From Candidatus Iainarchaeum sp. (GTDB taxonomy: Archaea > Iainarchaeota > Iainarchaeia > Iainarchaeales > 0-14-0-20-34-12), in contig JAUSKK010000029.1 in NCBI GenBank assembly GCA_030649345.1, positions 1 to 32,000 on the forward strand: a stretch of 32,000 nucleotides of DNA. Direction: 5' to 3'. Positions 1 to 32,000 of this stretch are shown here, one piece after another. A program made the translations under genes and the position numbers. Under the pieces are notes generated by a model. That model was given only the letters and a program-made list of their open reading frames with translations. It was not told the origin of the DNA and searched no databases. How positions within the stretch are numbered: the stretch's first letter is position 1; each line of letters opens with the position of its first letter.

Positions 1-361
1 GATTGGTTGAAAAAAAGACTTGAGTTAAATCAAAATTGAAATACTTTGAAATTGCAAAAAATATATGAAATAAAATATTCAAAAAACCCAAAAAACCAAA
101 ATATCTACGGTAACCTATCCAATTCCATTTTGAATTTAACCGAATCACAGGACCTGCCAGCAAAGCCAAAGCAATTAAAATCATTCCAGAAAAAGCAAAA
201 CCTTGAACCAAGCCAACATTGAAAGCAATGGGCGCCAGGATGGGTGATTGAAGAGCAGAAAAATATTGAACAGCTAAAAGCACAGCAGTTAAGCCAATTG
301 AAAACAAAAAACTTTTTTTAAAAAAATGCCAAGTATTTGAAGAAACAAAACCGAGAGTCAT
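1..361 (-). CDS. Polytopic membrane protein, N-terminal 120 aa only (gene runs off the left edge); ferric-reductase / MsrQ(YedZ)-like
   Basis: Absent from the ORF track because it has no stop inside the window. Hand translation of the minus strand from the ATG (complement of 359-361) down to position 2 is open: MTLGFVSSNTWHFFKKSFLFSIGLTAVLLAVQYFSALQSPILAPIAFNVGLVQGFAFSGMILIALALLAGPVIRLNSKWNWIGYRRYFGFLGFLNILFHIFFAISKYFNFDLTQVFFSTN. It has several hydrophobic helices and no Cys. The YRRYFGFLGFLNILFH segment resembles the RR-x-LG-x-x-AF-x-x-x-x-H heme-ligand helix of MsrQ/YedZ-type proteins (recollection, not searched). Confidence 0.45.
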   Translation of the reverse strand, partial: MTLGFVSSNTWHFFKKSFLFSIGLTAVLLAVQYFSALQSPILAPIAFNVGLVQGFAFSGMILIALALLAGPVIRLNSKWNWIGYRRYFGFLGFLNILFHIFFAISKYFNFDLTQVFFSTN

Positions 362-412
362 TTCAATATAAAGGCAATCACACTATTTAAAGATTTATGA
401 ATAAAGTATGTT

Positions 413-1165
413 ATGGAATTAAAAAAATGGTTTATTCTTGGAATAATTTTAACTTTTTGGGCTCAAGGAATAACCAGTCACTCCAATGACACAAACACTG
501 AAAGCAGTTGTACTGCTGGAGAAAAAGGATGCGGCGCAGAAAATTTAACTTTTTACGATACTCAAAAAGAAGCACACGACAATAGCTTGTTCGGTTTACT
601 GGTTTTGGGAGGAACACTAATCATTATCGGAGCTGGATTTTATAGGTTTAAAAAAATTTCAAAGAAATTATTTCAGTTGGAAATTGTATTGGCTGTTTTA
701 ATTTTATTGGGCACCGCAGGATATTATTTTGTTTTATTTCCAGAACAAGATGGTTGGATATCGGGCCCGCAAGGATTTGCCGTACATTGGCATCAAACTA
801 TTTCAGTACAAATATGCGGACAAGAAAAAGATTTTCCCATAAATATTGGAGATTTAAACAGAGCTCACTTTCATGAAAATGCACATAGACTGCACTGGCA
901 TTTTCCCGGCTGGATTTCTGATTTAAAAATTATGAATTTACGAAACGCATTTCAAGATTTAGGATATACATTAAATGAAACCAGTTTGCAGGATCCAGAA
1001 ACAAAGCAAGTATATAGAAATGGAGAAACGATTTGTGAAACTGGAAAAGAAAACAAAATTAAAGTAAGTATACTGAGTACAAACAGCAATGAATTCAAAG
1101 AATTAGAAGATTATTTAGATTATGTTTTACAAGACAATGATTTTGTAAAAATTGAATACAATTAA
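413..1165 (+). CDS. Membrane protein with His-rich (HWH / HFH / HWH) extracytoplasmic C-terminal domain, function unknown
   Basis: 250-aa ORF. It has an N-terminal hydrophobic signal/anchor, two further TM helices (LFGLLVLGGTLIIIGAGFY; LEIVLAVLILLGTAGYYFVLF) and a C-x6-C pair (CTAGEKGC) in the first loop. A ~140-aa soluble domain follows, reading AVHWHQTISVQICGQ...RAHFHENAHRLHWHFPGW...VYRNGE...DFVKIEY. Its stop lies 1 nt before the ATG of the next gene, so the two are probably co-translated. Confidence 0.6.
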   Translation: MELKKWFILGIILTFWAQGITSHSNDTNTESSCTAGEKGCGAENLTFYDTQKEAHDNSLFGLLVLGGTLIIIGAGFYRFKKISKKLFQLEIVLAVLILLGTAGYYFVLFPEQDGWISGPQGFAVHWHQTISVQICGQEKDFPINIGDLNRAHFHENAHRLHWHFPGWISDLKIMNLRNAFQDLGYTLNETSLQDPETKQVYRNGETICETGKENKIKVSILSTNSNEFKELEDYLDYVLQDNDFVKIEYN

Positions 1166-1166
1166 T

Positions 1167-1664
1167 ATGGCGAAATTAAATCAAATTCAGGTTCAAAAAC
1201 CCAAGGAGAATAAAATTGGCACAGGCTTTGCTTTGTTGATTGGAATAACTGTAGTTGTATTGGGAATTTTATCATTGGGTTATATTTTTCAGCCAACTGG
1301 AGCCAGCAATGGAGTTGAAAAAATTGGAAATGTAATTCCTGAAAATCCTGCTGAACTCAAAGGCTTAGATAAATTTGCATACTGTTTGGCGCAAAATGAC
1401 CTAGTTATGTACGGTGCGTATTGGTGCGAATACTGTCAAGCGCAAAGAGCGTTATTTGGAAATTCATTCCAATATGCAAAATACGTAGAGTGTGGAGTGC
1501 AAGGAGATCGAAAAGCACAAACTCAAGTATGTAAAGATGCGCAAATTCAAAGTTATCCAACTTGGAAAAAAGGACTGCAAAAAGTTACAAGTGTCCAAGA
1601 ATTTAGTGATTTAGCTGAACTCAGTGGCTGTATTTTAGAAAATTCCGTAGATTTAAACCAATAA
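1167..1664 (+). CDS. Membrane-anchored thioredoxin-fold protein, active site C-E-Y-C (VKOR-partner type Trx-like domain)
   Basis: The ORF track starts at TTG 1152; ATG 1167 (MAKLNQ...) lies 1 nt after the upstream stop. There is one TM anchor (FALLIGITVVVLGILSLGYIF). The Trx domain then reads MYGAYWCEYCQAQRALFG...YVEC...SYPTW, which matches my recollection of the Trx-like domain fused to VKOR in cyanobacteria (YGAYWCPHCQ.QK.LFG...YVEC...SYPTW). Confidence 0.75.
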   Translation: MAKLNQIQVQKPKENKIGTGFALLIGITVVVLGILSLGYIFQPTGASNGVEKIGNVIPENPAELKGLDKFAYCLAQNDLVMYGAYWCEYCQAQRALFGNSFQYAKYVECGVQGDRKAQTQVCKDAQIQSYPTWKKGLQKVTSVQEFSDLAELSGCILENSVDLNQ

Positions 1665-1699
1665 AAAACTTAATAAACAATGAACTGCTTTAATAGAAT

Positions 1700-2662
1700 A
1701 TGCGTTGGTTTATCGGCTTAGAGAATGGAAAAATTATTACAGAACAGCCTAAAAAATTGAGAGAATTTTTAAACAAACCCAATACAACCATTTGGTTGGA
1801 TTTTGAGAAACCTTCCAGAGAAGATTTCCTGTTTTTAGAATCTGAATTTGGATTTCATCCATTAGCATTGCAAGAGTGTACGCCTAAATTAACTTTGCCT
1901 AAAATTGACGACTTCAAAAATTATTTGTTTGTAGTTATTCACAAAATGACCCTGGGAGAAAAAACAGGAAAAAATGGATTAATTGAACAAGATTGTTTTC
2001 TGGGAAAAAATTATATCGTAACCATTCATTACCATGCCAGCGAAAGCATTGAGCAAGCCAAAGAACAGGCTTTGCAAAGACCCGAATTTTTAGAACGCGG
2101 CCCGGATTTTATTTTGCATTCAACTTTAGAAAATTCCATTCAAAATTATTTTAAAAAAACAGAAGAATGGGAAAATGAATTGGATGAAATCGAAAACAAA
2201 ATTTTGACTGGAAAAACAAAAAAAATATTGCCCAAAATTTTGGAACTAAAGCGAAATATTTCTAGACTCAAAAACAGTATTGGACGGCAAATGGATGTTG
2301 TGAATAGATTGGCCCGCAGAGATTCAGAACTAATTTCGGAGAAAGCAGGATTGTATTTTCGAAGCAATTACGATGACTTTATGAGACTGCACACTAACTT
2401 GGAATCTTTAAGAGATTTAATTACCACAGACTTTGATGCTTATTTGTCTATTATTTCCAATAACTTGAATGACATTATTAAAAGACTAACCATTATTTCA
2501 ATTATTTTTCTTCCCTTGACTTTTTTAGCTGGCTTGTATGGAATGAATTTCAAATTTTTGCCATTTGCAGAAGATGCAAATGGACTTTATGCAATGCTAG
2601 GCTTGATGGGTTTGATTGCGGCGATTATTATTTTATACTTCAAAAAAATTAAATGGCTATAA
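1700..2662 (+). CDS. corA: CorA-family Mg2+/Co2+ transporter
   Basis: 320 aa with a soluble N-terminal domain and two C-terminal TM helices. The CorA signature is present (GLYGMNFKFLP, the YGMN motif). Confidence 0.9.
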   Translation: MRWFIGLENGKIITEQPKKLREFLNKPNTTIWLDFEKPSREDFLFLESEFGFHPLALQECTPKLTLPKIDDFKNYLFVVIHKMTLGEKTGKNGLIEQDCFLGKNYIVTIHYHASESIEQAKEQALQRPEFLERGPDFILHSTLENSIQNYFKKTEEWENELDEIENKILTGKTKKILPKILELKRNISRLKNSIGRQMDVVNRLARRDSELISEKAGLYFRSNYDDFMRLHTNLESLRDLITTDFDAYLSIISNNLNDIIKRLTIISIIFLPLTFLAGLYGMNFKFLPFAEDANGLYAMLGLMGLIAAIIILYFKKIKWL

Positions 2663-2666
2663 TTTT

Positions 2667-4190
2667 ATGAACGAAGTTCTACCCTTAACCACAATTGGAA
2701 TCATAATTTTAGTTGCAATTGTGTTAAGCATTTTTGCAAAAAAAATTGGGCAAAATGCAGTCTTGGGTTTTATCATTACAGGCTTTTTGTTAGGGCCTTT
2801 TTGGCTGAATTTCTTACACCCCAAAGATCCTTTGGTTGTAGGCTTTGCTGAAATGGGATTATTTGTTTTATTGTTTTACTTAGGATTGGAACTTTCATTA
2901 AAAGATTTTCTGAAATCCGGAAGCACAGCTTTTGGACTTGCAATTTTAGACATGATTGGCTTGGCTGGAAGTGGTGCTTTAATTATGATGGCCTTGGGTT
3001 TCTCTCCTTTAATGTCAGCCATTGTTGGAATTATGTTGTTTTCTGCCAGCACAGCCATTTCAGCCAAGTTCGCCATAGACAAAGGAATTATTCGCGAACC
3101 TTCGACTAAAATTTCGTTAGCTATTTTAATTTTACAAGACTTTTTAGGAATTTTATTATTGGTTTTTATTCTAAGCTTAACTGCCACGCAAGGATCTGCA
3201 ATAAGTTTAGCATTTACTGCCTTAATGTTTGCAACCGCTACCTTTGCCGTAATACAAAGATTATCTAAACACGTAGAAAAATGGATGGAAGAAAATAAAT
3301 ACGGTCAAACAGAAGTAACCTTGTATGCTTTAGGTATTGGCTTGGTTGTTGCTACATTGGGTTCTTTTTTAGGATTGAATTCTGCATTGGGTGCATATTT
3401 TGCTGGATTTGCTTTAGCTGAAACCAAAGCTGGAGAAAAAATAAAAAAAGACGTAGGATTTATGCGTGACTTTTTCTTAATGTTCTTTTTTGTAGCCTTT
3501 GGAACTACACTGTTTTACAATATGGATTTGAATATACTTCAATTACCCAATGCACAACAATTGTTGTTCTATATTGGAGTCGGAATTCTTTTGATTGCAA
3601 CTTGCATTATTGCAATTCATGGAATTATTTTTTCAGTTATTGGCGGAGCTTTTGGTTTAAGCAAAAACGATTCTGCAATTTCCGCTGTCTTGCTAACACC
3701 TTTAGGAGAATTTGTTGTGATTATTGCCACATCCGCAGGAAAAGTATTGAAAGGCACTGAAGCTGTAGCCATTGCACCCATTGCATTTTTATTAATTTTA
3801 ATTACAGTAGGAATATTTCAACCACTATACAATATTTTGCCATTCTATCAAAAAATTAGCAAAAAACTACCCGCATTTTTTTCAAAAAAAGAAACAGAAA
3901 CTCAAGTCAAAGAACTTACACCGCAGACCACTAAGTTAGTACAAAAAATTGCTGGAAATTTTTTAATTATTTTAAGTATTACCTGGATTGCTTTTTTGTT
4001 ATATGAAAACTTGCCTAATTTTGGAGTGCCCATCCCATACAGCCGGGAAGTTACAGTTTCTGTGTTATGGTTTTTAGCCACAGTTTGGCCAGGCATTCGA
4101 ATTGTAAAAGCATTCAAAAAACTAATTGATTGCACTAAACCAGTATTGGTAAAAGAAAAATGGCCCAAGAAAATAATTCAAGAAAATTAA
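2667..4190 (+). CDS. Cation:proton antiporter (Kef/NapA-like, CPA-type), no RCK domain
   Basis: The ORF-track start (2616) overlaps corA; ATG 2667 (MNEVLPL...) is 4 nt after the corA stop. The protein has about 12 hydrophobic helices with Gly-rich segments typical of Na+/K+:H+ exchangers. The family call rests on overall topology and composition rather than on a single diagnostic motif. Confidence 0.7.
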   Translation: MNEVLPLTTIGIIILVAIVLSIFAKKIGQNAVLGFIITGFLLGPFWLNFLHPKDPLVVGFAEMGLFVLLFYLGLELSLKDFLKSGSTAFGLAILDMIGLAGSGALIMMALGFSPLMSAIVGIMLFSASTAISAKFAIDKGIIREPSTKISLAILILQDFLGILLLVFILSLTATQGSAISLAFTALMFATATFAVIQRLSKHVEKWMEENKYGQTEVTLYALGIGLVVATLGSFLGLNSALGAYFAGFALAETKAGEKIKKDVGFMRDFFLMFFFVAFGTTLFYNMDLNILQLPNAQQLLFYIGVGILLIATCIIAIHGIIFSVIGGAFGLSKNDSAISAVLLTPLGEFVVIIATSAGKVLKGTEAVAIAPIAFLLILITVGIFQPLYNILPFYQKISKKLPAFFSKKETETQVKELTPQTTKLVQKIAGNFLIILSITWIAFLLYENLPNFGVPIPYSREVTVSVLWFLATVWPGIRIVKAFKKLIDCTKPVLVKEKWPKKIIQEN

Positions 4191-4948
4191 GCTATTTCTA
4201 AGAAAAGCAAAGCATACATTACTAGAATTCCAAATACCAAAGCCAACAATTGAGGCAATGCAGTTTTAGTTTCTTGTTTATGCAATTCAGGAATTAAATC
4301 TGTGCCTGCAATATACAAAAAAGTTCCAGCCGTAAAAGGAAGCAAAAAAGTATTCAATAATTGTTCTTGAGATCCCAACAATAAACCAACACCCGCACCC
4401 AAAAAAGCAGCTAAAGCAGATAAAAAATTAAACTTTAAAGCTTGAGGCACTGTAAAACCAGAATGCAACAATACTCCAAAATCTCCAATTTCTTGAGGAA
4501 TTTCATGAAAAATTACTGCCAAAGTTGTAGCAATCCCTAAAGGAACACTAACTAAAAAAGAAGCAGCAATTACGACTCCATCAATGAAATTATGCACACC
4601 ATCTCCTAACAAATTCATATAACCCAAACTATGAACATCCAGTTCTCCTTCTTGGACATTGTGATGGTGATGCCATTTGAAAATTTTTTCAATTACAAAA
4701 AAAAGTAAAAGACCGCCTAAAATAGAAAAGCTGACTTCTAAAGGAAATCCTACAGTTTCAATGGTTTCAGGCAACAAGTGCAAAAATACATCCCCCAACA
4801 AAGCACCTGCAGAAAAAGAAACCAACAACAACAAATATTTTTTCAAACGATTGGAATTCATGCCAGCTACAAATAATCCAGCAAGTGAAATTAAGCTCAC
4901 AATAAAAACACTGGTAAAAACATACAACCAAATCATATCAAAAACCAC
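4187..4948 (-). CDS. zupT: ZIP-family divalent metal (Zn2+/Fe2+) transporter
   Basis: The ZIP signatures HNFIDGVVIAASF and HEIPQEIGDFGVLL are present, plus a His-rich loop (WHHHHNVQEGELDVH). The start is GTG at 4948; an ATG alternative at 4936 (MIWLYVF...) is equally plausible. Confidence 0.85.
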   Translation of the reverse strand: MVFDMIWLYVFTSVFIVSLISLAGLFVAGMNSNRLKKYLLLLVSFSAGALLGDVFLHLLPETIETVGFPLEVSFSILGGLLLFFVIEKIFKWHHHHNVQEGELDVHSLGYMNLLGDGVHNFIDGVVIAASFLVSVPLGIATTLAVIFHEIPQEIGDFGVLLHSGFTVPQALKFNFLSALAAFLGAGVGLLLGSQEQLLNTFLLPFTAGTFLYIAGTDLIPELHKQETKTALPQLLALVFGILVMYALLFLEIA

Positions 4949-4967
4949 ATATTAATTTTTTCTAAAA

Positions 4968-5009
4968 AGTTATTAACAATTGTCATTAAAAGCCTGATTG
5001 TTAATAACT
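4968..5009. promoter_or_regulatory. Perfect 13-bp inverted repeat with 16-bp spacer (AGTTATTAACAAT-N16-ATTGTTAATAACT) in the divergent ZIP / nikR-like intergenic region; candidate operator
   Basis: Read directly from the sequence. The left arm is 4968-4980 and the right arm 4997-5009, and the arms are exact reverse complements. The right arm ends 6 nt before the nikR-like ATG (5016). The left arm starts 20 nt from the ZIP GTG. The N16 spacing equals that of the E. coli NikR operator (GTATGA-N16-TCATAC). Confidence 0.55.
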
Positions 5010-5015
5010 TAGATT

Positions 5016-5402
5016 ATGAAGATTATTAGTTTTTCTTTAAGTGACAAAAATTTGAAAGACATGGAAACCATTCAAGCCAGCTGGGGGTTGAGTAATAAGT
5101 CCGAAGTTGTGCGAGCTGGATTAAGAGAAGCTTTGCAAAAAGTTGAAGAAGAAAAACAATTGCAGGGAAAGATATGCGCACTCATTATTCTCCAGCACAG
5201 TCATGAAACCGAAAAATTTGTTTCCGATGTAAAGCATGAATTCATTAAACTGATTAAAAGCCAAAACCATGCCGAAGTAGAAGAAGACTACTGCATTGAT
5301 GTTTTTTTACTGAAAGGAAATGCAGATGAAATCAAAAAAATGAAAAATGCATTGGGAAATAACCGCAAAATTAAAAAAATTGAAATGGTTTTACTGAAAT
5401 GA
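5016..5402 (+). CDS. nikR: NikR-family ribbon-helix-helix metal-responsive transcriptional regulator
   Basis: 128 aa. The N-terminal RHH reads MKIISFSLSDKNLKDMETIQASWGLSNKSEVVRAGLREAL. The C-terminal ACT-like domain aligns by eye to E. coli NikR: H74, H85 and C93 fall at the spacing of Ni ligands H76, H87 and C95, and E87 replaces H89. Its stop overlaps the next gene's start (ATGA at 5399-5402). Confidence 0.75.
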   Translation: MKIISFSLSDKNLKDMETIQASWGLSNKSEVVRAGLREALQKVEEEKQLQGKICALIILQHSHETEKFVSDVKHEFIKLIKSQNHAEVEEDYCIDVFLLKGNADEIKKMKNALGNNRKIKKIEMVLLK

Positions 5403-6334
5403 AGACAACCTTTTTCCCCAAAGAATTCCTGGAAAAATACCAAGAAATTTTAGGCACTGATTTTGATTCTTTTTTTGAAATCAGTCAAACTAAACTAAAA
5501 AAAAGCATTTGGGTGAATTCCTTGAAGATTCAGCCCAAAGAATTAAAGAAAATACTCGAACACCAAAATTGGAGATTAAAGCAATTAACCTTTCACTTAA
5601 ATTCTTTTACAATAATTTCAGGCCCTCAAAAACCAGGACAAATAGAAGAGTTTGCCCAAGGGTTATTTAATTTACAAGAAGTTTCCAGTATGCTTCCGGC
5701 ATTGGTTTTGAGTCCAGAAAAAAATTCACGTGTATTGGATTGCACGGCTGCACCCGGAAACAAGACTTTGCAATTGGCCTGCAGTATGAACAATACTGGA
5801 AAGCTGGCAGTGGTGGAAAAAAATAATGTACGTGCAAAATCTTTAAATTTTAATTTAAAAAAATGGAATGTACATAATGCAAAAGTTTTTGAAATAGATT
5901 TCTTAAACGCAAACTTTAAAGAAAAATTTGATTTTGTTTTATTGGACGCGCCCTGTTCAAGTGAAGGCCTTGTGCGAAAACGAAAAGAGGCTTTAAAGGA
6001 ATGGTCACAGGAGTTGGTCAAACGAAAAAGTAAATTGCAAAAAAAATTAATTGTACAGGCATTTAATCAATTAAAAGAAAATGGAACACTCGTATATTCT
6101 GTGTGCTCTTTAAGCCCAGAAGAATGCGAAGAAGTAATACATCATTTATTGGACAAACAAGAGAATGTAAAAATTGAAAAAATAAAAATTAAAGGGATCA
6201 AAATTCGAAAAGGGCTGACTTTCTATAATGGAAAAACGTTTGAACAAGAAATTGAAAATTGTGCCCGCATTTATCCTCAAGACAATGATTCACAGGCTTT
6301 TTTTATGACAAAAATAAAAAAGACCGTGGATTGA
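5399..6334 (+). CDS. NOL1/NOP2/Sun-family RNA (cytosine-C5) methyltransferase
   Basis: SAM motif VLDCTAAPGNKT, motif IV LLDAPCSSEG and motif VI YSVCSLSPEE with the two catalytic Cys. The 311-aa size fits archaeal Trm4/NSUN-type enzymes. Confidence 0.85.
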   Translation: MKTTFFPKEFLEKYQEILGTDFDSFFEISQTKLKKSIWVNSLKIQPKELKKILEHQNWRLKQLTFHLNSFTIISGPQKPGQIEEFAQGLFNLQEVSSMLPALVLSPEKNSRVLDCTAAPGNKTLQLACSMNNTGKLAVVEKNNVRAKSLNFNLKKWNVHNAKVFEIDFLNANFKEKFDFVLLDAPCSSEGLVRKRKEALKEWSQELVKRKSKLQKKLIVQAFNQLKENGTLVYSVCSLSPEECEEVIHHLLDKQENVKIEKIKIKGIKIRKGLTFYNGKTFEQEIENCARIYPQDNDSQAFFMTKIKKTVD

Positions 6335-6408
6335 ACATGACAAAAATAAGGAAAGAGTAACTGGAGATACAGTACTCAAATTAAAACAATTTGTTTCATT
6401 TCTTTCTT

Positions 6409-6476
6409 GGCAATGATGATGTAAGTCGCGACCGATCCTTTCATCAGGAAGTGACGATTGAGTCCAAATCTGAGCC
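6409..6476 (+). ncRNA. C/D-box sRNA (2'-O-methylation guide)
   Basis: The layout is GGC-a-[C box AUGAUGA 6413-6419]-12 nt guide (UGUAAGUCGCGA)-[D' CCGA 6432-6435]-small hairpin UCCU-uucauc-AGGA-[C' GUGACGA 6451-6457]-12 nt guide (UUGAGUCCAAAU)-[D box CUGA 6470-6473]-GCC. The terminal GGC/GCC stem and the exact 12-nt guide lengths are the archaeal pattern. An A/T-rich box (aaattaaaac) lies ~26 nt upstream and a T-run (ctattttcg) follows. It sits in a 280-bp gap between convergent genes and is GC-richer than its surroundings. Confidence 0.55.
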
Positions 6477-6554
6477 TTCTATTTTCGTTGTATCGAGCAT
6501 AGCGCAATTAAAATCAACAGATTTTAATGCACATTAAAACCAATGGTTTTAATC

Positions 6555-6611
6555 GCGAAGATACGACATCGTACCGCCGGCGATCTCCGGCGAATGGGTC
6601 CAAATCTGAGC
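6555..6611 (+). ncRNA. Possible second, degenerate C/D-box-like sRNA sharing the D-guide of the first
   Basis: It has the same geometry as the first sRNA: GCGAAGA (C-like, keeps both GA dinucleotides)-12 nt-CCGC-hairpin GCCGG-cgaucu-CCGGC-12 nt guide AUGGGUCCAAAU-CUGA (6606-6609). The last 8 guide nt plus the D box (GUCCAAAUCUGAGC) are identical to the first sRNA. The C and C' boxes are poor, hence the low confidence. Confidence 0.25.
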
Positions 6612-6613
6612 AT

Positions 6614-7669
6614 TTATATTAAATCCAAATTTTTACAAATCAAAAAAGGCTTACCAAAGAACACATGTACTTTCTGGGTTCCATGCAAATTACTTTCAAT
6701 TCGATTTTTCAGTTCAGCATATTTTTCTTCCGGAATTTTTCCACGCAAAACAATCTTTTGAGCTTGCAATTCTTGAAGTTTTAAAATTAATTCGGCTTCA
6801 GTTTGGGTCATGCCTACAACTTGGAAACGATTTTTAAAAAACACATTTTTCAATAACTGATTGGATGTCAAAAAATTGGGTTGAAAATAAAAAGTTTCAG
6901 GCAATTGTTTCAAGAGTTCAGAATACAATCCAGCACGGTCAATCCCAGCATGCAGTTCATACAAATAAGTTTGCAAAGATTGAGGTTTTAGAGTGATTGA
7001 AATTTTTTCCAAAGAAATTAGTTTTTGATTTTCAGGAACCAAAACAAGCGAACATTCTGCTTGTTTAAATTTTCCAAAATATAAAGTCAAACAATTTAAT
7101 TCATGCTCACGGTTTCCGCAATTAGATGAAATGTATTCTTTTTCGCAGTCCAACAAAATTTCTTCTGATTTAAATTCGCGGGAAACTTCAATTGCAAAAT
7201 CAGAAATTTTTTGGGCTTGAATCCATTCAATCAAATCCAAAGTATTGGGCACAGTTTGATCTAAAGCTTTTACGCGCAAACCATTCACTCTCCGCGAGGG
7301 ATCAGAAAACACTGCAGAAACTTTAAGTTTTTGTAAATCCAATTCTTCAAAGTCAGCAGAAATAAATTCAATATTTTTTCGGCCGTACACTTCCGCATTT
7401 TGTTCAGCGCATTTCAAAACTTTTTCATCTACATCTACTGCAATTACTTTTTTGCAAAACTGAGACAAAGCAATACTATCCGAACCAATTCCGCAACCTA
7501 AATCAATAATAGTATCCCCAGCCAAGCGTTGGGCTCGATACAAAGCAATTGCTTCCGGAGTGCTTTGCTGTAAACTCTCTGAGCTTGGAAAAAACATTTC
7601 TTTCGCACGCGAAAATTTTCCTTTGGCTTTATAGCGTAGATTTTTTAATTCAAATTTAGATAATTCCAT
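6614..7669 (-). CDS. Class I SAM-dependent methyltransferase (RNA cap guanine-N2 / Tgs1-like core with C-terminal extension)
   Basis: Motif I is TIIDLGCGIGSDSIAL, with an acidic residue after beta2 (VIAVDVD) and an FSDPSRR motif. The ORF-track start (7765) runs into the tRNA gene. The ATG at 7669 (MELSKFELKNL...) is the first start clear of the tRNA. Confidence 0.7.
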   Translation of the reverse strand: MELSKFELKNLRYKAKGKFSRAKEMFFPSSESLQQSTPEAIALYRAQRLAGDTIIDLGCGIGSDSIALSQFCKKVIAVDVDEKVLKCAEQNAEVYGRKNIEFISADFEELDLQKLKVSAVFSDPSRRVNGLRVKALDQTVPNTLDLIEWIQAQKISDFAIEVSREFKSEEILLDCEKEYISSNCGNREHELNCLTLYFGKFKQAECSLVLVPENQKLISLEKISITLKPQSLQTYLYELHAGIDRAGLYSELLKQLPETFYFQPNFLTSNQLLKNVFFKNRFQVVGMTQTEAELILKLQELQAQKIVLRGKIPEEKYAELKNRIESNLHGTQKVHVFFGKPFLICKNLDLI

Positions 7670-7720
7670 AAACAAACCAAAAACAGTTTTCAGATGAACC
7701 TTTAAAAATTGATAAAAAAG

Positions 7721-7870
7721 CGCTCTCTGCGGGAATCGGACCCGCGCCGCAACCGAACTACACAAACTTTGTCAACGATTTCTTTCTTTTTCGTCAATGT
7801 TTTTCTTTCTTTGGAAGAAAGAAAAAGGTTGTGTGACAGGGTCGCATCCTAACCACTAGACTAAGAGAGC
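7721..7870 (-). tRNA. tRNA-Asp (anticodon GUC) interrupted by a 78-nt intron at the canonical 37/38 position
   Basis: Minus-strand reading: GCUCUCU-UA-GUCU-AGUGGUUA-GGAU-G-CGACC-CUGUCA[78-nt intron, 7833-7756]C-GGUUG-CGGC-GCGGG-UCCGAUU-CCCGC-AGAGAGC-G. The acceptor stem is 7/7 complementary, the T stem 5/5, and the anticodon stem 5 bp (one G-U). U8, A14, GG in the D loop, U33 and A37 are present. The 5' exon is exactly 37 nt and the 3' exon 35 nt, with no encoded CCA. One weakness is that the T-loop reads UCCGAUU, with C where U55 is expected. Confidence 0.7.
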
Positions 7871-7942
7871 ATACTGTCTGTTAGTATACTATAACTTATT
7901 TAGGAATCTTTTTAAAACAAATTGACCATAAATTCAAATAAT

Positions 7943-8536
7943 ATGGTTCTAGCCACCAGCAGTTATAAAATACTTCAAAAAGGATCTAAAGCACCTGAAT
8001 TTAGTTTGCCTGGAACAGATGGAAAAACTCATTCCTTAACTGAATTCACAGGAAAAAAAGCTTTGCTGATTGTATTCATGTGCAATCATTGCCCGTATGT
8101 TGTGCCCAAAGTGTCTTATTTGATTGAATTACAAAACAAGTATCAAAACAAAGGATTACAAATTGTTGGAATTTCCGCAACCGATATTCAACAAGTACCC
8201 GAAGATTCTTTAGAAGAAATGAAAGTGTTTGCCAAAGAACAAGGAATAAATTTTGTTTATTTGTACGATGAAACGCAAAGTGTTCCCAAAAAATTTGGCG
8301 CAACATGTACACCGGATCCTTTTTTGTTTAATGAAAAATTTGAGTTGGTGTATCACGGAAGAATTGATGAAGCACACAAATTAGGACATGAGCAAGCACA
8401 AAAAAATGATTTAGAAATAAGTATTCAAGAAACTTTGGATGGAAAAAAAGTTTCTGTGCAAACCCATCCTTCTATGGGCTGCAATATTAAATGGAAGCTT
8501 GGACAAGAACCAGAGTATTGGGATCGCCCAAAATAG
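7943..8536 (+). CDS. Thioredoxin-fold protein (AhpC/TSA-redoxin-like), active site C-N-H-C, no signal peptide
   Basis: APEFSLPGTDGKTHSL...KALLIVFMCNHCPYV is the classic redoxin/TlpA-like beta-alpha-beta with CxxC. The ORF track starts at TTG 7922; ATG 7943 (MVLATSS...) is preferred. Confidence 0.75.
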   Translation: MVLATSSYKILQKGSKAPEFSLPGTDGKTHSLTEFTGKKALLIVFMCNHCPYVVPKVSYLIELQNKYQNKGLQIVGISATDIQQVPEDSLEEMKVFAKEQGINFVYLYDETQSVPKKFGATCTPDPFLFNEKFELVYHGRIDEAHKLGHEQAQKNDLEISIQETLDGKKVSVQTHPSMGCNIKWKLGQEPEYWDRPK

Positions 8537-8545
8537 TTTTCTTTT

Positions 8546-9259
8546 TTAGTTGGATTCATTGGGCGAAGGAATGCTTTTTTTTGCAAAAAATAAAACAATT
8601 CCTAAAATGGTTGGAATCAATGCCAAAATTATGGAATTGATCAAGAATTTATTTAATAAAATGGATAAAAATTGAGAAAGAGATGCTAAAGATTCAGAAT
8701 TTGGAAATAAATTATTTCCAGAAAAAGTTAAAAGAACATAAGCTAAAGCAGAAGAAATGAGCATGGAAATTCCTGCACGCCAAAAAGTTTTCTGCAGTGT
8801 TTCAATTTTGTCTTTCAATGAACTGGATAATAAAAGTAAAATAAATAAAATAACAATTCCAATAATAGCTAAAAATGGAAGCAACGAATTAAGTAAAACA
8901 ATCCAAGAACGTGCTTCCTGCAATGTTTCCGGTTTAGCTACTTGTTCTAAAGAAAGGTTCACCGGAGTATTCGGCAAAGAAAAAGTTGGAATGACATTGG
9001 ACGAACCTTTAATGTAATGAATTAAATCTGAAATGAATTGCTTGAACGATTGTGTGAATTCTTGCTCAGAAACTACACTGGAAAGCTGAGGAACTGAAGC
9101 ATAAGCTTCTTTGGAAACTTGGCTGGAGTCTAAAGCAGAAACTACAAAAACTGGGTCTAAAAAGCTGGTTTGTGCACTATGAATCAAAACAAAGGCAGTG
9201 AAGGTCAAAGCAAATAAAGAAATAATTAAGCCTAAAAAAAAGTTTTTCACAAACGACAT
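8546..9259 (-). CDS. Integral membrane protein, unknown function
   Basis: 237-aa ORF with an N-terminal TM helix, a ~100-aa loop and three C-terminal TM helices. I recognise no motif. Confidence 0.55.
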   Translation of the reverse strand: MSFVKNFFLGLIISLFALTFTAFVLIHSAQTSFLDPVFVVSALDSSQVSKEAYASVPQLSSVVSEQEFTQSFKQFISDLIHYIKGSSNVIPTFSLPNTPVNLSLEQVAKPETLQEARSWIVLLNSLLPFLAIIGIVILFILLLLSSSLKDKIETLQKTFWRAGISMLISSALAYVLLTFSGNNLFPNSESLASLSQFLSILLNKFLINSIILALIPTILGIVLFFAKKSIPSPNESN

Positions 9260-9474
9260 GAATAGTTTTAGAACGAAAAGAAATAAAAAAAGGACAAACA
9301 GTGCACTGAGTTATGCGAAGAAGGACAAACTAAGCTTGGATTCAAGTCCATAGTTTGAGTTCTGTAATTTGCACACGCAAAACAGTTAGGTTTTTAAATA
9401 ACAAATAGTTATATTGGTGGGGTTCTTTTATTACTTTGCCTTTGCCAAGGCATGTAAAGTCGGGGTGAGAGAAA

Positions 9475-9897
9475 ATGAGTTTAGTTAATTTAACATTTGG
9501 AAACAGTACTTCCATTACCAATTCCAATGGAACAGAACTAATTGAAGTCAGTCATGCAGCCGATGCTGGAACTCCAACCATTACCGGAGAACGCGGAAAA
9601 GTAAAAATTGGCCGAGTTACTGAATTTTTTGGAAGACCTGAAATTTGTATTTTAGGCGAACTCATGGAAGGAGTTATTGCAACCAATATGATGGCTGTTA
9701 TTAATGATAAACGAGTTGAAGTTGCTGAATTAGAACACAAGTATGGAACCCGAGCCTTAAACAGACCTGGAACCAAAATTACGCTTATGTTAGTTGGTTT
9801 AAAAAAATACGACATCAAACAAAACGATGTAGTTGAATTTTGGCCAGCAACCCCGAAAGTCAGTAACAAACCCAAAGGAAAACTAATTATTTGCTAA
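9475..9897 (+). CDS. Small cytoplasmic protein with an EF-Tu domain-2-like beta-barrel segment, unknown function
   Basis: 140 aa. A Shine-Dalgarno-like GGGGTGAGAG lies 5-14 nt upstream of the ATG, and a TATA-like TTTTTAAATA sits at ~9391-9400. The core GKVKIGRVTEFFGRPEICILGELMEGVI...NDKRVEVAELEH...GTKITLMLVGL...DVVEF resembles translation-factor domain II barrels (recollection only). Confidence 0.5.
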   Translation: MSLVNLTFGNSTSITNSNGTELIEVSHAADAGTPTITGERGKVKIGRVTEFFGRPEICILGELMEGVIATNMMAVINDKRVEVAELEHKYGTRALNRPGTKITLMLVGLKKYDIKQNDVVEFWPATPKVSNKPKGKLIIC

Positions 9898-10101
9898 ACC
9901 AGTTTTCCTTTTCTCACCCCCTTTCTTTTTTCTATTTTTTAGTTATTCCGCTCAAATTTATTTTTGAATTAAAGTTAATTTTAGATTTTTTTTATTTTCT
10001 AAAAAAAATAATTTCAATTTTTAAGTTCAGTGAAAAAAGAAACAAGAGATTTGTTTTTCTAAAGTCAAAAGATTTATAAATAACGATTGTGTTTATTGTT
10101 C

Positions 10102-10950
10102 ATGGAATCTAAAGCAACACTTTTAATTTTACTAATTATTTTGGGAATCTTATTTGGATGCACGCAAAACAATTCACCAGCCATAATTTCCGATGATCAA
10201 AATCCAATAACTGAAACAAATCCAGACAATGGAACTTCTTCTGGAGTTTCAACCACTCAAGAAGTACCTGAAGATGTAGCTGAAGGCATTCAAATAATCA
10301 ATGAAGGACTGGAACGATCTCGCCAAGAAGAAAAAGTGGATTCAGCAGTTGCACTAAACATGAAGCAAGTACGTGAAGATTGCACTCAAGCCATTGACTT
10401 TACAGATGCAGTAGCTGAGGCTTGTGGCACTGGATTCAATAAATTAGAAGTAGACTTTGGAAATACGCCAGCAGAATATAGAGTATATGCAGGTGTCGAA
10501 ACCGAGAAGTTTTTAGGAAGCCATGCCTGCAGCGATCGTTTCCGAAACGATGATGTATTTAATTCACCATCCGCAGATCCAAATGCAATAAGGTCTTCAT
10601 CACCCATTGAAATTGGAATTGCAAAATTAACTTTACCAGGTCAAACAAAATCAGCTATTGAATACATTACGAATGACCCCAACAAATTCTATTATGGTGA
10701 AAACTTAGAAGTCATACACCAATTTAGCATAAGCAATAACTCATCTGCAGTGGTTTTAAAAGAAGAATTCGCCAGCGTTAGAAATAACCCAGGTACTATT
10801 CGCACCAATGTATTGGCAAATAAAGGATCTTACATCGTTCTAATTGCAGGAGAAAAATACGATCACTGCATTCAATCCGATACAGGAGAAAATGACATCA
10901 GCAAAATTGAATCCTTAACAAAAGCAATACTGGCAAAGTTACCGGAATAA
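10102..10950 (+). CDS. Secreted lipoprotein-like protein, unknown function
   Basis: ATG 10102 (MESKATLLILLIILGILFGCTQNN) gives a signal peptide with a lipobox-like L-F-G-C. An acidic Ser/Thr/Pro linker and a ~200-aa domain follow. The ORF-track start is TTG 10087. Confidence 0.6.
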   Translation: MESKATLLILLIILGILFGCTQNNSPAIISDDQNPITETNPDNGTSSGVSTTQEVPEDVAEGIQIINEGLERSRQEEKVDSAVALNMKQVREDCTQAIDFTDAVAEACGTGFNKLEVDFGNTPAEYRVYAGVETEKFLGSHACSDRFRNDDVFNSPSADPNAIRSSSPIEIGIAKLTLPGQTKSAIEYITNDPNKFYYGENLEVIHQFSISNNSSAVVLKEEFASVRNNPGTIRTNVLANKGSYIVLIAGEKYDHCIQSDTGENDISKIESLTKAILAKLPE

Positions 10951-11028
10951 CGGCTAATTTGCGGTAATAACCGAATTGAAAAAAGTATGATAATAAGTAA
11001 AAAGTTTTTCGCTGGCTTAAAGAAAATT

Positions 11029-11685
11029 TTATTTCTTAAAAATAACTCCGCCTATGTCTTCGGTTAATTCTAAATTTCGAAAACCCGCATTTTTTAATTT
11101 TGTTAAAACAGTTTTCTTTAAATTTTTTCCACGAACAATTCCAGTATTGCCGGTGTAGTGAAAGCCTTGGCCTTTGGATTTGAGAACTCGAAACATTTGG
11201 AAATAAAATTTTTCCGAAAACAATTCGCTTGCAATTTTAATGCTCGGAGGATCGTGAATAATAAAATCAAAAAAATTATCTGGAAATGTTTGGATTTCTT
11301 CAAAAATATTTCCTTGCTTGAATTCAATTTTAGAATTGGAAAACAATTCTTGAGAATGCTGATTTTGTTTTGCTAAAGCAATTACGTTTTCGTCTACTTC
11401 AAAAGAATGAATTTTTTGAACAGCTGGAATTTTAGATAAATGAGTACTGACATACCCTAAACCAGTACAAGTATCTAAAATTTTCCCAAAAGGTTTGCCC
11501 AGATAGGCCACCATTTGTTTTGTGCTTTTTTCCGGATCTGTGTCTTTAATGCAATGCATTCGAATTCCGGAAATTTCCAAATACGGCCAAGTCTGAGTTT
11601 CAACCAATTTGTAATATTTTTGAGTTTGCTCTGAAAAAAATCCAATCAAACGCTTGGGAGACTTATTATTCTTTTCTTTATTCAT
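11029..11685 (-). CDS. Class I SAM-dependent methyltransferase with (H)DPPS motif IV
   Basis: Motif I is ILDTCTGLGYVS and motif IV IIHDPPS, the DPP(Y/F/S) type seen in N-methyltransferases acting on nucleic acid or protein amino groups. 218 aa. Confidence 0.7.
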   Translation of the reverse strand: MNKEKNNKSPKRLIGFFSEQTQKYYKLVETQTWPYLEISGIRMHCIKDTDPEKSTKQMVAYLGKPFGKILDTCTGLGYVSTHLSKIPAVQKIHSFEVDENVIALAKQNQHSQELFSNSKIEFKQGNIFEEIQTFPDNFFDFIIHDPPSIKIASELFSEKFYFQMFRVLKSKGQGFHYTGNTGIVRGKNLKKTVLTKLKNAGFRNLELTEDIGGVIFKK

Positions 11686-11692
11686 ACAAAAA

Positions 11693-11702
11693 CTATATAT
11701 AG
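11693..11702 (+). promoter_or_regulatory. TATA-box candidate (CTATATATAG) for the giant-protein locus
   Basis: It lies ~47 nt upstream of GTG 11749 in the 63-bp divergent spacer. A purine-rich TGAGAGTGA lies 5 nt before the start codon. This is a sequence-pattern call only. Confidence 0.3.
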
Positions 11703-11748
11703 GAGAAACTCTAAAAAGTATACGAAAGGATAGCTTGAGAGTGAATTT

Positions 11749-14700
11749 GTGAATAAATTTGAAAAAATTATTTTTATCAGCGTACTTTTAATTCTTTTAA
11801 CTTTTTCAGTAAATGCTGGAACTGCAAATTATATTTCAACTATTTCGTGTGTTGGCGGACAAGAATCTCAGTGTTATTCTTCAACAGCAATTGGTTCAAC
11901 TGATTGTAGTGGAGATGGTTGTTCAACTGTTTGTAAAGATGGAACTTATAAATATGGTCCAGGAACAGCCGGAGGTTCAGGCTGGATGGATTGTGTAAAC
12001 AGCAGTGGTCAACCAGTTGCTGATGGAGCTACTGGATTGTGTGCTTGGGAAAGTATTGGAAGCTGTGCACAAGACGGACAAGTATTCAATACTTCTTCAA
12101 CAGGATATTGTTCTTCTGGCTGGGGTTGTGTCTATGATCAAACAGTTACATTAAGCAATACTTGCCAAGATGGGTATACTGCAACCAGTTCATGCACTTA
12201 CAAAAAAAGAGTTTCATCTGCTTATCCAAATCAAACAACGTGTACACCAGCAACGCCCAGTTGTGCAGGTCATGAATGTTCTTCAACTAATTTAAGTTTG
12301 TGTACCAGTGAAAGTACTTGTGAAACTACAGGATCAGCCAATTGGTGTCAAACAGGATATACATCATACACTTGTCAAACAGCAGCTTGTGCAACTTGTA
12401 GTTCAAGTAATTTAAGTGCATGCTATACCAATAGTGCGTGCACCAATGCAAGCGGATATTGGAATACTACAACCAACACATGCAGTGCTCAAACGCAAAG
12501 CAGTTGTACTTCAAGCGGAAAATATTGGTGTCCAAATGCTACAGGAACCAATGAATGTCAATCTACAACTTGTACTACAAGTACATGCACGGCCAGTACT
12601 CCACAGCATTGCAGTACAACAACCAATTGCTCAAATGTAGGTGCTGTTTGGTGTGAGTCAACTCATTTATGTTATGCTTCAGGATCACAACCTTCTAATT
12701 GCAGTTCTGGAGAATGTTCAACTACCAGTGTTACCCCTTGTGTCAGCCAAGGAGATTGTACAAGTGTAGGCGGAATATGGTGTTCTGCAACCAATAATTG
12801 TAAAACCACTCAAGCTGAATGCACTCAATCTATTTCTTGTGTTCCAGGAAGTAGTCCAGCTTGTACCACAAGTGCTGAATGTTCAACTGCTTCAGGATAT
12901 TGGTGTTCTACCTACAATCAGTGTTATATTAATTCCAGTGGCTGTCCAAGTGCAGGCAGTTGTGATACTAGCAATCGATATGCTTGCACAAGTTCCAGTA
13001 CCTGCAATACAGCTGGCGGAACATGGTGCAGCATAGAAAGCACTTGTTTTAATCCAAATGAAAATTATTGTTGTTCTAATACCAACTTAACTGGTTGTGA
13101 AACAGTAGATAGATGTACTCAAATTGGCGCAGGATATTGGTGTGCCAGAAATAATACTTGTGTTAGTAGTTCCAGTCAATGTACAAATACTTCAACATGC
13201 TCTTCTTCAGATTATTATCAATGCAATGATTCAACAGGATGTTCTAGTATTGGTGGAACTTGGTGTCCAACTACGGCAACCACAGTAGCGTATTGTAGTT
13301 CTCCTGGTCAATCCTGTACTACAATTGGAATGTGTGGAAATAGTTCATGCAATGTAGGAGAAACAGCAGGTACTTGCCCAAACGATTGCAATGAAAATAC
13401 ATCAAATTATTGTTCTGTTAATAATCCAGGTGGATGCAAAGAACCAGGTACTTGTACAAGCATAGGTGGAACCTGGTGTCCTCAAACCAACACAGCTCCT
13501 GCAGGATGCGCCCCTCCTGGAATAACGTGTCAGCAAGGCCAGACTTTTTGCGGAAATTATGTTTGTGAAACTGGAGAAACTCAGTATTCTTGTTCTACAG
13601 ATTGTGGAAACCCTAAAGAACTTGTTTGCCCGCCAAAAGACAAAATAGAATATGAAAAAAAGTCCTGTACAGCCAATAAAGGAATTGGAAAAATTTACAT
13701 GGCACCGGATGGATGCGAATATTTTTCATGTGATTATTCTACGCGAACCACTTGTCCAACTGGCGATGATGAACGAAAAGCAATTGATTCTTGTAAAAAC
13801 GATGGACAAGATTGGGTTTTCAATTATTATGGAAATTGTAAATTTGTAGAATGTTTACATAAAACAGTTTGTGCCAGCAAAGAAGATTTGAAAGCCACTC
13901 AAAAGAAATGTGAGAGTTTAGGTTTAGGATATTATTATTCAAGTGATTATCAAGGCTGCCCCAATATTCAATGTAAGCAGCAAGATTTCAAAGTTGTTCC
14001 TCCAACACCTGCTCAATGCAGAACAGAATACGATGCCTATTCAGGATATAGATATGTATGTGATACAACTCAAAATACTTGCCCTAGTTTAGATAGTCAA
14101 GCAGACTCTAAACGGAAATGTTATGATAGCGGCGGAAGACCTGATATTGTAAAAGGGCCCTCTGGTTGTGAATATTATACGTGTAACTTTGGAGAAGACA
14201 ATTCGTATTTCTTTGATTATCAAGGATGTCCTTCAGGAGAAGAATTACAAAAAACAGTGAATCAATGCAATGAAGAAGGAAAAGAAGTATTTACAGAAAT
14301 TGGATTAAATGGTTGTAAGAATGCAAAATGTGTAGAGCCAGGAACAGTTGAACAAAAAACAGAAGATGCTTGTATAGGATTACCCATTGAAAAATATAAA
14401 GAACAAAAAAGCGCTTGTGAAAATCAAGACGGAATATTTGTAGAAAAATGCAGTGCCTATGAATGTATTTCTAAAAGCGATATTGGAAAATGTGAAAGCA
14501 TTGAACCTGAAAAAGCAGTGTATGAAAAATGCGCAGCTAAAGGCGGAGAATTAATTGTTCGAAGAGATGACAATAAATGTCCTGTATTTATTGAATGTGT
14601 TGGGCGAAATGAAGTAGCTGAATTTGAAGATACAGAAGTCACTGACACGATTGGAGCAGCTCAAGCTTTAGAAATTGTATTTAATTTAGAAAAACTAAAT

Positions 14701-15399
14701 TTAATTTTAGATAAATTAGAACGACAAACTGAAGAATTAAAAACATATTATGAAAGCGTTGGAAATACAGAAAATGTTGAAAGATTTGTCCGAGTAAAAG
14801 CTATGTTTCAGGCAGCCCAGCAAGAAGTTGAATCCATTAAACAATATTTGGCAGACAATGCAGATAATTTAACGATTGAAAATTTAAAAGACATTAAAAC
14901 AAAAGTCAAATATATCAAAAAAGGAGTATTGAAAGATATTTTATATGTCATGCTGGCCAAAGAACCTAAACCAGCAACCAGCACAGGAACAGATATTAAA
15001 AATTGTGAAGAAAGTGAACAATGTTTTGTCAGCAATTTAAGAGTTTGCCAGAAAGCATTTATGGAACATACTGAAGTTGGATTTTCTGGGAAAATTGAAA
15101 TTACAGGATTGGAAGAAAACAAATGCAATGTAAAAGCTGCTGCAAATTATCAAGGAGAAAGTTATGAAATGGGCTGTGCATTTGACAATTATCCATTTGC
15201 TGATTTGAACCCGGAAAGCATGCAAAAATATTGTTCTGGCACATTAATTGAAAAAATGAAAAAAGAAGGAATTCGGACAGAGCAACCTACTAGCCCAGAA
15301 TCAACTGCAGCAAGTACTACGGATGAAAAAAAAGACATTAATGATCCATTAACAGGAGAACCATTGGTAAATCCAGCAGACAACAGTGAGGGAATTTAA
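11749..15399 (+). CDS. Giant secreted cysteine-rich repeat protein (1216 aa), no membrane anchor
   Basis: A GTG start gives the signal peptide MNKFEKIIFISVLLILLTFSVNA. By hand count there are 114 Cys. About 9 Ser/Thr-rich repeats end in G-(G/A)-x-W-C, and two CGN-x2-C-x2-GE-x4-C-x2-DC modules are present. Seven ~45-aa four-Cys repeats follow, then a Cys-free coiled-coil-like stretch and a 6-Cys C-terminal domain. There are many N-x-S/T sequons. Confidence 0.85.
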   Translation: MNKFEKIIFISVLLILLTFSVNAGTANYISTISCVGGQESQCYSSTAIGSTDCSGDGCSTVCKDGTYKYGPGTAGGSGWMDCVNSSGQPVADGATGLCAWESIGSCAQDGQVFNTSSTGYCSSGWGCVYDQTVTLSNTCQDGYTATSSCTYKKRVSSAYPNQTTCTPATPSCAGHECSSTNLSLCTSESTCETTGSANWCQTGYTSYTCQTAACATCSSSNLSACYTNSACTNASGYWNTTTNTCSAQTQSSCTSSGKYWCPNATGTNECQSTTCTTSTCTASTPQHCSTTTNCSNVGAVWCESTHLCYASGSQPSNCSSGECSTTSVTPCVSQGDCTSVGGIWCSATNNCKTTQAECTQSISCVPGSSPACTTSAECSTASGYWCSTYNQCYINSSGCPSAGSCDTSNRYACTSSSTCNTAGGTWCSIESTCFNPNENYCCSNTNLTGCETVDRCTQIGAGYWCARNNTCVSSSSQCTNTSTCSSSDYYQCNDSTGCSSIGGTWCPTTATTVAYCSSPGQSCTTIGMCGNSSCNVGETAGTCPNDCNENTSNYCSVNNPGGCKEPGTCTSIGGTWCPQTNTAPAGCAPPGITCQQGQTFCGNYVCETGETQYSCSTDCGNPKELVCPPKDKIEYEKKSCTANKGIGKIYMAPDGCEYFSCDYSTRTTCPTGDDERKAIDSCKNDGQDWVFNYYGNCKFVECLHKTVCASKEDLKATQKKCESLGLGYYYSSDYQGCPNIQCKQQDFKVVPPTPAQCRTEYDAYSGYRYVCDTTQNTCPSLDSQADSKRKCYDSGGRPDIVKGPSGCEYYTCNFGEDNSYFFDYQGCPSGEELQKTVNQCNEEGKEVFTEIGLNGCKNAKCVEPGTVEQKTEDACIGLPIEKYKEQKSACENQDGIFVEKCSAYECISKSDIGKCESIEPEKAVYEKCAAKGGELIVRRDDNKCPVFIECVGRNEVAEFEDTEVTDTIGAAQALEIVFNLEKLNLILDKLERQTEELKTYYESVGNTENVERFVRVKAMFQAAQQEVESIKQYLADNADNLTIENLKDIKTKVKYIKKGVLKDILYVMLAKEPKPATSTGTDIKNCEESEQCFVSNLRVCQKAFMEHTEVGFSGKIEITGLEENKCNVKAAANYQGESYEMGCAFDNYPFADLNPESMQKYCSGTLIEKMKKEGIRTEQPTSPESTAASTTDEKKDINDPLTGEPLVNPADNSEGI

Positions 15400-15695
15400 T
15401 GACTGAAAAAGAAACTAAATCCAAAGAAGGAATTTTAGACAAAAAAATGAATCTAAGCTTTAGCATGAGCCATATTATTATTGCAGTTTTATTATTGGCA
15501 GTTATTTCATTGGCTTATGTTTTAATAACAAATCCCAATGCATTCAAGCAAAGCTTGGAGCGAACAGCTTTAGAAAATGAAACTGTTAATCCTGTAACCA
15601 CAGAACAAGAAGCCAGCCAAGCCATTACAGGAATTGGACAAGACATTAAAGGATTAAGTTCTACTTTAGATGAAATTGATCAAAGCTTGGGTTAA
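15399..15695 (+). CDS. Small single-pass membrane protein (98 aa), translationally coupled to the giant gene
   Basis: Its ATG shares one nucleotide with the upstream TAA (TAATG at 15397-15401). It has a basic N-terminus, one TM helix (IIIAVLLLAVISLAYVLI) and a ~55-aa acidic tail. Confidence 0.6.
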   Translation: MTEKETKSKEGILDKKMNLSFSMSHIIIAVLLLAVISLAYVLITNPNAFKQSLERTALENETVNPVTTEQEASQAITGIGQDIKGLSSTLDEIDQSLG

Positions 15696-15738
15696 GTAAA
15701 GTCAATGTATTTATAATAGAAAATACTTGAGTACTAGA

Positions 15739-18627
15739 ATGAAAAAGTTAATCTTATTTTTTTTAATTCTATTAGCTTTGCCTGCTTTCTCAGTTTATGA
15801 AATTGTAAATCAAACATGCACCAGCACACAACAAGGAAGTTTTACACAGGCTAATTTGTTATTGGAAACTTCAGACAGTTATTTTTTAACCTCTGATAAA
15901 AATGTATACCAGGCTCCAAAAATAGCAATAGGTACTTGGACTTTGAAAGGAAGTATTCCGTATCGAATTACTCAATTGGTAAATGATCCTGCTACAAATA
16001 CTTTGTATGCCGCTGGAACTCCTGCCAATGATGGCTGGAATTTTTATACCTACAAGTCAGTAGACCAAGGGGTTACTTGGACGCTAGTCGGCACGCCGAT
16101 TAATAGTTTGAATTATTTTTTATTTTACAGAGTAAATTCATTAAATGCCAGTAATGGATTCAACAAAATTTATTCCTTAGCCGGAGTCCCTCTTCAATGG
16201 TATGAGATTGCCAGCTTGGAAGAAGGAACACAAATTCGGGCAATTACATCCGGCAATTTTCAAGAGCATGCAGTAGGCTACAAGAATAATATTGGAACTT
16301 TGTATTCAGGACCATTTCTTAACCAGTTAACAGCCCGCGGTTCTTTGCCGGAAAATGAACAGCCTTGGGGTGATGCTTTGGGATTTTATGATGGAAACTT
16401 GTTTATGATTACCCAAAACAATGAAGGAAAAGGTTCTGTTTTTAGGTCAATGAATTCAGGAAATACTTGGGAAAAAGTATTCACGCAAGACATGGCTTTC
16501 ACTGAAATTGCCGGAAAACCTGAAACTGGAATAAATGTTTTGGCAAGCAATGGAAATATTTTTAGATCCTGGAATGGAACCACATGGATTAGTTTGGGAA
16601 CTTCTGGATTTTCTCCCATGGGTGAATTGTTATCTCCGGAAGCGGGAAATTATTTATTGGCAGTCATTACTGGAAGATTGAATCAAGTAATATGCAATGC
16701 TTGGCCTATGTTGAAAGTAAAACAAAAAAATATTTCCGCAGCACCTGGAGCTACAGTAACTTTGGATGTTTCAGATTCTACAGATTTAGAAAATCATACA
16801 ATTCAATACACTTGGAATTTTTCTAGCGGACCCCTAGGAGCGCCAGCGCCTGTTTTGAATAATTCAGCCACAGCAATTGCAACTGCAATTATGCCTAACC
16901 AAACTGGAGAATATTTTTTTGAAATTAGATTAAAAGACAACGGAAGTCCAGCAATTCTGCCAGCCCAAGGCAGTGCAGATTTAATTACAGTTACAGTTCA
17001 AGAAAATCAAGCTCCAACAGCAAATGCGGGCCCAGATATTCAATGCACAATAAATCAAAATTGCACAGTGCAAGGAATTGGAACAGATCCAGAAAATCAG
17101 TCTTTAGAATATAATTGGAATTTGGCACTGAATTCACCTCAAGGCCCAATTCAAACTGTCGGAGCAGAAGATCAAACAAATTATACTTTTACCGCAGCTC
17201 AAATTGGGACTTATATTTTAACTTTTGCAGTTACAGATAATGCCAATCAAACTGCAAAAGATCAAGTAACGATCACAATGGTTTCAGATCAAGTCAATCA
17301 CGCGCCCATAGTAAATGCTGGACCTGATGTACTTTGTGTAATTAATGAAGAGTGTACTTTAGTTGGACAAGCCAGTGATCCAGATAATGATGAATTAAAT
17401 TATTTCTGGACACCGGAAGTTATGCCAGGCAATGCCATCCCAGCACAACCACCCATTAGTCTTACTTTAGTGTTTACAGCAAACACAATTGGAAATTATA
17501 CATTTAAATTAACTGCACAAGATCGAGAAGATTTAGATGACCCGAACTTATTGGAAGCCAGTGATACAGTTAATGTAATCATGTTTGCCAGTCAAGAAGA
17601 ATTAGAAGCAGCCAATCAAGTGCCTATAGCGAATGCAGGAGTCAATCAAATTGTACACACAGGAGAAATTGTTCAATTAAATGGAAATCAAAGTTCAGAT
17701 CCAGAAGGACAAACAATAAATTATGCTTGGACTCAAGTCAGCGGACCTTTAATTACAATTCAAAACGGAAATCAAATGCTTGCAAATTTTACTCCAACTC
17801 AAATTGGAACTTATGTGTTTCGATTAAGTGTTACAGATTCTTTGGAAGCCAGTGCCAATGATGATATTAGTATTCAGGTATTGGAACAAATTTCTGGAAC
17901 ACAAACAGTCTGCGGAAACAATGTATGTGAAGAAGGAGAAAATGTTGTCAGCTGTGCGTTTGATTGTGAAATTAATTCAAGCGGAGAAAGACCAGGATTT
18001 AGTGTTCCTTTTGCGCGCGCAGGAAGAGATCAAAATGTAGAAGAAGGAGATTTTGTGATATTGGATGGAAGTACAAGCTCAGATGCAGATGAACAAGCAC
18101 TGGCTTTTGAATGGGAACAAACCAGCGGAGAAACTGTAGCCATTATTAATGCAGATCGAAGTAAAGCAATTTTTGTAGCAGGAGAAACAGGAACAGAATA
18201 TGAATTCAAATTAACAGTCACAGACGAATCCGAAAATACTGCAACTGATTTAGTTAAAGTCAAAGTAGAAACTGTGACAGCTCGAAGAACTACCGGCAGC
18301 GGACAAAACCCAACAGATACTACAGTAAATGCAGGAAACACTTTAGGAAATACATGCAGTGGAACTGTGTGTTTAGGATTTTGTTATTCAGGACAAGGAA
18401 TATGCTGTACAGACGGCTGGCATTCGAATACTGAAACATGTCAAGAGTCTGGAGCACTTCCAATTGGAAACAATGTTGATTTTAATTTAGGAACTGGAGG
18501 AATGCCTGATTTTCTAAGCTCTCCGATTTTTTTAATATTAACTGCAGTTTCAATTTTAGGCGGAATTATTGCATGGTTCTTGAAATTTAGAAAAAAAGAA
18601 CCCTATCAAAAAAAGCAAGCTATTTAA
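15739..18627 (+). CDS. Giant surface protein: signal peptide, BNR/Asp-box beta-propeller-like domain, 4-5 PKD-like Ig repeats, CGN module, C-terminal TM anchor
   Basis: ATG 15739 (MKKLILFFLILLALPAFS); the ORF track uses TTG 15727. Asp-box matches (S-x-D-x-G-x-T-W type) are KSVDQGVTWT and RSMNSGNTWE. The repeated ~95-aa units begin N(Q/H)(A/V)P(T/I)(A/V)NAGPD... with ...DP(E/D)... (Y/F)xW. VCGNNVCEEGENVVSCAFDC is present, and the C-terminus is IFLILTAVSILGGIIAWFLKFRKK. Confidence 0.85.
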   Translation: MKKLILFFLILLALPAFSVYEIVNQTCTSTQQGSFTQANLLLETSDSYFLTSDKNVYQAPKIAIGTWTLKGSIPYRITQLVNDPATNTLYAAGTPANDGWNFYTYKSVDQGVTWTLVGTPINSLNYFLFYRVNSLNASNGFNKIYSLAGVPLQWYEIASLEEGTQIRAITSGNFQEHAVGYKNNIGTLYSGPFLNQLTARGSLPENEQPWGDALGFYDGNLFMITQNNEGKGSVFRSMNSGNTWEKVFTQDMAFTEIAGKPETGINVLASNGNIFRSWNGTTWISLGTSGFSPMGELLSPEAGNYLLAVITGRLNQVICNAWPMLKVKQKNISAAPGATVTLDVSDSTDLENHTIQYTWNFSSGPLGAPAPVLNNSATAIATAIMPNQTGEYFFEIRLKDNGSPAILPAQGSADLITVTVQENQAPTANAGPDIQCTINQNCTVQGIGTDPENQSLEYNWNLALNSPQGPIQTVGAEDQTNYTFTAAQIGTYILTFAVTDNANQTAKDQVTITMVSDQVNHAPIVNAGPDVLCVINEECTLVGQASDPDNDELNYFWTPEVMPGNAIPAQPPISLTLVFTANTIGNYTFKLTAQDREDLDDPNLLEASDTVNVIMFASQEELEAANQVPIANAGVNQIVHTGEIVQLNGNQSSDPEGQTINYAWTQVSGPLITIQNGNQMLANFTPTQIGTYVFRLSVTDSLEASANDDISIQVLEQISGTQTVCGNNVCEEGENVVSCAFDCEINSSGERPGFSVPFARAGRDQNVEEGDFVILDGSTSSDADEQALAFEWEQTSGETVAIINADRSKAIFVAGETGTEYEFKLTVTDESENTATDLVKVKVETVTARRTTGSGQNPTDTTVNAGNTLGNTCSGTVCLGFCYSGQGICCTDGWHSNTETCQESGALPIGNNVDFNLGTGGMPDFLSSPIFLILTAVSILGGIIAWFLKFRKKEPYQKKQAI

Positions 18628-18650
18628 ACAATAAAGTTCTCTTTGTATAA

Positions 18651-21600
18651 ATGAATTCAAACAAAATTTTGCTTTTTTTAGTCTTAATTTTTTCAATCCA
18701 AACAGTTCAAGCTCAATGGACTGAAACCACACCTTTGCCTTTAACTGGAATGACAATTGGAAGAGATATCACACGAGCCAGTGATGGCACTTTGTATGTT
18801 GGAGGAGACGGCATTCGTGTTTATAGTGCCAACAGCAATGGAACTTCTTGGACAGATACTAGCGTACTTGGAACAGTTGCATTTAATGCATTGGCCGCCG
18901 GTGATTCTGGAAACATCTATGCATTAACTGGAACAGCAGCAGGAAGTGGGATTCATAGATACAATGGAACAACTTGGACAACGCTTAAAACATTTGACAA
19001 TATTTCCAGTGCCAATGACATAGTCTACGTTGGAAACAATACATTGTATTTTTCTTATTTTAATGATGTAAATCGTTCAACGGACGGTGGAGTGAACTGG
19101 GCTTCAACTGGGTTGGTTACAGCATTGGGTGGAAGTGCTTCATCGTATTCAGTGCAAGATTTAGATTACGATGAAACTGGAGCAATATATGCTGTAGTGC
19201 AAAGATTTGCTCCAACTCAAGCTGAAGTTTGGAGATACAATGGAACAACTTGGACACAAGTAGCTGCTCTGTTAAATTATTCTTCTTCAAGAATTTTGGC
19301 TCACAAAGAAGGTTCTGCACCAACTCAAGTTTTTATTAATAATAATACAATTTTACTCAAAGGAAGTGGTGATGGCGCATTAACTTTCAGTGAAATAAAA
19401 ACATTTACAAACTCAGTTCAAAAAATTTACAGATTAAGTGATGGAAAAATTACAGTTTTAGAAGGAGTTAAAGTATGGCGTTCAGCCAATGCAGATTCAG
19501 ATATTATTGCTGGAGCAACATTTAATGATTTGGGAAATGTTCGAAGTACAGGAACTGCTGGTGGAATAACCCAATCCGCCAACGGAAATTTATATGTTCT
19601 GGCCTATTGGCTGGGCGCAGGAGGAAGCAGTAATTTTGAATCCGGTGTTTATTATTTTGGGTCAGCACCGCCACCCAGCCAAGTTTGTGGAAATGGAACT
19701 ATTGAAAGTCCAGAAGTATGTGATGGAGCTAATTTAAATTCTCAAACTTGTTCCAGTCAAGGTTTTGCTTCTGGAACTCTGGCATGTAATGCCAATTGTT
19801 TAGGATTTAATACTTCTTCATGTGTTTCAAATCCTGTTTGTGGAAATAGTGTATGTGATGCTGGAGAAACCAGTGTAAATTGCTCCATGGATTGTGGCCC
19901 AGCTTCAACAACACCCAAAGCTTGCTGTACCAATCAAGATTGTAGTACTAGCCAAATTTGCAATCCCAGCAATCAAAGATGTGAAACAAAAACTGGAACT
20001 TCTTGTACCAGCAGAGCCAATTGTCCTGCAGGCCAAAGTTGTGTTTCTGGAATTTGTGGAAACAGTACTTCAACAGATCCAAACCGAACAGGACAAGGAA
20101 CCAATTGTAATGGAAATAATGGAATTTGCCCAATTGGATATTATTGTTCTCCTGTAACTGACACTTGTGTTCCAGGAGCAGTATGTTCAACATCATCTAC
20201 AGACATGAATAATCATACGTGTCCGCAAACTTGTGCAACTGTAACAGAACAAGGATACAGTACTACATCTACAACTTGTTTATCACAATCTTGTATTCCG
20301 ACTTTTTCAACTCAAAACATTCCGAATGGACCAGTTCAATGTTGTGGAATCAATTGTCAAACTGGACAAATTTGCGGAAGTAATGGAACTTGTCAAAACA
20401 GACAAAGATGTTCTTTACCAGCAGACTTTATTGGAGGAACTGGAAGCACAACAGGACCTTCATGCGCAACAGATACAACTTGCGCAACAGGATATAGTTG
20501 TCAAACTGGATTTTGTAGATTAGCACCTGATTGCCCAACAGGAAATACTTGCGGACAAGACAGATATTGTGCGCCTTCAAGTGCTCCAGTTTGTCCTGGA
20601 TCACAAGAGTGTGAAAGTCCATGTCAAAGATACGATACTGGGTTAGGTCAATGTGTGCAAGATAATTCTTTGCCTACTTGTTCACCTGGAGAAATTCAAT
20701 GTTGTTCAGACAGTCAATGTGGTTCAACGCAAGTATGTGTTCCAGATGGAAGTTCTACTGGAATTTGTCAAGAAAGAACTACTTTAACAGCATGTGAAAG
20801 TCAATCCAGTTACCAAGAAATAACATGTACCACCAATGCAGATTGTGCAGGACATGGAATAAATCCAATTTGTAATACTGCAAACAATAAATGTTATAAT
20901 AAAACAGGAACAACTTGCAGTCCAGGAGATACAACAAGAGGTTGTAGTCCGAATACAGAATGTTTAGAAAATTATTGTTCAACCCCAAGTCTAGAAATGG
21001 TACCAACACAAGGTTCTTGTGCACCTGGAACAACTTGTGCAACCTCAGGTCCAAATCAAAATTTATGTGTTCCTTCTGGAACAATTTGCCCCAGTTCAGG
21101 AAATACTTGCCCAATTCCAGAAACTCCAATCAACAATGTATGTTTTACCTGCCAAGGAGAAAATTGTACAATTACTGACAGTATTGAATGTCCTACAACA
21201 GGACAAACACAAGCAGGAAGTATTTGCAATACAGACACAGATTGTTCATATTACGAAAGTTGTAATATTCAAACCAATGTTTGCCAAACTTTAGCATGCA
21301 CAGGCACAGAAGTACCAGTCAATCACCGGTGTATTCCTGGCAGTGATTTTTGCCAAGATGCAACACTCAGAGAATTGGAAAGAATTATTGAAACCAATAC
21401 AACCAATAGTGAAGTAACCAGTTTACTGGAACGATTGCAGACAGAAATAGCTGCAGGAAATATAGGACAAGCACAGAATACTTTGCAAAAAATTATTGAA
21501 AAATTACCTGGAACTCAAGGAACAGATACCATTACTTTATTGCGGGAAGCCAGAACACAATTGGAAGCAGGAAATGCAGGACAAGCTCAAGCCATTTTAC

Positions 21601-21740
21601 AAAGAGCAGCCCAGCAAAGCGGAGTGGTTAGCTCAGAACAATTTTCCAACCAGCAGCAAATCCAAAATGTATTGTACGGAATCATCGGAGTTCTGACTGC
21701 AGTTATTGGAGCATTGGCCTTCTTGTATTACAAAAAATAA
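18651..21740 (+). CDS. Giant surface protein: signal peptide, BNR/Asp-box propeller-like domain, ~540-aa cysteine-rich stalk, helical repeat, C-terminal TM anchor
   Basis: Signal peptide MNSNKILLFLVLIFSIQTVQA. Propeller blades are marked by NRSTDGGVNWAST, NSNGTSWTD and RYNGTTWT (twice). VCGNGTIESPEVCDG... and VCGNSVCDAGETSVNCSMDC are present, followed by dense C-x3-(D/Q)-C-x4-6-C-x5-8-C units. The duplicated helices are EIAAGNIGQAQNTLQKI and QLEAGNAGQAQAILQRA, and the C-terminal anchor is LYGIIGVLTAVIGALAFLYYKK. Confidence 0.85.
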   Translation: MNSNKILLFLVLIFSIQTVQAQWTETTPLPLTGMTIGRDITRASDGTLYVGGDGIRVYSANSNGTSWTDTSVLGTVAFNALAAGDSGNIYALTGTAAGSGIHRYNGTTWTTLKTFDNISSANDIVYVGNNTLYFSYFNDVNRSTDGGVNWASTGLVTALGGSASSYSVQDLDYDETGAIYAVVQRFAPTQAEVWRYNGTTWTQVAALLNYSSSRILAHKEGSAPTQVFINNNTILLKGSGDGALTFSEIKTFTNSVQKIYRLSDGKITVLEGVKVWRSANADSDIIAGATFNDLGNVRSTGTAGGITQSANGNLYVLAYWLGAGGSSNFESGVYYFGSAPPPSQVCGNGTIESPEVCDGANLNSQTCSSQGFASGTLACNANCLGFNTSSCVSNPVCGNSVCDAGETSVNCSMDCGPASTTPKACCTNQDCSTSQICNPSNQRCETKTGTSCTSRANCPAGQSCVSGICGNSTSTDPNRTGQGTNCNGNNGICPIGYYCSPVTDTCVPGAVCSTSSTDMNNHTCPQTCATVTEQGYSTTSTTCLSQSCIPTFSTQNIPNGPVQCCGINCQTGQICGSNGTCQNRQRCSLPADFIGGTGSTTGPSCATDTTCATGYSCQTGFCRLAPDCPTGNTCGQDRYCAPSSAPVCPGSQECESPCQRYDTGLGQCVQDNSLPTCSPGEIQCCSDSQCGSTQVCVPDGSSTGICQERTTLTACESQSSYQEITCTTNADCAGHGINPICNTANNKCYNKTGTTCSPGDTTRGCSPNTECLENYCSTPSLEMVPTQGSCAPGTTCATSGPNQNLCVPSGTICPSSGNTCPIPETPINNVCFTCQGENCTITDSIECPTTGQTQAGSICNTDTDCSYYESCNIQTNVCQTLACTGTEVPVNHRCIPGSDFCQDATLRELERIIETNTTNSEVTSLLERLQTEIAAGNIGQAQNTLQKIIEKLPGTQGTDTITLLREARTQLEAGNAGQAQAILQRAAQQSGVVSSEQFSNQQQIQNVLYGIIGVLTAVIGALAFLYYKK

Positions 21741-21750
21741 TTCCAGCATT

Positions 21751-22374
21751 ATGCCTAATTCTAATTTAGAAAAATATGCTTATGGAATTTTAACTAGAAA
21801 TAATTCCCTGCGGGAATACGAATTTTTTTTATCCAACATCAGCTCAGAACTTTCATTGCAAGAACTGATAAAAGAATTTTTAAAAACCAGAAAAAAAGTA
21901 CGATTACTGGATTTAGGTTCTGGAGAAGGACAGGCTTTAAAAGAATTAAAAAATTTATTCAAAAATCAAATTGAAACTATTGGAATGGATTTATTGAATA
22001 GCCCAAAAGAAAATTTTGATCGGTTTATTTTAGGAAATATTTTGGAAAAAGAATTTCCAAAAGAATGCGATATTATTTTAGGCTTCCGTTCACTGCATGA
22101 AATAGGAAATATTGAAAAAAATTTGGAAAAAATCTCTCAAGCACTAAAAATTGGCGGCTTGGCTTTTTTATCCATACGCATCCAAGACTCGCACAATGGA
22201 GTTATGCAATGGATTGGAAAAATAATTGAACAGGATTTAAAATTTTTGCAAAAAATCATTCAACAAAAAGAATGGAAAAATATGAAAATTCAAGGATATA
22301 CAGTAAATGTAAAACTAGAAACTGCAGAAAGCATTACCAGTGGAGTGAACTTGATTTTGGTTCGAGTGCAATAA
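21751..22374 (+). CDS. Class I SAM-dependent methyltransferase (small, substrate unknown)
   Basis: ATG 21751 lies 10 nt after the stop of the giant gene; the ORF-track start 21706 overlaps that gene. Motif I is VRLLDLGSGEGQALKEL. The acidic post-beta2 residue is in IGMDLL, and GGLAFLSI marks the motif-IV/V region. Confidence 0.65.
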   Translation: MPNSNLEKYAYGILTRNNSLREYEFFLSNISSELSLQELIKEFLKTRKKVRLLDLGSGEGQALKELKNLFKNQIETIGMDLLNSPKENFDRFILGNILEKEFPKECDIILGFRSLHEIGNIEKNLEKISQALKIGGLAFLSIRIQDSHNGVMQWIGKIIEQDLKFLQKIIQQKEWKNMKIQGYTVNVKLETAESITSGVNLILVRVQ

Positions 22375-22423
22375 ACAGAAAGAGTTTAAAAAATAAAGGT
22401 TACAATTACTAGAAGGAGATTAT

Positions 22424-23596
22424 ATGGGCAAAATATACGATGTGGCAGTCATTGGAGCTGGACCAGCTGGAGCCAGTGCAGCCAAAAACAGTGCACAATT
22501 AGGACTGGAAACTATATTATTGGAAGAACATACAAGCATCGGAGAACCCGTGCATTGCGGAGAATGCTTATCTGAGTACGCTACACAAAATATTGGAATC
22601 AAATTGCCTAAAGAAGTAATTTCTTTAGATGTAAAAGGAGTTAAAGTAATTTTTCCAGATGGAACAGATCGAAATGTTTCCGAACCAGGCTATGTTTTAG
22701 AAAAACACCTATTTGAACAATGGCTAGCTAGTGAAGCTGAAAAATTGGGAGCATATATTTCTTTGGATTCCAAAGTTACTGAATTAGAACGCAGGCAAGG
22801 ATTATGGAATTTAAAAGCCAAAGACAAAGAAATTCAAGCCAAAATTGTAATTGATGCTTCTGGAGTGCAGGCAGTTACTTCTCGTTTTTTGGGAATCAAT
22901 CAACGTTTCCAAAGTGTGGTGGGAATGCAGTATGAAATGCAGGAAGTAGAAACCACAGGATATTTAGATTTTTATTTATGGCCAGAATTAGCACCCGAAG
23001 GATATTTATGGGTAATTCCAAAATGCAATCAAAGAAGCAATGTAGGTTTAGTAACCACACAAATGAATAAAGCCAAAACATATCTGGATCAATTCACAAA
23101 ACGAATTGGGGTAGATGGAAAAAAGATTAATAAAACATTTGGCGGAATGATTCCAGCCTCAGGTCCTTTGAAAAATACGTTTGCGGAAGGATTAATGTTG
23201 GTTGGAGATGCCGCAGGATTCACCAGCCCTTTGTTTGAAGGAGGAACTCAGTTGTCTTTAAAGTCCGGACAATTTGCAGCTCAAGTAGCCAAACAAGCTG
23301 TTGAAAAAAATGATTTAAGTGCAGAACAATTAAGCCAGTATAAAAAATTGTGGTTTCCTGAATTTCCGAATTATGAAAAATTAATTGACGGCAGAGAAAA
23401 ATTGTATAAATTTTCAGATGTTGAATTGAGTCAAATGGCAAAAATCATGCCTATGGAATTAGGAACTTTAAGTTTTTTCCAAAAAATAAATGTTGGATTC
23501 AATGTTTTAATCAAGCATCCGCATTTTTTTAAGAAAGGATTTATGCCGGCTATGCAAGCATTTGAATATTCTAGAGCTAAATTTTACGGCTGGTAG
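22424..23596 (+). CDS. Geranylgeranyl reductase family FAD-dependent oxidoreductase (archaeal lipid/isoprenoid saturation)
   Basis: The Rossmann FAD motif YDVAVIGAGPAGASAAK, the conserved PVHCGE Cys motif and the GDAAGF motif are present. The 390-aa size is typical. An AGGAGAT RBS lies 5 nt upstream. Confidence 0.85.
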   Translation: MGKIYDVAVIGAGPAGASAAKNSAQLGLETILLEEHTSIGEPVHCGECLSEYATQNIGIKLPKEVISLDVKGVKVIFPDGTDRNVSEPGYVLEKHLFEQWLASEAEKLGAYISLDSKVTELERRQGLWNLKAKDKEIQAKIVIDASGVQAVTSRFLGINQRFQSVVGMQYEMQEVETTGYLDFYLWPELAPEGYLWVIPKCNQRSNVGLVTTQMNKAKTYLDQFTKRIGVDGKKINKTFGGMIPASGPLKNTFAEGLMLVGDAAGFTSPLFEGGTQLSLKSGQFAAQVAKQAVEKNDLSAEQLSQYKKLWFPEFPNYEKLIDGREKLYKFSDVELSQMAKIMPMELGTLSFFQKINVGFNVLIKHPHFFKKGFMPAMQAFEYSRAKFYGW

Positions 23597-24191
23597 TAAG
23601 GCAATTTTGAATAAGTGTTTTATAATCTAATTTTTTTTCTTCCGATTCAATTACAGATAAAATTGCTTGCGTATTGGGATGCTTGCTTCCTAAAATATCA
23701 CAGCTTTCCGGGCCAATCGAAATTTCGTAGGTGCCGATTTTTTTTGCAATCTGAATAATTTCTTCTTTATCTAAAGCCAAAACAGGACGAAGCAAAGGAA
23801 TATGAATCGCGGATTGGATTACGGACAAATTGGCTAAAGTTTGACTGCTGACTTGCCCTAAACTTTCGCCAGTCACTAAAAAAGAACAATTTTCTTTTTC
23901 AGCTAAATATTCTGAAGTTTTCAACATAAAGCGTTTCATTAAAACAAAGTATAAACCATGCGCACATTGTTTGGCTAATTCTTCAAAAGCTGGACTGGCA
24001 TTCAAAACAATTAATTTTGAAAAAGTTAATTTTTCGCAGACATCTTTGCATTTGTCTTCAGGGTTTCTTCCAATAAATTTGCTGGCAAAATGAACTGCAA
24101 TAATTTCAAAATTTTGCTGTTGAGCTAAAAAACCTGCAACTGGGCTGTCAATGCCTCCAGATAAAAGCAACAAAACGCGTATTTTAGGCAT
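23577..24191 (-). CDS. thiI: ThiI-like PP-loop ATP pyrophosphatase domain (tRNA 4-thiouridine / sulfur transfer), lacking THUMP and rhodanese domains
   Basis: The PP-loop is LLLSGGIDSPVAG and the ThiI-specific motif TGESLGQVSSQTLANL is present. At 204 aa it covers only the adenylation domain. Its 3' end overlaps the convergent reductase gene by 20 nt. Confidence 0.8.
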   Translation of the reverse strand: MPKIRVLLLLSGGIDSPVAGFLAQQQNFEIIAVHFASKFIGRNPEDKCKDVCEKLTFSKLIVLNASPAFEELAKQCAHGLYFVLMKRFMLKTSEYLAEKENCSFLVTGESLGQVSSQTLANLSVIQSAIHIPLLRPVLALDKEEIIQIAKKIGTYEISIGPESCDILGSKHPNTQAILSVIESEEKKLDYKTLIQNCLTTSRKI

Positions 24192-24313
24192 ATATTAAAG
24201 TTATTCGACAAAAAGTATAAAAAAACAGTTAGAAAAACGAAAGATTAAGAGAAAATAAGTTGGAAAAGGCAAGCGAAACTCATTTATATTGCCACTAACT
24301 TATATAGGACACT

Positions 24314-26794
24314 ATGACGCATAACCAAAAATTCTTAATTAGTTTAGCTATTTTAGTAGTTTTGTTTTCTTTGACTGCTTTGGCTCAAGATCAACCACCT
24401 GTAGAAGGAGGAGATACACCACCAACAGATCAAGGACCACCGCCAACAGATCAACCACCAATTGAGGATCATCCACTGGAAGGCGGAGAACAACCACCTG
24501 CAGATCAACAAAGACCACCTGAAGGACAGAATCCTGAAGGAGACCCTAATTACAGACCACCAGAAGGACAAGGGCCTTATCCAGGACAAGATGGACAACA
24601 ACCTCCATTTGATCAAGGAAGACAACCTGAAGGACAAAATTTTCAAAGACCAACTACAGGCCCAGGTAACTGTCAAGGACAAGAACAATGCCAATTATAT
24701 TGTGGAGTACACCCAGAGGAATGCCAACAATGGGCTGGCCAACAAGGAGTTCAAAGACAAGGCCCAATGAATGGAGGCCAAGGCTATGGATCTGAAAGAA
24801 GATCCGGCGGAATTGGTGGACCTCAATGTGGAACACCCGAAGAATGTAGAGGTTTAGCTCAAGAATTTGGTGTTGCAAATAGTATTGGAGTACGAACAGG
24901 ACCTAGCGGATGCACCAGTGAAGAAGAATGTAAAAAAATATTTGATGAAAACCCACAAGAAGTTAGGCAATGGGCTCAACAAAATGGAATGATTGAACAC
25001 AAGGGACAATTTATTGAAGCACGCGCCGGACCCGGCGGATGTTCAAGTCCAGAAGAATGTATGACTTATTGTAGAGAAAATCCAGAATCCTGTGATCAAT
25101 TTGCTGGAAGAAGAGGACAAGGATTTGAACAAGCATTTAATAAAATTGAACAAAGAGATCAACGAAAAGAAATGCAACAAGAGCGCAGAAAAGAAATGCG
25201 ATTTGAAGGAATTCCACGCGAAATAATTGAAGCTGGAGCAGAAACAGAATTTGTTCAAATGATGGCAGCCATGGCTAAATTCAGAACCCAGCGATTGCTA
25301 ACTGAATTGGATAAAATGGAAGAACGCATTTCATTGGCTGGAACAGAATTAGGAATCCAAATCGATGGAAGCAAATTTTCAGAAATGAAAACAAAAATTG
25401 AAACTGCATTAAATGATTTAGGAAATGTAACCAATGCAGAAGAAGCCAATGCAAAAATGAAAGCTTTCTTTGAAATCATGGAAGGACCCAATGGAGTTCA
25501 AGGAGTATTTGAAAACTTTGGACAACAAATGCAAGAAAAAGTACAAGTATTGTTTGATGAAAAATTCAAACGAATGCAAACATTGCAAGAACAAATGAAA
25601 AACAAAGAACAAGAATGTAGAACTGCTGGAGACCAAATGAGACAACAACAAGAACAAAATATGCAGCAGCAAAGACAACAACAAGATGAACAGTTTAGAA
25701 CTCAGGATGAAGAAAGAAGAAGACAATACGAAGAACAAATGAGAAATCAACAAGGACAATACCCTCAAGGCGGAGATCCAAATTATAGACCACCAGAAGG
25801 ACAAGGACCTTACCCAGGCGATGGTGGACAGTACCCTCAAGGAGGAAGTTATCCTGAAGGAAGCATGCCACCAGAAGGCGGAGATTATCAGCCACCTCCA
25901 GAACAACCACCAGCCAGCAATGCAACTGCTCAACCAATTGTAATACAATTGCAAGAATTTCCAGGACCTCAAGGACCTGGCCCCAATGATTTCGGCGGAG
26001 GCTTTCCAGACGGACCCATGAACGGCGGTCCTTATGACAGCGGACAAGGATTTGGCGGACCTCAAGGACCCGGCGGATTTGGAGATGGAGAAATGCCAGC
26101 AGCTTGTCAAGAAATGCAAACACTTGGAACTGAAATGCAAGCTATTGGAGAAGAAATGAAAGCTTTAGGAGAAAAAGTACAAGGCGTATTTGGAAAACCT
26201 GAAGACCATGAGCAAGACTTTGAAGAAGAGCCTTTGCCTCCTGAATTAATTGAACAGCAAGCGCAATTGTTCATCAAAGTATTTGATTTCAAATTCAATG
26301 GAATCAAACAAAAACGAGATGAAATTGCAGGCCAAGGATTCGATGTAAAAGAATTCGATGAATTAATTGCATGGATTATTTCCAGAAAAGAAGAAGGACT
26401 CAGAATTATTCGTTCTGGAGATGAAGAAAAAATGGATGAATTCTTCAATAGCATGGGAGATTCTCAATTTGACTGGGAAGATAGAATCCGAGATTCTATT
26501 GCACGACAACAATTGGAAAAACAAATTTCCAAAGTTGAAGAATTTTTACCCAAAGCCCAAGAAGCCATTAATGCAGGAAAAGAACGAGGTTTAGATACCA
26601 GTGACTTGGAAGAAATTTACGGGGAATTGAAAGGATTGGTTGAAAATGCACGTGCACAATTAAGCCAAGGAAAAGAAATTTCTCTGCAAGATTTCAGACT
26701 ACAATTACGAGAAGTGTATCTGAATTTCCGAGAAGAATGGGTTAGCTTACGAGAAGAAGCTGCAAGAACAGGATTAATTGTACTGGCAAGGTGA
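24314..26794 (+). CDS. Secreted Pro/Gln/Gly-rich coiled-coil protein with four CxxxEEC-type motifs (826 aa), unknown function
   Basis: Signal peptide MTHNQKFLISLAILVVLFSLTALA. There are low-complexity P/Q/G/E tracts. Four related Cys motifs are present: GNCQGQEQCQLYCGVHPEECQQWA, PQCGTPEECRGLA, SGCTSEEECKKIFDENPQEVRQWA and GGCSSPEECMTYCRENPESCDQFA. Long Glu/Gln/Lys/Met-rich helical stretches follow, and there is no C-terminal anchor. Confidence 0.8.
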   Translation: MTHNQKFLISLAILVVLFSLTALAQDQPPVEGGDTPPTDQGPPPTDQPPIEDHPLEGGEQPPADQQRPPEGQNPEGDPNYRPPEGQGPYPGQDGQQPPFDQGRQPEGQNFQRPTTGPGNCQGQEQCQLYCGVHPEECQQWAGQQGVQRQGPMNGGQGYGSERRSGGIGGPQCGTPEECRGLAQEFGVANSIGVRTGPSGCTSEEECKKIFDENPQEVRQWAQQNGMIEHKGQFIEARAGPGGCSSPEECMTYCRENPESCDQFAGRRGQGFEQAFNKIEQRDQRKEMQQERRKEMRFEGIPREIIEAGAETEFVQMMAAMAKFRTQRLLTELDKMEERISLAGTELGIQIDGSKFSEMKTKIETALNDLGNVTNAEEANAKMKAFFEIMEGPNGVQGVFENFGQQMQEKVQVLFDEKFKRMQTLQEQMKNKEQECRTAGDQMRQQQEQNMQQQRQQQDEQFRTQDEERRRQYEEQMRNQQGQYPQGGDPNYRPPEGQGPYPGDGGQYPQGGSYPEGSMPPEGGDYQPPPEQPPASNATAQPIVIQLQEFPGPQGPGPNDFGGGFPDGPMNGGPYDSGQGFGGPQGPGGFGDGEMPAACQEMQTLGTEMQAIGEEMKALGEKVQGVFGKPEDHEQDFEEEPLPPELIEQQAQLFIKVFDFKFNGIKQKRDEIAGQGFDVKEFDELIAWIISRKEEGLRIIRSGDEEKMDEFFNSMGDSQFDWEDRIRDSIARQQLEKQISKVEEFLPKAQEAINAGKERGLDTSDLEEIYGELKGLVENARAQLSQGKEISLQDFRLQLREVYLNFREEWVSLREEAARTGLIVLAR

Positions 26795-26798
26795 AAGA

Positions 26799-27017
26799 AT
26801 GAATAAAATGATGACAGGAATGGTAATTGGTTTAGTTTTAATTTTAGTTTTAGCTGGGTGCACTGCACCTGCAGAAGAAAGAAAAGGAATTGATAAATTT
26901 AATGAACCGTTACCAGACTTAGATGATGACGATGGAGCTACAGACGTCAACATTGACTTAGATTTAGGATCTATCGCCAACCCAATCCCAGGCAGTCTTT
27001 CAACAGGACAAGAATAA
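26799..27017 (+). CDS. Small acidic lipoprotein-like protein (72 aa)
   Basis: ATG 26799 lies 5 nt after the upstream stop. MNKMMTGMVIGLVLILVLAGCTAP gives a signal peptide with an L-A-G-C lipobox. The tail is acidic (PDLDDDDGATDVNIDLDLG). Confidence 0.5.
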   Translation: MNKMMTGMVIGLVLILVLAGCTAPAEERKGIDKFNEPLPDLDDDDGATDVNIDLDLGSIANPIPGSLSTGQE

Positions 27018-27026
27018 AAAAATAAT

Positions 27027-28121
27027 TTATTTTTGTAAAAAAACAGTTTGAGTTGGAAAAGCAAATTGAATTCCTGCTTTTTCAAACTCTTCTTTTATTT
27101 TCATATTCACTTCATGCTTTACTTGTTTCCAATTTTGAACATCCACAATCGGAATAACCACTTGCAAGTTTAAAGAAAATTCTTTAAAATCCAAAAAATT
27201 AGCTTGCGCATCTGGAGCATTGCATTTTGGATGCTTTCCAATTACAGTTAAAACAATGCTGCGTGCTTTTTCTAAATTAACATTGCTGGTAGAATAAGTT
27301 AAACCCAATTCCAAAAATTCTTTTCGGATTTTTGTTCTGGATAAATTAATAATTTGAGCACTGGCAATTTCGCTATTGGAAACAGTAACTAGAAAATTAT
27401 TTCGATTCCGAATTCGGGTATACCGCAAGCCAATTTCTTCTACTTTGCCTGAGACAGATTTGTCTCCAAGTTCAATATTGTCTCCGACAAAAAAAGGCTT
27501 GGATGTAAAAATACTTAAGCCGCCAAACATATCGGCAATGGTTTTTTGTGCAGCAAAAGCAAAAGCCAAGCCGCCAATTCCTAAACCAGCAATCAATGCA
27601 GTTACATCGTATCCAAATGACGAAACAATCATTAGCAAGGCAATCAGAATTACAAAAACTTTCGATAACCTTTGGATTAATGGAACCAATTGATCATCCA
27701 ATTCGCTTTTAGTTTTTGCAGTCAAAGGTTTAACAAAATGAGTTACAATCGAGTCAATGATTTGTAAAACAACTCGGACAGCAAACAAAATTCCTGCAAT
27801 AGAAAGAATTTTGTAAAAAGTATTTGAAACAAATAAATCTTGAATTTCTAAAAACTGAAATCCAACATACAAGCTTAACAAGATACAAAAATAAAAAACA
27901 GACTTGCCTGCAATTTCAATAATGGCATCATCAAATTGGTTTTCGGTTTTGGCTGCTAATTTTGCACCGTAATGTTTCAGCCAAAAAGTTAAAACTTTGC
28001 CAACCACAGCACCGGCTAAAATAACTGCAAAAAAAACCAAAAAATGATAAACTGAAATTCCAAAAGAAGATTGATTTAACAGATTTTCGAAATTAACTTG
28101 CAAAACATTAAAACCAGCCAT
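27027..28121 (-). CDS. mscS: MscS-family small-conductance mechanosensitive channel
   Basis: There are four N-terminal TM helices. The MscS pore helix plus beta-domain pattern follows: IGGLAFAFAAQKTIADMFGGLSIFTSKPFFVGDNIELGD..SGKVEEIGLRYTRIRNRNN.LVTVSNSEI. ATG 28121 is preferred to the ORF-track TTG 28136. Confidence 0.85.
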   Translation of the reverse strand: MAGFNVLQVNFENLLNQSSFGISVYHFLVFFAVILAGAVVGKVLTFWLKHYGAKLAAKTENQFDDAIIEIAGKSVFYFCILLSLYVGFQFLEIQDLFVSNTFYKILSIAGILFAVRVVLQIIDSIVTHFVKPLTAKTKSELDDQLVPLIQRLSKVFVILIALLMIVSSFGYDVTALIAGLGIGGLAFAFAAQKTIADMFGGLSIFTSKPFFVGDNIELGDKSVSGKVEEIGLRYTRIRNRNNFLVTVSNSEIASAQIINLSRTKIRKEFLELGLTYSTSNVNLEKARSIVLTVIGKHPKCNAPDAQANFLDFKEFSLNLQVVIPIVDVQNWKQVKHEVNMKIKEEFEKAGIQFAFPTQTVFLQK

Positions 28122-28146
28122 AAATAGTCTCTTCAACCTAAAACTA

Positions 28147-28229
28147 TTTAAAATCGCTTGATTTGCGATTTTAAAAACTTCAAAATTGAATGCAATTTTG
28201 AATCTATTTAAAATCCAGTGGATTTTAAA
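28147..28229. repeat. Three adjacent perfect palindromes in the mscS / rpoH spacer
   Basis: Read directly from the sequence. The first is TTTAAAATCGC-N7-GCGATTTTAAA (28147-28175). The second is TTCAAAATTG-aatg-CAATTTTGAA (28179-28202). The third is TTTAAAATCCA-g-TGGATTTTAAA (28207-28229). The first and third are each preceded by CTA, giving a 12-nt direct repeat CTATTTAAAATC spaced 60 bp apart. Confidence 0.7.
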
Positions 28230-28442
28230 AATTTTAAAACTAAAAGTTTACAGTTTGTTTAAAAATGCCAAAAAACATATTTATTGGAGGTATTTGTCCG
28301 AAAACAGTGGTGCTGAAACTGAGTATTCGCACAGTCTAAGTAAACCTAAGTTTAAGTCAAGCACACGGGTTGTTTTAAATTTCTTTCTATTATTAGTATA
28401 TTAGTTCGAATTGGTAAGCTTGTTTTTTCCGAGGAATTTTAA

Positions 28443-28676
28443 GTGGCTATAAAAATCGATACTCATAATCTTGTTCCAAAGCATGTTATAATGCCTAAGG
28501 AAACACTTTCTGAGCTTTTATCTAAACTGCAAGTGGATAGCACTGAGCAATTACCGATTATTTTACGAAACGATCCATCCATTAAACGATTAAAGCCAGA
28601 AAAAGGCGATATTATTAAAATCAGCCGAAAAAGCCTGACTGCTGGAAGTTATACTTATTATAGGGTTGTGCGATGA
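28443..28676 (+). CDS. rpoH: DNA-directed RNA polymerase subunit H (Rpo5)
   Basis: 77 aa with a GTG start. HNLVPKHVIMPKETLSELLSKLQV...LPIILRNDPSIKRLKPEKGDIIKISRKS...YYRVV is the RpoH/Rpb5 C-domain pattern. Its stop overlaps the rpoB'' start (ATGA at 28673). Confidence 0.9.
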   Translation: MAIKIDTHNLVPKHVIMPKETLSELLSKLQVDSTEQLPIILRNDPSIKRLKPEKGDIIKISRKSLTAGSYTYYRVVR

Positions 28677-30139
28677 CTGATAAATGGCCTTTATTGGATT
28701 CCTATTTCAGGACCAAAAGCTTTGTAGACCAAGAAATTGCTAGTTTTGACCAATTTGTAGAAGAAAAAATGCCTGAAATTTTGGAAGAAAACAAAGAAAT
28801 TGCCCCAAAAATTGAAGAAGTTCGAATTGAATTAAGCGACATTGAAGTATTAAAACCTAGAATTATTGAAGTCGATGGTTCGCCTAGAAATGATTTTTAT
28901 CCAGTAGAAGCAAGATTGCGAAACAGAACCTATTCTGGTCCTTTGTATATTACTATGAAATTGTACAGAAGAGATGTAGAACAAGATGTACGCCGAACGT
29001 ATATCGGGGAATTACCCATTATGACCAAATCTAAGTTATGCTGGTTAAATGGAAAAACCGAAGATGAATTAATTGGCTTAGGCGAAGACCCAATGGACTT
29101 TGGCGGATATTTCATTATTAATGGAGCAGAAAAAGCATTAATGACTCAAGAAGTTTTATCCAGTGACCGAGTTCTAATTTCCAAAACAGGCAAAGATGAT
29201 GTACGTGCTGAAGTGATTAGTACTCGCGGTGCCTTCAAAGGAAAAGTTAGTGTCAACAGAAAAAACAATGGTTCTTTGAGTGTAAGCTTTCCAGCCAGTC
29301 CAAAAAAATTACGTTTATTTGTTTTAATGAAAGCTTTGGGTTTGGATACTAAAGAAAAAATAATGAATGCTTTTACTCCAGGAAAAGAAATTGAAAACGA
29401 TATTTTAGTAAATTTAGAAAGCTTGGATGTAGAAAGTGTAGAAGATGCTTTAGATCGAATTGGAAAATATGTTGCACCCGGACAAGTTATTGATTATAGA
29501 TTAAGAAGAGCGCAAGAAATTTTAGATGGATTCTTATTACCCCACATTGGTCAAACCAAAGAAGACAGACTAGCTAAAGCGTATTATTTGGGAATGATGG
29601 CCAGCAAAGCAGTTGAACGATACCATGGCTTACGTGAAGAAGATGACAAAGATCATTATGCCAACAAACGTTTAGAATTAAGTGGAAAATTAATGGAACA
29701 CTTATTTAGGTATGCTTTCAAATATTTAATTAAAGACTTAAAATTCCAAATTGACAGAACTATTACCCGAAGAAGAAAATTAAACATTAGCACTATTGTT
29801 CGACCGGATGCCATTACTGAAAGAATTCGGTTTGCTATGAGTACAGGAAACTGGATTGGACGAGCTTCCGGAGTTAGTAAATTTATGGATCGAGTCAATT
29901 ACTTGAGTCCTTTAACCGATATGCGAAAAATTAAAAGTTCATTAAACAAAAACAGAGAATTATACGAAGCCAGAGATGTTCATGGAACTCACTGGGGACG
30001 AGTTGGAGCAATTGAAACACCCGACGGCCCAAATTGTGGTTTAGTAAAAAATTTAGCCATTTTAGCTCGAGTAACTACAGATTCCAAAATTTTACCAGTT
30101 GAAGAATTATTAAAATCTAGAGGAGTAAAACTAGAATAA
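28673..30139 (+). CDS. rpoB2: DNA-directed RNA polymerase subunit B'' (N-terminal half of split Rpo2)
   Basis: 488 aa. The conserved blocks are LPIMTKSKLCWL, DFGGYFIINGAEKALMTQE, DDKDHYANKRLELSG and ARDVHGTHWGRVGAIETPDGPNCGLVKNLA. The position after rpoH is the canonical archaeal order. Confidence 0.92.
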   Translation: MTDKWPLLDSYFRTKSFVDQEIASFDQFVEEKMPEILEENKEIAPKIEEVRIELSDIEVLKPRIIEVDGSPRNDFYPVEARLRNRTYSGPLYITMKLYRRDVEQDVRRTYIGELPIMTKSKLCWLNGKTEDELIGLGEDPMDFGGYFIINGAEKALMTQEVLSSDRVLISKTGKDDVRAEVISTRGAFKGKVSVNRKNNGSLSVSFPASPKKLRLFVLMKALGLDTKEKIMNAFTPGKEIENDILVNLESLDVESVEDALDRIGKYVAPGQVIDYRLRRAQEILDGFLLPHIGQTKEDRLAKAYYLGMMASKAVERYHGLREEDDKDHYANKRLELSGKLMEHLFRYAFKYLIKDLKFQIDRTITRRRKLNISTIVRPDAITERIRFAMSTGNWIGRASGVSKFMDRVNYLSPLTDMRKIKSSLNKNRELYEARDVHGTHWGRVGAIETPDGPNCGLVKNLAILARVTTDSKILPVEELLKSRGVKLE

Positions 30140-30230
30140 GGAGAGGGTCAGGATTACCCTAAAACTGGGGAGAACCTTGGTTCTCCGCGGTTTGGAATTA
30201 TTAAAATCTAGAGGAGTCAAATTAGAGTAA
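30104..30230 (+). repeat. 36-nt direct repeat (30104-30139 and 30195-30230, 33/36 identical) flanking a 55-nt GC-rich two-hairpin element (30140-30194)
   Basis: Both copies encode ELLKSRGVKLE-stop. The three mismatches are GTA/GTC, CTA/TTA and GAA/GAG, all synonymous. By hand count the insert has 30 G+C in 55 nt, against the AT-rich background. It folds as AGGGT-caggatt-ACCCT (30144-30160) and GGAGAAC-cttg-GTTCTCC (30169-30186). Confidence 0.85.
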
Positions 30231-30291
30231 AAAAATTATATTGATTAAAGAAAATTATATTTAAAGAAAAATATTTGTGTTGTGAAAATGT

Positions 30292-32000
30292 ATGAGTAAA
30301 GAAGGATTACGAGAAAAAGCTAAAGTCTACATTAATGGAAGACTAATTGGATTCCATGACAAACCATTACAGTTAACCAAAGACATTATTGGATCTAGAA
30401 GAATCAGCCAAATTGATTCACAAATTAATGTAGCCTATGATGAAAAAACAAACGAAGTTTACATTAATTCTGATTCAGGCCGAGTACAAAGACCAGTCAT
30501 TGTAGTTGAAAATGGAAAATCTAAATTAACCGAAGAAATTGTCAAAAAATTACAAAAACAAGAACTCAACTGGAATGACTTAGTGGAAAAAGGAATTATT
30601 GAATACTTGGATGCAGAAGAAGAAGAAAATGCATACGTGGCCATTGATGATGAAAGCATTACAGCAGAACATACCCATTTAGAAATTAATCCAATTGGAA
30701 TTGAAAGTATTATTACCAGCATGATTCCTTACTTAGAACACAACATGGCTGGAAAAGCATTGCATGGAGCCAAAATGTTCAAACAAGCTGCCGGCATTAG
30801 CTACGTGAATCCAAAATACAGAATGGACACAGAAGGATACTTACTTTATTATCCTCAAAAAGCTTTGGTTAAAAGCAAGACCATGGACTTGTTAAAAATG
30901 GATGTACGCCCGCAAAGTCAAAATTTTGTGGTAGCCATTATGCCTTTTTATGGATGGAATGCATTTGATGCAGTAGTCTTGAACCGAGGGGCTGTAGAAC
31001 GCGGATTGGGAAGAATGGCTTATTATAGAACTTATGATGCAGTACAAAAAAGATATCCAGGCGGACAAAAAGACAAATTTGAAATTCCAACCGAAGAAAC
31101 TGTAGGATACTTAGGAGCAGAATATTACAAATCTTTAGGCGAAGACGGTTTAGCTGAAGTAGAAGCTAAAGTAGATGGAAAAACTGCAGTTATTGGAAAA
31201 ACCAGTCCTCCGCGATTTTTAGAAGAAGTCTCTGAATTTGGAGTAGTAAAAGAAAAACGAAGAGAAGCTAGTGAAACTGTACGAAAACAAAAATCAGGAC
31301 ATGTAGATGAAGTCATTATCACCGAAGATTTAGATGGAAGTATTTTGGCTAAAATTAAAGTTCGAAGCGACATGATTCCAGAAGTAGGAGACAAATTCAG
31401 TTCACGACACGGACAAAAAGGAGTTGTGGGAGCCGTCATTCCAGAAGAAGACATGCCATTTACTCAAGATGGAATTAAACCAGACTTAATGTTAAACCCG
31501 CACTCAATTCCAAGCCGTATGACAGTAGGACACTTATTGGAAATGTTGGCCGGAAAAGCCAGCAGTATGCAAGGAGAACAAATTGATGGAACACCCTTCA
31601 ATAATGTTCCTTTAAGTGAATTGAAAAAAATGTTAAAAGAACATGGTTTACGCGAAGATGGAAAAGAAATTTTCTACGATGGAATTACTGGAGAACGAAT
31701 TGAAGGAGAAATTTTCACAGGAGTTGTTGCTTACAGAAGATTGTATCACATGGTAGCTCACAAAATGCAAGCTAGAAGCCGAGGACCAGTACAAATTTTA
31801 ACACGACAGCCAACCGAAGGAAAAGAAAAAGAAGGTGGCCTAAGATTTGGTGAAATGGAAGCCGAAACTTTAGTTGGACACGGAAGCAGTATGTTATTGC
31901 ATGAAAAAATGATTGAAGACTCAGACAAAGTTACTGAATTGGTTTGTGAAAAATGCGGAATCATTGCAGTCAACGACAAAATCAGAAACAGAAAATACTG
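30292..32000 (+). CDS. rpoB1: DNA-directed RNA polymerase subunit B' (C-terminal half of split Rpo2), 3'-truncated by the window edge
   Basis: Not in the ORF track because it has no stop in the window. I translated it by hand from ATG 30292 (MSKEGLREKAKVYINGRLIGFHD...) to the end without a stop. The conserved blocks are LLYYPQKAL, GDKFSSRHGQKGVVG, LNPHSIPSRMTVGHLLE, YRRLYHMVAHKMQARSRGP, GGLRFGEMEAETL and the Zn-ribbon start CEKCG. Confidence 0.92.
   Translation, partial: MSKEGLREKAKVYINGRLIGFHDKPLQLTKDIIGSRRISQIDSQINVAYDEKTNEVYINSDSGRVQRPVIVVENGKSKLTEEIVKKLQKQELNWNDLVEKGIIEYLDAEEEENAYVAIDDESITAEHTHLEINPIGIESIITSMIPYLEHNMAGKALHGAKMFKQAAGISYVNPKYRMDTEGYLLYYPQKALVKSKTMDLLKMDVRPQSQNFVVAIMPFYGWNAFDAVVLNRGAVERGLGRMAYYRTYDAVQKRYPGGQKDKFEIPTEETVGYLGAEYYKSLGEDGLAEVEAKVDGKTAVIGKTSPPRFLEEVSEFGVVKEKRREASETVRKQKSGHVDEVIITEDLDGSILAKIKVRSDMIPEVGDKFSSRHGQKGVVGAVIPEEDMPFTQDGIKPDLMLNPHSIPSRMTVGHLLEMLAGKASSMQGEQIDGTPFNNVPLSELKKMLKEHGLREDGKEIFYDGITGERIEGEIFTGVVAYRRLYHMVAHKMQARSRGPVQILTRQPTEGKEKEGGLRFGEMEAETLVGHGSSMLLHEKMIEDSDKVTELVCEKCGIIAVNDKIRNRKY

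Follow-up and report, generated by a model that had tools for sequence, protein, structure and literature searches.

A run of five genes on one strand

Do the tightly packed genes for giant surface proteins at this locus encode one apparatus, or are they separate units that lie side by side? The window analysed here, 32,000 nucleotides long, comes from a Candidatus Diapherotrites MAG, a tiny DPANN archaeon; an earlier note on this DNA had supposed a small-genome episymbiotic archaeon. The open reading frames, their sizes and their junctions (-1, 43, 23 and 10 nt) match that note exactly:

11749..15399, + strand: P1, GTG start, 1216 aa
15399..15695, + strand: P2, 98 aa; TAATG forms a 1-nt overlap with the P1 stop
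15739..18627, + strand: P3, 962 aa from ATG, after a 43-nt gap; type-I surface protein with signal peptide, PKD array and C-terminal TM segment
18651..21740, + strand: P4, 1029 aa, after a 23-nt gap; type-I surface protein with signal peptide, propeller, Cys-rich stalk and TM segment
21751..22374, + strand: methyltransferase, 207 aa, 10-nt gap after P4

An alternative TTG start would make P3 966 aa long. The last gene encodes a class-I SAM-dependent enzyme, as had been proposed (Methyltransf_23 match, E 5e-10). P1, P3 and P4 all have the hydrophobic signal-like N-terminal segments ascribed to them, and it is indeed P3 and P4 that carry a TM anchor with a basic tail, whereas P1 does not. Cysteine makes up 9.4% of P1 and 7.4% of P4. 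At least four types of Cys module are present, where at least three kinds of repeat had been claimed, and a 19-aa module, CGN-x2-C-x3-E-x4-C-x2-DC (the CGN module), is common to P1, P3 and P4. As the earlier note had found, no giant could be placed in a named family beyond such generic modules. Its "many N-x-S/T sequons", on the other hand, carry no signal, because the observed counts in the giants (18, 17 and 18) sit at the level expected from composition (17.0, 13.9 and 18.0, respectively).

P1 and its conserved core

For P1, NCBI has an identical entry from Ca. Diapherotrites, the hypothetical protein Q7S92_03735. P1 contains 114 Cys and has a signal-like N-terminus (residues 1-23); no second hydrophobic segment or membrane anchor was found in it. 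The parts of the gene and its upstream region are:

11694..11744, + strand: putative P1-P2 promoter and ribosome-binding region, read from the sequence
12277..13548, + strand: type-A Cys repeats, residues 177-600, at least 9 copies
13627..14598, + strand: type-B Cys repeats, residues 627-950
14002..15288, + strand: conserved core of the P1 family, residues 752-1180, the C-terminal ~430 aa

Reading this AT-rich genome by eye, we assigned a putative promoter element, TATATATA, at 11694-11701 upstream of P1, and a Shine-Dalgarno (SD)-like GAGAGTGA at 11737-11744 before its GTG.

The type-A unit is C-x7-C-x5-C-x7/8-C ('CSSxxxxxCxxxxxCxxxGGxWC') and also occurs in an Aenigmarchaeota protein and a bacterial DUF5667 protein. 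One CGN module lies within the type-A region (residues 529-547) and a second at residues 601-619 (nt 13549-13605). The type-B unit is ~45 aa long (C-x12-C-x14/15-C-x4/5-C); a strict regular expression finds six copies and Cys spacing suggests 7-8, and the AF2 model (residues 1-42) gives a helix and a beta-hairpin per copy. For an organism whose habitat seems to be anoxic, disulfides between the cysteines of extracellular P1 are an assumption on our part. DUF5667 proteins of CPR bacteria (e.g. P0003) share with P1 the 'CSSxxxxxC..C..GxWC' type-A repeats, CGN modules and ~45-aa four-Cys repeats, but in them an N-terminal TM segment and the DUF5667 helical domain replace the C-terminal core.

This core consists of the last type-B repeats, a three-helix bundle (residues 970-1069, nt 14656-14955, from the AF2 model) and a 6-Cys alpha/beta domain (residues 1086-1164, nt 15004-15240). 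A phmmer search with it returned 271 cluster representatives at E<=1e-3, 128 of them at E<=1e-30, and the named members belong to Aenigmarchaeota, Woesearchaeota and Diapherotrites. The core has no match among Pfam or NCBIfam models, nor did Foldseek find one for its AF2 model (pLDDT 78.9 and pTM 0.72, built on 6 sequences only). The core defines a large unnamed protein family. Its members vary strongly in length (450-1560 aa): the core is conserved, including invariant K/R residues in helix 3 (motif 'KYIKxxxxKD'), and the N-terminal Cys-repeat part is variable. None of the 32 members examined has a TM-like segment beyond the signal peptide.

Outside the five-gene locus there is a further secreted protein, Pro-rich and with a coiled coil, that contains 'GPGxC..EC..YC' modules; modules of this type are fused C-terminal to the core in 5 of the 32 P1-family members.

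24314..26794, + strand: P6, 826 aa

P2 is conserved beside P1

P2 has a basic N-terminus and a single TM segment (residues ~25-45); on the extracytoplasmic side, its C-terminal part is a heptad helix (residues ~66-98) that ends in STLDEIDQSLG. An SD-like GTGAGGG for P2 sits within the 3' end of P1 and, with the TAATG overlap, indicates that translation of P2 is probably coupled to that of P1. The small membrane partner that the earlier note attached to the giants proved genuine, and to belong specifically to P1: a P2 homologue lies directly downstream of the P1-family gene in 19 of 19 evaluable loci, at a spacing of -4 to +262 nt. These 19 cassettes, mostly from Aenigmarchaeota, sample a family of several hundred, and one Woesearchaeota contig bears two divergent P1-P2 cassettes.

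The P2 homologues are 60-103 aa long and all 19 have an N-terminal anchor, a TM segment in five and a lipobox-like Cys in 14. In these 14 a putative [LVIMF]-x-[GS]-C follows the hydrophobic segment, as in archaeal lipobox lipoproteins of the AliA/AliB pathway, and AliA has been reported in DPANN (PMC12462473). The P2 of the window differs from such lipoproteins in having no cysteine and an uncleaved TM helix. In the helix the conserved hydrophobic positions are spaced 3-4-3-4; a D-x-D motif and the family's ending, L-x-D-I-D-x-x-L-G, are conserved as well. Pairwise divergence of the P1 core goes with that of the P2 helix, at a Mantel r of 0.76 that none of 5000 permutations reached; co-inheritance alone would produce such a correlation too.

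Could P2 be a chance open reading frame, its pairing with P1 annotation noise and the locus a set of unrelated hypothetical surface genes? P2 is short and has no family in Pfam or NCBIfam, as one would expect of noise, but a P2 HMM run over ~260 kb of loci matched all 19 P1-adjacent positions and none elsewhere, and it recovered four P2s outside its training set (E 1e-15 to 2e-6). The anchor and the heptad helix are, moreover, kept over phylum-level distances. Pairing, profile specificity and helix conservation thus contradict a chance origin, which we regard as highly improbable. P1-P2 is a conserved two-gene unit across DPANN archaea, an unnamed pair.

P3 and P4 are self-anchored

PKD domains are a typical feature of surface and adhesion proteins in archaea and bacteria. 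The PKD-like repeats noted in P3 are bona fide: profile search gives five K319L-like PKD domains (E 2e-64; compare PF22352 and PKD_4, PF18911) at residues ~335-850, with a CGN module at 725-743. They are preceded by a beta-rich domain (residues 20-335) and followed by a short Cys knot, a TM segment (residues ~925-950) and a basic tail, the sequence after the TM segment being RKKEPYQKKQAI. It is in the beta-rich domain, the CGN module and the Cys knot plus TM segment that P3 departs from known PKD proteins; no full-length counterpart appeared in the searches made.

Asp-box propellers had been proposed for both P3 and P4, and here the evidence divides. Residues 22-340 of P4 form a beta-propeller-like domain of 6-7 blades, each a ~45-aa repeat, with matches to PDB designer propellers (E 4e-8) and to an NCBIfam BNR-like family (E 7e-8); it also has a single canonical Asp-box, STDGGVNW. 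For P3 there is a sub-threshold BNR_3 match (E 0.022) and the motif SVDQGVTW, and the single-sequence AF2 model of the N-terminal domain has a pLDDT of 32, so that a possible propeller there is unproven. Both motifs recall the Asp-boxes of sialidase/sortilin-type propellers; all BNR model scores are below threshold.

Beyond its propeller P4 has a single DUF4215-like Cys repeat (residues 346-391, VCGNGTIESPEVCDG...), a CGN module (397-415), a Cys-rich stalk to residue ~900 built of C-x4/5-C-x5-C-x5/6-C units, a helical TPR-like segment (903-990) and a TM segment (~1007-1027) followed by KK. The DUF4215-like repeat (PF13948 / TIGR02232, the Myxococcus-type cysteine-rich repeat) is 40-70% identical to Myxococcota repeats, although PF13948 was not reported in a Pfam scan of P4 at E<=0.1; P4 has one copy only and its remainder is unrelated to DUF4215 proteins. 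A search of 5.8 billion proteins found no full-length relative of P4, and a JGI metagenome scan no close relatives of either P3 or P4.

One operon or separate units

The five genes might still be a single co-transcribed operon for a host-attachment or surface-layer apparatus, with P2 as common partner. They share a strand, the spacers measure -1 to 43 nt, no obvious intrinsic terminators separate the genes, and the three giants are extracytoplasmic and each contain the CGN module. This module is, however, all that P3 and P4 have in common with P1. Within 10 kb on either side of 15 other P1-family loci there were no homologues of P3, P4, the methyltransferase or the downstream reductase; of this gene order, only P1-P2 is kept in the loci compared. 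At three further loci (L018-L020), the gene tables list no large gene when one reads on past the small partner along the strand of the pair. The closest relative of this locus (L004), whose P1 is 43% identical, retains the upstream synteny and P1-P2 but then has a convergent and unrelated gene, for a thioesterase. No conserved linkage of the methyltransferase to surface genes was found.

Candidate promoters point the same way:

15710..15716, + strand: TATA-like TTTATAA, starting at -29 from the P3 ATG
18623..18628, + strand: TATA-like TTTAAA, at -28 from the P4 ATG, within the 3' end of P3

A TATA-like hexamer lies at -34..-24 of 5 of the 23 window genes, against a background of 3.7%. Since neither P3 nor P4 is preceded by a Shine-Dalgarno sequence and each has such a box, both are probably driven by their own promoters, and the TTTATAA box is a candidate source of a leaderless P3 transcript. 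From these elements we infer the transcription units proposed here, and consider a single operon improbable. What stands of the earlier reading is that a DPANN archaeon here encodes modular surface proteins of adhesin type, located outside the cytoplasm; the single four- or five-gene operon or apparatus does not. The locus is a surface-protein island of at least three separate units, in which P3 and P4 are lineage-specific, self-anchored adhesin-type proteins with C-terminal TM segments.

How P1 may be held at the cell surface

How, then, is anchor-less P1 kept on the cell? We lean slightly towards P2 tethering P1 to the membrane through docking of its helix, analogous to SlaA/SlaB of Sulfolobales (PMC10903991; PMC6911244), where a large anchor-less secreted protein is likewise encoded beside a membrane-anchored holder with a coiled-coil element in its anchoring part. 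One could go further and take P1-P2 for a two-component S-layer, P1 forming the outer lattice and P2 the membrane stalk. The shared logic (PMC10903991), the variable outer part and conserved core of P1, and the wide occurrence of its family in DPANN would fit, but in a structural survey the S-layers of DPANN, those of Aenigmatarchaeota among them, are assigned to MSTP-like beta-sandwich proteins (bioRxiv 10.1101/2024.05.28.596244). The two cassettes on a single contig also count against a lattice, and it would be atypical of lattice proteins to be so very rich in Cys and to vary so strongly in length as P1 does. P1 is a Cys-repeat stalk and not a beta-rich protein like SlaA, and a lattice is not indicated. 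In its 475 aa SlaB has three beta-sandwich domains, with the TM segment at the C-terminus; P2 has no beta-sandwich, one helix and its anchor at the N-terminus. Known S-layer proteins, SlaA/SlaB among them, resemble the pair neither in sequence nor in fold, and we think an S-layer unlikely.

Only a little less doubtful is that P1 is released, for example as an effector or toxin against neighbouring cells, with P2 its export or folding factor, regulator or immunity-type partner. Toxin-immunity and effector-chaperone pairs similarly couple a large, polymorphic secreted protein to a small membrane protein, and there are weak helical-hairpin matches (ESAT-6-like, E 0.073; WXG100, E 0.0028 in one member). 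Polymorphic toxins, however, have the reverse arrangement to P1, whose conserved part is C-terminal; its variable N-terminal part consists of structural Cys repeats and has no recognisable toxin or enzyme domain, and defence and toxin models gave no match. The conserved element of P2, too, is extracytoplasmic and a plain coiled-coil helix.

If P2 is a tether, the signal peptide would export P1, which would fold into a disulfide-rich modular stalk with its variable Cys repeats at the N-terminal end and, in the orientation we favour, its conserved core next to the membrane. P2, held by a TM helix in this genome and presumably by a lipobox cysteine in most relatives, would present a heptad helix of ~26 residues with conserved Asp residues, which may dock on the Lys/Arg-rich conserved helical bundle of P1. 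Docking would fix P1 non-covalently to the cell surface, where we infer adhesion to be the function of the proteins of this locus.

Gene layout and genomic setting

The locus is an unnamed, DPANN-wide two-gene surface cassette (P1 and P2) set inside an island with two lineage-specific adhesin-type giants (P3 and P4). ORF mapping and re-translation reproduced exactly the gene layout and junctions described in the earlier note:

11749-15399, + strand: P1, GTG start, 1216 aa, 114 Cys
15399-15695, + strand: P2, 98 aa, with its ATG and the stop codon of P1 overlapping in TAATG
15739-18627, + strand: P3, 962 aa counted from the ATG, after a 43-nt spacer
18651-21740, + strand: P4, 1029 aa, after a 23-nt spacer
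21751-22374, + strand: methyltransferase, 207 aa, after a 10-nt spacer

Signal peptides had been proposed for all three giants, and each of P1, P3 and P4 does start with a hydrophobic, signal-like stretch. At their other ends P3 and P4 carry, as described, a transmembrane (TM) anchor with a basic tail. P1 lacks any further hydrophobic segment, P2 has a single TM segment, and the methyltransferase is a generic class-I enzyme.

Does this DNA come from a DPANN archaeon, as had been guessed? P1 is identical to a hypothetical protein from a Candidatus Diapherotrites MAG, the neighbours are archaeal housekeeping genes (split RNA polymerase subunit B, a geranylgeranyl-reductase-like flavoprotein, ThiI, CorA, ZIP and an RsmB-like methyltransferase) and the GC content of the window is 32-42%, so the guess was right. 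There are no tRNAs in the window, and a PADLOC scan gave nothing meaningful. The polymerase gene (28673-30139, +) is a 488-aa ORF with Rpb2 domains 1-3 only, that is, a split N-terminal subunit B as in some archaea. Two other plus-strand products, a membrane-anchored thioredoxin-like protein (1152-1664; a TM segment followed by 'YGAYWCEYC') and a Redoxin/AhpC-type protein (7922-8536), are candidates for extracytoplasmic disulfide handling, which would fit an exoproteome with 7-9% Cys. The 287-aa protein encoded at 10087-10950 (+) has a lipobox-like signal (LGILFGC); this genome therefore has lipobox proteins, though its own P2 uses a TM helix.

A protein family defined by the P1 core

P1 gave no matches to Pfam, NCBIfam or PDB sequences, and a word-index homology search with full-length P1 found only three proteins. 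It took an exhaustive phmmer search of the C-terminal half to reveal the family. With P1 residues 600-1216 as the query, cluster representatives numbered 271 at E<=1e-3, of which 128 reached E<=1e-30; almost all of them align to residues ~752-1180, the core. The core alignment A2, used as a word-index query, retrieved no sequences. Where sources are named, the members come from Aenigmarchaeota, Woesearchaeota, Diapherotrites or plain 'archaeon', and one is binned as a Levybacteria bacterium. In none of the 27 members scanned did Pfam match the core; the variable N-termini of these proteins carry Kazal domains now and then. TM-like segments beyond the signal peptide are absent from all 32 members inspected. 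The window core scores 380 bits against the core HMM. At another locus (L012), a 1924-aa ORF (14940-20711, +) lying ~3.6 kb downstream of a P1-P2 cassette matches the core profile weakly (E 4.6e-6) and may be a distant paralogue.

From N- to C-terminus P1 comprises a signal peptide, a Cys-rich N-terminal region, type-A repeats, CGN modules, type-B repeats, a long helical region, a 6-Cys C-terminal domain and an acidic tail. Type-A repeats (C-x7-C-x5-C-x7/8-C, 'CSSxxxxxC..C..GGxWC') occur in at least nine copies. The ~45-aa type-B repeats (C-x12-C-x14/15-C-x4/5-C) number six by strict pattern and seven to eight by Cys spacing. There are no tandem repeats at the DNA level in the Cys-repeat regions, indicating that the repeats are old and have not expanded recently. 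The two 19-aa CGN modules (CGN-x2-C-x3-E-x4-C-x2-DC) lie at residues 529-547 and 601-619, with further copies in P3 (residues 725-743) and P4 (397-415). In the form CG[ND]-x2-C-x3-E-x3-6-C-x2-DC this module, which no Pfam model matches, is the sole element common to P1, P3 and P4, and it is found in 15 of the 32 P1-family members, in one to 13 copies each (13 in P0058). DUF5667 (PF18915) has no Pfam match in P1 and is carried only by a bacterial relative (P0003); CPR-bacterial DUF5667 proteins have Cys modules in common with P1.

A subfamily (P0039, P0040, P0048, P0049 and P0050) ends in 'NP[LFMW]xG + short hydrophobic stretch + WR[KD]', which resembles an NPxTG-type sorting motif; the tail of the window P1 (residues ~1199-1210) has DPLTGEPLVNP and lacks the hydrophobic and WR part. 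Another protein of the window, P6 (24314-26794, +), is an 826-aa secreted protein with a Pro-rich N-terminus, long coiled coils and 'GPGxC-x4-EC-x2-YC' modules (two by strict pattern, about four by eye). These modules are fused straight after the core in five of the 32 members (e.g. P0002, P0054 and P0060), so that a module part fused to the core elsewhere seems to be a separate gene here, 9 kb downstream.

The P1-P2 pair

Gene contexts were compared for 20 cassettes: the window, 13 loci from GTDB species genomes and five exact look-up loci holding six cassettes. One cassette is cut by a contig end, leaving 19 evaluable, and in every one of these the P1-family gene is followed by a P2-homologous ORF of 60-103 aa. 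The gap between the two is -4 to +78 nt in 18 cassettes and 262 nt in the other. A P2 profile matched cassette positions alone within ~260 kb of loci, and it also found four P2s left out of its building (E 1e-15 to 2e-6). The window has exactly one core match and one P2 match (E 1.6e-20 to the P2 HMM): P1 has the core and no anchor of its own, and directly downstream lies a small gene of the type that defines the cassette, with an anchor at the N-terminus and the L-x-D-I-D-x-x-L-G heptad helix at the C-terminus.

The anchor of P2 takes two forms. Fourteen of the P2 proteins have a lipobox-like [hydrophobic]-x-[GS]-C, and the other five, that of the window among them, have an uncleaved hydrophobic helix. 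Judged from alignments against the archaeal lipobox, [L/V/I]-[A/S/T/V/I]-[G/A/S]-C closing the signal peptide (PMC12462473), 14 of the 18 other P2s carry a lipobox-like motif and look like archaeal lipoproteins, whereas the window P2 has no cysteine. The C-terminal block is ~33 residues long (consensus IKSQEEASEAVTNISTDVENVSSTLDDIDKDLG), with hydrophobic positions at 4-3-4-3-4-3-4 heptad spacing and near-invariant Asp residues. Pairwise divergence of the P1 core correlates with that of the P2 helix (Mantel r 0.76; none of 5000 permutations as high), from which it follows that the two genes are inherited as a unit, though this is no proof of contact. A Woesearchaeota contig (L019, GCA_016185565.1; 1471-1917, 4177-6509 and 8627-12330) carries two convergent cassettes; both P2 copies have a lipobox, which makes a nearby Peptidase_A8 (signal peptidase II-like) gene noteworthy.

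An AF2 model of P1 residues 911-1171, run with five homologues, reached pLDDT 78.9 and pTM 0.72. In this model the last type-B repeat forms a helix and a beta-hairpin; next come three long helices (residues 970-1003, 1007-1036 and 1043-1069), and the six conserved Cys sit in a compact domain of a helix and four strands. Foldseek found no match to the model at E<=0.001 in PDB (best E 0.5) or BFVD. The invariant residues of helix 3 include K1054, Y1055, K1057, K1062 and D1063, and could complement the conserved P2 Asp residues in charge.

P3 and P4

P3 consists of a beta-rich N-terminal domain, five K319L-like PKD domains, a CGN module, a short Cys knot and a TM segment. The PKD repeats that had been claimed are confirmed (PF22352 K319L-like / PF18911 PKD_4; five stretches, 213.9 bits against a cut-off of 27, E 2e-64). 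In P4 a propeller-like domain is followed by a DUF4215-like repeat and a CGN module; then come ~500 aa of Cys-rich stalk and a helical, TPR-like segment before the TM segment.

The proposal that these proteins carry Asp-box propellers is plausible only for P4, on PDB and NCBIfam matches. Its N-terminus, in which six to seven ~45-aa blades can be read by eye, matches the PDB designer propellers Cake and Bagel (E 4e-8 to 1e-4), and P4 matches the BNR-like NCBIfam family F510_1955 at E 7e-8, yet with 32 bits against a cut-off of 175. For P3 the proposal fares less well: the BNR_3 match is sub-threshold (14.6 bits, cut-off 27), BNR gives E 1.8 (PF02012, PF13859), and there is one canonical Asp-box and one degenerate one. 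A single-sequence AF2 model of this domain was unusable (pLDDT 32). Comparison of the P3 and P4 N-terminal domains by hhalign gave a probability of 0.5% and hence no support for their homology.

Database homology of P4 is confined to the region of the DUF4215-like repeat and CGN module. The best homologues of residues 346-391 carry PF13948, which hmmscan of P4 itself did not report at E<=0.1. No full-length relative of P4 was found among 5.8 billion proteins by word-index search, and a JGI metagenome scan gave no close relative of P3 or P4. P3 is an ordinary PKD surface protein, and P4 an orphan made of a putative propeller and a Cys stalk.

A PGF-CTERM/archaeosortase signal was considered for both and rejected: the C-termini (...MPDFLSSPIFLIL... 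and ...NVLYGIIGVL...) have the TM segment and basic tail, but no PGF, and no NCBIfam sorting-signal model matched at E<=0.1. Glycosylation-site enrichment was likewise rejected, since the 'many' N-x-S/T sequons of the giants are at the level expected from composition (18 against 17.0, 17 against 13.9 and 18 against 18.0).

One operon or several units

Gene order beyond P1-P2 did not recur. A phmmer search within +-10 kb of 15 other P1-family loci found no homologues of P3, P4, the methyltransferase or the reductase, and three further loci have no large gene beyond the small partner when read on in the pair's direction. In the closest relative (L004), whose P1 is 43% identical over the C-terminal half, the next gene after the pair is convergent and encodes a 4HBT thioesterase. 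This locus keeps upstream synteny, and P3 and P4 are absent downstream. The 140-aa window ORF at 9475-9897 (+) has a clear homologue there at 517-954, upstream of the P1 homologue and separated from it by 45 nt. The window itself has two genes between that ORF and P1, one for a lipoprotein and one, on the minus strand (11029-11685), for a methyltransferase.

Upstream of P1 lie TATATATA, at about -50, and the SD-like GAGAGTGA; P2 has an SD-like GTGAGGG within the 3' end of P1. P3 and P4 have no SD; TATA-like TTTATAA and TTTAAA lie at -29 of P3 and -28 of P4, the expected TATA position for leaderless archaeal transcripts. TATA-like hexamers starting at -34 to -24 occur at five of 23 gene starts in the window (ORF 413, P3, P4, ThiI at 23577-24191, and P6) versus 3.7% of random positions, which suggests leaderless transcription for a subset of the window genes. 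Judged by these spacer signals, at least three transcription units are likely at the locus.

A proposed tether for a surface protein

What, then, does the small partner do? We favour, with slightly more confidence than doubt, the view that P2 is the membrane tether of P1. This model is the simplest because the core is always present, the P1 family is always anchor-less and an anchored mini-protein always follows. P2 is predicted to expose a coiled-coil helix, which would dock onto the conserved helical bundle of P1; the variable Cys-repeat part of P1 would then point outward. We infer that the cassette encodes a surface protein held non-covalently by an anchor that has a gene of its own.

That P2 instead serves a released effector, as its chaperone, regulator or immunity partner, is unlikely: the conserved part of P1 is its C-terminal core, and profile searches found no toxin or enzyme domain in the P1 family. 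An S-layer of the SlaA/SlaB type is quite improbable. The pair does share the two-gene working logic of the Sulfolobales proteins (PMC10903991), but paralogous cassettes exist, the composition of P1 is atypical and DPANN S-layers are reported to be MSTP-like, which also makes S-layer identity for P1 generally unlikely. Membership of SlaA/SlaB itself, taken as homology plus a partner that combines beta-sandwich domains with a long coiled coil and a TM segment at the C-terminus, was rejected: besides the lack of P1 matches in Pfam, NCBIfam and PDB sequences and the Foldseek result (best PDB E 0.5), P2 differs in architecture, being 98 aa with an N-terminal TM segment. An MSTP-like S-layer (DUF1608-like tandem beta-sandwich) was also rejected, there being no Pfam match to such domains in P1, P3, P4 or P6; the model of the P1 core shows a bundle of helices and a small alpha/beta domain. 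The earlier note saw the three giants and their partner as one apparatus from an operon-like locus, which is very unlikely given that only P1-P2 recurs at other loci. The adhesin locus that it described is real; its interesting part, the P1-P2 pair, is narrower than proposed and different. The giants with PKD and propeller-like domains are adhesin-type proteins of an ordinary, strain-specific kind and do not belong to a conserved machine.

Significance

DPANN archaea are mostly uncultured, and their outer cell build and host contact are largely obscure. The pair is easily recognised in several DPANN phyla as an anchor-less giant Cys-rich protein followed by an anchored helix of 60-100 aa, and no description of it was found in Pfam, NCBIfam, PADLOC or a full-text literature search. 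Since neither Pfam and NCBIfam models nor solved folds match it, the pair can be put forward as a specific and testable candidate for a surface module shared across the lineage, with a defined candidate interaction between the P1 core and the P2 helix. The cassette is a target for antibodies, tags and cryo-ET, and a marker for comparative genomics.

A further proposal, bolder and unlikely, is that DPANN archaea make contact with other cells chiefly through P1-P2, a device specific to them. Its stalk, tethered to the membrane and stabilised by disulfides, would bear fast-diversifying N-terminal Cys modules that set the host or surface bound, and P3 and P4 would be accessory, strain-specific adhesins drawn into the same island. 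If this were true, the cassette would be a genomic marker of, and a handle on, host specificity across Aenigmarchaeota, Woesearchaeota and Diapherotrites.

Follow-up and report, generated by a model that had tools for sequence, protein, structure and literature searches.

Archaeal tRNA genes may carry bulge-helix-bulge (BHB) introns, which can transpose between tRNA genes (Fujishima et al. 2010, in PMC4090602). In the Thermoproteales, tRNA introns transpose at the DNA level by a mechanism given as unknown (PMC4090602). In fungal mitochondria, mobile endonuclease ORFs have produced C-terminal duplications in Allomyces atp6 and in Glomus atp6, atp9, cox2 and nad3 (PMC3630166). The gene end then occurs twice, the upstream in-phase copy is expressed, the downstream copy is a relic, and the differences between the two are mostly silent. 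Mitochondrial double-hairpin elements and GC clusters (Paquin et al. 2000, in PMC3787672) are short GC-rich two-hairpin inserts at gene boundaries of AT-rich genomes, present in multiple copies per genome.

Here we describe the junction of rpoB'' and rpoB' in a Candidatus Diapherotrites (DPANN) archaeon, where 55 nt of GC-rich sequence separate two copies of the end of rpoB''. The window is the whole stretch of DNA that was analysed, 32,000 nt. The insert resembles the archaeal BHB introns in an intron homology that starts from the splice site, in its two-hairpin fold and in the patchy distribution of its family, as expected of introns that come and go. However, the window copy lies outside a tRNA gene, is antisense, lacks ~11 nt of the intron 3' end, forms no BHB and is flanked by a 36-nt target duplication, and no such features are reported for the transposition of introns. 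The layout of the two gene ends is that of the fungal mitochondrial duplications, but an endonuclease ORF is lacking, the insert measures 55 nt where the fungal ones have about 1 kb, the setting is an archaeal chromosome and, unlike in the fungal case, the upstream tail gives no evidence of a foreign origin. The insert is also similar in length, composition, fold and position to the double-hairpin elements and GC clusters. However, there is one copy in 32 kb and none in the GTDB representatives, and the relatives found are tRNA introns. The byp elements are likewise short GC-rich double-hairpin inserts in AT-rich mitochondrial genomes. Judged from its sequence, the site is probably, though far from surely, a non-functional insertion scar in which an antisense fragment derived from a tRNA intron is flanked by its duplicated target. 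Such a scar would be fixed and probably neutral at the rpoB''/rpoB' junction.

Structure of the rpoB''-rpoB' junction

The features of the junction are as follows.

28443–28676, plus strand: rpoH (Rpb5 C-terminal domain), an ORF matching Pfam PF01191 (E 2.5e-24) and overlapping the start of rpoB'' by 4 nt
28673–30139, plus strand: rpoB'' (488 aa), intact and of normal length, with 100% coverage against homologs of 485–496 aa that have Rpb2 domains 1–3
30104–30139, plus strand: copy 1, the functional last 11 codons and TAA of rpoB'', agreeing with the end ...GV[KR]L[EK] that homologs conserve
30137–30148, minus strand: block A, reading ACCCTCTCCTTA, 12/12 against the L016 tRNA-Asn intron in alignments and fuzzy search
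30140–30194, plus strand: the 55-nt insert, with hairpins at 30144–30160 and 30162–30193
30149–30165, no strand assigned: middle segment of 17 nt peculiar to the window copy (4 nt in the introns), from which the 3' arm of hairpin 1 is formed
30166–30192, minus strand: block B, reading AACCGCGGAGAACCAAGGTTCTCCCCA, 25/27 against the 5' end of the L016 intron from the 5' splice site; it includes the inner stem of hairpin 2 (30169–30186)
30195–30230, plus strand: copy 2, a relic second version of the rpoB'' end, lying in the +1 frame with respect to that gene and presumably untranslated
30231–30291, plus strand: AT-rich spacer of 61 nt with a repeated AAAATTATATT motif and a TATA-like box TTATATTTAAAG at 30255–30266
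30292–32000, plus strand: rpoB' (Pfam Rpb2 domains 4–7), also called as a gene in contig L001 and running past the end of the window

A preliminary description of this DNA had correctly given the rpoB''-rpoB' gap as 152 nt (rpoB' ATG at 30292) and the rpoH/rpoB'' overlap as 4 nt, and had proposed comparing the junction in related genomes. In the closest relatives (P0002, P0003 and P0006; 77–78% RpoB'' identity to the window host) the gap is 4–5 nt and the insert is absent. The gene order MscS-rpoH-rpoB''-rpoB' is kept in P0002, P0003 and P0004. No strain closer to the window host was found in an RpoB'' search of 5.8 billion proteins. In the window, rpoB' probably relies on a TATA-like box of its own within the AT-rich spacer, a putative promoter about 25–30 nt 5' of the ATG; boxes of the form TATTTAAAG or TTTATA occur at similar distances 5' of other window genes. 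The minus strand of the spacer also contains TATA-like AT-rich boxes.

The arrangement is present in a second assembly of the same sample. A 4393-nt Logan contig (L001), assembled from run SRR13727527, agrees with the window at every position over 3379 nt, both copies included, which speaks against the assembly artefact that the preliminary description had wished to exclude. It is very improbable that two strain alleles of the rpoB'' tail were set in tandem during assembly. The source is a metagenome-assembled genome, and the copies differ by silent changes of the type that distinguishes strains. However, the second contig agrees over 3.4 kb, and the longest exact stretch common to the copies is 23 nt. 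Since this is shorter than usual assembly k-mers, repeat collapse or a chimera is unlikely. Moreover, reads must exist for both novel junctions, one of which would imply, were there no duplication, a genome with an rpoB'' broken by a 55-nt frameshifting insert.

The duplicated end of rpoB''

Copy 1 (GAATTATTAAAATCTAGAGGAGTAAAACTAGAATAA) and copy 2 (GAATTATTAAAATCTAGAGGAGTCAAATTAGAGTAA) are identical at 33 of 36 positions and each encodes ELLKSRGVKLE followed by a stop, in agreement with the earlier observation that the last 11 codons and stop of rpoB'' are repeated with only synonymous differences. The three mismatches, which fall at repeat positions 24, 28 and 33, are all synonymous. They were previously described as third-position changes, which applies to two of them, while one is at the first position of a Leu codon. 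The copies are spaced 91 nt apart and form the sole short-range pair this long and similar among the repeats listed. At the composition of the window, a 33/36 match within 200 nt has an estimated expectation of ~1e-8 per 32 kb, and the duplication is therefore not due to chance. Upstream of 30104 there is weak TTG or CnGTT similarity between the flanks; because it is weak, this was treated as possible microhomology and not as an extension of the repeat.

Copy 1 is the true end of rpoB'', since the predicted protein has 488 aa and homologs of 485–496 aa end in ...GVKLE or ...GVKLK. An all-synonymous outcome for three changes has a probability of 0.01–0.04 if both copies drift and of 0.05–0.12 if only one does, and is thus somewhat unexpected under free drift of copy 2. 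It fits slightly better with two selected tails, which would mean that copy 2 is translated or that one allele is foreign. The rpoB'' tails of relatives read GTT AAG/AAA CTG/TTG GAG TAG, and these relatives are too distant to polarise the three changes.

The silent differences, as if each tail had been functional in its own genome, would suit homology-facilitated illegitimate recombination with DNA of a related strain, in which the donor gave copy 1 and the 55 nt and copy 2 is the resident tail. This is the insertion scar of the preliminary description in its literal form. There is a parallel in the fungal mitochondrial genes, where a foreign C-terminus is in phase and the native relic follows it (PMC3630166). 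We nevertheless regard this origin as quite unlikely. It needs a donor with an intron-like segment directly after rpoB'', which no relative shows, and the 55 nt between the copies contain no endonuclease or other ORF. In addition, three differences only make for weak statistics.

Sequence and fold of the insert

The insert has 30 G+C in 55 nt (window mean about 0.35) and folds into two hairpins, the first with 5 bp and a loop of 7 nt, the second with 7 bp and a CUUG loop. Both the composition and the two hairpins had been pointed out before, and are borne out by the count and by folding; the second stem reaches 13 bp across a G.G mismatch. The plus strand has a predicted folding energy of -24.5 kcal/mol (z = -2.9), and 1 of 200 shuffled sequences folds equally well. 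The minus-strand fold is similar (-18.5 kcal/mol, z = -2.5). When the 40-nt GC islands of the window are ranked, the 26 strongest are mostly coding and do not include the insert.

No Rfam family matches the insert at gathering or permissive thresholds (best score 20.7 bits against a threshold of 48.5), and neither ARAGORN nor Rfam finds a tRNA there. ARAGORN reported zero tRNAs, missing those with introns in the window and elsewhere. The insert lacks C or D boxes, and a box C/D sRNA was rejected for this reason. There are also no terminal inverted repeats, the ends being GGAGAGGG... and ...CGGTTTG. An element of the MITE or IS type was likewise rejected, given the lack of such repeats and of a second window copy, with only chance hairpin matches in the GTDB representatives and none in IMG/VR.

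The hairpins might act as a cis RNA element, either a 3' stabiliser or processing site that splits an rpoH-rpoB'' transcript from an rpoB' with a promoter of its own, or a component of a small antisense RNA. Either strand folds stably, rpoB' apparently has its own TATA-like box, and there are boxes on the minus strand of the spacer as well. However, there is no Rfam family, no oligo-T terminator follows the hairpins on the plus strand, and the relatives manage without the insert. Relative to transcription, the window copy and the tRNA introns also have opposite orientations, and one of the related introns has a hairpin mismatch, A.C, that is uncompensated. These observations make such an element improbable, although a stable fold has been kept (z = -2.9), perhaps because the hairpins have been recruited to some function.

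Recoding

A stop codon followed by hairpins and an open frame also brings to mind a recoding signal. The preliminary description had noted that the +1 frame is open from just before the rpoB'' stop. This is confirmed, the frame reading NKERVRITLKLGRTLVLRGLELLKSRGVKLE* across the insert. However, the rpoB'' frame past its own stop is equally open there and only the third frame is closed; with two of three frames open, an open +1 frame is unremarkable. Bypassing in phage T4 gene 60 involves matched take-off and landing codons, a stop after take-off and a structured gap of about 50–58 nt. The window has a layout similar to this and to mitochondrial byp elements, with identical GAA codons flanking a stop and a 55-nt hairpin gap, but here a bypass is unneeded and no homolog has an extended product. 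A layout of GAA, UAA, hairpins and GAA is a trivial consequence of the tail duplication.

A +1 shift at GAA-U-AAG, or a hop from GAA (30134–30136) to GAA (30195–30197), is accordingly extremely improbable despite the open frame and the bypass-like arrangement. RpoB'' is not expected to carry KERVRITLKLGRTLVLRGL or a tandem ...GVKLE(E)LLKSRGVKLE tail. Termination at the normal stop already gives RpoB'' its full length and conserved end. No extended RpoB'' occurs among the 120 listed homologs, all of which have 485–496 aa, none more, and terminate where copy 1 does. The relatives are without the insert, and nothing selects for an extension. The proposed recoding or processing signal is thus not supported, with the listed homologs unextended, two frames open and no match in Rfam.

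Relationship to tRNA-Asn introns

The minus strand of the insert is homologous to the BHB intron at the canonical position of tRNA-Asn(GUU) on two Nanoarchaeota/Pacearchaeota-like DPANN contigs (L016 and L031). The L016 intron is 53 nt long and interrupts a tRNA-Asn(GUU) gene (Rfam tRNA, 56.7 bits), with a BHB that has a 5-bp outer helix and a CUGU/GCAG central helix. The insert and this intron are identical at 25/27 and 12/12 positions in two blocks. The match begins at intron base 1 and excludes the tRNA exons. Block B is the best blastn match between L016 and the window (E 1.5e-4), with an nhmmer E of 8e-11. The TTA of block A is the copy-1 stop read on the opposite strand, so that gene tail and insert share 3 nt. 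L031 was reached independently via synteny, and carries a homologous 57-nt intron at the same position in a tRNA 3' of a KH-domain gene. The intron site of the family is position 37/38 of tRNA-Asn(GUU).

The two-hairpin fold is found in all three members (the window, L016 and L031), with the uncompensated A.C mismatch in the L031 hairpin. Relative to the introns, the window copy has a 13-nt indel and is missing the last ~11 nt. L016 and L031 belong to the same clade and differ from each other within blocks A and B. Among the relatives of L016, tRNA-Asn is intronless in L030 and L032, has introns of 17 nt in L029 and 29 nt in L027, and contains a group I intron in L025. Since presence, size and type all vary among these relatives, introns at this site turn over fast.

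Outside the window, two family members were found, both from one clade and one aquifer (Hainich); the sequence collections were scanned for exact matches. A scan of JGI metagenomes with a hairpin 20-mer returned 14 matches, and only in L016 does the 12-mer TAAGGAGAGGGT accompany it, with order and orientation as in the window. The estimated chance of this double match is ~3e-5 over all 14 matches. The other 13 are unrelated hairpins, several of them followed by T-runs, and two exact 20-mer matches in GTDB representative genomes are unrelated bacterial hairpins. Five scans of IMG/VR were made (hairpin; block A plus hairpin; both intron blocks; rpoB'' tail; exon-intron junction). Four were empty and the single match in the other was a chance one in a GC-rich contig. 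Phage and plasmid blastn gave no match to the element, and no second copy exists in the window at up to 3 mismatches or by nhmmer. Two Saccharibacteria contigs (L010 and L014) have the hairpin with GGAGAGGGG ~50 nt away (nhmmer E about 1e-5), which was judged a coincidence between two bacterial tRNA genes. The tRNA-Asp intron of the window was rejected as a source, being AT-rich and unrelated to the insert. The search for further copies suggested in the preliminary description thus yielded relatives in the tRNA-Asn introns of another lineage, and none more in the window, the GTDB representatives or IMG/VR.

By sequence homology to L016 and L031 the insert belongs to a BHB intron family. By location it is no intron, as it lies 3' of the rpoB'' stop, between the tail copies, and not inside a tRNA gene; archaeal BHB introns interrupt functional sequence in tRNA genes, rRNA genes or a few known mRNAs. 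The ability to splice was assessed by a scan for BHBs, with a helix, a 4-bp central helix and a 3-nt bulge per strand required at both boundaries. The geometry was taken from the L016 tRNA and validated on two real introns. The scan recovered the tRNA-Asp of the window (outer helix 7 bp, inner 4 bp, 78-nt intron) and the L016 tRNA-Asn (outer helix 5 bp, 53 nt). On both strands of 30040–30300 it returned only weak AU-rich candidates with senseless boundaries, which excludes an active intron at the window copy.

Origin of the insertion

For an insertion scar, the following course of events can be proposed. A BHB tRNA-intron fragment of ~56 nt would have been joined antisense, either within the last 11 codons of rpoB'' or immediately 3' of them, and 33–36 nt of target beside the break would have come to lie on both sides of the fragment. 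The upstream copy would keep the normal 11 residues and stop, with the downstream copy left as an untranslated relic. The insert would retain the two-hairpin fold of the intron while being neither a working intron nor a recoding signal, and rpoB', which adjoins rpoB'' in relatives, would have moved to 152 nt downstream, behind its own TATA-like box. We infer that the joining most likely occurred by capture of filler DNA or by a template switch in replication, via 2–3 nt of microhomology, with TAA at one junction and TT(G) at the other; microhomologies this short could be coincidental. The three synonymous changes would post-date the event, under purifying selection on copy 1 and drift on copy 2. 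Because the tRNA-Asn intron homologs carry no rpoB'' tail, the second tail most likely came from the target. The insertion scar envisaged in the preliminary description is hence retained, the insert being absent in relatives and homologous to sequence elsewhere, while the idea that the incoming fragment brought its own gene end is not supported. An origin from a circular intron by circular permutation or rolling circle was rejected, as the block order does not fit.

The same fragment could instead be the fossil of a splicing-endonuclease-type tRNA intron that moved to a non-tRNA target, perhaps from a Nanoarchaeota/Pacearchaeota-like archaeon to the Diapherotrites, a conclusion that we consider unlikely but worth serious attention. 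As a process this would be true mobility of BHB tRNA introns, intron DNA or cDNA of an excised intron having integrated away from tRNA with a long target duplication, possibly across DPANN phyla; this, too, is a possibility on the unlikely side. The exact start of the homology is the 5' splice site, and the exons are left out. The two blocks match at 25/27 and 12/12 between a Diapherotrites and a Nanoarchaeota-like genome, yet L016 and L031 of one clade differ there. The introns at the tRNA-Asn site show a pattern of presence and absence, and DNA-level transposition of tRNA introns is reported for the Thermoproteales (PMC4090602). However, a single event is seen, the ~11 nt of the intron 3' end are missing, the orientation is antisense to transcription and a BHB cannot form at the window copy. 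Furthermore, the L016 and L031 introns are not flanked by a target duplication comparable to that of the window, and there are no further copies in the window, GTDB representative genomes or IMG/VR. A mobile mini-element that restores the gene end it disrupts, as earlier suggested, finds agreement in the related copies in another context and lineage. The rest of that suggestion is not upheld, as there are no inverted repeats, no BHB, no additional window copy and no sign of a designed restoration of the end.

The layout of a 36-nt repeat, a unique insert and the 36-nt repeat again could also be produced by off-target integration of the Cas1-Cas2 type, in which a foreign prespacer of 55–58 nt entered a 36-nt pseudo-repeat and duplicated it, forming a one-spacer proto-CRISPR. 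Off-target integration that duplicates a repeat-length stretch on either side of a unique and perhaps foreign insert is documented (Nivala et al. 2018, in PMC6698737), and the present insert matches DNA of another lineage. However, the 'repeats' are a coding gene tail, the insert at 55 nt is longer than a typical spacer, and the 32-kb window contains no cas, integrase or transposase genes and no CRISPR arrays. CRISPR-Cas systems are uncommon in DPANN archaea, which also counts against such an event. We regard it as highly improbable, and retain an insertion scar as the preferred explanation.

Implications

Should the insert be nothing more than filler DNA taken up in repair, it would be a harmless oddity. 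It nonetheless holds a lesson for annotation, in that an open +1 frame and an arrangement of GAA, stop, hairpin and GAA can mimic recoding signals. The locus also indicates how an essential, compact operon tolerates an insertion, since the duplication of the tail spares RpoB'' and rpoB' apparently has its own promoter. Archaeal tRNA introns spread between tRNA genes by a mechanism that is unknown (PMC4090602), and the locus is a rare sign that they can land elsewhere. A fragment outside any tRNA gene, cut at the splice site and set within a long target duplication, would be a rare trace of how introns are joined to their targets. If intron mobility is the true explanation, this would be the first footprint of DNA-level transposition of BHB introns, and would show intron sequence passing between co-occurring DPANN lineages.

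A duplicated gene end between rpoB'' and rpoB'

The junction between rpoB'' and rpoB' consists of two versions of the end of rpoB'', an insert that separates them and an AT-rich spacer.

28673-30139: rpoB'' (488 amino acids)
30104-30139: copy 1 of the tail, the last 11 codons and stop of rpoB''
30140-30194: 55-nt insert
30195-30230: copy 2 of the tail
30231-30291: spacer upstream of rpoB'

Both tails encode ELLKSRGVKLE and a stop, and the 33 of 36 bases that they share leave three silent differences (GTA/GTC, CTA/TTA and GAA/GAG). Among the window repeats listed, this is the sole short-range pair of such length and similarity, far beyond chance. As the preliminary description stated, rpoB'' itself ends with copy 1; all 120 homologs listed are 485-496 amino acids long and end in ...GV[KR]L[EK]. 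The duplication is unlikely to be a product of assembly. A separate assembly of run SRR13727527, in the form of a Logan contig, agrees with the window at every base over 3379 nt that include both copies. Because the longest exact run common to the copies is only 23 nt, they are not expected to confuse a k-mer graph, and two novel junctions without the duplication would need a genome with a frameshifting 55-nt insert in rpoB''.

Recoding past the stop had also been suggested. The +1 frame is indeed open, which is unremarkable; the rpoB'' frame beyond its own stop is likewise open through the insert, and the third frame alone is closed. No extended protein occurs among the 120 homologs listed, which argues against recoding. 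The succession GAA, stop, hairpin, GAA recalls T4 gene 60, and is an automatic consequence of the tail duplication.

The window RpoB'' (MDO8428309.1) derives from a 'Candidatus Diapherotrites' MAG, and its closest relatives among 5.8 billion proteins show 77-78% amino-acid identity. In three related genomes (P0002, P0003 and P0006), a comparison that the preliminary description had proposed, the insert is absent and rpoB' follows rpoB'' after 4-5 nt (e.g. TAG ATTGC ATG). Since such junctions lack them, the 91 nt of insert and second tail, as well as the 61-nt AT-rich spacer, are lineage-specific. The upstream order MscS-rpoH-rpoB'' is kept in P0002, P0003 and P0004. In P0004 (77% RpoB'' identity, with a divergent tail ...GVGFR) the two genes are separated by a purely AT-rich 181-nt spacer with no GC element (contig L006, 3968-4148). 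Compared with the 4-5 nt of the other relatives, this spacer marks the rpoB split site as a recurrent insertion place in the clade. In the window, AAAA(A)TTATATT recurs in tandem, in two to three versions, within the spacer at 30231-30291, which may thus have grown by local duplication. Both strands of this spacer look TATA-like, so the insert could conceivably be transcribed in antisense. A TATA-like box (TTATATTTAAAG) lies ~25-30 nt upstream of the rpoB' ATG, as at other window genes, and we infer from the sequence that rpoB' is served by its own promoter.

The insert is related to a tRNA-Asn intron

The insert contains 30 G+C in 55 nt (window mean ~35%) and is not extreme as a GC island beside the coding peaks of the window. 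It folds into the two hairpins already described (-24.5 kcal/mol, z = -2.9). Rfam returned no family match for it, and no second copy was found in the window. In GTDB representative genomes, exact searches with a hairpin 20-mer matched nothing but unrelated bacterial hairpins, and in IMG/VR they gave no match. In JGI metagenomes there were 14 matches, 13 of them unrelated hairpins; the other lies on L016, an archaeal contig from Hainich groundwater that is AT-rich and has MCM, TBP and KH-domain protein genes. The 12-mer TAAGGAGAGGGT is present in L016 too, and its order and orientation relative to the hairpin are those of the window (estimated chance of this extra match ~3e-5 over all 14 hairpin matches). 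The matching sequence belongs to a tRNA-Asn(GUU) gene on the opposite strand of L016. It forms the 53-nt intron of that gene, which lies at the canonical position 37/38 and has a recognisable bulge-helix-bulge (BHB) motif.

Insert blocks aligned with the L016 intron
30166-30192, minus strand: block B, AACCGCGGAGAACCAAGGTTCTCCCCA, 25/27 identical
30137-30148, minus strand: block A, ACCCTCTCCTTA, 12/12 identical

A 13-nt indel separates the blocks. The match starts at intron base 1, excludes the tRNA exons and ends ~11 nt short of the 3' splice site. Block A ends in TTA, which is the stop codon of copy 1 read on the other strand, and the tail and the insert therefore overlap by 3 nt.

Two other identities were rejected. 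For an active intron at the insert, a BHB scan that had recovered two real introns as controls gave nothing credible on either strand, and a MITE is contradicted by the lack of terminal inverted repeats and of other copies in the window. Two Saccharibacteria contigs (L010 4900-5010, L014 3450-3560) have the same 20-nt hairpin between two bacterial tRNA genes, with a GGAGAGGGG motif ~50 nt upstream (nhmmer E ~1e-5 against the intron family model). This likeness is probably coincidence.

Intron turnover at the tRNA-Asn locus

Relatives of L016 were traced via the KH-domain gene adjoining its tRNA. The syntenic locus (eIF-1A, KH protein, tRNA-Asn) exists in six states among contigs whose KH proteins share 77-89% identity with the L016 protein.

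States of the tRNA-Asn locus
L016 840-967, minus strand: 53-nt BHB intron
L031 1792-1922, plus strand: 57-nt BHB intron, homologous and at the same position
L029 1491-1580: 17-nt BHB intron, unrelated-looking
L027 2053-2154: 29-nt BHB intron
L030 1753-1825: no intron
L032 ~1763-1836: no intron
L025 2072-2610: group I intron in the anticodon loop of tRNA-Asn(GUU)

Judged from these sequences, intron turnover at the locus is very fast. The group I intron of L025 (GCA_964510715.1, CAZEBJ010000003.1; a Pacearchaeota/Nanoarchaeota-like DPANN) matches Rfam RF00028 at 2356-2566 (86.7 bits, E 1.3e-21), with an ORF-like stretch before the intron core. To our knowledge, group I introns are unusual in archaeal tRNA genes.

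The family formed by the window insert, L016 and L031 (also from Hainich, in a protein cluster labelled Nanoarchaeota) is real and unstable. All three members have the two-hairpin fold. Structure conservation is nevertheless weak, since the partners of the second hairpin differ in each member and an A.C mismatch in the first hairpin of L031 is not compensated. The insert matches L016 exactly in blocks where L031 deviates from L016, a surprising identity for organisms of different DPANN phyla and a hint of recent transfer.

Other features of the window

6409-6476 and 6545-6614, plus strand: adjacent G+C-rich stretches downstream of an RsmB/NOP2-like methyltransferase gene
7721-7870, minus strand: tRNA-Asp(GUC) gene with a 78-nt AT-rich canonical intron
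11986-21740, plus strand: three very large ORFs (about 960-1140 amino acids)
24314-26794, plus strand: ORF of 826 amino acids

The two G+C-rich stretches have a common 24-nt 3' end, (C)GA.TG.GTCCAAATCTGAGC.TT. The one at 6409-6476 contains ATGATGA and CTGA boxes, and its match to sR1, an archaeal family of box C/D sRNAs, falls below threshold (21.3 bits, E 0.002). The pair probably represents box C/D guide RNAs in tandem. The tRNA-Asp gene was found by Rfam and missed by ARAGORN; its BHB is textbook (7-bp outer helix, CUGU/GUAG central helix, 4-bp inner helix), and its intron and the rpoB'' insert are not related. The 826-residue ORF has no Pfam match and many internal Pro/Gly/Gln-rich repeats (e.g. 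24539-24605, 25772-25838); together with the three large ORFs upstream it may encode DPANN surface proteins.

Origin of the insert

The preliminary description was correct in its observation and partly so in its interpretation. An insertion scar is retained; an element that brought its own gene end is not, because homologous copies elsewhere have tRNA exons on either side and no rpoB'' tails, so that the duplicate tail most likely derives from the target. We propose, as the simplest scenario, that the DNA broke or a replication fork stalled at the end of rpoB''. Repair would then have copied the intron sequence, antisense, as a short ectopic template and resumed 33-36 nt upstream, giving tail-insert-tail. 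Possible microhomology at the junctions is just 2-3 nt (TAA on one side, TT(G) on the other); this length is typical of such repair events and is weak evidence for one. RpoB'' is unchanged because the upstream tail is complete with its stop codon, and the downstream tail would be free to drift. The rpoB' gene is no longer closely coupled to the rpoB'' stop.

Drift of the downstream tail could have produced the three silent differences (P about 0.05-0.12). They fit slightly better with two tails each under selection, and recombination bringing a foreign allele of the rpoB'' tail is therefore kept as a rival, comparable to the mobile ORFs of fungal mitochondria that carry foreign C-termini (PMC3630166). 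The form of the insert recalls mitochondrial double-hairpin elements, but its copy number does not. The layout is similar to off-target Cas1-Cas2 integration as outlined in PMC6698737; no cas, integrase or transposase genes were seen in the 32-kb window.

The nearest known phenomenon is found in Thermoproteales, where BHB introns transpose between tRNA genes, it is thought at the DNA level and by an unknown mechanism (PMC4090602). Unlike those introns as described there, the window insert lies outside a tRNA gene, is antisense and truncated, and has a long target duplication. We regard a neutral insertion scar from a tRNA-intron-derived fragment as the probable origin. Genuine mobility of an intron to a non-tRNA site would rest on this one event and on two related introns reached through exact-word searches; it is doubtful, but if true it would matter for a long-standing question.
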